Shown: positions 1 to 60,647, counted from the whole stretch's first letter. The stretch is DNA of 60,647 bases, filler included, from 4 parts of 4 records of this genome joined end to end with filler, not necessarily neighbours in it; one strand, 5' to 3'. Numbers and translations are program-made. Notes: a model not told the origin generated them from the sequence alone.

Positions 1-81
1 AAATGGATTAAATTATTTTCCTTTGAATAGCACGTAGGCTTGCCTTGAGGTAGTTGATTTAACTATTAAAATTTTAAGAAA

Positions 82-321
82 ATGCCAAATCCAAGAATAA
101 AAAATGAAGAGCAGTATGAGGCTTTACGAGATAAAGGTTATAGTAAAGAAAAATCTGCCCGAATAGTAAATACACCAGATTCAGGAAAAAAAGGAGGGAA
201 AGCAAAACCTTATGAGCAATGGACAAAAGAGGAGTTGTATGACCAAGCCAAAAATGTTGGTATTTCTGGACGCTCTAAAATGAAGAAAAAAGAATTAATA
301 ACAGCTTTACGGAATAACTAA
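82..321 (+). CDS. small basic protein with C-terminal Rho-N-like domain
   Basis: 79 aa; YEALRDKGYSKEKSARI N-terminus and WTKEELYDQAKNVGISGRSKMKKKELITAL Rho-N/HeH-like motif. Confidence 0.7.
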   Translation: MPNPRIKNEEQYEALRDKGYSKEKSARIVNTPDSGKKGGKAKPYEQWTKEELYDQAKNVGISGRSKMKKKELITALRNN

Positions 322-342
322 ATAATTTATAATTCTTAACTT

Positions 343-387
343 CAGGATAGTACAGGATAAGAGGTTTCTTACAATGGCATACTTTTA
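343..387 (+). promoter_or_regulatory. candidate operator (CAGGATAGTACAGGAT, 343-358) plus Bacteroidota -7-like box (TACTTTTA, 380-387)
   Basis: Same motif and 21-nt spacing recur upstream of rhaEW and CE12. Confidence 0.6.
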
Positions 388-429
388 AGAATCTAAATTA
401 CAAGTCTTAAAATCTTAAGAAAAGCCAAT

Positions 430-2223
430 ATGAAAGCCAACTACCTATGGATGCTGTTATTTACAATTGCAGGATTATTTAATACCAGTGCACAACATAA
501 AATGGAAGATTTAAACAGAGGGTTAGTCGCCATAAGAACAAATCCTAAGGAGGTATATGTGGCTTGGAGATTATTGGAAAGCGACTCTAAAAATGTTTCT
601 TTTAATGTGTATCGAGATGGGGTTTTATTAAATAATCAACCTATAAAACAATCTACAAATTTCCTTGATGCTACTATTAAAAACGCTACTTACCAAATAA
701 AAGCTGTTCTGGATAATAAAGAGGTCTTAGTTTCTGAGAAGGTAAAAGTATGGCAACAGAATTATTTAGAAATTCCATTACAAATTCCACAAGGAGGAAC
801 AACTCCCGATGGGGTTTCTTATACTTACACTGCTAATGATGCAAGTGTGGGAGATTTAGATGGCGATGGTCAATATGAAGTTATTCTTAAATGGAATCCT
901 ACTAATGCAAAAGATAATTCGCACGAGGGTTACACTGGGAATGTTTATATAGATGCATATACAATGACTGGAAAGTTAAAATGGCGTGTAGATTTAGGGA
1001 TTAATATACGTGCTGGAGCGCATTATACGCAATTTATGGTATATGATTTGGATGGCGATGGAAAAGCAGAAATGGCTTGTAAAACAGCAGACGGAACTAA
1101 AGATGGACTCGGAAATATCATCGGGGAAACAAATAAAGATTACAGAAATAAAGTAGGAAGGATAACACAAGGGTCAGAATATCTTACCGTTTTTGATGGA
1201 GAAACAGGAAAAGCTATATCAACCACAGATTATTTGCCTGCTAGAGGAGATTTAGAAGCTTGGGGAGATACTTATGGTAATAGGGTAGATCGTTTTTTAG
1301 GCGGGGTAGCATATTTAGATGGTCAACATCCTAGTTTGGTAATGTGTAGAGGTTATTATACACGAACTGTAATTGCAGCTTGGGATTTTAAAGATGGGCA
1401 ACTTCTTAAACGTTGGGTTTTTGATACAGATGATAAAGTAAATCAAGAGTATGCAGGACAAGGAAATCATAGTTTAAGTATTGCAGATGTAGATGAAGAT
1501 GGGAAAGATGAAATTATTTATGGTTCGATGACGGTTGATAATGATGGAACAGGTCTTTATACAACTGGTTTAGGACATGGAGATGCATTACATGTGTCTG
1601 ATTTTGATCCAAACAGACCAGGGTTAGAAGTTTTTATGCCTCATGAAAATAAAAAAGATGGAGTTACTTTTAGAAGCGCTCGTACAGGAGAGATCATTTG
1701 GCAGCATAAAAAAAATATTGATGTAGGAAGAGGACTTGCAGCCGATATAGATTCTACTCATTTAGGAGCCGAGTTCTGGGCAATGGGAGATATGGGAGTG
1801 TATAATGTTAAAGGAAAAGTAGTAGATTCAAAGATTCCATCTATAAATTTTGCTATTTGGTGGGATAACGATTTACAACGAGAACTCCTAGATGGAACAA
1901 CCATTTCTAAATATGGGATAGGAACTATTTTTACTGCTGAAAACTGTAGCTCCAATAATGGAACTAAGGCTACTCCAAGTCTCCAAGCAGATCTGTTTGG
2001 AGATTGGAGAGAAGAGGTTATGTTTCGAACGTCAGATAATTCGGCTTTACGCATTTATATAAATTCTGATGTTTCTACTAGAAGATTAACCACGCTAATG
2101 CACAACAGACAATACAGAATGGCTATTGTATGGCAAAATGTAGGTTATAACCAACCTCCATGGCCTTCTTTTTATTTAGGATATGGTATGGATTCTTTAG
2201 ATAAAACAACTATTAATAAATAA
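430..2223 (+). CDS. rhamnogalacturonan lyase, PL11 (YesW/YesX-like)
   Basis: Signal peptide; MEDLNRGLVA start; repeated GDLDGDG Ca-binding loops; RAGAHYTQFMVYD and WQNVGYNQPP motifs. Confidence 0.93.
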   Translation: MKANYLWMLLFTIAGLFNTSAQHKMEDLNRGLVAIRTNPKEVYVAWRLLESDSKNVSFNVYRDGVLLNNQPIKQSTNFLDATIKNATYQIKAVLDNKEVLVSEKVKVWQQNYLEIPLQIPQGGTTPDGVSYTYTANDASVGDLDGDGQYEVILKWNPTNAKDNSHEGYTGNVYIDAYTMTGKLKWRVDLGINIRAGAHYTQFMVYDLDGDGKAEMACKTADGTKDGLGNIIGETNKDYRNKVGRITQGSEYLTVFDGETGKAISTTDYLPARGDLEAWGDTYGNRVDRFLGGVAYLDGQHPSLVMCRGYYTRTVIAAWDFKDGQLLKRWVFDTDDKVNQEYAGQGNHSLSIADVDEDGKDEIIYGSMTVDNDGTGLYTTGLGHGDALHVSDFDPNRPGLEVFMPHENKKDGVTFRSARTGEIIWQHKKNIDVGRGLAADIDSTHLGAEFWAMGDMGVYNVKGKVVDSKIPSINFAIWWDNDLQRELLDGTTISKYGIGTIFTAENCSSNNGTKATPSLQADLFGDWREEVMFRTSDNSALRIYINSDVSTRRLTTLMHNRQYRMAIVWQNVGYNQPPWPSFYLGYGMDSLDKTTINK

Positions 2224-2287
2224 CAATAGCAAAAGTTGATACTTTATATAGAACAATATCCTGCTGTAAATGCTTAAAAATATGTTA

Positions 2288-2303
2288 CAGGACAGAACAG
2301 GAT
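2288..2303 (+). promoter_or_regulatory. candidate operator CAGGACAGAACAGGAT upstream of GH105
   Basis: 10-bp-period CAGGAY direct repeat about 60 nt before the ATG. Confidence 0.6.
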
Positions 2304-2364
2304 GTATTACCATAGCATAAGTTTTAATTTGTGTGAATTATTAATTAACTCACTAAACTAAATT

Positions 2365-3804
2365 ATGCTTCTTCCAAAGTTCACAACCAAAGAAAAGTCG
2401 GCTTCAAATAAGCACTTCATTTATTTTATAATATTTGCGTCTTTTCTATTTCCTTTTTCACAGGGTTATGCACAATACACCCAAAAATCGGGAACCGATT
2501 CAGACACTCCTTTACATTTATTAAAACCGAAGTATGATGTTCCATACGGGGTTCCAGAAAAGCAAGATGTGCTTAATTCATTAGAAAAAGTATATAATTA
2601 TTTAAATGAAACTACTCCTGCGGAAATAGTGGATGCAACTACCAAGGAAGTAGTTGCTATAAAAGACTTTTCCAAGCATGATAAAATTGCTTTCAAGCAA
2701 GGAGATTTTAGATTAATTAGTTACGAATGGGGGGTAACCTATGCTGGAATGCTTTTAGCAGGAACTGTTACAGGCGACAAAAAATTTAGCGATTATACGA
2801 TGGATAGAATACAATTCTTGTCGGAAATATATCCATCCATGGTGGCTCGAGATAAGGAAAATCCAGATGCATCAAACCCAATAAAGTCTGTAATACATCC
2901 GCATGCCTTAGATGATGCTGGAGCTATTTGTGCCGCTATGATTAAAGCAAAAGGGCAAGGATTCTCAGGAGAATTAGATGGAATGATTAATAACTATATT
3001 GATTATATAAGTAATAAACAATATAGATTAAAAGATGGAACCCTAGCTAGAAATAGACCTATGAAGAATTCCTTATGGTTAGACGATCTTTTTATGAGCG
3101 TACCTGCGTTAGCGCAAATGGGAAAGTATACCAAAGATAATAAGTATTATGATGATGCGGTAAAACAGGTATTACAGTTTTCTGAGCGAATGTTTGATAC
3201 CGAAAAGAATTTATACATGCATGCATGGATTGAGAGTATGGAAGAGCATCCAAAATTTCATTGGGGGAGAGCAAATGGTTGGGCAATTATGACAATGGTG
3301 GAATTACTTGAAGTGCTTCCAGAGGATTATAAAGGTAGAAAAGAAGTATTAAAACTCTTACAAAATCATATTAAAGGTTTGGCAAGCTATCAATCTGCTA
3401 CTGGTTTATGGCATCAATTAATAGATAAAAATGACTCATTTTTAGAGACTTCTGCAACCGCTATTTTTACGTACGCCATAGCTCGTTCCATAAATAAAGG
3501 ATATGTAGATGCAAAAGCTTATGGACCTGTTGTTTGTTTGGCTTGGAATGCTATTAGTACAAAAATAAATAATAAAGGACAGGTAGAAGGAACTTGTGTA
3601 GGAACTGGAATGGGCTTTGACCCAGCGTATTATTATTACAGACCTGTAAATGTATATGCAGCTCATGGTTATGGTCCTGTATTGCTAGCAGGAGCAGAAA
3701 TGATTTCTTTATTGGAGAATAATTATCCTAAAATGAATGATAGTGCCGTAATGTTCTACTCGCATCCAATTACAACTGATGCTCCTATTTTTAAAGAAGA
3801 ATAA
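2365..3804 (+). CDS. unsaturated rhamnogalacturonyl hydrolase, GH105 (GH88/105 clan)
   Basis: WLDDLFM, WGRANGW, ETSATA and CVGTG motifs; adjacent to PL11. Confidence 0.9.
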   Translation: MLLPKFTTKEKSASNKHFIYFIIFASFLFPFSQGYAQYTQKSGTDSDTPLHLLKPKYDVPYGVPEKQDVLNSLEKVYNYLNETTPAEIVDATTKEVVAIKDFSKHDKIAFKQGDFRLISYEWGVTYAGMLLAGTVTGDKKFSDYTMDRIQFLSEIYPSMVARDKENPDASNPIKSVIHPHALDDAGAICAAMIKAKGQGFSGELDGMINNYIDYISNKQYRLKDGTLARNRPMKNSLWLDDLFMSVPALAQMGKYTKDNKYYDDAVKQVLQFSERMFDTEKNLYMHAWIESMEEHPKFHWGRANGWAIMTMVELLEVLPEDYKGRKEVLKLLQNHIKGLASYQSATGLWHQLIDKNDSFLETSATAIFTYAIARSINKGYVDAKAYGPVVCLAWNAISTKINNKGQVEGTCVGTGMGFDPAYYYYRPVNVYAAHGYGPVLLAGAEMISLLENNYPKMNDSAVMFYSHPITTDAPIFKEE

Positions 3805-3816
3805 AAAATTTAAGAT

Positions 3817-5154
3817 ATGAAAGTCCAGTTAAAGACAACACTAACTTTATTTTGCCTAACAGTTTTTTTGTTTGTTAGTAGTTTATCAGCACAAATAGGA
3901 AGACGTTTTCCTTCAGAAAAAAAAGTGATTAAAGATTCTGTAACTGGTACGGAATTAACTTTTTTGACTAGTCAGCCTCATGGGGATTCTAAAATATACC
4001 CAACCCATAATCAATGGACTTCAGATGGGGAATGGGTTATTTTTAGATCTCATCGAGTAGAAGGAGAAGCAATGGCTGTAAATGAAAAATCTGGGGAAAT
4101 TGTTCAGGTAACTGAAGGAGGATATTCTGGGATGTTAAATGTAGCTCGTAATAGTATGAAGTTATATTTTATGAGGAAAGTATCTGAAAGTAAAGAGGTT
4201 GAGATTGTGGTAGTTAATTTAGAAAAGCTTTTTGACGACAGTTCAAACGGAAATTTAAAATCGGCTGATGCCTATCAAAAAGTATGTGGTGTTACTCCAG
4301 GAGAATTGGGCGCTGGTGGGGATATGGCTTTAGATGCTGATGAAGAATGGGCTTGGTTTCGGGTAGGAAAAGAAGCTGCACAAAAACATTTAGCTAAAGG
4401 AATAAAGATTGAAGAAGATTTTGGCCCGAGAAATATGGGAGCAGGTCCTGGCGGAATTGCTGGGATGAATCTTAATACAGGGGAAATAAAATATGTTACT
4501 TCGGTTCCGTTTCAAGTAGGGCACATCCAAACCAACCCTTGGGTTTCTGGTCAAATTATATTTTGTTGGGAAACTGGCGGGAAATCTCCACAAAGAACGT
4601 GGATAGTGAATGCTGACGGAAGTGGTTTGAGACCGCTTTACCCTGAGTCAAAATATGAGTGGGTAACCCATGAGGCGGTTATAACACCCAATGAAGTTGC
4701 ATTTGCTATTATGGGACATCGACAAATTCCAGAGTCTACCGTTAAAGTATCTGCGGGAACGGATGTTAAGGGGGCCAATCCTGGTCAAGATTCAGAGTGG
4801 GGACCTTCTGGAACAAGAGAAAAACCTACAGGACTTGGAATTGTAAATATAAATACTAGAGAAATGACTATTGTAGGGCAAACCCCTTCAGGGAGTGGTT
4901 TATGGCATGTGCATGGATCTCCAGATGGACGTTTTGCCGTTGGTGATGATTTTTCAAGAAGTATTTATTTAATTAATAGGAAGACCCGAGAAATGATGTT
5001 GTTATCCACGGGGCATAAACAAACAGCTGCCGATCATCCGCACCCTACTTTTAGCCCTGATGGTACTAAAATAGAAATTCAATCGGCTATGCTTTCTAAA
5101 GATGGCAGAAGCTTAAATATTTGTATTATTCCTGTGCCTAAAAAGTGGCTTTAA
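3817..5154 (+). CDS. oligogalacturonate lyase-like beta-propeller (PL22-like), secreted
   Basis: Signal peptide; GHIQTNP, WVTHE, LWH and HPHPTFSPDG motifs resembling Ogl. Confidence 0.7.
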   Translation: MKVQLKTTLTLFCLTVFLFVSSLSAQIGRRFPSEKKVIKDSVTGTELTFLTSQPHGDSKIYPTHNQWTSDGEWVIFRSHRVEGEAMAVNEKSGEIVQVTEGGYSGMLNVARNSMKLYFMRKVSESKEVEIVVVNLEKLFDDSSNGNLKSADAYQKVCGVTPGELGAGGDMALDADEEWAWFRVGKEAAQKHLAKGIKIEEDFGPRNMGAGPGGIAGMNLNTGEIKYVTSVPFQVGHIQTNPWVSGQIIFCWETGGKSPQRTWIVNADGSGLRPLYPESKYEWVTHEAVITPNEVAFAIMGHRQIPESTVKVSAGTDVKGANPGQDSEWGPSGTREKPTGLGIVNINTREMTIVGQTPSGSGLWHVHGSPDGRFAVGDDFSRSIYLINRKTREMMLLSTGHKQTAADHPHPTFSPDGTKIEIQSAMLSKDGRSLNICIIPVPKKWL

Positions 5155-5182
5155 AAATGTATAATTTCTAATTACCAATTAA

Positions 5183-5350
5183 ACCCGAAATATGCATTAG
5201 ACAATCTATTACAGCTTTAAAGTGCTTCAAAATCAGTCACGCTGTTTCTGTTTTCGATCTCACCATAGCGGTGCTATGGCTCCATCTCCAAACCGCCTGA
5301 TTTTCTTCCACTTTAAACCTTCACTACGAATTCTAATGCATAATCCGGGT
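5183..5350. mobile_element. MITE-like element with ACCC-terminal inverted repeats (IS982-like ends)
   Basis: ACCCGAAATATGCATTAGA ... TCTAATGCATAATCCGGGT (17/19 IR), TAA on both flanks, nested internal inverted repeats. Confidence 0.7.
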
Positions 5351-6346
5351 TAAATTAAGAGTTACTTTTTGATCTCTGTTACAGGTAATTGTTATGTCTT
5401 TTTCATTAAAATGTAGTTCCGCTACTTGAATGCTACTTCTGCGGGTTTCATAACTGTCTTTTCCTTTATTTGAAGGAACTCTTCCTGGATGCGTAAAATA
5501 GAAAATATAGGCTTTACCATTATCAATAACCACATCAGGATGCCCACCTTTTACTTGGTCATCAATACCTTTTCCTGGTTCTTTTAAAATGTTATGTTCC
5601 TGTTTGTTCCAATTGGTAAGATCGGTAGAATTATAAACAGATAAGCCATCCCAGCTATCGCATATCATCCAGTACAATTCTTTCCATTTAAATACTACAG
5701 GCCCTTCACCGCGTTCTTTTACCGCTTTTTTACTTGGGTTAGGCCATTGGTTTAAGTTATCACTATCAGTATAATATATAGATTTTCCATCGTTTTCATT
5801 GTTGTAAAATAGTCGCCAATTCCCATTCGGAAGTTTTATTATATCTGCATCAATTACTCTTTCTGAAGCTAGTTTTAACTCCATTACAAAATCCCAATTT
5901 ATTAAATCGCTACTTGTTAAATGAATAATTTTTCGTTTGTGATACCAATCAGAAAAAATACCGGGAACATAAGTTAAAAACATATGATATATTCCCTTGT
6001 TCTCTATTACCTCTGGAGCCCAATAGGAATATTGGTCAGTAGGTTGATAGTCTATTGTACATATCCCTTTGTAACTCCAAGTTGATCCATTATTGGATGA
6101 GGTTGCAATGCCTATTTCTGTTCCATGTACCCAACTAACATTATCTAAGCTATCAATATTTGCCCTTCTATTGGTGTAAAACATATACCACAATTGCTCT
6201 TTTTTATTCCAAATAACGCAAGGATCTGCAGCCCCATCATGTATAGGGTCTCTATATAAAGGCTTATCTGCAACATGAGAATTTTCATGTTGCGCATTTA
6301 ATAGGTTGGAAAGACCTATAAAAACCACTAAGATTATAATTTTCAT
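5333..6346 (-). CDS. GH43-like five-bladed beta-propeller glycoside hydrolase
   Basis: Signal peptide; AADP, WAPEV, VIDA and EGP catalytic-type motifs. Confidence 0.8.
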   Translation of the reverse strand: MKIIILVVFIGLSNLLNAQHENSHVADKPLYRDPIHDGAADPCVIWNKKEQLWYMFYTNRRANIDSLDNVSWVHGTEIGIATSSNNGSTWSYKGICTIDYQPTDQYSYWAPEVIENKGIYHMFLTYVPGIFSDWYHKRKIIHLTSSDLINWDFVMELKLASERVIDADIIKLPNGNWRLFYNNENDGKSIYYTDSDNLNQWPNPSKKAVKERGEGPVVFKWKELYWMICDSWDGLSVYNSTDLTNWNKQEHNILKEPGKGIDDQVKGGHPDVVIDNGKAYIFYFTHPGRVPSNKGKDSYETRRSSIQVAELHFNEKDITITCNRDQKVTLNLTRIMH

Positions 6347-8488
6347 TTAAAACATTTTTTGAAGTCCTTCCCATTTTACATCCCAATTTCCATCTTTTGG
6401 GAATCCTGGATTTTTAACGGTATTTCCATCCCATCCAGCACACATAAGGGCAACAGCTGTAAGTACGCCACCATTTCCTGGAAGGTATAAAGTTAAGCGT
6501 TCGTCCTGAAAATTATGCCCATTTGGAAGGTAGGTATTGGTACGAATATCCATAAGTAAGGCTTCAACTGCTTTTTCTGGCATCTGTAAGCGTGTTGCTG
6601 TCATAGCTGCCATTGGGAAATCCCAACCCCAAGTATCTTCCCAAGTCCAATCTGTCCAAACAAGATTAAACGTATTCTTCATAATGTCGAGATCGACTTT
6701 TTTAGTTAAAGGAAGCATGCCTAAAGTTCCTAAAACTGATGGATGGTCTGTTTTAAAAACGGGATTTGTGTAAGAATCTTGGGCGCTTTCTGTAGCTAGA
6801 TATACATCATTTAAAATAGGTAAATCTGATAAATTATTCATTACCTCAATCCACTTTTTAGGAGGAGTTTCTCCCAGTCTTTGTTTCCATTCAATAGCCG
6901 TTTTTAACCCCCAATACCAATAATTAAGTTCGTAAGTTGGATTATAGGTTTCGGTTGCCTTAAAACGTTCTTGTGCGGCAATCACACCTGGTCCTAGTTC
7001 ATATCTATTTTTTTCTTCGTTATAATTTGCAAAAGAAGCCATAAAATCGGCAGTTGCATATACATTGTCTTTGTAGGTATTTAGAATGTCTTTTGAAGGA
7101 TTTTCTTGATAAAAGAGTTCTGCAAAAGTTATGTAATGGGGTTGTTGCCAAATAAGAAAAGAACCTACAGATGACGGACTTTCATTTCCATAAGGATCTG
7201 TCATTTTTTGCCATCTCAGTCCATCAAAACCTTGTCTTATGGCTATCTCAAATGCTTTTCCACTGGCTTTATCATACCATTGCATAGCGTTTTTTAGTAA
7301 ATCACTTCGGTTCCATAACGCAAAATGGACACCATGCCACCAATGCATTTCAAGATGTGGTTTTCCATACCAGCTATTATAAGTAAGTCCAGTTTCTTGA
7401 GGAGGTTGATTGGAGGTACATTGCAATTTGGTTAAATATTGAGAGAGAACCACACGTCGCTCAATTTCAAATGCTCTAGGATCTGTACACGATGAAAAGT
7501 CAATAGCACCACCACTTAGCCAAAAATCTTTCCAATTTTCTTCACTATTAGTTACCGCTTTATCAAAGTTAGAAATATTTTGATTTTTATTTTCAGGGGT
7601 AAATTTACAAGTGAAAGAAAAATTGTTTTCAGTAGGAGAAATAATAAAATAATGCTCTTCTTTTTCAGTAATGCTAGCCGATTTTTCTTTCCATTGAAAA
7701 TAGGTATGGTAGGTTAAAGAATCCATTTTATGAGTTACCAAAGCCTTTTTTGGATTAATAGATTTTAAGGTACTTGTATAATTCTCAGAACCATTCCAAT
7801 TTACGCCAGTATCTTTCCAGTTATTTGAAGGATATGGAATACGATATCTAATTTTAAGTTGTCCTTTATTAATTAAGTCGGATGTTACTTTTACGGCAAT
7901 TAGATCTTCATCTTGATGAGAAAGGGTTTCAACCTTAACAGGCACACCTTCAACAGAAAAACTACTGGTAATGATTCCAGTCCATAAATTTAACTCCTGA
8001 TTCATATCCGTAAGATCTTTCGGACTGATTAGCTCTCCATTTTTCTTAGTAATTTCAAAACCAATATTTCCAAGCTGAATACGATGCGGGTTTTCTCTAA
8101 ACCAATTAACTGCATCGTTATTTCGTTTTGGAGTTTTTATCTGTACGGAATACGAAACTTTACGCCCATATTGGTCATAGTCTTTAAGCGTTTCTTCAAA
8201 AGTGTAGGAATTCGGGTTTTTATTGGAGTCCCATCCCCATTCGGATTGTGTTCCTAATGCAATGCCTCCTTGATAATAGTCTGGAAATGTTTGAAGTCCA
8301 GTTATATCTGTAGTAAAAGCAAACTTTCCGTTTCCTACAGTCAGAGAAGCCAAAGTATCAACCGAAGTTACAACAACGTTATGGCGAGTAACCAGTGCTT
8401 TTCTATCTATTTTTTGAGCAAATCCCTGATGAATTATACTAATAAATAAAAGAAAAATGTAAAGCTTAATGGTGGAAGTAGTTTTCAT
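6347..8488 (-). CDS. uncharacterised secreted six-hairpin-type glycosidase-like protein
   Basis: 713 aa, signal peptide; LTVGNGKFAFTTD N-terminus and ETGLTYNSWYGKPHLEM motif reminiscent of GH65/GH95-type folds; lies in CAZyme operon. Confidence 0.6.
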   Translation of the reverse strand: MKTTSTIKLYIFLLFISIIHQGFAQKIDRKALVTRHNVVVTSVDTLASLTVGNGKFAFTTDITGLQTFPDYYQGGIALGTQSEWGWDSNKNPNSYTFEETLKDYDQYGRKVSYSVQIKTPKRNNDAVNWFRENPHRIQLGNIGFEITKKNGELISPKDLTDMNQELNLWTGIITSSFSVEGVPVKVETLSHQDEDLIAVKVTSDLINKGQLKIRYRIPYPSNNWKDTGVNWNGSENYTSTLKSINPKKALVTHKMDSLTYHTYFQWKEKSASITEKEEHYFIISPTENNFSFTCKFTPENKNQNISNFDKAVTNSEENWKDFWLSGGAIDFSSCTDPRAFEIERRVVLSQYLTKLQCTSNQPPQETGLTYNSWYGKPHLEMHWWHGVHFALWNRSDLLKNAMQWYDKASGKAFEIAIRQGFDGLRWQKMTDPYGNESPSSVGSFLIWQQPHYITFAELFYQENPSKDILNTYKDNVYATADFMASFANYNEEKNRYELGPGVIAAQERFKATETYNPTYELNYWYWGLKTAIEWKQRLGETPPKKWIEVMNNLSDLPILNDVYLATESAQDSYTNPVFKTDHPSVLGTLGMLPLTKKVDLDIMKNTFNLVWTDWTWEDTWGWDFPMAAMTATRLQMPEKAVEALLMDIRTNTYLPNGHNFQDERLTLYLPGNGGVLTAVALMCAGWDGNTVKNPGFPKDGNWDVKWEGLQKMF

Positions 8489-8493
8489 AATAA

Positions 8494-11400
8494 TTATTTT
8501 AAGAGAGTAATACTCATAATGCCGATAACAACATCATTAGCAATGGTTTTTAATTCTATGTTTTTTAATTCTTTAGTTGCGTCTAACGGAAGATCTAAAA
8601 TAGTGGCAGCACCACCATCTATAGCAAAGTTGGTAAATCCTTTAATAGATGTATAATCTTTAAAATCAAGAAAGATTTCTCCTGTTTTTAGATGAACACG
8701 AGGTGGTTTTGACGCTTTAGTAGTAAAAGCAAAATTATCGGTATAATAATCTTGTTCTATAGGCCACCAATTTTCAGGGTTTTTAAGGGGTAAGTTTGTA
8801 TGAGTCCCATCTTTATAATGAACTATAATTTCTCCATTTGTAATATTACTTTGCATTGGATTAGTAGTTCCAGCCATTAGAAGGTATAGGTGTTTGGCTT
8901 TCCCAGAAAGTTTTATTTGTATCTTTTCAGGGAAATTATCCCATTGGGAAGTAAATACAATATCATTGGCGTTTTTTGGAGCTATTTTAAAAGGAATGTT
9001 ATTATAAATAATATTTCCATTGTTTGCTGCCGCTTTTTGCTTAATTCCTGTAGCATCTATTTCTGGAGCAATAAAAGGGTAGCACCAATTTCCAATGCCT
9101 TGTGTAGGAAGTTGTAGGGTAGGAGATGTAGGCCGAGGTTCCATATATTCTTGTTTAAATATATTAGTTACCTTACTGTTAAAGCTTCTACCTATATCTA
9201 TAGTTTCAAAACTGCTGTTAGCTGCTGCTTTTACTTTCCAATTTTGAAAAGTGCCAACTTTGTAGCGTTTATTTTTTTTAGATGAAACGTGTAATAAATT
9301 AGAACCAGGAATTAAAGCATTTTCTTCAATGTTAAGAATAGAATTCTTTTTATTTAGAACACCTTTCTTAGTATTATTTATCCAATATTGAAGAGATTCT
9401 TGCTGAGGATTTTTTCTTTTTAAGGTAATTTGTGAGCCCTTATCTAGTGTTACAACCTTAGCCAATTTAATGGCTGGAATCAATTTTACATCTATGGGCT
9501 GCCACCATGTAAAAGCTCCTTGCTTTAGTTGAAGGAAAAAGGTTTTAGCTCCAAGAGATTCATTGAAATTACCCGAAAAATCATGTTTATTAAGATATTG
9601 GTTTCTAAAAACTAATTGTGGATCGTATATTTTTTTGAATTGAACTGTTTTATTTAGCAGTTTAAAAGTATCGTTAGGGGTATAATTTACTGGAAATTTA
9701 ACTTTCTCAATTTTAGTTCCTTTCCATGTAATATCTATTTTATAATCAGTTCTATAAATATCAGTAATTATAATTTTTGGTTTTACAATTGCCGTAGTAT
9801 CAACGTACCAAGAGATTACTTTTTCATCATTAATCTTGATTTGTTCAATAGCTTCTCTCTCCGCATTTACTATTAATTTCAGTTTCATCTTTTTTGGAAA
9901 CGAAGGAGAAATATGGTAAACACTTTTATTGTTTTTTGAAGTAAAAGAATAGTGGATATCTGGAAGTTTAATACTTGCATTATCCCAACTTTCAGGAAAT
10001 CCGGGTTGAAGGGTTAGGGTGTCCGAAATAGCATTAGGTTTTATTCCGTAGAGTCCTTCTACAAGGCTTCTAGCAGCCATTCCAATTGGATCGGCAAAAT
10101 CTCTGTAGAGTTCCCCCCGCATGGCATCGTAGAAAGATAATTGTTGAAAACCTCCTGGAGATGCCCCTAAATACATACTCTCCATAATTCCACTTTGCCA
10201 CAATTTATATGCCTTTTCTGGACGTTGTCCTAGCCAATAAGCTAACGAAGTATGCAAAACTTCTGCTAATGCAACATTGTTAACAGACCAAGTGTAAGGT
10301 TGCCAATTGGTTGTAGAAATTAGTTCCAAATTATCAAAAGGTAAACCTTCTGCTTTTACTGGAATATGAGGAATTTCAGTATCAATATAGCGGAGCATTT
10401 GATAGGCTTGAAATTTATCTGCAACCCCTTCATCTATAGTGTGATAAATACTCCAAACCCCTGGACTATCATGTGTTAATTGGTTTCCTAATAAATCTTT
10501 GTACTCTGAAAAAACACCCTTTTTTGGAATCCAAAGCTCATTATTTAAAGCCTTTTTTATTTGATTACTTTCTTGGGTGTAATTATCTTTATTAGAACTT
10601 GTGATATTATTTTTTTCGGCAATTGCACCAGCAAGTTTATTAGCACTGTAATTATATGCAGAAGAATAACTTACCGATCCTCCACTATATTGGAGGGCAT
10701 CGCTAGCCCAAATGGTTGCATAAGCATCGTAGAGATGGTTGTTGTCTGAATCAAAATTTCTTTTTTCCCAAGCTAAATGTCGCTCAATGGCAGGCCATAA
10801 CTCTTTAATCAGCGCATCGTCTCCCGTCCATAAATAATGACGGAACAACTGATTAAAAAACACCGAATTCATATCATAATGATGTGCAATGGTATTATTG
10901 TTGGGCCGTCTACTAATATATCCACTACTAAACATGGCTGTGCCAATTTCTTCTTTTTGTCTAGCAAAATTTCTTGTTGTATCTGGTACAACGGGTCCTG
11001 TTGGAGGATCGATTACTTGCGAATTTACATAACTTGTAAAATGAGATTCGGCTCTATCATGCCATCCTAAGGGGTTGGCTACATAAGCACCGCGCCATGC
11101 ATTTAAATGCATTCGCCATGCAATAGATCCGTGTAAAAAAGCGGGACTTTCCCAAATAGCATCTGCAGCGGTTGCCAATGCTCCCCCAATTGTATTGATG
11201 TATGGATTAGGAGTTTGTACCGTTAAAATTTGAGCTGTTTTATTAACTTTTTTAATCCCTGCTTTAAAATCGGATTCCAATGATGCTTCTATTGGTAATG
11301 CATCAGAATTTTCAAACTTCCAATAGAGCGGTTGTTTTAAGGAGTTTACTTTTCCTACTATCACCGGAAAAGAATCTTTTTCAGATTGATATACAGCTAA

Positions 11401-12120
11401 TGGATTTTCTTGATTGGAGGCAGATGCTATTTTAATTTCTGAAGTAGGAAAAACCCCAGACATTGTTCTGTTATTTCCTGTTTTCTCTTTATTATTTTCT
11501 GAACCGTATTTTACTATAAACGAATTATTAGTAACCGAATATTGATTATTGATGCAATATTTTGGTTGAAGATAAAAAACAGACTCTGGATCGGCTCCTA
11601 TATCTCCATCTCGATGAAACTTTTTACCACTAGCACCTCCATATACCCAAATAAGTTTGACGGTTTCTGGTATATCTATAGAAGTTGCTTGGAGCATAAA
11701 CCCTTCACTTTTTGCTAAAGCAACTACTTTAAGGTGTATGCTTCCCTGTTTTAATAAAGAATCCGAAATTTGATAATTCATAATTCCTGGGGTATAAACA
11801 GTAGTTATACTATCACATTCGGTTAACCATTTACTTGAGCCATCTTGAGTAATAATTCCTAGTTTAAAATTACCTCCCATTCCAGGCATATACATTGCAA
11901 ATTCTGGTAAATCTCCAGTTTCTACTCTAAATCCTGTATTTGTACCGTATAAAGCTCTGTTGAATTTTCGCTCCCCATTTTGTAATTTAAAACCTTTTTC
12001 AAAAGGAAGGTAATGTACTTTTCGAATGCTATCATGCCAATATTGAGAATTTTGGGCATTCAAAAATGAAACTAAAATAACGGTAAATAAAAATGTTATG
12101 CAGATTCTAAATAGGGTCAT
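8494..12120 (-). CDS. DUF4450-type large secreted putative glycosidase
   Basis: 1208 aa, signal peptide; FNRALYGTNTGFRVETGDLPEF N-terminus recognised as DUF4450-like; helical-barrel-like central region. Confidence 0.65.
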   Translation of the reverse strand: MTLFRICITFLFTVILVSFLNAQNSQYWHDSIRKVHYLPFEKGFKLQNGERKFNRALYGTNTGFRVETGDLPEFAMYMPGMGGNFKLGIITQDGSSKWLTECDSITTVYTPGIMNYQISDSLLKQGSIHLKVVALAKSEGFMLQATSIDIPETVKLIWVYGGASGKKFHRDGDIGADPESVFYLQPKYCINNQYSVTNNSFIVKYGSENNKEKTGNNRTMSGVFPTSEIKIASASNQENPLAVYQSEKDSFPVIVGKVNSLKQPLYWKFENSDALPIEASLESDFKAGIKKVNKTAQILTVQTPNPYINTIGGALATAADAIWESPAFLHGSIAWRMHLNAWRGAYVANPLGWHDRAESHFTSYVNSQVIDPPTGPVVPDTTRNFARQKEEIGTAMFSSGYISRRPNNNTIAHHYDMNSVFFNQLFRHYLWTGDDALIKELWPAIERHLAWEKRNFDSDNNHLYDAYATIWASDALQYSGGSVSYSSAYNYSANKLAGAIAEKNNITSSNKDNYTQESNQIKKALNNELWIPKKGVFSEYKDLLGNQLTHDSPGVWSIYHTIDEGVADKFQAYQMLRYIDTEIPHIPVKAEGLPFDNLELISTTNWQPYTWSVNNVALAEVLHTSLAYWLGQRPEKAYKLWQSGIMESMYLGASPGGFQQLSFYDAMRGELYRDFADPIGMAARSLVEGLYGIKPNAISDTLTLQPGFPESWDNASIKLPDIHYSFTSKNNKSVYHISPSFPKKMKLKLIVNAEREAIEQIKINDEKVISWYVDTTAIVKPKIIITDIYRTDYKIDITWKGTKIEKVKFPVNYTPNDTFKLLNKTVQFKKIYDPQLVFRNQYLNKHDFSGNFNESLGAKTFFLQLKQGAFTWWQPIDVKLIPAIKLAKVVTLDKGSQITLKRKNPQQESLQYWINNTKKGVLNKKNSILNIEENALIPGSNLLHVSSKKNKRYKVGTFQNWKVKAAANSSFETIDIGRSFNSKVTNIFKQEYMEPRPTSPTLQLPTQGIGNWCYPFIAPEIDATGIKQKAAANNGNIIYNNIPFKIAPKNANDIVFTSQWDNFPEKIQIKLSGKAKHLYLLMAGTTNPMQSNITNGEIIVHYKDGTHTNLPLKNPENWWPIEQDYYTDNFAFTTKASKPPRVHLKTGEIFLDFKDYTSIKGFTNFAIDGGAATILDLPLDATKELKNIELKTIANDVVIGIMSITLLK

Positions 12121-12123
12121 GCT

Positions 12124-13668
12124 TTAAGGAGTGTTAAAATGAATTCCTTCTGTATTATTCAGGGTTATTTCTGATTTGTCTTCAGTTTTTATAGAAACAT
12201 TTTCTAAATTCCAGTCTTTACTGTATGAAATTCCTCCAGCAGTTTTAGCTTCTATATGAACATCATTTAAAGAGATATTTTCAATAATTGAATTCTCTAA
12301 TCCTTTTACGTTCATGGCTTTTTCTGCTCCTTTAACATCAATATTACTTAATGAAATATTTTTAAATGTAGGGATACCCTTAGATGCTGGAACCTCTTTA
12401 AGGAGTTTTTTCCAGTGTATTGGAATACTGTCTATATCATACCCTTCAGGAAGTTTTGAATAGCTATAACTAGGATTCCAGTTCATGGAAATTTTCACAA
12501 ATGTTTTCACACTATCCATCTGAATATTTTGCAAGGAGATATCCTCAACCGTTCCGCCACGGGTAAGAGCCGATTTTATATTTAAACCATTGCTGGTTCC
12601 TAAACCTTTAATATTAGAAACATACACATGTCTAATACTTCCAGCAGTCTCACTTCCTAGGGTGAATAATCCAGCACCTTTTCTTGCAATACAATTCCTT
12701 ATAACTACATATTCGGTAGGTCTATTTACACGTTGTCCATCCCAATCGCGACCTGCTTTTAAACAAAAATTATCATCATTACAATCGATATCACAATTTT
12801 GTATTAACACCCATTTAGAAGAATCAATATCAATGCCATCTGTGCTGGGACCGTGTCCGCCAATATTATTTTTTATAATGAGCCCGTCTACAGTTATTTT
12901 TTCAGAATAGAGGACGTGTACTGTCCAAAAACCAGCTTTTTGTATGTTTAAATCTTTTAAGGCAATATTCTTTGAATCGGAAATCAAGATGGTTCGAGGA
13001 CGCTTAGCATCGTAATCTACAATCCATCGTAATCCTTTTGGTTCGTATTCATTTTTTCGTAAATCCCAATAATAATCCCAAAACACTTTTCCTTGTCCGT
13101 CAATTAAACCTTCCCCATCTATAATTACATTTTCTTGATTGGAAACATTGATAAGAGCTGCTGGCCATTTCATTTCAATTCCAGCAACACGGGTGTCAAT
13201 TTCTTTATAATCATTAATATCTTGACTCCCTAAAATGGTTACATTTTTACCAATTTTAAAATGAATATTTTTTTTAATGAATATTGAACCAGATAAATAA
13301 GTTCCTGGTTTAAACGCTATCGTACCGCCACCATTTTCTGCACATTTATCAATAGCTTTTTGAATAGCTTCTGTATTGATGGTTTTGCCATCGCCAATTC
13401 CACCAAAATCATTTACAAAATATACGGTATCCTTGATAATTGCATTTTCTGCACCAACTTTATCAATCCAAGCAGGAGTGTCTTGTTGTGGGGTGTTTTC
13501 TGACTTGTTTTTACAGGATAAACATATGCTAAATAAGCATAGTATGAAGCATCCACGTCTAATTTTTAGAAACACAGTAGAATGATTATTTGGCTGTTCC
13601 AGATAACCATTAAAAAGCAATAAAAATAGATATTTGGAAAAAGTGGTGGTTTGGTAAATAGGTTTCAT
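12124..13668 (-). CDS. GH28 polygalacturonase/rhamnogalacturonase family protein, probable lipoprotein
   Basis: STDGIDID, NDDNFCLK, LGSE and NIKS GH28 motifs; LSC lipobox-like site; start codon uncertain. Confidence 0.9.
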   Translation of the reverse strand: MKPIYQTTTFSKYLFLLLFNGYLEQPNNHSTVFLKIRRGCFILCLFSICLSCKNKSENTPQQDTPAWIDKVGAENAIIKDTVYFVNDFGGIGDGKTINTEAIQKAIDKCAENGGGTIAFKPGTYLSGSIFIKKNIHFKIGKNVTILGSQDINDYKEIDTRVAGIEMKWPAALINVSNQENVIIDGEGLIDGQGKVFWDYYWDLRKNEYEPKGLRWIVDYDAKRPRTILISDSKNIALKDLNIQKAGFWTVHVLYSEKITVDGLIIKNNIGGHGPSTDGIDIDSSKWVLIQNCDIDCNDDNFCLKAGRDWDGQRVNRPTEYVVIRNCIARKGAGLFTLGSETAGSIRHVYVSNIKGLGTSNGLNIKSALTRGGTVEDISLQNIQMDSVKTFVKISMNWNPSYSYSKLPEGYDIDSIPIHWKKLLKEVPASKGIPTFKNISLSNIDVKGAEKAMNVKGLENSIIENISLNDVHIEAKTAGGISYSKDWNLENVSIKTEDKSEITLNNTEGIHFNTP

Positions 13669-13718
13669 TTTTTTAATTTCTTAGATACCGTAAGTTTCTA
13701 AAATATCATGAAAAGTGC

Positions 13719-13734
13719 ATCCTGTACATCCATG
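13719..13734 (-). promoter_or_regulatory. candidate operator CATGGATGTACAGGAT upstream of the GH28 operon
   Basis: Same motif on the sense strand, 50 nt before the ATG at 13668. Confidence 0.5.
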
Positions 13735-13742
13735 TATGAAAA

Positions 13743-13876
13743 AAGTGACTGTCTATAAAGCAATTTGTAGTTATCAAAATAATCCTGTCAAAATTTTTAA
13801 ATAACTAACATTCAAAAGATTCTTTGACCTACTCAGGATGATATTTAGAATTTAGATGCTTTATGGAGAGTCACTT
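13743..13876. mobile_element. MITE-like element with 20-bp terminal inverted repeats and an internal REP-like sequence
   Basis: AAGTGACTGTCTATAAAGCA (13743-13762) vs TGCTTTATGGAGAGTCACTT (13857-13876), 18/20 complementary. Confidence 0.55.
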
Positions 13877-13884
13877 ACATTTTT

Positions 13885-15300
13885 TTAAATTGTATGTTTT
13901 TTCTGATAGTACTTGCTGAATAAAATATATAAAATCCCACAGCAGAGCCATGTTGGTAAGGTGACAAAGGATAAGAAAATATCAAATTTTACAGAAATAA
14001 AATAGAATACCCCAAAGCTTATTAACCAAGCCCATAATACGGCATAATTAAATGAGATATTTGTTTTTTCAGCAAAGAAAGAGCTAATGCCACTTTTTTC
14101 AGCAAAGAAATGGTCAAAAACAATAATGGCACCAATAGGAGCAAGAATAAATCCGTACAGCGCTACAAAATCTAATAATTTCATTGCAAAAGCAGGAAAA
14201 AGACCAGCAATTGTAGCAATGGAACCCGCTAAAATAGTAACCCAAAAAGTAGAAGCTTTTGGGATTATGGCTTGAAAGGCCAAACCTGCTCTATAAATTG
14301 TAGGATTGGCTGTTGTCCAGCCCGCTAATATAACTGCAATAATCCCGAAAACACCAATGGCATTATAAGCTAAGGGACCGGGAGCTACTGTTGGAGCTTG
14401 ACCTCCTGCTAAAAAAGCCTGTGCTTCTGGAGATTTTAAATATACTGCATACAATAAAGCAGCAGAGATCCAAGCTATATAATGACCAATGTATATTCCT
14501 CCAGCAGTTGTCCATCCAATAGATGGTTTTTTTGCGAATCTAAAAACAGAGAGATCGGACATTCCAATATGCATGGCTGCATTAGCAAACCACGACCATA
14601 AGAAAACATGCCAAAAAGTATATTTTATTTGTCCTGGAAAAGGTTCACTTCCTTCACCCCATAGATTCCAAAAATCTGAAAAACTATGTACATTAAGTTG
14701 AGATAGCGCTACGATTCCGCAAACTATAAAAGCGAGTACAATTATAGGCGACATATAGTTTGCAGCTTTGGCTACCGTATTGTAACCTTTGGCAGCAATT
14801 AAAGAAATAATGGCACCTAAAATCAATACAATAACAACCCAAGTAATGCTATTAGGCATTGTATCTGTTAATTTGGGCATTTCCATATCAAAAGGAATTC
14901 CTACAGCAGTAGCAGAAACGGTAATCATGGCTCCAGCTAGAAAACAAAATAAAATTCCGTTTGCCAAATTGTAAACCGTTACTAATTTTTTACCACATAT
15001 TTTTTCCAAATGAAAATAAAGAGTATATCTAAATTTAGTCCCTATTTCTGCTGTTAAAAATCGCCAGCTCAATACCGCCATTAAATTCCCTAATAAAAGA
15101 CCTACAATAAGGTCAAAAGCGCTTACTCCAGTGGTAAGAAATAAAGGACCAATTACAAATTCGGTTCCTGCGGCGTGTTCCCCAGCATACATTCCTAAAA
15201 AACTTTTCCATCCTTTAAGTTTTGATTCTGGAACACGTTGTCTTTCATATTCTCCTCCTGCAATTTGCTCTATATCATCTTCAATGCTGTATTGTGTCAT
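13885..15300 (-). CDS. purine-cytosine permease (NCS1)-like membrane transporter in the rhamnose operon
   Basis: About 12 hydrophobic segments; EYERQRVPESKLKGWKSF N-terminus and WTTANPTIYRAGLAF motif typical of CodB-like proteins. Confidence 0.7.
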   Translation of the reverse strand: MTQYSIEDDIEQIAGGEYERQRVPESKLKGWKSFLGMYAGEHAAGTEFVIGPLFLTTGVSAFDLIVGLLLGNLMAVLSWRFLTAEIGTKFRYTLYFHLEKICGKKLVTVYNLANGILFCFLAGAMITVSATAVGIPFDMEMPKLTDTMPNSITWVVIVLILGAIISLIAAKGYNTVAKAANYMSPIIVLAFIVCGIVALSQLNVHSFSDFWNLWGEGSEPFPGQIKYTFWHVFLWSWFANAAMHIGMSDLSVFRFAKKPSIGWTTAGGIYIGHYIAWISAALLYAVYLKSPEAQAFLAGGQAPTVAPGPLAYNAIGVFGIIAVILAGWTTANPTIYRAGLAFQAIIPKASTFWVTILAGSIATIAGLFPAFAMKLLDFVALYGFILAPIGAIIVFDHFFAEKSGISSFFAEKTNISFNYAVLWAWLISFGVFYFISVKFDIFLSFVTLPTWLCCGILYILFSKYYQKKHTI

Positions 15301-15309
15301 AATTTGGTT

Positions 15310-16461
15310 TTAGTGGTTAATTAAATGTTTAGGTAAATCGGCTATTTTTTCACAACACAATTGATCCATTACTTGTTTTAATTGAACTTTTAGCATGGAA
15401 ATTGTATGGTCGCCACCTTGGTTACCCAATGCTGCAGCCCCATACATAAAAGATCTTCCCATGAAGGTAAATTTGGCACCGCTTGCTAAACTTCTAGCAA
15501 TATCAGGCCCCGAACGGAGTCCGCTATCCATCATTACTTCAATCTGATTTCCGTATTTTTCTGCAATGTTTGTAAGAGGTTTGATGGTAGATTCTCCAGC
15601 ATCCAATTGTCTCCCTCCATGATTGGAAACAATAACACCATCAAAACCTAATCGAATAGCTTCTTGAGTATCCTCTTCAGAAGCAACTCCTTTTAAAACC
15701 AATTTTCCTTTCCATTGATCGCGGATTGGTTTTATACGTTCTTCGTTAAGTCTCCCAGAAAAAGTTTCATCCATAAACTTCCCTAATTGTTTTAAATTAA
15801 GTCCGTTTGGCATATAGGGTTTTATATTTTCAAAATTTGGTTGTCCATGTTTTAAAGTTTCAAGAGCCCAACTTGGTTTTCCTAGAATTTGCAAGATATT
15901 TTGTAAACTCATTTTTGGAGGTAGCGCTAGCCCATTCCTAAAATCTCGTGGGCGGTAACCAAAAGTAGGAACATCACATAATAATACTAAAACTGGGCAT
16001 TGAGCATCTCCAGCTCTTTTTATAATATCTTTTCGGATGTAATCGTCAACTGGATTATAAAGTTGAAACCATGCGTTTCCCTCGGTGAGTTCACTTGCTC
16101 GTTCTATATTGCATGTGGTTACTGTACTTAAAATAAAGGGAATATTATGGTTAAAAGCCGCTTTTGCTAAAATTTCAGGCGAATTTGGCCACATGAGTCC
16201 CTGTAAACCTACTGGAGCAATACCAAAAGGAGCATCGTATTCCTTACCAAATAAGGTGGTTTTTATAGAACTATCGTTATAGTTTTTAAGGTATCTAGGC
16301 TCTAACTGAACCTCTCTAATCTCAGCAGTGTTTCGTTGGATATTAACATCTTCATTGCAACCGCCATCCAAATATTCAAAAGCAAACCTTGGAATTCTTT
16401 GTTGTGCTTTCTTCCTTAAATCATCAACCGAAGGATATTTATAGTTAAAGTTTAATGCCAT
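15310..16461 (-). CDS. lldD: FMN-dependent alpha-hydroxy acid dehydrogenase (L-lactate dehydrogenase)
   Basis: FEYLDGG, LKG and SNHGGRQLD motifs; context downstream of rhaEW. Confidence 0.85.
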   Translation of the reverse strand: MALNFNYKYPSVDDLRKKAQQRIPRFAFEYLDGGCNEDVNIQRNTAEIREVQLEPRYLKNYNDSSIKTTLFGKEYDAPFGIAPVGLQGLMWPNSPEILAKAAFNHNIPFILSTVTTCNIERASELTEGNAWFQLYNPVDDYIRKDIIKRAGDAQCPVLVLLCDVPTFGYRPRDFRNGLALPPKMSLQNILQILGKPSWALETLKHGQPNFENIKPYMPNGLNLKQLGKFMDETFSGRLNEERIKPIRDQWKGKLVLKGVASEEDTQEAIRLGFDGVIVSNHGGRQLDAGESTIKPLTNIAEKYGNQIEVMMDSGLRSGPDIARSLASGAKFTFMGRSFMYGAAALGNQGGDHTISMLKVQLKQVMDQLCCEKIADLPKHLINH

Positions 16462-16467
16462 AACTTG

Positions 16468-17841
16468 TTACTTTATAATTAGCGGAACATGTTTTTTTAA
16501 TGAATAGTTCTTTTTAAGGAACTTAGAATTAAGCTGGGTGTCAGAAATACTAATAGCAGCGCCCAAGGCAGACCCTAAGGATGCATCGGTAGTACGTAAT
16601 TCCATGTTTCTAAGATAGTGAGATAATAATTTAATATATACATCATTATCACTAAACCCGCCATCTACATACAATTTTGTTATTTGGTCATCTCCTTTGG
16701 CAGTTTCTATACTTTGCACCTGAAGCTTAACAAGCTCAATCATTAAATGATGATAAGCATCTTCAAAAGTATCGTATGGAAGTTCTGTGGCTGTTAGTTC
16801 GATATTATTTTTAATACTTTCCCATTTAAAAAGGTGCTCAAATTCTTTAGTTATTTCATAATAAGCATCTTCATCAAACTGAACAGTTTTATGATAATCT
16901 TCTGAAACCTGATACATTTCTGATAATTTTTTTACCTGAATTTTATATTCATTTCCCAGAAATAATCGAGAAGCTTTAACTTGTTTACCATTAATTCTCA
17001 TATAGTTAATACAATTATTTGTAACCTCAACGGTGGTTAACTCAGAAGAAGTAAATGGATTTAAAGCGATACTCCAAGTACCAGTGGATACCAAAACAAA
17101 AGGTTCTGTTAAACTCCTTACATACGGTAAAAGAGCAGCAGAACTATCGTGAATTCCAACACCAATTTTAATACGTTTTCCGTTGTAATTCATATTAATA
17201 CTCGTTTCTGTGGAAACGATAGGGGGTAAAATTTTATGAATTTCTTCTTTATATACCCATTGATGATAATCTTTTTTATTGTAATCCCATAAAGCAGTAT
17301 GGCAACCAATACTTGTATATTCACTCAAAGGAATTCCCGTAAAAATATAGCTGAGGTATTGTGGCAGATGCAATGAAAATTTTATTTTTTTAAACACCTC
17401 TGGTTTGGTATGTTTTAGCCAATACAACTGCATTCCTGAGTTTAAAAGACCTTCTTTAGAAGAACCTGTTTGCCGTGTGAACTCCAATTCAGGACCGTAT
17501 TTTTTATAAAATGAATTGATTAAATCTTCTTCAATCGGTTTTGTATAATTGTACAAGGGGGTGAGTGCTTCTCCATTTTCATCTAAATGAACAAAACTGG
17601 CTCCATAGGAAGAAAAATTGATAGCTTTAACATCAAACTCTTCCGCTTCTAAAATTCTATGAAATAATTTTTTTAACCAATTCTGAAGTTTTCCCAAGTT
17701 TTCGGTAGGATAACCATCTTCATCTTCAATAGATTCAAAACGAGCATATTCGCGATATACCTCTTGAAAATCTTCATCGAAGAGAAAGAATTTTTTATTA
17801 GTTTTTCCAATATCAAAAACAGCAGTAACTTTCCTTTTCAT
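16468..17841 (-). CDS. FGGY-family carbohydrate kinase, probable rhamnulokinase
   Basis: FDIGKTNKK, GIHDSSAA and STGTW motifs; operon context. Confidence 0.85.
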   Translation of the reverse strand: MKRKVTAVFDIGKTNKKFFLFDEDFQEVYREYARFESIEDEDGYPTENLGKLQNWLKKLFHRILEAEEFDVKAINFSSYGASFVHLDENGEALTPLYNYTKPIEEDLINSFYKKYGPELEFTRQTGSSKEGLLNSGMQLYWLKHTKPEVFKKIKFSLHLPQYLSYIFTGIPLSEYTSIGCHTALWDYNKKDYHQWVYKEEIHKILPPIVSTETSINMNYNGKRIKIGVGIHDSSAALLPYVRSLTEPFVLVSTGTWSIALNPFTSSELTTVEVTNNCINYMRINGKQVKASRLFLGNEYKIQVKKLSEMYQVSEDYHKTVQFDEDAYYEITKEFEHLFKWESIKNNIELTATELPYDTFEDAYHHLMIELVKLQVQSIETAKGDDQITKLYVDGGFSDNDVYIKLLSHYLRNMELRTTDASLGSALGAAISISDTQLNSKFLKKNYSLKKHVPLIIK

Positions 17842-17851
17842 GTTTCAATCG

Positions 17852-19129
17852 TTATAGTCCAGTTGCAACCGTATTTTTTCCTCTTTCTTTTATCAATTGT
17901 TCTCTTATGGAAAGCAATCTATATGTTTTTAAAGGATCTAAAGCTCCTTGTTGTTGCAGTCGAGCTTGTTTTACAAGCGGACGTACATCTGTTAAATAAG
18001 CGTTTTGAAGAATTTCCTGACATAAACTTACATCGTGATTTTCCTGTGCTTGTTTAAGTTTGGTTTGATCTACCAATAAGGCTTTGGCATATGTTATTTG
18101 AATGGTTTCTAATGATTGAATAAGGTCCTCCAAAGGGTCCTTTAGATTATGACTAGCGTCAATCATCCAAGAAAGTTCTGGATTTTGCGGATTGTTTTCC
18201 ATTCCGTAAACCAATTCATTAAAAATTAAGAAAAGCGCATAAGGTTTTATAGAGCCCACTGTAATATCATCATCACCATATTTACTATCATTAAAATGAA
18301 AACCACCTAGTTTTCCTTTAAGCATAAGTGTAGAAACAATTTGCTCGATGTTAGTATTTGGTAAATGATGTCCAAGGTCTACAAGTGTAAAAGCTTTTTC
18401 ACCACATTCATTAGCAAGCATAAAGGAAGTCCCCCAGTCCTGAATAACAGTGCTGTAAAAATAAGGTTCGTAGGGTTTGTACTCTATAAAAAGCTTCCAA
18501 TCGTTGGGTAACGATTTATAGATGTCTTTTAAACTGTTTTGGGTATGTGAAAGTGCCGTTTGAAAATTGCTTTGGCCAGGAAAAGAACTCCCATCTGCTA
18601 ACCAAACAGTAATACTTTTAGAACCTAATTTTTCTCCAATATTAATAACTTCTTTATTATGAGCTATAGCTTGGTCTCTTACCGCTTGACTTGTATTGCT
18701 AAGCGACCCAAATTTATAAGACTCTTTTGCATTGGGTTGATCTTGAAAAGTATTGGAATTAACAGCATCAAATTTTATATCGAGGCTATTTGCTAATTCT
18801 TTAATTGCGTTATAATCCTTTGGAATGTCCCATGGAATATGTAATGAAACAGCTCCAGCACTTTTGGTAAGGCTATGAATTACTCCAATATCTTCTAGTT
18901 TTTGTTCTAGTGAAGAAGGCTCTCCATGGTAAGAAAATCTTCCAAACCTGGTACCTCCAGCTCCTAGAGCCCAACTTGGAATTGCTATTTGAAAATTGGC
19001 TAATTTATTTACAATTTGATCTACTTGAATATTTTGCCTCGAAAGAGAAGAAGCTAAGTTATCAAATTGATCTTTATGAATAGATATATCGTCTTTATTG
19101 GTATTTAGTTGGTCTGGGTTTAAGATCAT
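17852..19129 (-). CDS. L-rhamnose isomerase (RhaI-type TIM barrel)
   Basis: GGTRFGRF, IEYKPYEP, VDLGHH and HFNDSKYGDDD motifs. Confidence 0.9.
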   Translation of the reverse strand: MILNPDQLNTNKDDISIHKDQFDNLASSLSRQNIQVDQIVNKLANFQIAIPSWALGAGGTRFGRFSYHGEPSSLEQKLEDIGVIHSLTKSAGAVSLHIPWDIPKDYNAIKELANSLDIKFDAVNSNTFQDQPNAKESYKFGSLSNTSQAVRDQAIAHNKEVINIGEKLGSKSITVWLADGSSFPGQSNFQTALSHTQNSLKDIYKSLPNDWKLFIEYKPYEPYFYSTVIQDWGTSFMLANECGEKAFTLVDLGHHLPNTNIEQIVSTLMLKGKLGGFHFNDSKYGDDDITVGSIKPYALFLIFNELVYGMENNPQNPELSWMIDASHNLKDPLEDLIQSLETIQITYAKALLVDQTKLKQAQENHDVSLCQEILQNAYLTDVRPLVKQARLQQQGALDPLKTYRLLSIREQLIKERGKNTVATGL

Positions 19130-19174
19130 AAGTTTAGATTATTTTAGGTTGTAAAACCAAAGTGAATTTAAAAA

Positions 19175-19213
19175 TAAATCTCCATAGGTTGGTAAAAACC
19201 TATGGGAGATTTA
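19175..19213 (-). other. intercistronic stem-loop between rhaEW and the isomerase
   Basis: TAAATCTCCATAGGTT / AACCTATGGGAGATTTA inverted repeat with one bulge. Confidence 0.55.
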
Positions 19214-19239
19214 CTTAAGCTAACTAACAACTATTACAT

Positions 19240-21336
19240 TTATCTAACAAATGCATTTGCCATTCCACCATCTACATTTATAATGTTTCCGGTAGATTTA
19301 TCCAAAATAGCAACGAATGAAAATACTCCGTTAGCAATATCTTCTGGATAAATTATTTCGTTTAATAAGTTTCTTTTTGCATAATGAGCAGGAAGTTCAT
19401 CTACAGAGATTCCATAGGCTTTAGCTCTTCCTTCCGCCCATTCTCCTTCCCAGATTTTGCTCCCTACAATAACACCATCTGGATTTACAGTATTTACTCG
19501 TATTTTAGCCTCTCCAAGTTCTGCTGCTAAAAGTCGAGTCATATGTTGTTGTGCGGCTTTGGCAGTTCCATAGCCAACATTATTAGGGCCAGCTACCAGT
19601 CCATTTTTACTTGCAATATTTACAATATCACCGCCGAGCCCTTGTTTTTTTAATATAGCTACTCCTTGTTGCGCCATTAAAAATTGACCTTTTACCAATA
19701 TATTTTGTAGTAAATCCCAATCTTTTAATTCGGTATCTTCAAGAGATTTAGAAATAGCCAAACCAGCAGAATGAACAATAATGTCAACCCCTCCAAAGGC
19801 AAGACATGCCTTACTAAAAGCTTCTTTTATAGAATCCTCCTTAGTAACATCGCAAAGGGCAATGGCTACTTGGTCTTTTTTGTATGTTTTTTCTGCGTCT
19901 TTTAAATAGTCTTCATTAATGTCTGTAAGTACAACATTAGCACCTTCAGCAACTAATTTATCAGCAATAGATTTACCAATACCACCACCAGCGCCAGTAA
20001 CAATAGCCACTTTTCTAGAAAGTGGTTGTTCAGCAGGCATCCGTTGTAGTTTTGCTTCTTCCAACAACCAATATTCAATATCAAAAGCCTCTTGTCTAGG
20101 TAAAGATGTATAGGCAGAAATGGCTTCTGCTCCTCTCATAACATTTATAGCATTTACGTAGAACTCACTTGCTACACGTGCTGTTTGTTTGTTTTTAGCA
20201 AAAGAGAACATTCCAACTCCTGGATATATAATTATAACAGGATTTGGGTCGCGCATTGCCGGACTATTATCATGCTTACACGCATTGTAATAATCGGCAT
20301 ATTCTTGTCGGTATTGCTCAAAAGCAGGCTGTAACTTTTTTAATATGGAATCGGTATTACTAACATCTTCCGCAGTATCCAAATTAAGTACAAGCGGTTG
20401 TATTTTAGTACGTAAGAAATGATCTGGACATGAAGTTCCCATAGGCGCTAAACGCTCTAAATCATTACTATTTATATATTCTAGAACTACATCACTATCT
20501 GTAAAATGGCCTATCATAGGTTTTTCAGAAGAACATAATCCTCTTAAAAGTGGCATTAATTCTGAAGCTTTTTCTTTTCTTTTTTCTGAAGGAAGACTTT
20601 TAATTTTTTCGCCTCCAAAAACACTTCCTTTTTCTTTTGTTTTCTGTTCTATATATGCAGAAGCTGTTTCAATAACTTCTAGGCTGTTCATATAACATTC
20701 ATAAGAAGTATCTCCCCAAGTAAAGAGTCCGTGACTACCTAAAACGATTCCTCGAATTCCAGGGTTTTCATTTAGACATTTTTCCAATTGGAGTCCTAAA
20801 TCAAATCCTGGTCGCTGCCAAGGAACCCATCCCATAGTGTCACCCCAAATTTCTTTGGTAATTTTCTCACTATCTTCAGCTGCCGCAACCGCAATTAAGG
20901 CATCTGGATGTAAATGATCTATATGTTTAAATGGTAATAACCCATGCAAAGGCGTGTCAATAGATGGAGCTCTGCTATCCAAATCGTAAATACAATGGTT
21001 AAAAAGCCCCACCATTCTATCTTCGTCATCTAGACCTTTATATACATTTTTTAAGTTTCTTAGGCGGTTGGTGTACAGTCCTGCAATACCAGAACGTGTG
21101 AGGGTTCCAATATCTCCACCAGAACCTTTTATCCACATTACTTCAACATCCTCATTAGTTAAAGGATCTTTTTCAATGGTTTTACAGCTGGTATTTCCTC
21201 CGCCGTAATTAGTAATCCTAAGGTCTGCACCTAATATATTAGAGCGGTACAAGAAAAGGTCAACTTCTTTTCCTTTTAATGCATTAGCTTTTTTATCATC
21301 CCAAAGATAGTTTACGTACTTAAAGGTTTTGTCCAT
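19240..21336 (-). CDS. rhaEW: bifunctional rhamnulose-1-phosphate aldolase / lactaldehyde dehydrogenase (class II aldolase + SDR)
   Basis: YGGGNTSCK, HIDHLHPD and CPDHFLRTK aldolase part; TGAGGGIG and YGTAK SDR motifs. Confidence 0.92.
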   Translation of the reverse strand: MDKTFKYVNYLWDDKKANALKGKEVDLFLYRSNILGADLRITNYGGGNTSCKTIEKDPLTNEDVEVMWIKGSGGDIGTLTRSGIAGLYTNRLRNLKNVYKGLDDEDRMVGLFNHCIYDLDSRAPSIDTPLHGLLPFKHIDHLHPDALIAVAAAEDSEKITKEIWGDTMGWVPWQRPGFDLGLQLEKCLNENPGIRGIVLGSHGLFTWGDTSYECYMNSLEVIETASAYIEQKTKEKGSVFGGEKIKSLPSEKRKEKASELMPLLRGLCSSEKPMIGHFTDSDVVLEYINSNDLERLAPMGTSCPDHFLRTKIQPLVLNLDTAEDVSNTDSILKKLQPAFEQYRQEYADYYNACKHDNSPAMRDPNPVIIIYPGVGMFSFAKNKQTARVASEFYVNAINVMRGAEAISAYTSLPRQEAFDIEYWLLEEAKLQRMPAEQPLSRKVAIVTGAGGGIGKSIADKLVAEGANVVLTDINEDYLKDAEKTYKKDQVAIALCDVTKEDSIKEAFSKACLAFGGVDIIVHSAGLAISKSLEDTELKDWDLLQNILVKGQFLMAQQGVAILKKQGLGGDIVNIASKNGLVAGPNNVGYGTAKAAQQHMTRLLAAELGEAKIRVNTVNPDGVIVGSKIWEGEWAEGRAKAYGISVDELPAHYAKRNLLNEIIYPEDIANGVFSFVAILDKSTGNIINVDGGMANAFVR

Positions 21337-21364
21337 TTTTAATTCTAAATTGATTTTGATAAAT

Positions 21365-21409
21365 CAAATGTAATTCTTAAATCATACCATTGTATCCTGT
21401 AGTGTACTG
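21365..21409 (-). promoter_or_regulatory. rha operon promoter: -7 box TACATTTG (21365-21372) and candidate operator CAGTACACTACAGGAT (21394-21409)
   Basis: Exact TAnnTTTG consensus 21 nt downstream of the shared motif. Confidence 0.65.
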
Positions 21410-21513
21410 CATAGGGCAAAAAAAGAGTTTCTGATAAAAACGATTATATTGATAAAAATTATTTAATTTTACGCAATTAATCCTTTAAATAACCGCCGAA
21501 ATCACAATAAATT

Positions 21514-22575
21514 ATGAGTTCCTCCGTGGCACAACCTATTATAAATATAACCATTAACGAAACCTCTAGGGTTCCTAAATACAAACAGATTGTTGATTCT
21601 ATAATTAACGATATTAGTAAAGGAAGACTCCAAGTGGGACAGAAAATTCCTTCAATAAATGAATTGAGTGAAGCTTGTTACTTATCTAGAGATACGGTAG
21701 AAAAAGCATATAAGCAATTAAAGGAAAGAAAAGTAATTGTATCTGTAAAAGGGAAGGGGTATTATACTGCTAAAACCGATCTTATATCCAAAGCAAATAT
21801 CTTTTTCATGATTAATAAGCCTAGTTCTTATAAAATGATGATCTACAATTCTTTTGTAAATGCTATCGGGGTAAATGCACATGTAAACTTATTTATTTAC
21901 CATTGTGAGGAGTCATTATTTGTTAAAACACTAGAAAAACATATGGGCGCTTATGATTATTATGTAATCATGCCTCATTTTAAGTTAGAAGATTTAAGTC
22001 ATGTTAGCTATACCGAAATGGTATTGGATACCATCAATCAAATCCCAAAAGACAAGCTTATTATAATGGATAATGCTAAACCATTTATTCAAGGAGATTA
22101 TGGGTCTGTTTTTCAAGATTTTCAAGAAGATATATACAATGCTCTTAAAGAAGGATTGGATAGGTTAAAAAAATATGATAAAATATTATTAGTATATCCT
22201 ACAAAATCTGTTCATCCATATCCAAAACGAATTCTTCATGGTTTTAGACAATTTTGTGTAGAATACAATTTTGATTTTGAGATTTTAGATGAAATCTATG
22301 ATGATATGGAGCTTCAGAGTAAAGATATTTATATTACAATTGAAGAAATGGATTTGGTAAATTTAGTAAGACAAATCCGTAAGAAAGGACTTGTTTTGGG
22401 GTCAGATATTGGAATTATTTCATATAATGAAACTCCACTAAAAGAATTATTAGGAATAACTGTTATTAGTACAGATTTTAAGGCAATGGGAGAAACTGCT
22501 GCCTATATGGTTCTAAAAAATAAAAAGGAAAAGGTGAAGAATGTGTTTAAATACATTGAAAGAAATTCCTTATAA
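21514..22575 (+). CDS. GntR-family regulator with periplasmic-binding-protein-like effector domain
   Basis: PKYKQIVDSI...IPSINELS...SRDTVEKAYKQL...GKGYY wHTH; IGIISYNETP C-terminus; divergent from rha operon. Confidence 0.9.
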   Translation: MSSSVAQPIINITINETSRVPKYKQIVDSIINDISKGRLQVGQKIPSINELSEACYLSRDTVEKAYKQLKERKVIVSVKGKGYYTAKTDLISKANIFFMINKPSSYKMMIYNSFVNAIGVNAHVNLFIYHCEESLFVKTLEKHMGAYDYYVIMPHFKLEDLSHVSYTEMVLDTINQIPKDKLIIMDNAKPFIQGDYGSVFQDFQEDIYNALKEGLDRLKKYDKILLVYPTKSVHPYPKRILHGFRQFCVEYNFDFEILDEIYDDMELQSKDIYITIEEMDLVNLVRQIRKKGLVLGSDIGIISYNETPLKELLGITVISTDFKAMGETAAYMVLKNKKEKVKNVFKYIERNSL

Positions 22576-22585
22576 TAGTAGCGGT

Positions 22586-22630
22586 CATCATAGTACAGGA
22601 TGGAGGTTATATGAAGCCTTGATATATTTA
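22586..22630 (+). promoter_or_regulatory. candidate operator CATCATAGTACAGGAT (22586-22601) plus -7-like TATATTTA (22623-22630)
   Basis: Shared motif with the same 21-nt spacing. Confidence 0.6.
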
Positions 22631-22651
22631 GGCAAAATATAACTCCAACCA

Positions 22652-23950
22652 ATGCACATAAAACAAATAAGATTTTTCCTTATAATCTTAATTATTTCAA
22701 ATTCTACATTTGGCCAAAACGCTAGTATTAAAGAACTACACTATTATTTTGGTACAAAAGAGTCAAATAACGCTGTACCTGTTTCTCATGCTAAGGTTTT
22801 TAAAGAAAACTACGGATTTGATTTCCTGACTTCTTCTTTTGTTAAAATGAAAAAGCATTATATGCTCGCTACAGAAACGGTTTATTTCTCAATAGCAATC
22901 CCAGATGGAAATTACAAAGTAACTATTAAATTAGGAAGTGAAACCGCCTCAACAATAAATACCATAAAAGCAGAATCAAGGAGAGCTATGGTTTGTGAGG
23001 AACAAACAAATGTAGGGGAGGTTATAAGTAAAACCTTTGCTATAGATGTTAAAAATGCTAAAATAAATAATACGGAAACTGTTAATTTGAAAGACAGGGA
23101 AAGATTAGCTTTAAATTGGGATGAAAAGTTAACTCTTGAATTTGCAAAAGGAACAGCTGTTAGAGAATTAATAATTACCAAAATAGATGCTATTAAGACA
23201 CTTTTTTTGGCAGGAGATTCTACGGTAACCGATCAAGATTTATCGCCTTGGGCTTCATGGGGGCAGTTTATTACACAGTATTTTAATGATGAAATTGTGG
23301 TAGCCAATTATGCGTCTTCTGGAGCTTCATTGGCTTCTTTTAAAGGAAGAAAAAGATGGGCAAAAGTTTTATCACTTATCAAAAAAGGAGATTATGTAAT
23401 GATTGAATTTGGGCATAATGATGAAAAAAGAAAAGGAGAGGGAATAGGTCCGTGGCAATCGTATTCAGATTTGCTAAAAGAATATGTGAAAAGTGCAAGA
23501 GAAAAAGGTGCAATTCCAATTTTGATAACCCCAACTCAACGCCGTTGGTTTGACAAAAATGGTAAGCTAAATGACACACATGGAGACTATCCTGCTGCTA
23601 TGAGAAAAGTAGCAAAAGACCTAAATGTAGCATTGATAGATCTAACAAAAATAACTACTGTGCTCTATGAAAGTTGGGGGGATGAAATCTCTAGAAATGC
23701 ATTTGTACAATATCCAGCTCAAACTTTTCCAGGACAAAATAAAGCGCTTGAAGACAATACTCATTTCAATGATTTTGGTGCGAATGAGATTGCTTTATGT
23801 GTTGTTGATGGGATAGGAAAAAACACTACTGGATTAGAGAAATATTTGAAGAAAATAAGTAATTACACTCCAAATAAACCAAATAATATAAAAAACTGGA
23901 CTTTCCCAATGAGTCCGAGATTTGAAGCTATCAAACCAGATGGAAACTAA
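22652..23950 (+). CDS. rhamnogalacturonan acetylesterase, CE12 (SGNH)
   Basis: AGDST, EFGHND and DNTH SGNH blocks; signal peptide. Confidence 0.9.
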   Translation: MHIKQIRFFLIILIISNSTFGQNASIKELHYYFGTKESNNAVPVSHAKVFKENYGFDFLTSSFVKMKKHYMLATETVYFSIAIPDGNYKVTIKLGSETASTINTIKAESRRAMVCEEQTNVGEVISKTFAIDVKNAKINNTETVNLKDRERLALNWDEKLTLEFAKGTAVRELIITKIDAIKTLFLAGDSTVTDQDLSPWASWGQFITQYFNDEIVVANYASSGASLASFKGRKRWAKVLSLIKKGDYVMIEFGHNDEKRKGEGIGPWQSYSDLLKEYVKSAREKGAIPILITPTQRRWFDKNGKLNDTHGDYPAAMRKVAKDLNVALIDLTKITTVLYESWGDEISRNAFVQYPAQTFPGQNKALEDNTHFNDFGANEIALCVVDGIGKNTTGLEKYLKKISNYTPNKPNNIKNWTFPMSPRFEAIKPDGN

Positions 23951-23963
23951 CAAACCAACAAGA

Positions 23964-26804
23964 ATGAAAAGTGTTATAGTAAGATTATTAGTAGTGGTTT
24001 GCATATTGTCTATACAGATAATATGGGGACAAGAAACGGCTAAAATATATCTGTCAGGAAAAGATTTTAAGCATCCAGTAAAATGGGAGTTTATGTGTAC
24101 TGATGGAGCAAATAGTAATAAATGGACTACCATAAATGTACCTTCTCAGTGGGAATTGGAAGGCTTCGGAACGTATACCTACGGAAGATGGTATAAAGAA
24201 TTAGATCAAGAAGAGCCTAGTAAAGAGGAGGGGTTTTATAAGTATGAATTTGAAGTCCCTAATCGGTATGAAAATCAACAAGTGAATATCTTTTTTGGTG
24301 GCGCTATGACCGATACTGAGGTTAAAGTAAACGGACAAATAGCTGGGGCAATTCATCAAGGAGGTTTTTATGAGTTTAGTTATGATATTTCAGATTTGTT
24401 AAAAACAGAAGGGAAAAACCTTTTAGAGGTTCATGTAAAAAAGCATTCCGAAAACGCCTCTGTAAACAATGCAGAACGAAAAGCAGACTGGTGGCTATTC
24501 GGGGGGATATACAGACCTGTTTGGCTTGAAATTAAACCGAAATCGAATATCGAGCATATTGCAATAGATGCAAAAATGAATGGGAATATGACTCTTGATT
24601 TCAAAGGAACTAATATTCCTAAAAATGCCTTTGTTGAGGCTTCAATAAGCCTTGTAGGTGGAACCAATACTACTTCGTCATCACAAAAAATAGCTATAAA
24701 TGCAGCTAATGCTTTATTAGAATTTCATTGGAATGAAATACAAATTTGGTCGCCAGAAACTCCCAATTTATACAGTTTAAAACTTCAATTAAAACAAGGG
24801 AATAAAGTCCTGCACGAAGTAAACCAGCGTTTTGGTTTTAGAACCATAGATTTCAGAAAAAAGGATGGGATTTATGTGAATGGAAAAAAAATAATAATGA
24901 AGGGAATTAATCGGCATACCATTTGGCCCGAATCTGGAAGAAGCACAGATAAAGAAATTAGCATTATGGATGTTAATTTGTTAAAAGATATGAATATGAA
25001 TGCAGTTCGGGGACATTATCCTCCAGATGATCATTTTCTAGAGGTATGCGATTCTTTAGGATTGTTTGTCTTGGACGAACTAGCTGGTTGGCAAAATCCA
25101 TATGATATAGAAACTGGAACAAAACTAATAGAAGAAACGGTTTCTAGAGATGTAAACCATCCTTCGGTTATTATCTGGGATCAAGGCAATGAAGGAGGAT
25201 GGAGAGATGAGTTGGATTCAGTCTTTTATAAGCACGATCCGCAAAAGCGAATAGTTATTCATCCGTGGGCGGATTATAATGGTTGGGATACGCATCATTA
25301 TCCTACATATTTAACAGGAGTGCATAGATTTGTAAGTGGAGAAAATGTGTTTTTTCCTACTGAATTTATGCATGGAACGTATGATAATGGTCACGGATCT
25401 GGACTAGAAGATTTCTGGAACCGATTTAAGGAGAGTCCGCTTTTTGCTGGTGGATTTATGTGGGCATTTTCAGACGAAGCTGTATTAAGAACAGATTGGA
25501 AAGGAGATAGAAAATACGATTCAAAGGGTTCTTTGGCTCCCGATGGAATTTTAGGGCCTCATAGAGAAAAAGAAGGAAGTTTCTACACCGTAAAAGATGT
25601 TTGGAGTCCTATTCAGTTTGATCCGCTACGGATTACACCTTCTTTTGATGGTGAGTTTTTTATATCCAACGAATATATTTATACAAATTTAAATAGCTGT
25701 ACTTTAAGTTATGAGGTATTTTCTATAGATAAAGATGCTCTTTATTCAACTAAAAAAGCAACCTCCATAACTAATGGAAAAATTGAATTACCTTCTATAA
25801 AGCCAGGAGAGAAAAGAGGCGTAAGTATGGATGTAACTTCGACTTTTTTTAAAGGAGATTGGTTGGAGGTTAAAGCCCACGATCAGCATGGGAGACTTAT
25901 AAATACATGGACATGGCCTATTCATCAGCCAACATATTATACTCAAAAATTAATAAAAGTTGGAAGTGAAAAAAAGGCAGAAGTAGAAGAATTAAACAGT
26001 TCTGTGGTCTTAAAATCCAAAAATATCCGTGTTGAAATAGGAAAAGAAGATGGAATTATAAAAAGTATTTACCGCGGAAAAAAATTAGTTCCATTTAATA
26101 AAGGTCCTTACCCTATTGGAATGAAAGCAGAAGTAAAGCAGGTGGATACTAAAATGGAAGCCAATAACGCGGTTTGTATAGTACATTATACTGGAGGAAT
26201 AGATCATATAAAGTGGATATTATTTCCTGACGGAAGGTTAAAAATGCAAATGCTAGCATTAAAAAATTCAGGGAGAAGTAGTGGCTTTGATGGTGCTTTT
26301 TACGAAGGCGATATTGATAAGTTTGGCATTACATTTTCGTACCCAGAAGATCAAGTAGAAGGGATGAAATGGTTTGGAAGAGGACCATACAGAGTTTGGA
26401 AAAATAGAATTAAAGGAACCAATTACGGTTTATGGGAAAAAGAGTATAATAATACAATTACTGGAGAGAGTTTTGAAAATTTAATTTATCCAGAATTTAA
26501 AGGGTATCATGCCAATTTAGTAGCAACAACGATAGCTGCAAAAGATGATACTTTTAGGGTATTTAGCGAATCTGAAAATGTATTTTTAAGATTATTCACT
26601 CCAGATGAGCCTAAATATGCCTTGAAGGGTGCCGATGCGTACCCAGATTTTCCTTCAGGAGATATTTCCTTTATGTATGAAATTCCAGCAATGAAATCTT
26701 TTAAACCAGTTTCTCAGCATGGTCCCCATAGTCAGCCTTCTAATATTCGTATAAAAAGTGGGGACGATGGAATTTCTATGAACTTATGGTTTGATTTTAG
26801 ATAA
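23964..26804 (+). CDS. GH2 beta-galactosidase-like glycoside hydrolase
   Basis: GGIYRPV, KGINRH, NAVRGHYP, NHPSVIIWDQGNE and TEFMHG motifs; ATG 23964 gives a clean signal peptide (ORF track starts 23922). Confidence 0.9.
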   Translation: MKSVIVRLLVVVCILSIQIIWGQETAKIYLSGKDFKHPVKWEFMCTDGANSNKWTTINVPSQWELEGFGTYTYGRWYKELDQEEPSKEEGFYKYEFEVPNRYENQQVNIFFGGAMTDTEVKVNGQIAGAIHQGGFYEFSYDISDLLKTEGKNLLEVHVKKHSENASVNNAERKADWWLFGGIYRPVWLEIKPKSNIEHIAIDAKMNGNMTLDFKGTNIPKNAFVEASISLVGGTNTTSSSQKIAINAANALLEFHWNEIQIWSPETPNLYSLKLQLKQGNKVLHEVNQRFGFRTIDFRKKDGIYVNGKKIIMKGINRHTIWPESGRSTDKEISIMDVNLLKDMNMNAVRGHYPPDDHFLEVCDSLGLFVLDELAGWQNPYDIETGTKLIEETVSRDVNHPSVIIWDQGNEGGWRDELDSVFYKHDPQKRIVIHPWADYNGWDTHHYPTYLTGVHRFVSGENVFFPTEFMHGTYDNGHGSGLEDFWNRFKESPLFAGGFMWAFSDEAVLRTDWKGDRKYDSKGSLAPDGILGPHREKEGSFYTVKDVWSPIQFDPLRITPSFDGEFFISNEYIYTNLNSCTLSYEVFSIDKDALYSTKKATSITNGKIELPSIKPGEKRGVSMDVTSTFFKGDWLEVKAHDQHGRLINTWTWPIHQPTYYTQKLIKVGSEKKAEVEELNSSVVLKSKNIRVEIGKEDGIIKSIYRGKKLVPFNKGPYPIGMKAEVKQVDTKMEANNAVCIVHYTGGIDHIKWILFPDGRLKMQMLALKNSGRSSGFDGAFYEGDIDKFGITFSYPEDQVEGMKWFGRGPYRVWKNRIKGTNYGLWEKEYNNTITGESFENLIYPEFKGYHANLVATTIAAKDDTFRVFSESENVFLRLFTPDEPKYALKGADAYPDFPSGDISFMYEIPAMKSFKPVSQHGPHSQPSNIRIKSGDDGISMNLWFDFR

Positions 26805-26839
26805 ATAAAATAATTAATGTCCGAGTAAAAATACAAGAC

Positions 26840-26939
26840 NNNNNNNNNNNNNNNNNNNNNNNNNNNNNNNNNNNNNNNNNNNNTTAATTAATTAANNNNN
26901 NNNNNNNNNNNNNNNNNNNNNNNNNNNNNNNNNNNNNNN
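26840..26939. other. artificial contig linker
   Basis: N-run + TTAATTAATTAA (stops in all frames) + N-run, 100 nt. Confidence 0.97.
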
Positions 26940-26968
26940 TACATGGGTCAGTTTGGCAAGAATTTCCA
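26940..26968 (-). mobile_element. possible IS end (IS21-like TG terminus) interrupting the ATPase gene
   Basis: Minus strand reads TGGAAATTCTTGCCAAACTGACCCATG directly after the Walker B codons FDDL; contig ends here. Confidence 0.4.
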
Positions 26969-27404
26969 CTAGATCATCAAAACAATAAAATCGGTGATCT
27001 CCATATTGTTCAATTATTCGGTACCCGATATTGTTAAATCCAAAAACGATATTTCGAGAAGGAATAAGCTCATACGGCTTTTGATGGGGTACTAAATAAC
27101 GCATCAGTTTCATCAAACTGGTTTTTCCACACCCTACAGGCCCGGATAGTAAAAGCCCTTTCCCGAGATCAATTCCTAATTTCTTACAAGAAGCTTCATC
27201 TTTGATGTAATACACAAAAAGCTTGTACAAAATACTGTGATCTTCTTTGTAAATCTGAAACTTCTTTCCAAATAAAAGTTTTCCTTTGGCATCAAGGTAT
27301 ATCAGCATTTTTTTAAAATCATACAAAACAAGTCCCCCACGAAATTCACCCAGATGAAATTCAACACCTCCCTCCTTTATGATATGTGGTTGATATTTTC
27401 TCAC
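26969..27404 (-). CDS. P-loop ATPase of Bacteroidota integrative elements (5' part only)
   Basis: GLLLSGPVGCGKT Walker A and CFDDL Walker B; truncated at contig edge. Confidence 0.8.
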
Positions 27405-27943
27405 AATGGCTCATTGTAATTTTTATCCGTACTAATCTTTAGGTGATCCAAAAATTGGCCAACAGGCTGCTTGGTTTTATTTGTTGGCAATTTTTTAAAT
27501 CTAGAATTTTCAATAAAATTATGTTTGCCCATGTTTTTATAGTTTTCTAAAGTTTGTATAGGTTTGTTAATAGATACCACGGCTGGTTCATTACCTGTCC
27601 CTGTATTGGTACGCCTAGGGTACATAACTTGTCTATCGGTTGTCCCAAAAATGGTCATGCAAATCATACTCCCTTTAAATGGATTATGAGAGGGGTTGTA
27701 TTGTAAATAGCCCCAATAATCTAGTTCTTTTATACACCGATGATAGGTAGTCTTGGATCCTATCTTTGAAAGTAGCATGACTTCCCCTCGTATTACATGA
27801 AAACTTCGCATAAAATGAGCGGCATTCCACAATTGGAATAAAGCCATATACAAACTAATATGTGTCGGGTTTAACCGATTATCTTCAGTGAACTTTTCAT
27901 AGGTAGCATTAAGCTGTTTAATGTAATTTACTCCTGCTGCCAT
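27401..27943 (-). CDS. winged-HTH / replication-initiator-like protein of ICE
   Basis: LNPTHISLYMALFQLWN...TYHRCIKELDYWGYLQY pattern; between excisionase-like gene and ATPase. Confidence 0.65.
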   Translation of the reverse strand: MAAGVNYIKQLNATYEKFTEDNRLNPTHISLYMALFQLWNAAHFMRSFHVIRGEVMLLSKIGSKTTYHRCIKELDYWGYLQYNPSHNPFKGSMICMTIFGTTDRQVMYPRRTNTGTGNEPAVVSINKPIQTLENYKNMGKHNFIENSRFKKLPTNKTKQPVGQFLDHLKISTDKNYNEPL

Positions 27944-27947
27944 ACGC

Positions 27948-28226
27948 TTAAAATCCGTTTCTTATTTTATTGTTTTCCAATACCTGCATAATTTCCTTGT
28001 AATCATAATACAACACCCCTCCTATTTTGGTATACGGCAGTGTCCCATTGATTCGTAAATTTTGTAGTGTCCCTGGTGAAATTCCCAACAGTTCGCGCAC
28101 TTCATTGGATTTGAGCCACTTTTTAGAAGGCGTTCCGTTTTGTTCCTGTAATACTTGTTTGATCGCATCCAACAGTTCCAATTTAAACTGATACAGATCT
28201 TCGGTAGTAATAATTGTTGCTCCCAT
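27948..28226 (-). CDS. excisionase-like helix-turn-helix protein (HTH_17)
   Basis: KWLKSNEVRELLGISPGTLQNLRINGTLPYTKIGG; ATG at 28226 preferred. Confidence 0.85.
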   Translation of the reverse strand: MGATIITTEDLYQFKLELLDAIKQVLQEQNGTPSKKWLKSNEVRELLGISPGTLQNLRINGTLPYTKIGGVLYYDYKEIMQVLENNKIRNGF

Positions 28227-28571
28227 AAAATTTGTGTTTGTTAAAAACAAAGCCGCCATTTGAAAACGTATTTATAAACCAATGACGACTTTGTCATGAT
28301 TTGACTTTCATGATACAAATTTGGATGGAGTCTATGAGAATCTTTCGGTATAGGTTCGTAGTTACGAATACATTTTAACACTTTTTATTTGGGGTACTTT
28401 TGGTTAATTTGACTTCCTTATTTACATTCATGTGCAAGAAATCCAATCCATTTTCATCTTTTTAATATGCTGAATAAGAAATCGTAGTGCCATCGTAGTT
28501 ACGTACCAATTTTCTATAAAACACCAATATAGTATCCCTAAAAAATACCATTTTCACTAAATTGACATACA

Positions 28572-29414
28572 TTATAAAGCGTCGTCTTCTTGCATTTTTT
28601 CTTGTAAATCGGTCACCAACTCTTGTAGAAAACGTGCCCGATTTCCTTTGCGAGCCTTCATCTCTGCATAGGTTTTATAAAAATTACCCAAGTTGATATG
28701 AAATACTTTCTCAAAAATAACAGCGATACTTTTTAAGTCCTCTTTACCGTGATTAATAGCACCATTGGAATACAGCGCATAAGCTAATTCTATAAGGGCT
28801 GTTTTAGAGGCCGTCCACTTTAGTGTTTTCCCTTGAACTTCCTGTAAATGGGTATGGTTTGCTTGCAACTTTAAGTGCTGGCATTCAACTTCTATAAACC
28901 TAGCATACAATTGCGTGGTTTTAATGCGTGTCCATAACATATCATATGGGGTTGAAAAATCCCTATCCCAGTATCGGTTTTCTTTTAAATTAATATGGAC
29001 TTTTTTCAACTTTCTTGTAAAATAGTATTCATCCATATCACTACGATTCCGTTGCATATAATAAATCAGTTCTCGGTGTTTTGCGTAAAACTTATTGATT
29101 TTACGAAATTCTTTTTTCAAAAATTGTTGTTGCTCATCAACATCGAGTTGTGGTAGTAGAAGTTGGTACGTTCGTACTTTATAGAGGTAATACAAATAAG
29201 ATTCTGGAGGTGTTTTTTGCATTTTGAAAAAATGGATTTCTTCTATTTCATTTTGAAACCCATCCAAAAGCACCTTTCGTTTAAGGTGCTGTAGACATTG
29301 GTAACATAGTTCAACCCCCTCTTCTAATTGATCAAATGAGTTAAAGGATGCTAATTGTAATTGATCATATTTCTTTTGAAACCGTTCAACAATTTCTTGA
29401 TACGTTTCCACCAT
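28572..29414 (-). CDS. rteC: RteC-domain regulator of conjugative transposon excision/transfer
   Basis: EEIHFFKMQK and LKWTASKTALIELAYAL...FEKVFHINLGNFYKTYAEMKARK motifs. Confidence 0.85.
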   Translation of the reverse strand: MVETYQEIVERFQKKYDQLQLASFNSFDQLEEGVELCYQCLQHLKRKVLLDGFQNEIEEIHFFKMQKTPPESYLYYLYKVRTYQLLLPQLDVDEQQQFLKKEFRKINKFYAKHRELIYYMQRNRSDMDEYYFTRKLKKVHINLKENRYWDRDFSTPYDMLWTRIKTTQLYARFIEVECQHLKLQANHTHLQEVQGKTLKWTASKTALIELAYALYSNGAINHGKEDLKSIAVIFEKVFHINLGNFYKTYAEMKARKGNRARFLQELVTDLQEKMQEDDAL

Positions 29415-29506
29415 TATCTTTTATTTAATAGTGATTTATGGAAGTGTTTACCCTTTTTTACAGCGGTACGTTCCCGATTAATTTGCTTAGGTTAAAAACG
29501 GTATGG

Positions 29507-30307
29507 CTACATTCTTTTTATAAAAGCACTCGGTGACATTCCTGTATACTTAGAAAAGAAAGCTGAAAAATGATGCACCGAACTAAATCCCATAGTAGTT
29601 GCAATTTCTTTGAGAGGCTTGTGTTTTTTAAAAAGGCTTTTGGATTCCAAAAGGATAGTATTCACAATGAAGTAGCGTGGAGACTTCCCACTTATTTGTT
29701 TAACGACTTTTGACAAATAATTGGTGCTTATAAATAACTTCCCTGCATAATATCCAATGCGATGCTCTTTGCCTTTATTTTCTTTTACTTCCATTAGAAA
29801 TGCTAAAAATAACCGCGTTTGTCGTGAGGCTTTTTCATGGGGTTTTAGAGGCAGGTTTTCATACAATGCAAAAAACAGTAACTGCCAAGCTATGGAGAAT
29901 GGTTCTTTATCCATTTCCAAAATAGATGATATTCTTTGCCTCCTATACCAAAGATACCCCAACAATCCCACTATAAGTTGCCCTTGTTGCTTGTTTAAAG
30001 AAATGACAACAAGACACTCTATCGTGCCATATAAAAACAATAACGGAAATGATACTCCAAACCTTTTTAAGGAATCAAGATCACTGACAACTACATATGC
30101 CAACTGCACATGACCATGTATGTTAAGGGTAAGAAAATGAGGAGTTTCAACAAGTAGACACTGTCCCCTTTTTAGGATTTGCAGATCCTTATTAATATGC
30201 ACTGTTAGTTGACCTGCATGCGCCAAACATAACAAATAACAGTTGTTATATTGCTTTGTAAATGCTACGTCTCCTTGGAATTGGATTATAAAAAAATCCA
30301 TAGCCAT
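29507..30307 (-). CDS. AraC-family transcriptional regulator
   Basis: YYAGKLFISTNYLSKVVKQISG and EIATTMGFSSVHHFSAFFSKYTGMSP HTH motifs. Confidence 0.88.
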   Translation of the reverse strand: MAMDFFIIQFQGDVAFTKQYNNCYLLCLAHAGQLTVHINKDLQILKRGQCLLVETPHFLTLNIHGHVQLAYVVVSDLDSLKRFGVSFPLLFLYGTIECLVVISLNKQQGQLIVGLLGYLWYRRQRISSILEMDKEPFSIAWQLLFFALYENLPLKPHEKASRQTRLFLAFLMEVKENKGKEHRIGYYAGKLFISTNYLSKVVKQISGKSPRYFIVNTILLESKSLFKKHKPLKEIATTMGFSSVHHFSAFFSKYTGMSPSAFIKRM

Positions 30308-30353
30308 TATTAAATGTGGGGTTTACCTCCATCTGCTGTAATAGGTATATTAT

Positions 30354-30395
30354 ACAAAGGGTTAAAACAGTATTCATAACTGCTTTAACCCTTGT
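30354..30395 (-). terminator. stem-loop after the lipoprotein gene
   Basis: AAGGGTTAAAACAGT / ACTGCTTTAACCCTT inverted repeat. Confidence 0.5.
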
Positions 30396-30403
30396 TTATG
30401 TGA

Positions 30404-31102
30404 TCATTCGTTATCATTGGCTACACTTAGAATGAGTGCATTGTGAATCCCTTGCGCATTGCTTTGCAAATCCCCTTCTAACCAATTGTATATGTGTCCA
30501 ATGGAAATATTCCAATCCTCATCTTCCCGACCTCCACCATCATCATCGTCATCATCTCCCTCACTCAGAACACTGGGGATTGATTCCTCTTTATTTAGCT
30601 CGGTTATAAACCATAAAGTCCCCAAGAGCACTCTTTTGTCCTCTGAAGTGAATAACGGATCTTTATCAATTTCACCCCTAAAACTATCATATAATTGGGG
30701 AAGTCCACTGAAATCTTCAGGTAGTAACAATGTTTCTGTCATTGCCCGCATACGATCTTTAGCTAATGTACTGAGTTGTGAATCATCTAGTATATCATCG
30801 AATCGAATCTCTGTCGAATCCCTTGAAACGGGACTAGGCAATTGCCAAAGATGCTCCCCAAATGTGTCTGTACAAAGTGCAGCTATCGCTTCATATTTTT
30901 GAGTAGCGACTAACGATCCTGTTTGTGCTCCTAATAACTCCTCCTGAAGCTGATTATAATAATAAGCCAATGAATCTGTTGCTCCAGATGTAGCAGTAAC
31001 CAAATAGGGTGTTTTTAAGACTTCTTCTTCTATCTCTACGGATTCCTTGCTACAAGAAACCAGTATCGTCATTAAAATGAAATAGGTTTTAATTGTTTTC
31101 AT
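30404..31102 (-). CDS. hypothetical lipoprotein
   Basis: MKTIKTYFILMTILVSC lipobox; acidic GDDDDDDGGG linker. Confidence 0.75.
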   Translation of the reverse strand: MKTIKTYFILMTILVSCSKESVEIEEEVLKTPYLVTATSGATDSLAYYYNQLQEELLGAQTGSLVATQKYEAIAALCTDTFGEHLWQLPSPVSRDSTEIRFDDILDDSQLSTLAKDRMRAMTETLLLPEDFSGLPQLYDSFRGEIDKDPLFTSEDKRVLLGTLWFITELNKEESIPSVLSEGDDDDDDGGGREDEDWNISIGHIYNWLEGDLQSNAQGIHNALILSVANDNE

Positions 31103-31249
31103 GCTTTTTAGTTTTTGTAATACTGAAACTTCTATTCTTGTTCAGTTTACCCGGGTAAGCAGAATGACAGTCATGACAAGACTACCTGTTGTTTTTGAAT
31201 TCCCCGTAAAACTAAAAGCTTGAAATAAGGCAAACAATCACTTCTTATT

Positions 31250-31289
31250 TGATTTTCTGAAAACAAACTATGATTTTCAGAAAATCATA
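31250..31289. promoter_or_regulatory. candidate regulator binding site (TGATTTTCWGAAAA x2, 21-bp period)
   Basis: Direct repeats at 31250 and 31271; second copy lies in palindrome TATGATTTTC-A-GAAAATCATA. Confidence 0.5.
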
Positions 31290-31391
31290 CGCCTACAAAA
31301 ACCACCGAATTACTGATTTCCAAAGATTTATACTACTTTTAAGGTATTAAATACTTTTTACCACTTTACTATCATAGTATGATAAAATACT

Positions 31392-33098
31392 ATGGTCAAA
31401 TCAACCGATACAATGAAATACTACTACTTAGTCTTCTTATGCCTATTTCAATATTGGGGATTCTCCCAACAAAATAAACCGATAGCCCCTGTACCTTTAA
31501 CGAACCACTCCTACGATATTCTCTTTGACAGTATCAAAAATTCGGATCCTTTAAGTGCACAACAACGAGGTTATTTAAAAGTCTTTTTGGAAAAAGCTAA
31601 GCGTGAAAACAATACTGTAGAGATTGTTAATGCATATAAAAACTACCTCCATCACGGAACAAAGAATTTACAACTAGTCTATGCTGATAGTATGATTTTA
31701 ACCGCTACCCTTGCCAAGGACACAACACTTATAGGAAGTAGTTACCTCACCAAAGGAATTGTCTATTATGGATTAAAACAACATGACAAGGCATTGGATT
31801 ATTATTTAAAGGCTAATGAGCTATTAATCAATTCCTCAGACACCTACCTGACGTACAAAACAAAATACCATCTCGGTATGGCTAAATATTTTCTAGGCTA
31901 TTACCATGAAGCTGTTTCTTTATATCAAGAATGTCTGGCCTTTTTCAAAGACTCCTATCCTAGGCCGTATCTGAATACATTACATTCATTGGGGCTTTGT
32001 TACAATCAAATGAAAAATTACGCATCAGCTTCTGACATAAACACCCTCGGACTAAAGGAAGCAAAACGTATGGACATGCACGTAATGGATTCTTATTTTA
32101 AGCTCTCCGAAGGTATCAATCTATTTGATAAAGAAACCTATATACCATCTCTCAAGCTTCTTAAAGCCTCCATTAACGATTCCATTATTCTTAAAGACAG
32201 TACCAATTTGAGTATTGCCTATTTTTTCATTGCCAAGAATTATCTAGAGCAAAAACAATCAGACAATGCAATAGCATACCTTCTAAAGGTAGACCGTATC
32301 TATGAAGATACTGGATACCTCCGCCCTGACCTTAGGGAAACCTTCGAATTATTAATTAATTATTACGACTCTAAAAACCAACCCAAAGAAAAGCTTTATT
32401 ATATTGAAAGACTGTTGGAATTTGATGACTTGATCAATACATACTATAGATACCTCTCCTATAAAATTCACAAGGAAAGTATCTACACTACTCAAAAATT
32501 ACGGCAAGAAAAACAAAAAGCAGAGCGTCAACTTTTTATAGAAAAACACGGTAAGAGGATCTTGTATTTTGCACTCATTTTAGTAAGTATTCTCCTCATT
32601 TTTATATTTAACCGTCACCTCTATCTAAAAAAATTATACAAGAAGCGTTTTGAGCAATTAATGGCAACCAACCATAAACTTCCATTAAAAAAAACTTCAA
32701 AAGAACACCATAAAAAAACAGATTATCAATTAAACCTTGAAGTAGAAACTGATCTCTTACAGAAATTACACAACTTTGAAGATAAGAAGCGATACCTGGC
32801 TGACGATATTACGCTAGCCAAAGTAGCTGCTGATTTTGATACCAATACCAGATACCTATCCCAACTAATTTTAAAACATCGAGAAATGCGGTTCAAGGAA
32901 TATGTCAACAGCCTTAAAATAGCCCATCTGATTGATCTATTAAAATCAAATACCCTCATCCGAAACTATAAATATGATGCCTTAGCCAAAGAAGTAGGAT
33001 TCACAGGAAAACAAGGCTTTGTAGCAGCGTTTAAAGCAAACACAGGCATTACACCAGCATTCTTTATTGAAAAATTAAGTACAAAAAGTACCCATTAA
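31392..33098 (+). CDS. membrane-anchored TPR-sensor AraC regulator
   Basis: Signal sequence, TPR repeats, TM segment ILYFALILVSILLIFIF, C-terminal AraC HTH. Confidence 0.85.
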   Translation: MVKSTDTMKYYYLVFLCLFQYWGFSQQNKPIAPVPLTNHSYDILFDSIKNSDPLSAQQRGYLKVFLEKAKRENNTVEIVNAYKNYLHHGTKNLQLVYADSMILTATLAKDTTLIGSSYLTKGIVYYGLKQHDKALDYYLKANELLINSSDTYLTYKTKYHLGMAKYFLGYYHEAVSLYQECLAFFKDSYPRPYLNTLHSLGLCYNQMKNYASASDINTLGLKEAKRMDMHVMDSYFKLSEGINLFDKETYIPSLKLLKASINDSIILKDSTNLSIAYFFIAKNYLEQKQSDNAIAYLLKVDRIYEDTGYLRPDLRETFELLINYYDSKNQPKEKLYYIERLLEFDDLINTYYRYLSYKIHKESIYTTQKLRQEKQKAERQLFIEKHGKRILYFALILVSILLIFIFNRHLYLKKLYKKRFEQLMATNHKLPLKKTSKEHHKKTDYQLNLEVETDLLQKLHNFEDKKRYLADDITLAKVAADFDTNTRYLSQLILKHREMRFKEYVNSLKIAHLIDLLKSNTLIRNYKYDALAKEVGFTGKQGFVAAFKANTGITPAFFIEKLSTKSTH

Positions 33099-33185
33099 AA
33101 ATTAAAGCCTGCTAAATGTACTTTATATAAATGTAGAATATTTAGTTCTTAAAATACACGTAAAAAAACAATACTACGAAAAAAA

Positions 33186-33221
33186 TGGTCAGATAAGGAA
33201 ACTAAATTTCCCTTCTGACCA
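33186..33221. terminator. probable bidirectional terminator between convergent genes
   Basis: TGGTCAGA...TCTGACCA stem with inner GGAAA/TTTCC pairing. Confidence 0.55.
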
Positions 33222-33250
33222 AATTTACTCTTTCATCAAGTAAATACCTA

Positions 33251-34255
33251 TTAATGGGATGATTTTGTGTCCAGCTGATAATTTGCTAGAATATCCTCAG
33301 CCCCTGGGAAAGGAATATCATTTAATTCACACCAAGTTTCAACTTCTCCAGTTAATACTACTAGTTGTCTCTGAATATCTCTATTCGAAGGTCTTACTCC
33401 GTGGTGATGTCCTTTAAAATATACTTCCCAATCCGTTTTTACGGTTCCTTTGTATTCCTTACCCTCATAAACTTCATAAGTTAATCTAAATGAATAAGTA
33501 TAACCTTTTTGCAAAGAAGACATAAGAGAAAGTCCTGAAGAAACTGATTCAGTCGAATCAATTCTATTTATAGTAGCAGGATTGATAAGTTCTGAAGCCA
33601 CAGATGGTATAAGCTCTTGATTTTTTGAATTTGCATCTTTTAAAAGTTCAAAAATCTCTTTCGATCTTTTGATAAAATCTAAAAGTTCTTTATCATTAAA
33701 ATCCATTTTCATCAATTGTTCCTTATACGCTTGTAAAAAAGTATTGAATGTTATTTTATCAACATCAACGCTAGATTTTACGGCAGTAAAAGTCATTGCA
33801 TTTTCAATTGCAGTTGTAATTCCAGTCGCCTCTATTCTTCGCTGCCAGGCCATAATATCAAACCTTGTTATTGAAAGTCCATCTACTATTATATAGTAAG
33901 AATGCATTTCTGATTGTGTACCTTCTCCAGCACCTAAAATAGCTTCTAAGCCTCCAGTTACTAGTTCTCCAATGCCGTCAACTATTCCTTCTGCATCGCC
34001 ACCTATAAATTTTTTCACCGCCCCTGTAACAGTTTCAACTAGGGTTCCAGCATTTTCAGATACATAAGCTCTTGTCTCTCCATGAAAAGCTAGTGTGTTA
34101 GTTATTGGAATTGTAGGATTTTCAGGTGTCCCAGTAGTTCTAAGCAATTGTTTTAAAGATTCTTTCTGCAAAGCATTTTTTTGCTCTGCTAATTCAAAAA
34201 GTAAATTAACTGCTAGCGTCAATTCTTTTTTCTTGTCTGTTGAGGTTTTGAAATC
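33251..34255 (-). pseudogene. hypothetical protein, probably 5'-truncated at the junction with the IS110 remnant
   Basis: Over 320 codons open; no ATG near the 5' end; reading frame runs into antisense transposase sequence at about 34250. Confidence 0.55.
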
Positions 34256-34742
34256 TTTAAAAAGACAGTTAAAAAATATAGATAAAGAGCTTGTGAAGCT
34301 GGAAGCTACACTGTCTGAAAAAGTAAAATTAGAGTATCAAAAAGAAGCCACTTTATTAAAATCAATTCCAGGTATAGGAGAGAAAACTGCATTAATGTTG
34401 TTGGTGTTTACAAATGGTTTTAAGCAATTTAAATCGGCCAGTGATCTTTGTAGTTATGCAGGTATTACACCTACCACGAGAGAGTCTGGAACGAGTATAA
34501 AAGGTAGACCTAGAATCAGTAAAATGGGTAACCCTAAACTTAGAAACTTACTATTCATGTGTAGTTTTAATGCATGTAAATATAATCGCGCATGTAAGGC
34601 GCTTTACGAGCTTATTGTTGCAAAAGGAAAGAGTAAAAAGTTAGCATTAATTGCCATGTGTAATAAACTACTTAAACAAGCTTTTGCTATTGTGAAAAAT
34701 GGAATCCCTTATGATGAAAATTTTGTTTCAAGATTGAGGTAA
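34245..34742 (+). pseudogene. IS110-family recombinase/transposase, C-terminal fragment
   Basis: LLKSIPGIG, SYAGITP...SGTS, GNPKLRNLLF and KLALIAMCNKLLK motifs; N-terminal RuvC-like DEDD domain absent. Confidence 0.88.
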
Positions 34743-34835
34743 AAACCAAAGGATTTTACCTCAGTTCTTTGTTGTGCATAGTGCTTTTCAAATTCAGCTT
34801 GGTTTTCCGATGTTTGTTATTTAGTTCTAATGTGT

Positions 34836-34923
34836 GCGTTGGCGAGACATACTCTTTTGCAATTTTTGGTGTAGTGTTGGATGATGCGAATTGCAAATGT
34901 GTATGGCTTTTTAGTGTTGGCTT
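34836..34923. repeat. structured GTTGG-bounded hairpin repeat, copy 1
   Basis: GCGTTGGC...CATACTCTTTTGCAATT-loop(GTTGG)-AATTGCAAATGTGTATG...GTTGGCT. Confidence 0.6.
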
Positions 34924-34941
34924 GAAACAAACAAATTTCCA

Positions 34942-36255
34942 TTAATCCATTACAAACTTAAATCCTGCTGTAACAATATTAGAACTAAAAGATGTATCTC
35001 TATCGTACTGATAAAATTTTAAGTCAATACTTTTTAGACCTAGTTTCCAAATATGTGCCTTTGCGAAAATATCTGTGTACGACACTCCAAAACCAATTTG
35101 GTTAGCAGAATATTCGGAAAGGTCATAATCAGAAGTATAAAAGTCATCGGTAGATAAAGTACTTTCATAAGGTCTAAAATAATCGGCTGCTGTTTGATTA
35201 TAAAATCTGTAAGATGGATACAAAGTAAACTTATCAGTAATTTTAATTGGCACTTCAATACTTGCAGTATGTGAAGATATTCCCCAATCATCAAAATAAT
35301 AGCGATAGAATGTTCTTACTGTAAATGTTTCATTTAAATACCAATTTAAACGACCACCAACAGCTACTTTAAATCTTGAATCTGGTAAACGCTCAACTGC
35401 ATCTGCAAGTTGAAAATTATCTATGAATGAATCTGCAACATCGCTAAAATAAACTCTTTGAAATGGTGTAGATAATAATCCATCTTGTTTTACAAAATCT
35501 AGTGCTAAAGAACCTTGCACATTTTTATGAAGAATTTGAGAGAAGCCAAATCCTAAAGAATAAGAATTACGACCTTCATCTTTAAATTCACTAAATCTAG
35601 GATTGTAATTTGTGTTTCCTGTAATTGTATTTTGAGTAAACAAATTATCATTTAAACCATTGCCATTTTCTCCGAATGGTCTTAATTCGGTTGGGTAAAT
35701 GGCGTTCCAAGTATCAATATAAACATTTGCATTTACACTTAATTCTGTATTCTTTTCATTAAATAATTTTGTGTAACTACCACCAACACCAGCTGAAAAA
35801 TAATCGTATTCTGATGAAATAGATATTTTTGCAGACCAAATATCATTTCTATCGTCAGAACTATGACTATAACTTCCTGTTAAATTTGCCCAAAGGTCGC
35901 TACTTGATGCGCCAGAAGATGCTTGAAATGGGTCTGCTGGCCCATCATCAAAAGGTCCAACGTTACTTGAAGATGCTGATGTGTAAGCAGAAACTCCAGC
36001 GTCAATGGTTAGAACATCATCATCATTTAAAGGTATTGAAACTACAAAGGTTCCTGTAACATCTGTTAATTCTTCAGTGCCTATTCCGCCACTTACCGCA
36101 GCATTATCTCCATCTTGCGAGTAGTAACTTGTTAGAAAATCTACTTCTGTAGTTTCTAATACACGTTTTTTATAAACTTTTGTCGAGTCTTGTTCTGTTT
36201 GCGAATAAGATTTAACAAAAGCAAATACGCATAATATCAAAATAAATTTTTTCAA
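34942..36255 (-). CDS. DUF3570 outer-membrane beta-barrel-like protein
   Basis: TTG start gives a signal peptide; SYYSQDG, YTSASS, SSGASS, ERLPDSR, YRYYFDDWGI and SDYDLS motifs; aromatic C-terminus. Confidence 0.8.
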   Translation of the reverse strand: MKKFILILCVFAFVKSYSQTEQDSTKVYKKRVLETTEVDFLTSYYSQDGDNAAVSGGIGTEELTDVTGTFVVSIPLNDDDVLTIDAGVSAYTSASSSNVGPFDDGPADPFQASSGASSSDLWANLTGSYSHSSDDRNDIWSAKISISSEYDYFSAGVGGSYTKLFNEKNTELSVNANVYIDTWNAIYPTELRPFGENGNGLNDNLFTQNTITGNTNYNPRFSEFKDEGRNSYSLGFGFSQILHKNVQGSLALDFVKQDGLLSTPFQRVYFSDVADSFIDNFQLADAVERLPDSRFKVAVGGRLNWYLNETFTVRTFYRYYFDDWGISSHTASIEVPIKITDKFTLYPSYRFYNQTAADYFRPYESTLSTDDFYTSDYDLSEYSANQIGFGVSYTDIFAKAHIWKLGLKSIDLKFYQYDRDTSFSSNIVTAGFKFVMD

Positions 36256-36268
36256 CTTTCTTGTTTTA

Positions 36269-36481
36269 TTAGTTACAGCCACAGCCTCCTCCAGTTTTCC
36301 CTCCATTTGCTCCTACAGCAGCTTCACGATATGAATGCATCGTGGAAACATTTCGGTCAGCTTTCTTGTCTGCCAATGCCATATCTGGGTCATTTATATT
36401 TACTTTTTCGTATTCTTTAACTACAACGCAACTACTAAGACAAGTAGTAATTAATGTAGCACATATAAATTTTTTAATCAT
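36269..36481 (-). CDS. DUF4266 small lipoprotein
   Basis: LSSC lipobox; YREAAVGANGGKTGGGCGCN C-terminus. Confidence 0.85.
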   Translation of the reverse strand: MIKKFICATLITTCLSSCVVVKEYEKVNINDPDMALADKKADRNVSTMHSYREAAVGANGGKTGGGCGCN

Positions 36482-37458
36482 AACTTATCTATTTCTATAT
36501 TCTTTGATTTCGTGATATTTCCTTTATCATCAATGATAATACATTCTATTTTTGGTAATTGATTAATGCGGTCTAAACCAGCTTCTTTTCCCATAACAAA
36601 TACTGAAGTTGCAAGTGCATCTGCCAATTCTGCTTTTGGTGCAAATACGGTTACACTTATAATTCCGGTAGAAGGATATCCAGTTCTTGGGTCAATAATA
36701 TGTGTGTATCGTTTGCCATTAAAATTTACATATTTTTCATAATTTCCAGAAGTAACTACAGCTCCATTTGTAATTGGTAATAATGCAAAGACTTTATTTT
36801 TATCCATTGGATTTGTGATGGCTACTTTCCATTCATTACCATTAGGTTGTTTTCCCCAAGTATTCATATCTCCAGAAGCATTAATAATTCCAGAAGGTAC
36901 ACCTTTTGAAATAAGTAGATTTTTTGCCATATCAGCTGCATATCCTTTTCCAATAGCACCAAAACCTATTTTCATTCCTTCTAATTTAAGAAAGATTGTA
37001 CTATTCATTTTATCTAAAACTATGTTTTGATAGCCAACTTTTTCTACTGAAGCTGTTATTTCCTCTTTTGAAGGCATTTTGGCCATACTGCCATCAAACT
37101 TCCAAATTCTGTCCATTGAAGCATAGCTAATGTCAAAAGCACCATCAGTCAATTTTGAAATGCCTATTGCTCTTTCAATTAAATCAAACAATTCTTTGTC
37201 AACTTTCACAGGTTTAATTCCTGCATTGCGATTAATTTCGGATGTTTGAGAAGTATTATCCCAAGATGAAATTAAATTTTCAATTCTTGATATTTCTGCA
37301 ACAGCAGTATCGATATATATGTTTGCTTTTATAGAATCGTTTGCAACAACAGTAATGTCAAATCGACTACCCATTAATTTGAGTGTTCTCTTATATGGTT
37401 GTTGTGCTGTACAACCCATTATTGAGAATAAAAATAATAAAGTGATTATATGTTTCAA
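36478..37458 (-). CDS. apbE: FAD:protein FMN transferase
   Basis: LMGS, TDGAFDIS, GAIGKGYAAD, TSGNYE, HIIDPRTGYP and ADALAT motifs. Confidence 0.95.
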   Translation of the reverse strand: MKHIITLLFLFSIMGCTAQQPYKRTLKLMGSRFDITVVANDSIKANIYIDTAVAEISRIENLISSWDNTSQTSEINRNAGIKPVKVDKELFDLIERAIGISKLTDGAFDISYASMDRIWKFDGSMAKMPSKEEITASVEKVGYQNIVLDKMNSTIFLKLEGMKIGFGAIGKGYAADMAKNLLISKGVPSGIINASGDMNTWGKQPNGNEWKVAITNPMDKNKVFALLPITNGAVVTSGNYEKYVNFNGKRYTHIIDPRTGYPSTGIISVTVFAPKAELADALATSVFVMGKEAGLDRINQLPKIECIIIDDKGNITKSKNIEIDKL

Positions 37459-37459
37459 A

Positions 37460-37900
37460 TTACTTTGTAAAAGCGTTTAATTCTTTAATATAATTTTCTG
37501 GTGTAGTCTTTTTATAACTACTTTCTCCTAACACTTGGCCATTAGAGTCAAGTACTACAACAAAAGGAAAAAAACCTTGTTTATTGTATTTTTCTGCAAG
37601 TAATGCATTCGCTTTTGTTTGTTTTTCTGACAATATGTTTTTCTTTCTTCTAGGAAAATCTGCCTTTAGCATAACATAATTATCTTTTGCATACTTTTTA
37701 AAAGTTTCTGTGCTCCAAATTTCTCTGTCAAGTTTAATACAAGGTGCACACCAATCTGAACCTTGAAATACTAATATTATGGGTTTACTTTCTTTTGATG
37801 CAATTTCTTTTGCAACGTTAATATCTGTTTGCCATTCTTGAGCAATTATTGTATTTATACTTACAATCATTACAATTAATGCCGCAATAACTTTTTTCAT
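37460..37900 (-). CDS. secreted thioredoxin-family protein
   Basis: Signal peptide; GSDWCAPC active site. Confidence 0.9.
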   Translation of the reverse strand: MKKVIAALIVMIVSINTIIAQEWQTDINVAKEIASKESKPIILVFQGSDWCAPCIKLDREIWSTETFKKYAKDNYVMLKADFPRRKKNILSEKQTKANALLAEKYNKQGFFPFVVVLDSNGQVLGESSYKKTTPENYIKELNAFTK

Positions 37901-37930
37901 TTTATTATTATTTATTATTGATAAATGAGA

Positions 37931-37988
37931 TTGTCAACAACTAGACAATACCTATTTAACGAATATATTGTTTTTTTGTTATGAACAA
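37931..37988. repeat. imperfect palindrome resembling an attC-like recombination site
   Basis: TTGTCAACAA..ACAATA..TATT / AATA-TATTGT..TTGTTATGAACAA nested pairing, 30 nt upstream of the thioredoxin ATG. Confidence 0.35.
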
Positions 37989-38027
37989 CTCATTTTTTTT
38001 TTCAGTTTAATATTAGCATCAATTTGA

Positions 38028-38113
38028 GCGTTGGCAAATAAACTGCTCTTTTGTTTTTTCAGAGTTGGCTTATGTGTTGAAAAAAAAACAAATGTGCTGT
38101 TTGTGGGTTGGCT
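38028..38113. repeat. structured GTTGG-bounded hairpin repeat, copy 2
   Basis: GCGTTGGC...AAACTGCTCTTTTGTTTTTT-loop(GTTGG)-AAAAAACAAATGTGCTGTTT...GTTGGCT. Confidence 0.6.
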
Positions 38114-38119
38114 TTTTTT

Positions 38120-38219
38120 NNNNNNNNNNNNNNNNNNNNNNNNNNNNNNNNNNNNNNNNNNNNTTAATTAATTAANNNNNNNNNNNNNNNNNNNNNNNNN
38201 NNNNNNNNNNNNNNNNNNN
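38120..38219. other. artificial contig linker
   Basis: N-run + TTAATTAATTAA + N-run. Confidence 0.97.
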
Positions 38220-38223
38220 TGTT

Positions 38224-39258
38224 ATGAATAAAATGCGTGTTTTTACAATCTCAAATTGTATTGTTCTTTGTTGTGCCATACTACTGAGTGGGTGTGGCCT
38301 TTTTGGTGGAGAACAAGGAGATAAAGGAGAGCTTATAGGAGCTCCGGATAGACAAGGCTGGGAGATGACCAGACCTTTTGGTATGATGTCAATTCCATCT
38401 GGTACATTCCATATGGGACAAGCCGACGAAGATGTCGCAGCGACTCAAATAAATTTTAACAAACAAGTTACCATTGGTGCATTCTTTATGGATGATACAG
38501 AAATCACCAATAATGAGTACCGACAGTTTACCCAGAATATTCAGGAAAGTTCTGAAATTGATTTACCAACCGGTTATTCAATAGCAGACTTGCTTCCAGA
38601 TACTACAGTCTGGACGAGAGACTATACGCACCACATGGGAGATCCATTGGTCGTGTACTATTGGTCTCACCCTGCATTTGATGATTATCCTGTAGTTGGG
38701 GTCGACTGGAATGCAGCCAAATATTTTTGTGCCTGGAGAACTAGCTATTTGAATGATTATAGATCCAGTGTAGGACTTCCAGTTATGCCAAACTTCAGAC
38801 TTCCATCTGAAGCTGAGTGGGAATACGCTTCCAGAGGAGGTCGTGATATGGCTAAATATCCTTGGGGTAACCCTTACATAAGAAACGCTAAAGGCTGTTT
38901 GCTAGCCAATTTTAAGCCGGGTAGAGGTAACTATTTTGATGATGGCTATGCCTACACATCACCAATAGGAACATATTTCGCCAATGAATATGGTCTTTAT
39001 GACATGGCAGGAAATGTTGCCGAGTGGTGCGAAGACGCTTACAATCCATCAGCAATGCCACTAACCTGGGACTTGAATCCTACGTATTTTGATGATAATG
39101 TTCCTTTCAAAGTGATCAGAGGTGGCTCATGGAAGGATATAGCATATTTTCTGGAAACAGGTACAAGGTCATATGAGCATCAGGATACCACTCGTGCTTC
39201 AATTGGCTTTAGATGTGCAATGACTTATCTTGGCAGATCATCAGGATACGAATTTTAA
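38224..39258 (+). CDS. gldK: gliding motility / T9SS lipoprotein GldK (PorK)
   Basis: LSGC lipobox; FGE-sulfatase-like fold motifs RLPSEAEWEYA and GLYDMAGNVAEW; first gene of gldKLMN. Confidence 0.92.
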   Translation: MNKMRVFTISNCIVLCCAILLSGCGLFGGEQGDKGELIGAPDRQGWEMTRPFGMMSIPSGTFHMGQADEDVAATQINFNKQVTIGAFFMDDTEITNNEYRQFTQNIQESSEIDLPTGYSIADLLPDTTVWTRDYTHHMGDPLVVYYWSHPAFDDYPVVGVDWNAAKYFCAWRTSYLNDYRSSVGLPVMPNFRLPSEAEWEYASRGGRDMAKYPWGNPYIRNAKGCLLANFKPGRGNYFDDGYAYTSPIGTYFANEYGLYDMAGNVAEWCEDAYNPSAMPLTWDLNPTYFDDNVPFKVIRGGSWKDIAYFLETGTRSYEHQDTTRASIGFRCAMTYLGRSSGYEF

Positions 39259-39298
39259 AAAAATCAAAGAATAAATTACTAACCTAAATAACATTACA

Positions 39299-40120
39299 AT
39301 GAGTAAAAAAGGCGGATTTCAGGAACTACTCTACTCCACTATAATGCCGAAAGTGTATGGAATTGGAGCAGCCGTAGTAATTGTAGGTGCACTGTTTAAA
39401 ATATTACACATGGAAGGAGCTGCAATTATGCTTACCCTTGGTCTATTGACTGAGGCTGTGATCTTCTTCCTTAGTGCTTTCGAACCGAAACACGCAGAAC
39501 CGGATTGGGCCAAAGTTTATCCGGAATTAGCAGACGATTATGATGGACCAAGTGCTAAGCCAAGAGCTGCAGTTCCCGCTTCTAATCAAGGCGCTTCTGC
39601 TCAGATGGACAAAATGCTCGCTGAAGCAAAAGTGGGTCCTGAGTTGATCAAAAGCTTAGGTGACGGTATGAGAAATATGGCTGAATCGGCCAAAAAGATG
39701 TCTAACCTAAGTGATGCTGCGGTTGCTACAAACGACTATGCAAGCAATGTGAAAAAAGCTTCAGGCTCATTACAGGAAATGAACAAGTCTTATGCATCAG
39801 CAATGCAAGCTATGTCTGGTATGGCTGAAGCAACTAAGGATACAAAAGAATATCACTCTCAAGTTCAAAATGTAACTAAGAGTTTAGGTGCGTTGAACGC
39901 TGTTTATGAAATGGAGCTTAAAGACGCTCAAAGTCATACTAAGGCTTTGAATAAGTTCTATTCCAATATCAGTGGTGCTTTGGAAAGTATGGCTGAAGCT
40001 GGTAAAGAGACTTCTGCTTTTCAGGCTGAGCTTAATAAGCTTACTTCTAACATTTCTGCGCTGAATAAAGTATATGGCAATATGCTTACAGCAATGAGAG
40101 GTAGTAGTAATCAACAATAA
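39299..40120 (+). CDS. gldL: T9SS/gliding motor subunit GldL (PorL)
   Basis: YGIGAAVVIVGALFKILH...TEAVIFFLSAFEP...WAKVYPEL; YGNMLTAM C-terminus. Confidence 0.95.
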   Translation: MSKKGGFQELLYSTIMPKVYGIGAAVVIVGALFKILHMEGAAIMLTLGLLTEAVIFFLSAFEPKHAEPDWAKVYPELADDYDGPSAKPRAAVPASNQGASAQMDKMLAEAKVGPELIKSLGDGMRNMAESAKKMSNLSDAAVATNDYASNVKKASGSLQEMNKSYASAMQAMSGMAEATKDTKEYHSQVQNVTKSLGALNAVYEMELKDAQSHTKALNKFYSNISGALESMAEAGKETSAFQAELNKLTSNISALNKVYGNMLTAMRGSSNQQ

Positions 40121-40139
40121 TCCCTAAAACAATAATATT

Positions 40140-41774
40140 ATGGCTGGAGGAAAAGAAACCCCGCGGCAGAAAATGATTGGCATGATGTACTTGGTGCTCA
40201 CAGCCTTGTTGGCTATGAACGTGAGTACTACTGTACTAGATAAATTCGCCTTTATCAACCAAAGTTTAGAGCAGGCCAATTCTGAAACTGTCGCTAGAAA
40301 TGGACTTACTCTTCAAGGCATGAAAGAGTCTGTGAAAGAAAAAGGTAACAGGCCAGATGATATGAAAATCATAGATGCCGCTACCGAGTTGAGAGCAAAG
40401 ACTCAAGAGGTTCTTGCCTCCTTGAAAGAGTCAAAAGAAACCTTTGTTGACATTACAGGAGGGTACTTGGAAGGTCACAAAGGGGATATGATGTATATAG
40501 AAGGGAAAGAGAATTATGACAAGGTCGGACATTACATGACACCTAAGGAAGAAGGTGGAGAAGGAAATGGTGCAGCAATGAAAGAACTTCTTAATGGCTA
40601 TGCAGCATACGTGAGGGATTTACTACAGACCAATGATGCTGATGAGAATGAGATAAAAAAGTATCACGAACTGGCGGTCGACGCAAATCAAGACCCATAT
40701 TGGTCTCAAGATCCAAATCAGAGAGGTAAAAAGTGGTCTCAGCTACAATTTCATGATTCACCGACTCACGCGGCATTGGCAACAGTTAGTGAATTTCAGG
40801 CCAATGTGATTGGTTATGAAACTGCAGCTCTTGATTTCTTGAGAAGACGCGTTGGACTTAAGGATTTGAATTTTGATCAAATTCGTCCCGTAATTATGCC
40901 TGAATCAAAATATGTGGCAGCCGGTACCAAGTACAAAGCTGACATGTTCATTGCGGCTTCCGCTTCTGGTCTGAACGATAAGTTAGTAATGACATATAAT
41001 GGAGAGGATGCTCCTGTTGTTGATGGTGTTGGTAAGGTGGAATTTACTGCCACACCTGGTAACTATGATAGTGAAGGGAACGCCAGAAAACAGATCATAG
41101 CTGCTATTAAGGTACCTCAAGGTGGAGGAAGTGATACCACATTTATTGACACAATAGAATACTATGTGGTACGACCAGTGATTCAGATTCAATCACAATC
41201 CGTTAATGCTCTTTATTTCAATTGTGGCAATAAACTTGACGTTCAGGTTCCAGCGCTTGGTACTCAATACAATCCTGATTTCTCCGCACGAGGTGGAGAT
41301 GCAATCAAAGGTTCCCAAAGAGGTCAGGTTACAATTGTTCCTAAAGATCTAAGAAAAGTTACCTTAACAGTATCAAGTGGAGGCAATACTATTGGTTCTC
41401 GAGAATTTGGTGTGAGAGCTATCCCTGCCCCAGAAATAAAGGTATTTACAGCTCAAGGTGAGGTTAATCTAAAAGATGGTATTGACGCCAGAACTCCTGA
41501 GCTGATCTTAAGAGCTATTCCAGACGAGAGTTTTGCCCAGTTCCTACCTGATGATTCGAAATTTAGAGTAGCAGAGGCTGAAATCACCCTTGTGAGTGGT
41601 GGTTTAGGAAGAGGCTCTACCAGAGCTAGTGATAGAGTGAACTTAAGGGGTATGAATGGTAGAAAAGGGGATCAAATTGTTATTGAAATAAGAAAGGTTG
41701 AGAGACAAAATTTCAGAAGGCAAATTGAGGATTTCAAGAAGTTCAACCGCTTTATCAATATCTCATTGAAATAA
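40140..41774 (+). CDS. gldM: T9SS/gliding motor subunit GldM (PorM)
   Basis: MAGGKETPRQKMIGMMYLVLTALLAMNVS N-terminus. Confidence 0.95.
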   Translation: MAGGKETPRQKMIGMMYLVLTALLAMNVSTTVLDKFAFINQSLEQANSETVARNGLTLQGMKESVKEKGNRPDDMKIIDAATELRAKTQEVLASLKESKETFVDITGGYLEGHKGDMMYIEGKENYDKVGHYMTPKEEGGEGNGAAMKELLNGYAAYVRDLLQTNDADENEIKKYHELAVDANQDPYWSQDPNQRGKKWSQLQFHDSPTHAALATVSEFQANVIGYETAALDFLRRRVGLKDLNFDQIRPVIMPESKYVAAGTKYKADMFIAASASGLNDKLVMTYNGEDAPVVDGVGKVEFTATPGNYDSEGNARKQIIAAIKVPQGGGSDTTFIDTIEYYVVRPVIQIQSQSVNALYFNCGNKLDVQVPALGTQYNPDFSARGGDAIKGSQRGQVTIVPKDLRKVTLTVSSGGNTIGSREFGVRAIPAPEIKVFTAQGEVNLKDGIDARTPELILRAIPDESFAQFLPDDSKFRVAEAEITLVSGGLGRGSTRASDRVNLRGMNGRKGDQIVIEIRKVERQNFRRQIEDFKKFNRFINISLK

Positions 41775-41794
41775 TTGTCAATTAATAAGGTGTT

Positions 41795-42655
41795 ATGAAA
41801 AGATTAGGTTATGTATTGGTGTTTTGTCTAGCCATTTCTGCGGCTACTGCGCAGGAAGAGTTGGCAGCTCTTGTGAAACCGGAAGTTGAAGAAACTCAGG
41901 TGATGTTTAAGAAGACTGTATGGCGAAGAATGGATATGGGTGAAAAACAAAACAAACCATTCTTCTCCAAGAATGGTGAGTTATCAAGGCTTTTAATTGA
42001 AGCTGTAGATGAAGGATTGTTAACTCCCTACCGATCAGATTCATGCATTAACTTCATGCCTGATATTATTTTCATTTCTAATATTTCCGTTGAGCGAGAG
42101 GACAATCCTTTTGTAGGTGGTGGATTTAATTCAGGTGGATTTGATTCATTTGACGATACATCTAACGATCAGGCTGCAGCAGGTGATAGTGGAGATGAAC
42201 CTAAGTTAGAAGCAATTCCGGAAGATCTTTTTTCTGTCTTATATCTTAAGGAAGATTTGATTTTTGATAGAAATAGATCAAGAATGTATACATATATTAG
42301 ATCACTTACTATCGCATTACCAAAGGATGCAGGCTCTTTATTCAATCCTGGAGGTTTTGAAAAACCAGTAGCACATTTCAGATATGATGATGTTGTTGCT
42401 CTTTTCAGAGGCCCATATGCTGATAGAGCTAAGTATTACAATAATCAAAATCCTGGCCAGCATATGAATATGAGTGATGCATTTGAACTAAGATTATTTA
42501 GAGCACCAATAATCAAAATATCCAATGCGGATGACTTAGATATTCGTCAAATTTATGCTGATAAAATGGCAAGTGATCCAATGAGTGTTATTGTGATTCA
42601 GCAACAATATGAGTTTGATCTGATGGAATATGAGTCAGAACTCTGGGAATATTAA
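41795..42655 (+). CDS. gldN: T9SS/gliding protein GldN (PorN)
   Basis: VMFKKTVWRRMD...KQNKP, KEDLIFDRNRSRM and YESELWEY motifs. Confidence 0.92.
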   Translation: MKRLGYVLVFCLAISAATAQEELAALVKPEVEETQVMFKKTVWRRMDMGEKQNKPFFSKNGELSRLLIEAVDEGLLTPYRSDSCINFMPDIIFISNISVEREDNPFVGGGFNSGGFDSFDDTSNDQAAAGDSGDEPKLEAIPEDLFSVLYLKEDLIFDRNRSRMYTYIRSLTIALPKDAGSLFNPGGFEKPVAHFRYDDVVALFRGPYADRAKYYNNQNPGQHMNMSDAFELRLFRAPIIKISNADDLDIRQIYADKMASDPMSVIVIQQQYEFDLMEYESELWEY

Positions 42656-42689
42656 TAATTTTGATCACCAAACCTAATCTAACTGCGAT

Positions 42690-43274
42690 ATGAATCTTAA
42701 GAATTTACTCTCTGTCCTTTTTGTAGCGGCTGTATTGTTTGTTTCAGCCCAAGAAGTTGGTGAGTTAGTTGATCCACGGGATGGACAGAAGTATAAGACT
42801 GTGACAATTGACATTGTTCTGGAGGGAGATGTAACTGTCAAACGAACTTGGATGGCTCAAAACCTCAATTATGAAGTTCCGGATTCTTTTTGCTACAAAA
42901 ATGAAGGTGCTTATTGCGAAGCATATGGAAGACTGTATACTTTCAAAGCAGCCGTAGAAGCTTGTCCTGATGGCTGGCATGTTCCTACAATCAGTGAATG
43001 GACACTATTGTTCAACACTTTTGGTGGTATTCATGATGCTGGAATAGCACTTCAAAAAGGTGGTCAGAGTGAAATCAATTTAGCTCTCGGAGGATTTGGT
43101 GATCCTGGAAGAGTATTTAAAAATATTGGTATCAGTGGAAATTACTGGGATTCTGAAAAGAAATCAGACAATACATCAGGATTGATATCAATTCAAAAGG
43201 GATCAAAGGAAATCTATCACAGTGTAATTGGCGACTGGCACAGAAATAGCTGCCGATGTGTGAAGGACTATTGA
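42690..43274 (+). CDS. FISUMP (Fibrobacter succinogenes major paralogous) domain protein
   Basis: DPRDGQKYKTV, WMAQNLNY, YGRLY, CPDGWHVPTISEW and RCVKD motifs. Confidence 0.88.
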   Translation: MNLKNLLSVLFVAAVLFVSAQEVGELVDPRDGQKYKTVTIDIVLEGDVTVKRTWMAQNLNYEVPDSFCYKNEGAYCEAYGRLYTFKAAVEACPDGWHVPTISEWTLLFNTFGGIHDAGIALQKGGQSEINLALGGFGDPGRVFKNIGISGNYWDSEKKSDNTSGLISIQKGSKEIYHSVIGDWHRNSCRCVKDY

Positions 43275-43307
43275 TTAAGATTATCATTCAAAATATTTAG
43301 AAGGAGA

Positions 43308-45104
43308 CTACAAATCTCCTTTTTTTATTGCATTCAAAATAATCTTAGTCTTTGACTTGCCGATCAATTTTTGAAGATCATTTTCATTAGCTTCTTTTAC
43401 ACGTTTAACACTTCCATATTCCTTAATGAGAGTATCACGAGTCTCATTGCCAATGCCTTTTAAGTCATTAAGGGAAGACTTGAACGTGGATTTACTTCTC
43501 TTTTGTCGGTGAAATGTGATGGCGAATCGATGTGCTTCATCCCGAATTTGCTGGATCAATTTTAGCGAGCTTGATTTTTTACTTATGTGTAGAGGTAGTT
43601 CATCTTCAGGAAAGTAGATTTCCTCTAATCTTTTCGCGATTCCTATTATTGGAATTTCACCATAGAGATTAAGTTCTCGCAAGGCATTGCAAGCCGCATT
43701 CAGTTGTCCTTTCCCCCCATCTATTACAATGAGATTAGGAAATGGAAGGTTGTCTTTTTTAAGATGGCTATATCTTCTTCCAACTACTTCATTCATGGAA
43801 GCGAAATCATCTGGGCCAATTACAGTTTTTATATTAAACTTTCTATAGTCTGATTTGGATGGCTTGCCATTTTTGAAACATACCATAGATGCTACTGGGT
43901 TTGTTCCTTGAATATTTGAATTATCAAAACATTCGATATGGACAGGTAAATCTTGCAATCGTAAATCTTCCATAAGATTTTGGAGGATTGCCTCATTGGG
44001 CTGAGTTGATTTTTTTGATAGTCTCTCCTTTTTGTAGAACAAAGCATTCTTCAATGAGAGATCTACAAGATGTTTCTTGTCACCTATTTTAGGGACCGTG
44101 ATATCAACCCCCTCCCATGGTTCAACCGCAATATTTGTAAGTATATTAGGATTGTTACTATTGTATTTTTTCCTCAAATCAAAGATCGAGAAGCGGAATA
44201 CATCCGCATTGTCTTCTTCAATTTTCTTTTTAATCTCGATGGTTTCTGAATTTACAATTGATCCATTTTCAATTCGCATGTAATTGATAAAGAAAGATTT
44301 CACATTATCAATGACCATAGAGAAGACATCTGTTTCTGATATTTTTTGATTGACAATGAGTGACTTGATTTGGAATTTTTCTAATAAATCAAGTTTTTCT
44401 TTATAATCATGAGCAAGTTCAAATTTGAGTGCTTCGGATGCTTGCAACATGCTCTCCTTGTATGATTTGCTTACTATTCCAATCTTCCCTTTAAGAATTT
44501 GTTTAGCACTTTCAATGTCATTTAGATAGTGTTCTTCATCTTGCAATCCTTCGCATGGTCCAAGACAGTTTCCTATGTGATATTCAAGGCAAACTTTGTA
44601 TTTTCCTTTATTCACATTGTCTTCAGATAGATTGAATTTACAGGTTCTGATCTTATGCAGTTTTCGAATTAGATCAAGTACACTATTCATCGCTTTCACA
44701 CTAGTGTAGGGGCCGAAGTATTCCCCTTTAGTATGATCTATTCTTCTTGTTGAATAAATTCTTGGAAATCTTTCCTTGGTAATGCAAATACTTGGAAAAC
44801 TCTTGTCATCCTTAAGTAGGATATTATATCTAGGCTGATTTTCCTTTATTAGATTATTCTCAAGTAGTAGAGCATCAAATTCGGATGAGACAATTACAAC
44901 TTCTATTTGCTTAATTTCATTGACTAATCGATAGGTCTTACGATTGTCAAGATTAGTCTTAGTAAAATAGCTTGAAACACGTTTTTTAAGACTTTTGGCC
45001 TTTCCAACGTAGATTATATCCCCTTCTTTGTCAATAAATTTATAGACCCCAGGTTTGTCAGGAAGAATTAAATAATCCTCTTTAGAGAATCTTTGGAATT
45101 GCAT
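43308..45104 (-). CDS. uvrC: excinuclease ABC subunit C
   Basis: PGVYKF..YVGKAKSLKKRVSSYF GIY-YIG; IECFDNS; DGGKGQ; RDEAHRFAI; HhH tail. Confidence 0.96.
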   Translation of the reverse strand: MQFQRFSKEDYLILPDKPGVYKFIDKEGDIIYVGKAKSLKKRVSSYFTKTNLDNRKTYRLVNEIKQIEVVIVSSEFDALLLENNLIKENQPRYNILLKDDKSFPSICITKERFPRIYSTRRIDHTKGEYFGPYTSVKAMNSVLDLIRKLHKIRTCKFNLSEDNVNKGKYKVCLEYHIGNCLGPCEGLQDEEHYLNDIESAKQILKGKIGIVSKSYKESMLQASEALKFELAHDYKEKLDLLEKFQIKSLIVNQKISETDVFSMVIDNVKSFFINYMRIENGSIVNSETIEIKKKIEEDNADVFRFSIFDLRKKYNSNNPNILTNIAVEPWEGVDITVPKIGDKKHLVDLSLKNALFYKKERLSKKSTQPNEAILQNLMEDLRLQDLPVHIECFDNSNIQGTNPVASMVCFKNGKPSKSDYRKFNIKTVIGPDDFASMNEVVGRRYSHLKKDNLPFPNLIVIDGGKGQLNAACNALRELNLYGEIPIIGIAKRLEEIYFPEDELPLHISKKSSSLKLIQQIRDEAHRFAITFHRQKRSKSTFKSSLNDLKGIGNETRDTLIKEYGSVKRVKEANENDLQKLIGKSKTKIILNAIKKGDL

Positions 45105-47368
45105 TACATGAAGTCATCTTCTTCTACTACATCGTATTGAACTGAATCACTTGGACTAGTAGATTCAGAATACAGATCACAATCTATGACCGTATTGATT
45201 GGCTTTGTTGGCTTTTCGAAAAAGCCTTTTTCATACCCTAAAGTTTCGTCATCGTAAACTTTCATCATAAACTTTTCCCAAATTGGTAAAGCCGTGCGGG
45301 CACCCTGTCCCATCGCCCAGTTCCTAAACCGAATACTTCTGTCATCGCCACCTACCCATGCTCCGGCCGCAAGATCTTTTGTTACTCCCATAAACCATCC
45401 ATCTGAGGCATTTTGAGTAGTTCCTGTTTTAGCTCCTATTTCATTATCTATTTTAAGAGACGGGTTAAGTATTCGACCTGTCCCTATTTCGACTGTCCCT
45501 TTTAACATGTGTAACATGAGATAGGCAGTTTCTTCATTAATGGCTTCTTTCTCCTCTGGAACGAATTGTTGGATCACATTTCCATTTTTATCTTCAATCC
45601 TTGAAATGTAGAAGGGACGAATGTAAGTTCCTTTGTTAACGAAAGTTGAGAAGGCACCAAGCATTTCATACAATGAAACATCTGCTGATCCTAATGCAAG
45701 TGAGTATACTTCAGGAAGGGGACTTTCAATACCAAGATTTCTAGCCATCTGGATAACATTAGCTGGCCCAATATTTACCATTAAATGTGCAGTGATTGAG
45801 TTCACTGATTTTGACATGGCTTCCCTCAATGTCATTGTTTGACCACTCCACCTATTTTCTGCATTATCTGGTTTCCAATACGGTGGATCCTGACCAGGCA
45901 ATGGATATGTCCTTGATGCATCTACAAATGTTTGACAAGGTGAATAGTTATTTTGAATAGCCTCTGCATAAACGATTGGTTTGAATGTTGAACCAGCCTG
46001 TCGTTTACCTTGCATGACGTGATCATATTTAAAATATTTATAATTAATTCCTCCAACCCATGCCTTGATATGACCAGTACGTGGGTCCATAGCCATAAAT
46101 CCTGATTGTAGGAAGCGTTTATAGTAAGCTAATGAATCGTATGAGCTAAATAATGTATCAATTTCACCATCCCATGAAAATACGGTCATCGGTTTCTTCA
46201 TGTTCAAATAGTATTCAACAGAATCACTTTCATTACCATAACGATTAACCAAGGATTTGTAAGCCTCCGTTCTTTTCATGACGTTATTCATGAATTCGGG
46301 AATCTCTTCATTGCTATCGTCTATCCATGGATTACCTTCAACCCAATGCTCATTGAAGATTTGCTGCAACGTATCCATATGCTCAGCAATAGCCTCTTCG
46401 GCGTATTGCTGCATTCGACTATCAATTGTTGTGTAGATTTTTAGACCATCTTCAAAGAGGTCATAGCCATTTTCGTTTGCCCAATAGACAAGATACGACT
46501 TAGCAACTGTTCTAAAGTAGGTGGCAAGTCCCTCGTTTTGACTTTCTACAAGGTAGTTTAGTTGTAAGTCCTTGTTGTTAAGTGAATCGTATAGCTCTCT
46601 ATCAATGAGCCCATATTTGTGAACATTGTATAGAACTTCCGTCCGCTTTCTTTTGGCTCGTTCAGGATTGTAGACCGGATTAAAGGCCGTTGGTTTATTG
46701 ATTGACCCAACCAAACTTGCTGATTCCTGATAATCTAACTGAGAGGGAAGTTTGTTAAAAAAAGTCTGGGCTGCCACTTTAATACCAAACGAATTACTTC
46801 CATATGGCACAGTATTAAGATACATAGCCAGAATTTCTTCTTTTGTATATGACTTCTCCAATTGAACAGCAATAATCCATTCTTTGACCTTAGTAACAAT
46901 CTCTCCAATTGACCCATACTTGTAAAGAGATCCTCTATTCACAGAAGAAGTTTTGTATAGATTCTCAGCAAGTTGCATGGTAATCGTACTTCCTCCGCCG
47001 GCGTATTGAAAAGTCAACTTACCTATAACAGCTCTGAAAAGGCTTCTAAGATCGATACCTGAATGTTTTTTAAATCTGATATCCTCGGTAACTAATAATG
47101 TATTGACTAGTTCAGGTGAAAGCTCGTCATAAGTTACAGGGGTTCTGTTTTTACGAAAATATTTACCCAGCGAAATCCCATCAGCACTTATCAACTCAGA
47201 CGATAAATCTGGATCCGGCCTTTCCAATGCCTGTAAACTTGGTAGCCCTCCGAACCATCCGAAGGCATCATTTTTTACCATCAAAAAAACTGATGTAACT
47301 CCAACGAAGGTTAATATGAATCCAATCCAAAGGATTCGTATAGTGTATTTAATGATTTTCAGTTTCAT
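45104..47368 (-). CDS. class A penicillin-binding protein (PBP1A)
   Basis: EDIRF..HSGID and GGGSTITMQL transglycosylase; STFK, SVN and KTGT transpeptidase motifs. Confidence 0.92.
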   Translation of the reverse strand: MKLKIIKYTIRILWIGFILTFVGVTSVFLMVKNDAFGWFGGLPSLQALERPDPDLSSELISADGISLGKYFRKNRTPVTYDELSPELVNTLLVTEDIRFKKHSGIDLRSLFRAVIGKLTFQYAGGGSTITMQLAENLYKTSSVNRGSLYKYGSIGEIVTKVKEWIIAVQLEKSYTKEEILAMYLNTVPYGSNSFGIKVAAQTFFNKLPSQLDYQESASLVGSINKPTAFNPVYNPERAKRKRTEVLYNVHKYGLIDRELYDSLNNKDLQLNYLVESQNEGLATYFRTVAKSYLVYWANENGYDLFEDGLKIYTTIDSRMQQYAEEAIAEHMDTLQQIFNEHWVEGNPWIDDSNEEIPEFMNNVMKRTEAYKSLVNRYGNESDSVEYYLNMKKPMTVFSWDGEIDTLFSSYDSLAYYKRFLQSGFMAMDPRTGHIKAWVGGINYKYFKYDHVMQGKRQAGSTFKPIVYAEAIQNNYSPCQTFVDASRTYPLPGQDPPYWKPDNAENRWSGQTMTLREAMSKSVNSITAHLMVNIGPANVIQMARNLGIESPLPEVYSLALGSADVSLYEMLGAFSTFVNKGTYIRPFYISRIEDKNGNVIQQFVPEEKEAINEETAYLMLHMLKGTVEIGTGRILNPSLKIDNEIGAKTGTTQNASDGWFMGVTKDLAAGAWVGGDDRSIRFRNWAMGQGARTALPIWEKFMMKVYDDETLGYEKGFFEKPTKPINTVIDCDLYSESTSPSDSVQYDVVEEDDFM

Positions 47369-49905
47369 CGATAGTGCTTTTCAAAGAAGTTTAAATAAGC
47401 TTCAACGTCTTTGGTTTTGTATAGAATATCAAAATTATCATCTGAGATAACAAAAATATCGATCTTCTCACCTTTAAAATCATCTTTAAGATTCTTTGAC
47501 GTATTAAATGTTTTTAGGAAACTAGTAGCAGTACCTCTTCCAGGAAAGGAATCCACAAAACTCATTGATTTGGTTTCACTTAGAATAAGATTACCAGTCT
47601 TAAGATTGTTGAAGTTGTTTGCTTTCAAATAATCATACAATACATTAGGAAGTGATTCTGTCAGCTCGGGTTTGATGTCGTAAAGAATTACAAACAAGTG
47701 CTTTTGATTAAAATCCTCAATGAAACGTGCTTTTGCACTATTATATCTCTTTTGTTGAAAAGTCTCTGAAGCCTTAACCAAAGATTTTGCATAGTCCAAC
47801 AACTCACTTTCTGGGTAGTCATTAATAAACTGACCAAGTCTAAATTGATATTGATGATCTTCTTCTGTTTGACCAACAGCCAATACATTAAGCAGTGCCA
47901 GGTTATCACTAAATTCATTTTCCGGATGAATGCTTAGTGCACTATCAGCATGAAATCGAACCTCTTTATAATCTCCTGATTTGTATTTAGCATACAAATC
48001 TTTGTACAGCTTCTTTAGCTGCTCACTTGTTGCAAAACTTTCCTCACGATAATTTGGATTGTCAACCAATTTAGCGAAGATCGTATCGGGATATTTTTCC
48101 TTTAATCGATTTCCGTACTCTGTAGATTTTACAGGATTTAGGTTTTTGAAAAGTAGGTATAGCTGGTACAATACTTCTGCTTCATATTCGGTTTCAGGAA
48201 ATCGTTCAAGTAGCTGCTCGAATGATTCAGCAGCATTAGCATCCTCTTCCAGTCTTAGGTTGTAAATATTCCCTAAGTTGTATAATGCGACTTCTATTTC
48301 ACTAAGTAATAGGGCCTTTTCTTCATCCGTTTTTGGAATTGAGCTTAGCAAAGCTCTCGCCTCATCTTCAATAGAAATCTCTTCTTTTTCTCCTGTGGCT
48401 TCAGATATTTCTTCCTCGGGTAAAGCTGAACTTTGCAGATTGACTATTGCCTTAGCAGATCTCCTCCATTCATCTTCCAATACCCTGTCACCCCATTTTC
48501 TAATGAATTCATTACGACCCTTAGCTACTTGATTTGGATTATTGAAATACCATGAGGTACCCGCAGATGCGGTTGAAATAATGTTTTCTCCAGAATTTTC
48601 CGAAACATTACGTGCTCTGTTTATTGCCGCCTCCTTTTCTTTTTCTTTCTTTTTTTCTTCAACCTCTCTTTTTCCAGCTATTATGGAAGAGGCCAGCGTA
48701 AGTAAAGAATCTTCAGATAAAGTAGATAGGTGTAATAAACTGTCATTCTGTTGTATTGTGAGAACCTGTTTCACGAAATCAACCAGAATTTCTTGTCTCT
48801 CTTTGATCTCAGCATAGTTTTCTTCGTCCTTCGGCATGGTGTTTACTGTGCTGTCGTAATAGCTTTTGGCAAGGACGAAATTCTTAAGTGTATCGTAGTA
48901 AATCTGACCAAGGCTCAAATAGGAATAAGCTTTCTGTCGATTGTTATTTACACTCGTTTTGATTGAGGCTTTGTAGTTGGTTATTGCTTCTTTGATGTTT
49001 CCATTTTTAAGTTCGAAACCTGCTAATTCGTAATAGATTTTATCCTGATATTCCTTGTTTTTAGGATCCTTGAGTAGGTTTCTGAAGTATCGATCGATTT
49101 TCTTTTGGTCATTGTTATTGGCCAGTTCAGTAACCTGTGCCATGTAGAGTTTCGCGTAGAATTCTAACTCATAGGTAGGATGATTCTTCAATACATTTTT
49201 GTAATGCCTGAAAGCCTCACTTTCAAAACCCAATTCGTGGTATGTCTGACCAATAATGAAATTAATACGCGCCTTTTCTGAGGGGTTTAATAACTCTTCC
49301 GCTTTCACCAGGTTTCCTACCATCTTATTCTGATCCTCGCGTTTTTGATGCAGGTAGGCTGCATTCAAGTACATTCTCCTCTTGTTTTCATTGTTGAGCT
49401 TTTCTTTTGCCAGATAATCAGTTACAGCAATCGCATTGTTGTATTCATTGAATTCGGCAAAACTTCTAATCAACTCGGTCAAGGCATAATGTCTGGCGTT
49501 ATCGTCCTCACTATGGGTGTTGACATATTTAAATGTCTCGATGGCATCCGGAAACTCTCGTGCATAAAATCGTGCCTTTCCTACCAATATGTAGCTATCA
49601 TCCTCCCATTTAGAGTTAGGGTGTCGTTGGATGGCGATGGATGATTTTTGAATGCAATCCTCGATTTCAGTCTTTAATGAAGCAGATTTTGTCGAATCAA
49701 ATTGAGGATATATTGGAAGCACCTTGTTATAATTCCATTCCTGGCTTTCATAAATTGACTTTTCAATTTCTTTTATCCGTTCATGCGCAATGAAATAGGC
49801 ATTGTAATGTGCCGTTAAGTCATGAAATGAGTTACTTAGTGGATTGTTTTTGTATGGTGAACAACCCAGTAACGTAATAAATAGAAGTAAGTAGTATTTT
49901 CTCAA
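47365..49905 (-). CDS. sprE: TPR lipoprotein SprE/PorW of the T9SS
   Basis: LLGC lipobox after TTG 49905; FHDLTAHYNAYF, SKWEDDSYILVGKA and WYFNNP...FIRKWGDRVLEDEWRRS motifs. Confidence 0.8.
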   Translation of the reverse strand: MRKYYLLLFITLLGCSPYKNNPLSNSFHDLTAHYNAYFIAHERIKEIEKSIYESQEWNYNKVLPIYPQFDSTKSASLKTEIEDCIQKSSIAIQRHPNSKWEDDSYILVGKARFYAREFPDAIETFKYVNTHSEDDNARHYALTELIRSFAEFNEYNNAIAVTDYLAKEKLNNENKRRMYLNAAYLHQKREDQNKMVGNLVKAEELLNPSEKARINFIIGQTYHELGFESEAFRHYKNVLKNHPTYELEFYAKLYMAQVTELANNNDQKKIDRYFRNLLKDPKNKEYQDKIYYELAGFELKNGNIKEAITNYKASIKTSVNNNRQKAYSYLSLGQIYYDTLKNFVLAKSYYDSTVNTMPKDEENYAEIKERQEILVDFVKQVLTIQQNDSLLHLSTLSEDSLLTLASSIIAGKREVEEKKKEKEKEAAINRARNVSENSGENIISTASAGTSWYFNNPNQVAKGRNEFIRKWGDRVLEDEWRRSAKAIVNLQSSALPEEEISEATGEKEEISIEDEARALLSSIPKTDEEKALLLSEIEVALYNLGNIYNLRLEEDANAAESFEQLLERFPETEYEAEVLYQLYLLFKNLNPVKSTEYGNRLKEKYPDTIFAKLVDNPNYREESFATSEQLKKLYKDLYAKYKSGDYKEVRFHADSALSIHPENEFSDNLALLNVLAVGQTEEDHQYQFRLGQFINDYPESELLDYAKSLVKASETFQQKRYNSAKARFIEDFNQKHLFVILYDIKPELTESLPNVLYDYLKANNFNNLKTGNLILSETKSMSFVDSFPGRGTATSFLKTFNTSKNLKDDFKGEKIDIFVISDDNFDILYKTKDVEAYLNFFEKHYR

Positions 49906-49979
49906 AACAAGGTTAAACTGATGCAATGATAACGATCTGAACATCAAATTGGTGTAAAGATAAACAAGGACTGATTGCA

Positions 49980-49987
49980 TAACTTTG
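49980..49987 (+). promoter_or_regulatory. Bacteroidota sigma-A -7 element TAACTTTG
   Basis: Exact TAnnTTTG about 20 nt upstream of the M23 ATG. Confidence 0.5.
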
Positions 49988-50006
49988 CCTTCGTAAATTG
50001 CAATTC

Positions 50007-50747
50007 ATGGCGGCAAGAAAGACTCTAAGTAATTGGCTAACGAATAAGTATCTCCTTATTATAAGAAATGAGGAGAATTTTGCGGAGAAAACGACCTTTA
50101 GCTTCAACTATGCGAGATTGTTTCTTCTGCTTGCTTTTGTTGGTTTGGTGATTCTTGGATTATCTGTTTATCTGGTAACTGTGGCCCTGGAGAAATGGCT
50201 GGATCCACGACATGCCCAAATGGTAGCCAACAGGCAGGTAGTGGAATTATCAATGAAAATCGATTCATTGGAAAATGAGGTAAAAAACAAGGACGTTTTC
50301 ATTGAAAATGTACGTAAAATCATTGCAGGTGAAGAAATAGAGGAGAATTATGATGGAAGTATTGAGTCAGAATTACAACCTGCTGAGCTGTCGGAGACCA
50401 TTCAGCCGGTTGATTCCCAGTTTAGAGCTTCATTTGAAGGTTCGGAACTTTCAGAAATCACCGCATTGCCGATAACAGTTTCTTCATCGATTTATGAGTT
50501 AAGAGATCTCTATCTGTTTAGCCCATTGGATGGTATAGGCATTGTTACAGATGGATTCAATCCGAAAAAGGATCATTATGGCATTGATATAGTGGCTAAA
50601 GAGAACGAACCTGTCAGATCAGTGGCAGATGGGGTTGTGATCATGTCTTCCTGGACACTGGATGGAGGGTATATTCTGGCTATTCAGCACTCAGGCAACC
50701 TAATTTCCGTTTATAAGCACAATTCGGAATTATTTAAAAACGTTGGT
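50007..50747 (+). CDS. M23 family metallopeptidase (3' truncated at contig end)
   Basis: N-terminal TM, coiled coil, HYGID and YKH motifs. Confidence 0.88.
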
Positions 50748-50847
50748 NNNNNNNNNNNNNNNNNNNNNNNNNNNNNNNNNNNNNNNNNNNNTTAATTAAT
50801 TAANNNNNNNNNNNNNNNNNNNNNNNNNNNNNNNNNNNNNNNNNNNN
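50748..50847. other. artificial contig linker
   Basis: N-run + TTAATTAATTAA + N-run. Confidence 0.97.
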
Positions 50848-50961
50848 AGCAGCAGCAACAACAACAACAAAAACAACCACAAAAACAAGGGACTTTGTCT
50901 GGGTTTGTTGCTGTGTGCGTGCGTGTGTGTGCGTGGGTGTCGTGGGTGTCGTGGGTGTTGT
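50848..50961. repeat. microsatellite-rich sequence (AGC/AAC, GT and GTGGGTGTC repeats)
   Basis: (AGC)3(AAC)4, GTGTGCGTGCGTGTGTGT and GTGGGTGTC x2-3. Confidence 0.75.
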
Positions 50962-50990
50962 AGCAGAAACTTTTTGTTTCTTCAAGAAGA

Positions 50991-52883
50991 ATGAGACGCA
51001 GCCCTGGCGTTGCGAAGGCGGCGGACTCAGCCCGAAGACTCCAAGCAACGGGCGACGTGGCGAACAGTCTGCTTCACTTGCTATCGCAGCTCAAGGCCAT
51101 TCGATACCCGGGGCATTTTCCGGCGACAGTTAGTGAGCTGTGAGTCTACGTGCGCTGTGTGAAAACTACTGCAGAATTGCCAGAATCTGAATTGTAGTTT
51201 GAATTGAGAGTGTCTCGGAGTATGCCTCGCGTGTGTATGTGCGCCTCGTGTAGTGTGTGTGCTTCGTGTGTTTAAGTGTGCATTGTGTATGCGTGTGTGT
51301 GTGCGTGTTTGCATTGCGATTCGTTTGTCACTCGCCTTGGCGCGGGTTGATGTTGATTGTTCGCGCAGGAAAGCAAAGGGCAAGTGTGCCGTCTTGCTGC
51401 CGATACTTGGGCACCTTTTCCTGGGCGGCTTTTCCAAGCTTGTGGCGGAGAAAGTCGCCCACAGCAACCCGCGCATGTTCGGACAATCTGATGCCGATTT
51501 TGTGCGCAGCGTGTTCCTGTTTGTCAAACAAGACTTCGGTTTTCGCCCTCACTTGAGTCCACAGCAGTTTCTGAACACTGAACGTTACACGGAGCAGTCG
51601 CTGCTGTTTGTGAGAGCGTGTGCGGACCTCTGCCGCGCTTTTCACAAGGAAGAAGCGCGAAACCGTGGGCTTCCCACCGGAAAATCAACAAGGACTGCGA
51701 CTTCAAAGCATGGGCTTCACGAGCAGGCTTCCCAAACCAACGCGACGACGCAAGGCCCACACGACGGCAGCACGACGCAGTCAAATGCCAAAAGCGTGCC
51801 CCGCGAACGCCCATGTCCCATGCCTCATGCACAACCGTCGACTTCGTTGGCCACCAAAACGTCGAATCCTGCACCGACGCGAGTAGAGACCTCAAAATCA
51901 TCGTTTGCTCAAACGTCTTCTTCAGACGAATCCAGGAACCATTCCGGCGAAAGGTTCACCGCACTTCGCCCGCAAGAAGGTTACCAAGACGCTCATTCGC
52001 CTGCGATGCAGAGAGAGGAAAGCTGTGACTCGGAGAAGCAACCGCATCAGCCACTACACATGCACCGAAAGCCGGAATTGCATGCTCCTCGAACTATTCT
52101 CCAGCCCGAGCTTCCATCACGTGATTTCGACGCGGTGAGCGCGCCAAACAACTCCGCCAATGCGCAATCAGGGCTTTCGACGAAGCTGCTCGACCTTGTT
52201 AGAAAAATTCATATTAAAATGGAGTCGTCGCTGGAAGCAATTAATGCGTACGTTCCATTTGAACTGAATTGTCTCAGCCGTGTTCACAGTAATTCCTTGT
52301 TTCAACGTCACTTGTCTGCGGTATTGGCACCGGGCTATTTGCAGGCGCCTGTCATTGCTAGAAGCACGGCTCGATCGCAATGACACCGCGATGTCCGCTC
52401 AGGTATGATCATAAGCCGACCCATTGTGAATGTCCCGGACTTCAATGCACTGAGGATGCTTTGACATGTGCTGCTTTTGATCAGGCGAATGAAATGAAGC
52501 GACTGTTCGAAAACCTTCCGAAAAACGACAAACGACGCGTTGACCCATCACAAGGTCATGGAAGCGATTCATTTGCGACGGCCAGCGTCGAGGCCAAGCG
52601 CCCCGAAACCGGACACCCACTAGTTGCTGACAGCAGTTCTAAGGCGGACGCGATGCTCCAATACGAAGGCACACATGGTAGCTCGTCAAAAGATATTGAA
52701 CGTGAATTGGTTGACGAAGGCCCTGGCCCCGTTCACCAGGATGCGCAGTTGCTTGTGGCCATGATTGCCGAAAGAATCAAAGAGTCACATCGATTGCTGG
52801 AGCGGACGCGGCCGGTTGCAGAGATGCACCCAGATGGCTCGCACAGCAGCAATCGCGTTGCGGACGTGCTGAACGACCCGTGA
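50991..52883 (+). CDS. CEP44: centrosomal protein CEP44 homolog, 4 exons (50991-51139, 51369-52247, 52345-52402, 52485-52883; 494 aa)
   Basis: Spliced N-terminus ATGDVANSLLHLLSQLKAIRYP...LLPILGH...SDADFVRSVFLFVKQDFGFRPHLSPQQFL matches the CEP44 domain; three GT-AG introns keep frame; coiled coil INARLSLLEARL; AATAAA at 52934. Confidence 0.8.
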
Positions 52884-53096
52884 CCATTTCCTCACAGCTA
52901 TCAGGACCTTGGGTGGGTATCGATGATAGGTTTAATAAATCTATTTTGAATTCCTCGAGAGTGTTTTTATCATTTTGCTTTTTTGATTAGAATTAAAAAA
53001 AATCACATCGCACCAGAAATGGCTTCTTGGACGTGAAACAATTGCAACCAATAGGTCAACCCGCAGCTACCGAGGAGTCTGAGGGGGTCTTCGGCG

Positions 53097-56000
53097 TTAC
53101 TCTGGCCACCGCAAACCAAGATACGACTGTTCCGGCGAGCGTGCAGTTCCATGATTATGCAAGTGTGTACTGTCCACCATCGTGCTGCACATAGAACAAC
53201 GAAAGCGCAAAGAAGAGCAATGCATTGCAAATTCAAAGCACGCACAGAAACCAGTCGAAACATCATGAAAACGGTTTCGTTCAATCATACCTCTGTCGCT
53301 GATCGTCGAGAAGGTGATCTCTGTGGTACGGCTGCGGTTCAAACTCTTCACGAGGACCGGACGCACCCAACTGAAGTGGAGGGCGAGCATTGTCCGAGCC
53401 GCTAAAAATAAGACTATCAGGAGTCCCGGTCCCAGCCCGGAAACCGATTTCGGGCCGTCCGTACTCACTCTTCATCGTCGATTCTCGATCACTCACCTCA
53501 CTCCACAATTTCCGCGCACTGGTGACAAGATCGTCCGTCCCAGCTGCGGATTGGGAATCTTTCCTCACGTTACGTCGTTGGGAGTTCGCCGGCAAATGAC
53601 CGATGAATGCCACACCGGGAGTGTTCCGGTCGGCCAACCGCTCTGTTGCCACCGGGCGCATATCATTCAAAGTCGACAGACTTGGATGTACAAAAGACAT
53701 TTGGTCAACGCCGATGCGCGGGCCTGCAATGCGAGGCAGACAGCAGAGAAAACAGGCTCAAAATATCGTGCATATTGCGGCGAACGACCAAGACGCAGAA
53801 GCAAGCATACTATTGCCCGGAAATGCAAAGTACCTGGGGCATCGGTTGGCAGGCCTGAAACAGCGATGCCATAGGACAGTCTGTTGGTTTTGTTTCCAAG
53901 CTGCGGGGGGTTGCGAAGACGAGGTTGCGGAGGAGCCGTCGAGTTGCTGGGGTGACCACTGTTTCGGATTCCTGATCAAACGCAGCACGGCCTCGATGTT
54001 AACAACACGGTGGCGTGTTATACATGGGCGCAAGGAAAAGAATACGCGCTCAAAAAATGGGGGGAAATGAAACACGTACCTTTCTGGAACGGCGATGCAA
54101 TGGCCAGCCGCTTGGTACCTGCCAAAAAAGACAGAAAATCTTCATAATCGATGAGCGGCTCCAAGTCCGCAGCGTCAAGAAGTGTTCCGTCCTCGCCGCG
54201 GGTCACGCGTTTTCGCGGCGGGGGCTGGAAGTTGCCGCGCAAACGTGAGTATCTACATGCAGCAGATACATACTGGTGTCAGCCTTCCTTTTCGTGATTT
54301 GCATACCAACAAAGGAAAGACAAAAAAAGTGCACACACCCAGCCACAGTGCGGCACATGATGGTGGCTTCCTTTTTGGAGATTTTTTCTCCGCATTCTCT
54401 CAAACACACGTAGAATTCTGTGACGGTCAGAAGCGTGTCGTCGCTTTTGATGGCTGCACAACACATTTTCACATGAGCCAAATTCAGGGAGGCCAATCAA
54501 CCAATGCAGGTGAACTTCAACCCAACACAGCGCCACGGAACAATGCGTTTATCGATTTCAGCTCACGCACGTCTGCCTTCCGCATCGAGAGCATTTGCTT
54601 TGAAGTCAGCCAATGCAGATCGCAGCTTTTGAATGCGGCGCCGAAGGCCAGGGTCGATATTTTCTTCATCTAAGGTCCCAGAGTTTTGGCTGTTCCTCTC
54701 TGGCTCATCATCGCTGGAACCGTGGGATTGTTCGCCGGCGCTGGGTTCGAAAGATTGTTGGTGGATCGTAGATGGAGAAACTGACCGTTGCAGGCGAGTG
54801 TTATCTCGGGGTGTATGCGTTGGCCCATATCTGGTCCGTTCACTCGCGTACTTGCTGATGATGCCGTCGTGCATAAGTTGTTGATGAATATTTTGCACGC
54901 TCTGGTCAGCTGAGACCCACTCTCGAGCAGCACTCTGTCTCGCAAGCCTCTCATCTGGCTCGCTGCGATCGGTTTTCTCGTCCATGGAAGCCGGACCAAA
55001 TGACCCATCTTCGTCAAAAGAAGCAGCTTCAGCGGCAGCAAACCGAGCTGCCTCTGCCTCGTCCTCCAGTCTCTGTGCCTCAGCCTCCTCGTACACGCCC
55101 ATGCACGCAAGAATGACCTGGACAAGATCTTGAAACACAGACTCTGGCATCGCTCGGTGTTCGTCGGAGCTTGGCCCTGCAAACGAAAGCCCTTCGGTGA
55201 GACAGTGCACAGACGGGTACCCCATTAAGGCATAGCTGCGAATTCAACCAAATAGTACCATGTGCGTCCCAGGTTTGTATAAGTTGCTCCGGTGTGACGC
55301 AAGCCTCCAAAATTTCCGCAGCCACGCTTTCAGGTATGAAAGTGCCCTTGAGCAGAACAAAAGCCAATACTCACATGGGTGACTATAAATTGTCGCAATG
55401 GAGCACTACACTTTCGAAAACAAATACGAAAAGGTTGACGCTGCAGATGACGATGCCAACCTCTTCGTCCAGAGTATCACAGAGAACTTCCAGGAATTCG
55501 CCAGCTGACTTTTGCCGCTCGTGAGGGCCTCGAGTGAACTCGTGGACGCCAATAAGAATGCCACCTCCCACCTAGCACAAGTAAAAATCATTGGCTTCGA
55601 TCTGCTTGCGTGGACGATCAGAAAACTACTTTGATACGTACGCGCATGGGCCGTGTTGGCACTAACCTCTGGCAGCGACTGCGCTTTTATCTGAGGGTAG
55701 CAGTAGTTCAATAACTTCCACCAAGGCTCAAAGTTGCGCACATTTTTTCCTTGGTCGTGAAGAGCCTTCAAAACGGTGAATACAGCTTCCTGCAGTTCGA
55801 ACGCAGACAAAAGTTGAAATACGGAACATAAATTGTAGTGGACGCAGATTTGCTAAGATAAAAGCTGGTCACACCTGGAAGTCAGGCGCCGGCATGCCAG
55901 TTGGGGCTGTCTGTTCGCAATACCGTTGCAACTCGGCGGCAGCCCGAAGCGCCGAATCTGGTTGTGCCCGTTCACTTGGTGCTGCTGTATCACTCGGTTC

Positions 56001-59000
56001 TGCAGCGACACTGGACTCGTGCAATTTCGTGTCGTCAAGGGTGGGAGCTTCGTCGAACGTTGACTCTGACTCTCGTTCACCGGCAATCTCGACAGACCTG
56101 AACCAACAGCGATGACATCAGTGCGGAAACGCAGGTTCCAAAATAATCAATGTTGAACTGCAAGCGCGCTAACCCAACCCACCCAAACCTACCCTTCTGT
56201 GGGTTCTAAAAAACTCTGCAAGGGCGAGTCGACGCCTTTGAACGGCGATGGCGATGGTCGACTACGAATCGGAGACAGTGACTGGTCTGGTTCGTCTGCC
56301 ATGTTGCTCTCATTAATATGGCCTGCATCATGATCCTCTTCGCTGCTATCGTCTGGTGCATCGGCCTCAATAATGCTGTTCCATGCTGATACAGCAGAGT
56401 CTGTCGAGGCAGGCTTTGCAACCAACTTTTGCGAATCAGCGTCGAAGGTCGATCCGAGAAGAGACGCCAATAGCTGCCGCGCGTGGCCTTTTTTGAGCCC
56501 CAGATCGTTTAAAGTGACGTTTGCAAACTCGCTATCTGTATTCACACATAAAAAACACAAGCGTCCCAGCTGAAACCTTTGAGTCGTGGAGACACAGCGT
56601 TTGTAGGCATTTCGACGTTACCCTACAACCTACCAGCACCGATGTGCTTTTGCAATGACGGGTACTCGTGAGCTATGGAACAAAGGAACCCGACATCGTC
56701 ATAGCCCTGCTCCACGAAACGCGGAATATATCTGCATGCAAACACCAACACTAGTCAATGGTGTATACCAAGTGCAAGTTCACACTGTTGCGGGAAGTCG
56801 GAAAAATGGAAGGGAGCGGGGAAATGCAGCAACTAACTGATCAAGGCCACAGCGAAGCAAGAACTCCTTCAAGGCCCCCGAAGACATGTCTTGCTGGGAC
56901 TCTGCTTCAGAATCACTTGCTTGTTCAGTCGGTGCAGGTGCCGGTGCTTGAGCGTCAGTCTCAGCAATGGTTTTCGCTTGTTCTCGCTGTGCAGCAAGTT
57001 CCGCCGCCTGGGCTGCCTCAGCATCTGCTAATTTCTTTGCGTGTTGTAACTTTTCCTGCTCGTCTCGCAGGCGCGCCAACGCCTCGTCAGCCTCTCTTCT
57101 GCGCTCAGCTAGTAGCGCTGCCTCTGCGGCAGCGCGACGCATTTCTTCTCTTTCAGCTTCGATGCGGGCCTGTTCCTCCAGTTTCTTTGCAGCAGCCTAC
57201 ATTTCGAGACACAGTGCAGTAAGCCACACCGCCGTTGCAATGTATAGCAGCGCCTACAAATCGTGCACTTTGACCTCCCACGGACCACAGCCGCCGACTC
57301 TGCCATTTGCGCGGACAACCGCTTGTAATACTCCAAGCCGTCAATGTGGTCGACAAAATACGCGACCAGTGATTTGATGACCGCTCGAGGTCGCAGAAAG
57401 ATGCCGCGATCTCCAGCGCATTGGAAGTAGCGCGTGTTTCCAACTTTTCCGTCATTTTTCCCTTCAACATACCCAAACAAAACAGGTCAAGCGGCTGCGC
57501 GGTCCACACAACAACAGCTGCAAAAAGAGTATGCGACGCACCCCACGGTCGAAGGAGCTCAACACCGAACCATTGACCACTAGCAAAGTCTACTTCGCCG
57601 GAATAGCGGATAATACCTTCGCAAAAATCCTCGTCACCAGAAACACCAGCCCGATTTCCACGCGCATTTTCCAGCTACGCACGCCACAAAATGTGAAATT
57701 ACACGAGCTACCAGTGCGCGCGGCAAACAGCCACAATCAACAACTTCAGCAAGCGATCACGCACCAAGGCTTCTTCTGCGTCGTTGAGGACCCCGGCGCC
57801 GGCATCGTGGTGCTGGCAGTAGGACGCGAGCACCCGGACCCGCTGTCCGAGGTGAAACTTGATATCATTCAGGAATGAGTCAGTCTCAATGGAAACTTTT
57901 CGATTCGTTGGCGACAGTCCAACATCGTCCATAACAACCTGCCATGGAACATTCAGTGTTCGTTAAGCGTACGAGACCATGGACAAGAGCTTTCAGAGCA
58001 CAGGTAAATCTCAGTCGCACCTCGCCCAGGGTCATTCGACGACTCATGCGCGCTGGTTTGGAAGGGGTGCCGACTGGCGCATCGATAGTTGCCAACATTT
58101 CATCCTCGACTTTCCCGTGGTCAGAGAGCTGCTCAGGCCGTAGGTCCTGATCACTACTTCCCTCGTCACTACTCACATCTTGCATGTACGGCTCCTCGGC
58201 ATCTGACAAACTGTCATCACTTTCATCAGCAGCATTGTTGGCCATTGCGTCAAGCATGTCTTCTGTTCCGTCATCGGAAATGCTGGCATCATCAGAGTCC
58301 GATTTTGCATCTGCTCCTACAAACTGTTCTGGTTCAATTTCCTGTTCCTGAACCTGTTCCTGTTCCTTTTCCTTTTCCTTTTCTTGTTCCTGTTCCGGTT
58401 GCAGTTCCAGTTCTGCTTCCGGCTCTGTTTGTTCCTGGATGGCCTTCGACTTCCCTCGCCGGGGGCGATGTTGGCGAGTTGGCCCGGGTTGACTTTTCGC
58501 GGGAGGGGCTCGTCCAGAGCCTATGCGTGAAAGCCAACGATCTTCCAACACGCCTCGCTTCTTCTGCTGTCGAGCATTCAAAGTCTTCATGGTGCGATAT
58601 CGCCAAGCTGCCTGGACCCACAACACAATCGCCAGCCGTTGGTCCAGCTCGTCGGTACTTGTAGCAAGCGCGAAGCGGGCTCGGACTCTCAACTATTGTC
58701 GTTCATGTGTGCAGCAGAGAGCGCCATCGCATTGAAAGAAATAAAATCTTGAGAATGTACCCAACAAAACGGTTGATGTAAAGCCAGCAGCCATGACACA
58801 AAATTGAACGGGACTTGCCTTCGTAGCTAGCATTCGAGCTCGTTTGAGCCTTGCATCGGTGGCAGCGACCATGGCTTTGTTTCCAACACGAAGGCTCTCC
58901 TCTTTCACAGACTGTGTGCGACGCTTTTTTAGCGTAACGATGGACATTCGCTTATTTTGACGTGGCGCAACGTGTGTGGGACGTGAGCTGCCGACGCCAA

Positions 59001-60647
59001 ACTCGTCTTTGCGAGGAGCGCCACGAGCGGCCAATGGTGACAACTCGTCGGCCATTTCATCTTCCGACTCGTTGTCCACAGTGTCCTCGCTGTCAGAAAT
59101 GTGATTCCGTGTCACGAGGGGAGACAATGTCAAAGGTGGGCCTCCGGCGGATTGCGCGGCGGCCAGGTGTGCTGTCACGTCCGGGGAACTTTCGCCTCCG
59201 CTGGAGTTTTCGCTTTCGTAATCGTCCGCATCATTGTTCTCAGGAAAGGACACGCTCAGTAATTCGGTTGTCCGATTCGAATCGCCAAATTCACCTTCAA
59301 CGCGAGGCTGGCGTGCACTACGGCCATAGACTTTGCTGCTCAGTGCTGCAGCAAGGTTGTTCGGCGCATCGGCTGCCCTCCCTTTCAAAAACGGTGTGTC
59401 ACCAGCAAGGTCGATGAGACCATTGGCATCTGGCGTGGAGGGCGCTCCGTCGTCGACAGGCAGCGGCGAGAGGCGTGGACTGTTGAGGGAAGTGTCACTG
59501 TTGGGTTCCTCACTCGACGACTCCGTAACTTGCGTTGGCACAGAGTCCATGCCTCTCATTGGGGAGTTATTACCCCCGAGAGCACGCGACATAATCAAAT
59601 TTCGAACGCGCGCTCCGTCGCTGCTTCGCGGCTGCTTCGCTTGCTCTGGACGCATGGACGGCGAGTGTTGCCCATCGCTGTCATCCTCGTGGCCGTCGCT
59701 CTCGTCATCGTCATCGTCTCCATCCGTGAGTTCCATTGCATCAAACACTGAGTCAACCAGGCTGCTTGTTTTACCATGATGAGATGTTCGCCTTGCACCA
59801 TCGGTGCCACCTGCCTCATTGTCCACCAATCGCGCTTGCTCCTGACCTTTCCGATTTTCTTGTTCCACGCGAGCAGCCAGTTGTGCTCGGAGATCCACTG
59901 AACTGCTGTGTCGGCTGCCTACCGGCGTTGTCGGGAACGGTGGCGTATCGAGGCCGGACGACGACACTCTAGCATTCGCTAAGGCCCCGTCTGGCGAAAC
60001 TAGCGGTGGTGCACCAGGCAGTCCTTTGACGGCGCTGGAGGGGCTGAGCCCGAGTGGAGGAGCCCCAACCATGTTGGGCACAGCCATCCCCGTCAACTCG
60101 GATTGGGTCCGTCGGGGCGTGCGAGGAATCGTCCCAATGGTACCTGACCGCAATGTGCACAATGATGAGTAAACATGAGGAAACCGGGAGCAATGCAGCT
60201 GGATTGAATTGCCAACGAACCTGGGCCTGTAGAAAGCGGCGGAATGCTGCTCAATCCTCTCATGCCCGTTGCGTCCGTGCCAGTTGCGCGCGGGGTTGCC
60301 GGAATAGCACCTTGAGTGCCTGAAAAAGATAGCGATGGCATCAACATCTCTATCTTGCTAGGTTTAGGTACACAACGCATCAGTGCGGAACAATACACTA
60401 ACCAGGTCCTGTGGTGAGTGGAACTGCGCCACTTGCAACCAGCCCACCGGCTTGATCATCGGCATCAAGATCCGAATCGTCGGACTCGCCATCGCTGTTT
60501 TCGTCAATTTGATCGAGGTCAGTCACGCTATCCTGAGTCTGTACAGCGGGGAAGGATTCACGGGGTGGTTTTTGCTTCAACGACGGCGAGCCAGGCATGC
60601 GATTTTCAGACTTTTGGCCCTTGGGCGTGGCAGGCATCGCTGCTGGA
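53097..60647 (-). CDS. large multi-exon eukaryotic protein with IQ motif, CAP-Gly, coiled coil, SAM and EF-hand-like regions (5' end outside window; could be more than one gene)
   Basis: Spliced CAP-Gly [41 protein letters not shown]; IQ-like VQAAWRYR; SAM LKEFLLRCGLDQYIPRFVEQGYDD...LGLKKGHARQLL; several frame-consistent introns. Confidence 0.65.

Follow-up and report, generated by a model that had tools for sequence, protein, structure and literature searches.

What kind of genetic unit is a four-gene operon flanked on both sides by related ~90-nt hairpins, and what might the hairpins do there? The locus lies in the second of four contigs that artificial linkers (N44-TTAATTAATTAA-N44) join into the window, by which we mean the whole stretch of DNA analyzed (60,647 nt). 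An initial annotation had read it as an integron-like cassette, its cargo bracketed by a structured repeat and attC-like sites, and this label proved largely right: comparison with other genomes showed the locus to be a single mobile cassette from an integron-like system of Bacteroidota, while the attC call, the use of the hairpins as joints, and the type of integrase did not hold. A single cassette is visible in the window, cut on one side by an insertion sequence (IS) and on the other by the end of contig 2 at 38119 (Table 1). The second hairpin (copy B) stops 2 nt short of that end, so the sequence past it is unseen and gldK at 38224 is no neighbor. On the minus strand, the cassette reads copy B, upstream region, Trx, ApbE, DUF4266, DUF3570, copy A, spacer, and R'' box, with the hairpin pair as cassette-internal brackets, placed in relatives just inside the attC-like sites.

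Table 1. Features of the cassette and its borders, in window coordinates
Feature	Coordinates	Strand	Basis
3' part of IS110-family IS: transposase C-terminal half and 26-nt right end	34224-34768	+	PF02371, NF033542, G004 copy
attC-like site remnant, R'' box (GCACAAC + AA on minus strand)	34769-34777	-	Homology with G050, run X14 contig, relatives
Spacer, class-1 hairpin to R''	34778-34831	-	Kept along with hairpin in cassettes of other cargo
Class-1 bracket hairpin (copy A)	34832-34926	+	Covariance models, folds, covariation
Cargo operon Trx-like/ApbE/DUF4266/DUF3570	34942-37900	-	Pfam; 91% identity to G050:C21
DUF3570 gene	34942-36306	-	Pfam
DUF4266 gene	36269-36481	-	Pfam
ApbE gene	36478-37458	-	Pfam
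Thioredoxin-like gene	37460-37900	-	Pfam
Operon upstream region, including imperfect palindrome 37925-37995	37901-38023	-	Fold tests
Class-2 bracket hairpin (copy B), 2 nt from contig 2 end	38024-38117	+	Covariance models; relatives' class-2 copies
Artificial contig linker (N44, TTAATTAATTAA, N44)	38120-38219	.	Non-biological sequence

The two direct-orientation repeats, originally placed at 34836-34923 and 38028-38113, are indeed related hairpins, with limits refined as in Table 1. A covariance model (R1) built from copy A and three copies of another genome, with copy B left out, detected copy B with a score of 25.5 bits and, in the window, an E value of 1.4e-4; under a broader model (R2), copy B reached 50.0 bits (E 1.5e-10). 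Copy A scored 89.9 bits with R1 and 83.9 bits with R2, and the R2 scan found no third copy in the window. In place and sequence type, copy B corresponds to the class-2 copies of relatives described below; the weak hits that BLAST gave for copy B in G001 were set aside as chance, and L054 as coding region. A search of window positions 32000-40000 with the Rfam covariance models gave no match at E values up to 1. The motif layout that had been described was found in both copies: the 5' side has GCGTTGGC, the loop GTTGG, and the 3' side GTTGGC, and CTCTTTTG pairs with CAAATGTG with the same two T-T mismatches. The TTGTTRTG-type octamers said to precede the repeats are likewise present (TTGTTGTG at 34769-34776 and TTGTTATG at about 37976-37983).

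Across the family, the two T-T mismatches were kept in 46/47 and 43/47 distinct members while the neighboring pairs covaried. With at most one mismatch allowed, 37 of these 47 members carried GTTGG at the 5' position, 40 carried it in the loop, and 41 at the 3' position; the exact motif was present in 20/47 loops versus 16% of composition-matched shuffles. The stems differ yet remain paired, as had been claimed: 25/34 pairs change on both sides, and 88.8% of cells are paired versus 36-44% when the alignment is slid, which places covariation above all controls, albeit in an alignment fitted to the structure of the model and among related genomes that are not independent. The boxes are direct repeats; an outer helix made by GCGTTGG boxes, predicted by RNAalifold, is 78% paired and mostly by G-T, and was therefore not relied on. 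In the three inner helices, 105 G-T cells versus 5 A-C favor the strand antisense to the cargo, with one column of the main stem supplying 33/48 of its G-T cells. The hairpins fold on this antisense strand, as do the attC-like sites. As RNA, the antisense strand of the two copies reached -21.6 and -22.6 kcal/mol (z -0.09 and -1.74) and the sense strand a weak -11.9 and -11.5 kcal/mol (z -1.4 and -0.9). Loops are 20-30 nt long and stems A-T rich; a count of T runs around the stem gave no information, because A and T runs pair together in the model.

Members of the hairpin family were found in 27/101 relatives and in 34/151 genomes sampled across the phylum Bacteroidota. Genomes contained few copies (1-9), and these sat at cassette ends rather than scattered in the manner of REP sequences; a REP/BIME or MITE identity was rejected on these grounds, on flank repeats around just 2/15 units, and on covariation in place of decay. 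Two classes could be distinguished. Class 2 (like copy B) precedes the first cargo gene, starting 14-17 nt past the GTT of the attC-like R' box in 9/16 sites and 45-95 nt from the attC-like site in 5/16. Class 1 (like copy A) follows the last gene, 0-20 nt past its stop codon (16 nt past that of DUF3570 for copy A) and ~30 nt ahead of the next attC-like site; among 14 sites recognized by a strict pattern, it ended 23-29 nt before R'' in 10 and 51-118 nt before it in 4. The order class 2, cargo (1-11 kb), class 1, in one orientation, held in 15/15 loci picked for having two hits on one contig, and in five genomes scanned whole, 14/22 hits formed 7 such pairs. Co-oriented tandem units of gene(s) plus hairpin, which the initial annotation had proposed to look for, exist in relatives; its gene-hairpin-site unit gives way to the order site, hairpin, cargo, hairpin, site.

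The bracketed cargo was restriction-modification, other defense, metal resistance, or the Trx-ApbE-DUF4266-DUF3570 operon. Such cargo was multigene and carried its own regulators (HTH_3 C-protein-like, ArsR, AraC), and the class-2 hairpin lay farther upstream than the cargo's own upstream region; cassettes of the same array that held a single gene or toxin-antitoxin genes had no hairpins. Since most cassettes of the same arrays carry none (L052), the hairpins are dispensable for recombination as such. Cassettes with unrelated cargo share the attC-like site, spacer, and hairpin, and at both hairpins their likeness stops exactly at the cargo-side box. The gene content of the window operon, on the minus strand, was confirmed by Pfam. 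A cassette 91% identical, hairpins included, was found in another genus (G050:C21), whereas a chromosomal paralogue of the operon in G001 (80% identical) has no hairpins and, in the same place, an ordinary small terminator-like hairpin. That the hairpin is shared by unrelated cargo and absent from this paralogue argues for linkage to the site, not to the cargo. Both hairpins, and the operon between them, are spanned by contigs of two RNA runs (X14 and X16). An X16 contig ends 10 nt past the DUF3570 stop codon, and X14 continues through copy A into an attC-like site. As these contigs show neither ends nor strand nor level, and break at repeats, they speak neither for nor against termination.

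In relatives, the attC-like sites are ~131 nt long, and cassettes are joined at their GTT. Eleven sites gave 23 predicted pairs, 10 of them with compensatory changes; the R box spans 5 bp and the stem 18 bp, the spacer is asymmetric, and the middle is variable. Two invariant G-T pairs lie on the bottom strand, on which the sites fold better. The features that define attC were thereby all seen in relatives: R''/R' boxes with AAC/GTT, spacer, L stem, variable middle, and bottom-strand bias. The window retains only an R'' remnant, in the position of the R'' of intact sites in relatives. An ArsR-MerT cassette shared by G001, G089, G008, and G038 has right neighbors that diverge from GTT onward and, in three of these four genomes, left neighbors that differ up to the same GTT; the match of the Trx cassette to G050 starts at 34770. 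G/TT-delimited cassettes and the same cassette in different contexts, as expected of integrons, were thus both observed, the breaks falling exactly at the recombination-site GTT. The joints are at these separate ~131-nt sites and not at the hairpins; the hairpin was also rejected as an attC in itself, given direct rather than inverted boxes, a 78%-paired outer helix, joints elsewhere, and its presence at both cargo ends. The palindrome that had been called attC-like (37931-37988) does fold (DNA z -3.2 and -3.6 over 37925-37995) but lacks the local attC motifs, and its structure is not kept in the 91%-identical copy from another genus (z -1.1 and -0.7). The upstream region that contains it is no attC-like site but probably a promoter or operator region. 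A sigma-70 scan, which does not cover Bacteroidota promoters, gave 18 sites versus 19.5 in shuffles, and the conserved segments ending in TTTG were discarded as a promoter, no upstream element being seen by eye at the right spacing.

No integrase was found in the window. An Xer/IntI-like recombinase gene lies at most about 5 kb from the hairpins in G001, G089, G008, G059, G015, G164, and G114, and co-oriented arrays begin 0.2-1 kb from the recombinase gene (L052, L101, L102). About 90 residues at the N terminus of the recombinase form an additional domain. Against TIGR02249, the protein of the G001 array, whose best solved relative is XerA-like, scored 185.5 bits in two stretches (cutoff 265); in an alignment with VchIntIA, it had 25 residues where IntI4 has 68. 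It lacks the IntI-specific insertion and falls outside the classical integron integrases. The linked tyrosine recombinase that had been anticipated, then, adjoins several arrays but fails the integron-integrase test. A homologue (E 1e-60) was missing in 10/27 hairpin-bearing genomes and present in 23/74 hairpin-free ones. Rfam models matched just a group II intron and, weakly, a tRNA-like sequence in the G001 array.

Overlooked in the initial annotation was the C-terminal half of an IS110-family transposase (34224-34742). It matched PF02371 (E 3.5e-23, 82.2 bits), the Transposase_20 C-terminal domain of DEDD transposases, by which the fragment 34224-34768 belongs to the IS110 family; NF033542 gave 117 bits over model positions 184-342 only, under the cutoff of 140 because the N-terminal half is missing. 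A full-length relative (330 aa) is 93% identical, and a full-length IS copy in G004 is 95% identical over 34242-34774. The IS is truncated on the left at about 34242, where homology to G001:C2 stops and where it is joined to a gene without its first codons. On the right, past its stop codon at 34742, it is inserted directly after the R'' box; in the X14 contig, an attC L''-type sequence replaces the IS left of 34769. All seven right ends compared (window, G004, three in G037, two in G028) share their last few bases and continue into an R''-type flank. With only 26 nt after the stop codon, the long noncoding region must lie upstream, as in the IS110 type and not IS1111, following PMC11187229. 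The same paper describes an IS1111-attC group (ISPst6, ISKpn4) that inserts at one end of attC; the element here also sits at one end of an attC-like site, but belongs to a different phylum and, in the window, is a truncated remnant.

How, then, does the system compare with known ones? Sedentary chromosomal integrons of the Vibrio VCR type have uniform attC sites of roughly 120-130 nt. The present arrays resemble integrons in being co-oriented and adjoining a tyrosine recombinase, in sites that fold better on the bottom strand and consist of AAC/GTT core boxes, a spacer left unpaired, a second stem that is long, and a variable middle, and in cassettes that meet at GTT and turn up in different contexts. 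They differ in a recombinase without the IntI-specific insertion and under the integron-integrase cutoff, in that many cassettes are whole operons with regulators, and in the second, paired hairpin element inside the cassette ends. In intrinsic terminators the stem is short and G+C rich, the loop is small, and the transcribed strand carries a U tract; like insulating terminators, the hairpins lie at either end of a transcription unit with A and T runs beside them, but unlike intrinsic ones they have large loops, conserved motifs, and antisense-strand pairing. The end hairpins of IS200/IS605 elements (about 20-25 nt) lie beside tnpA, have flanks that vary between insertions, and act as single-strand DNA with mismatched T recognition features. 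Here, too, two imperfect same-strand hairpins with mismatched T flank cargo, but they are ~90 nt long, no tnpA is linked, and attC-like flanks are conserved with them. The arm sites of lambda-type and CTnDOT-type integrases are repeated short boxes that flank the core site in duplex DNA without a hairpin; short repeated boxes also flank a core site here and the recombinase, whose binding would be putative, has an extra N-terminal domain, but the boxes lie in hairpins. Defense genes, among the cargo here, are described as integron cassette cargo in a preprint (bioRxiv 10.1101/2024.07.02.601686). For Bacteroidetes, the IntegronFinder 2.0 report lists only In0 and one complete integron. Within the partly covered literature, we found no integron with a second paired hairpin inside its cassette ends, nor any account of arrays or hairpins of this kind in Flavobacteriales or Bacteroidota, although an earlier one may exist.

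As to function, our leading reading, to which we assign a probability of roughly 40% from sequence comparison, is that the hairpins would serve as single-strand DNA accessory sites for cassette recombination. They would act as DNA and not as a gene, folding on the bottom strand, the same as the attC-like sites. Once a cassette is excised as a circle, its attC-like site would lie between the two hairpins, with class 1 ahead of attC and class 2 after it. Each hairpin would offer a protein its nearly invariant non-Watson-Crick features, the two T-T mismatches, along with as many as three GTTGG(C) boxes; that protein would most likely be the array's Xer/IntI-like recombinase or else a host factor. 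Large multigene cassettes might thereby be recognized, folded, or recombined. Covarying pairs around kept T-T mismatches, together with the excess of GTTGG in loops, were counted for specific recognition, and the inner-helix G-T excess with the bottom-strand G-T pairs of the attC-like sites for folding on that strand. Counted against accessory sites were the variable hairpin-attC distance and patchy recombinase co-occurrence, the weak outer helix and the concentration of G-T excess in one column, and a cargo with its own regulators, which fits a role in expression at least as well.

Such a role in expression is the main rival, possible if on the unlikely side: the hairpins could be transcription insulators, the upstream one stopping read-through from the array and the downstream one ending the transcript or blocking antisense entry. 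Self-regulated restriction-modification or metal operons might perhaps sit in this way within a co-transcribed array. The confinement of hairpins to multigene, self-regulated cargo, their absence from single-gene and toxin-antitoxin cassettes, the class-2 position upstream of the cargo's own upstream region, and the terminator-like hairpin at the same place in the chromosomal paralogue all fit insulation, as do runs of 4-8 T after the class-2 stem on the sense strand; class 1, however, has just ~3 T past its stem. Pairing is moreover selected on the antisense strand, sense RNA folds are weak, the loops are long and the stems A-T rich, and a terminator scan gave 0 sites in 34200-38119. Termination also needs neither near-invariant T-T mismatches nor three boxes.

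The exact stop of likeness at the cargo-side boxes suits a further, rather doubtful reading, in which the hairpins or GCCAAC boxes are ends for loading or swapping operons between cassette frames. The routes envisaged would be site-specific, single-strand (IS200/IS605-like), or homologous exchange between hairpins. It is similarly improbable that the pair forms a second, cargo-side module of an integron-like system using a non-IntI recombinase; nor do we think it likely that the frame is site, class-2 hairpin, class-1 hairpin, and next site, with operons loaded or swapped at the boxes. Same-strand hairpins flanking cargo like IS200/IS605 ends, boxes that resemble the R'' box of the local attC-like sites, and flank repeats around 2/15 units (14 nt and 11 nt) are in keeping with cargo exchange. 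But likeness ending at the boxes is predicted also by common descent of the sites, and variable genes around a conserved site are what attC of chromosomal integrons normally show; 13/15 units had no flank repeat as a target-site duplication, no directly adjacent cargo-free hairpins occurred among family scan hits, no dedicated enzyme is linked to the hairpins, and one 25-nt pattern, too narrow to mean absence, matched no empty site in genome contigs.

Quite improbable is a cis-antisense RNA element, transcribed in opposition to the cargo: folding does favor the antisense strand, whose RNA folds reach the energies given above, but their z-scores are poor, no Rfam family matches, no conserved promoter-like sequence lies upstream among compared copies, and the same element occurs at the 5' and 3' ends of cargo. 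The hairpin as part of the IS is refuted, since the IS ends at 34768 and the copy A cassette occurs without it in G050 and the X14 contig; a bridge or seek RNA of that element (copy A lies 94 nt past the transposase stop codon, and IS110/IS1111 elements carry structured guide RNAs in noncoding regions, per PMC11187229) is thus very improbable, more than 45 hairpin sites having no adjoining IS110 gene, and so are a generic REP/MITE and chance, given few copies always at cassette ends and covariation above all controls.

Integrons are deemed rare in Bacteroidota, yet such arrays occur in a quarter of the phylum genomes sampled. They combine attC-like sites, a recombinase that standard integron tests would reject, an attC-targeting IS lineage, and group II introns, and their cargo consists of operons for restriction-modification, other defense, and metal resistance. 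The hairpin pair is an unnamed element, conserved and structured, whose near-invariant mismatches are the signature of a specific partner. As accessory or loading sites, they would bear on how multigene cassettes are handled and on cassette origin; loading of cargo into frames would provide a natural route of cassette genesis for multigene cargo; and as insulators, they would offer a natural way to keep operons that are self-regulated and potentially toxic within a co-transcribed array. Under any of these readings, the covariance model gives a practical means of locating hairpin-bracketed cassettes.

The two repeats that the initial annotation had placed around the Trx-ApbE-DUF4266-DUF3570 operon were both found in the window as described: copy A and copy B fold as hairpins on the plus strand, antisense to the minus-strand cargo. 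A first covariance model, trained on copy A and three copies from the closest relative genome used for comparison (G001) with copy B left out, recovered copy B at 25.5 bits (E = 1.4e-4). A second model, trained on 48 sites, scored copies A and B at 83.9 and 50.0 bits, respectively, and returned no further hairpin copy in the window. For 47 distinct sequences, in an alignment that was fitted to the model and includes related, non-independent genomes, 88.8% of cells were paired in the stored structure versus 36.0 to 44.3% when the partner was slid 1 to 3 columns, the main stem was 96 to 97% paired, and both sides changed in 25 of 34 pairs, bearing out the covarying stems suspected from two copies; the covariation score was matched by 0 of 500 shuffles. 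The outer helix, formed from two GCGTTGG boxes, was just 78% paired, and no weight is placed on it. The shared T-T mismatches held across the family (46/47 and 43/47), CTCTTT was present in 44 of 47 sequences, and GTTGG occurred at one mismatch or fewer at the 5' end (37/47), in the loop (40/47), and at the 3' end (41/47). No Rfam family matched the hairpins.

The first model matched 27 of 101 relatives of G001 (21 of 61 genomes of the same family and 3 of 10 of the same genus, plus other families of the order), with 1 to 7 copies per matched genome, many of them at contig ends. At E <= 1e-5, the second model matched 34 of 151 genomes sampled evenly across the phylum.

Read along the direction of the neighboring genes, the reverse complement of the strand first annotated, the sites fell into two classes. 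Class 1 (copy A type) starts 0 to 20 nt past the last cargo stop codon, and a spacer separates it from the R'' box of the attC-like site beyond; class 2 (copy B type) lies between an attC-like site, whose R' box precedes it, and the cargo's own upstream region. The order class 2, cargo, class 1 was seen in 15 of 15 loci, which were picked for two matches on one contig and include two G001 class-2 copies added by eye; in these same loci the paired hairpins were co-oriented and every cargo gene ran antisense to the strand that folds. Whole scans of five genomes gave 22 matches, 14 of which made up seven such pairs. Two of the eight unpaired matches were inspected: one had an IS21-type helper gene at the expected class-2 place, and the other was a class-2 site for which no class 1 was found. 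Judged by eye, the distance from the GTT of R', where cassettes join, to class 2 was 14 to 17 nt in 9 of 16 sites and 45 to 95 nt in 5; in the other 2, the R' box was unrecognizable or an IS intervened. Under a strict pattern, an attC-like site was recognized 3' of 14 of 33 class-1 sites, at a gap of 23 to 29 nt in 10 of the 14. One class-2 hairpin of G001 (in L058), accompanied by an R'-type flank and two genes of 263 aa each, directly followed a core gene; no class-1 hairpin turned up to pair with it at that locus, and the unit may be a single cassette that inserted away from any array.

The cargo between hairpins was diverse: restriction-modification systems of types I, II, and IIG, several with a small HTH regulator; a 5-hmdU-kinase/TIR/Nmad set; RhuM; CzcCBA-type and P-type-ATPase metal efflux with an AraC-HMA regulator; an Na/H exchanger; ArsR-MerT-HMA with a small Cys-rich protein; Dcm-MvaI; and the operon of the window. 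The window cassette was 91% identical over 3365 nt, both hairpins covered, to a 4.9-kb contig from another genus (G050), and a chromosomal copy of the operon in G001 was 80% identical and lacked hairpins. Near-identical cassettes occurred in public runs whose labels name several organisms, seawater metagenomes, and wastewater metagenomes; some of these runs may be the same DNA and thus non-independent. The palindrome upstream of the operon, previously taken as attC-like, does fold, yet it carried none of the local attC motifs and its structure was not kept in the G050 cassette. It lies in the stretch from copy B to the first ATG, the place that the cargo's own upstream region takes in other cassettes, and probably serves as a promoter or operator.

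In G001, co-oriented, repeat-separated units followed a tyrosine recombinase gene. The attC-like repeats (11 repeats from seven genomes) were about 131 nt long. Their bottom-strand fold comprised an R box of 5 bp containing AAC/GTT, a spacer that was unpaired and asymmetric, and a stem of 18 bp in which two G-T pairs were invariant; compensatory changes occurred in 10 of 23 pairs. An ArsR-MerT cassette was found in four genomes (G001, G089, G008, and G038). At its right edge, likeness ran up to the GTT of R' with divergence beyond in all four, and at its left edge one and the same GTT followed three different partners in three genomes; in these alignments, the edges behave as those of integron cassettes do. 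Tandem units of ~454 nt in the G001 array (L052), each closed by an attC-like site, had no ORF of >45 codons and look like ORF-less cassettes repeated inside one array. In two arrays, group II introns (Rfam RF01999 and RF00029; ORFs with RVT_1 and GIIM) adjoined R''-type boxes, recalling the group IIC-attC introns, with approximate boundaries here. Immediately 3' of an attC-like R' box in L052 lay a weak Rfam tRNA match (45.4 bits, 99 nt), at which ARAGORN found no tRNA.

The array recombinase failed the integron-integrase test (TIGR02249, 185.5 bits versus a cut-off of 265) and had 25 residues where VchIntIA has 68 in the corresponding stretch. Its closest solved relative was a XerA-like protein, and its ~90 additional N-terminal residues fell in no Pfam family. 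Homologues (E <= 1e-60) were present in 40 of the 101 G001 relatives, in 17 of 27 hairpin-bearing versus 23 of 74 other genomes; the association is thus an enrichment and not a dependency. In seven genomes (G001, G089, G008, G059, G015, G164, and G114), the gene was no more than ~5 kb from hairpins. G001 encodes two copies, 99% identical; the second has a class-1 hairpin 9 kb away and an IS110-family gene 15 kb away, which suggests a second array. G164, from another class of the phylum, carried a true integron integrase (394 bits, above the cut-off) and, on a separate contig, a hairpin-bearing array with a Xer/IntI-like gene, so the two kinds of enzyme can coexist.

In three genomes, the R' flank with its class-2 hairpin was common to cassettes with unrelated cargo, as was the class-1 hairpin with its spacer and attC-like site, and likeness between such cassettes ended at the cargo-side box of either hairpin; on this comparison, the hairpins evidently belong to the cassette frame rather than to the cargo. 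The three inner hairpin helices held 105 G-T versus 5 A-C cells; pairing is evidently maintained on the cargo-antisense strand, and the attC-like sites fold on that strand as well. A specific, putative binding partner is suggested by the T-T mismatches and boxes, which hardly vary, and the two hairpins of a circularized cassette would lie on either side of its attC-like site. Given this frame membership, antisense-strand pairing, putative partner, and presumed circular layout, we tentatively favor a role for the hairpins as a single-strand DNA accessory in the recombination or recognition of large cassettes (probability about 0.4). The main rival, that they insulate self-regulated operons from transcription of the array, would suit the type of cargo carried and the runs of T found 3' of class-2 stems but sits poorly with the strand bias of pairing, the large loops, and the conserved motifs, and we consider it possible but doubtful. 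A part in loading or swapping cargo is unlikely despite the sharp inner boundaries of likeness: no empty site was found with one 25-nt pattern, a flank repeat occurred at just 2 of 15 units, and there was no linked enzyme. The readings as antisense RNA, which is improbable, and as IS guide or REP, which is scarcely credible, are weak or refuted.

At the left edge of the window cassette, an R'' box (GCACAAC-AA, minus strand) stood directly right of an IS110-family element, assigned as such because homology to the G050 contig begins at 34770 and because a contig of public run X14 carries attC L''-type sequence where the IS stands. Right ends of this IS lineage had the same final bases followed by an R''-type flank in 7 of 7 cases (the window and, in loci L122 and L134-L138, G004, three copies in G037, and two in G028), and the lineage thus targets attC. 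Such targeting is shared with the IS1111-attC group (PMC11187229); unlike that group, the Bacteroidota lineage has its short non-coding end after the gene, and with just 26 nt past the transposase stop codon the element is of IS110 type. The element is cut at 34242 and fused mid-element to a gene whose intact version in G001:C2 encodes 343 aa, the window ORF having lost the first codons. This joint, which reflects either a deletion or a chimeric assembly, recurred in a contig of 11,302 nt from runs X1 and X3 that may be the same DNA as the window.

Features crossing the linkers between the four contigs are artefacts. Because copy B ends 2 nt short of the end of contig 2, the genes beyond the linker, which open contig 3 and are ordinary parts of the type IX secretion and gliding apparatus, are no real neighbors. 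With a G+C of 52 to 54%, versus 33 to 38% in the other three, the fourth contig is probably from a different organism (bin contamination).

Coordinates of features in the window, in comparison genomes (G), and in loci cut from such genomes (L)
Feature	Sequence	Coordinates	Remark
Linkers (3), N44-TTAATTAATTAA-N44	Window	26840-26939, 38120-38219, 50748-50847	Join four contigs
Contig 2	Window	26940-38119	Carries both hairpins and cargo operon
323-aa ORF	Window	33251-34242	Minus strand; no Pfam family
IS110-family transposase, C-terminal half	Window	34224-34742	
IS110-family element, right end	Window	34768	
Window cassette	Window	34770-38118	
Copy A	Window	34832-34926	Class 1
Palindrome	Window	37925-37995	
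Copy B	Window	38024-38117	Class 2
gldK, gldL, gldM	Window	38224-41774	gldK with FGE-sulfatase domain
Fourth contig	Window	50848-60647	
Array recombinase, first copy	G001:C1	3880344-3881447	
Array recombinase, second copy	G001:C1	2764048-2765151	
Class-2 hairpin after core gene	L058	5269-5360	G001:C1:767268-767359
~454-nt tandem units	L052	5909-6500, 9853-10800, 11549-12150	G001:C1 array
Weak tRNA match	L052	16694-16792	
Group II intron	L052	17817-19636	
Group II intron	L104	7737-8531	
Integron integrase	G164:C130	7370-8308	

In the literature listings and passages searched, neither the bracket hairpins nor arrays of this type were found described for Flavobacteriales or Bacteroidota. For Bacteroidetes, IntegronFinder 2.0 gives just In0 elements and one complete integron, and a review names Bacteroidota among integron-bearing phyla without detail. 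The locus type is an integron-like cassette system whose recombinase is not an IntI and to which a paired, structured bracket element is added.
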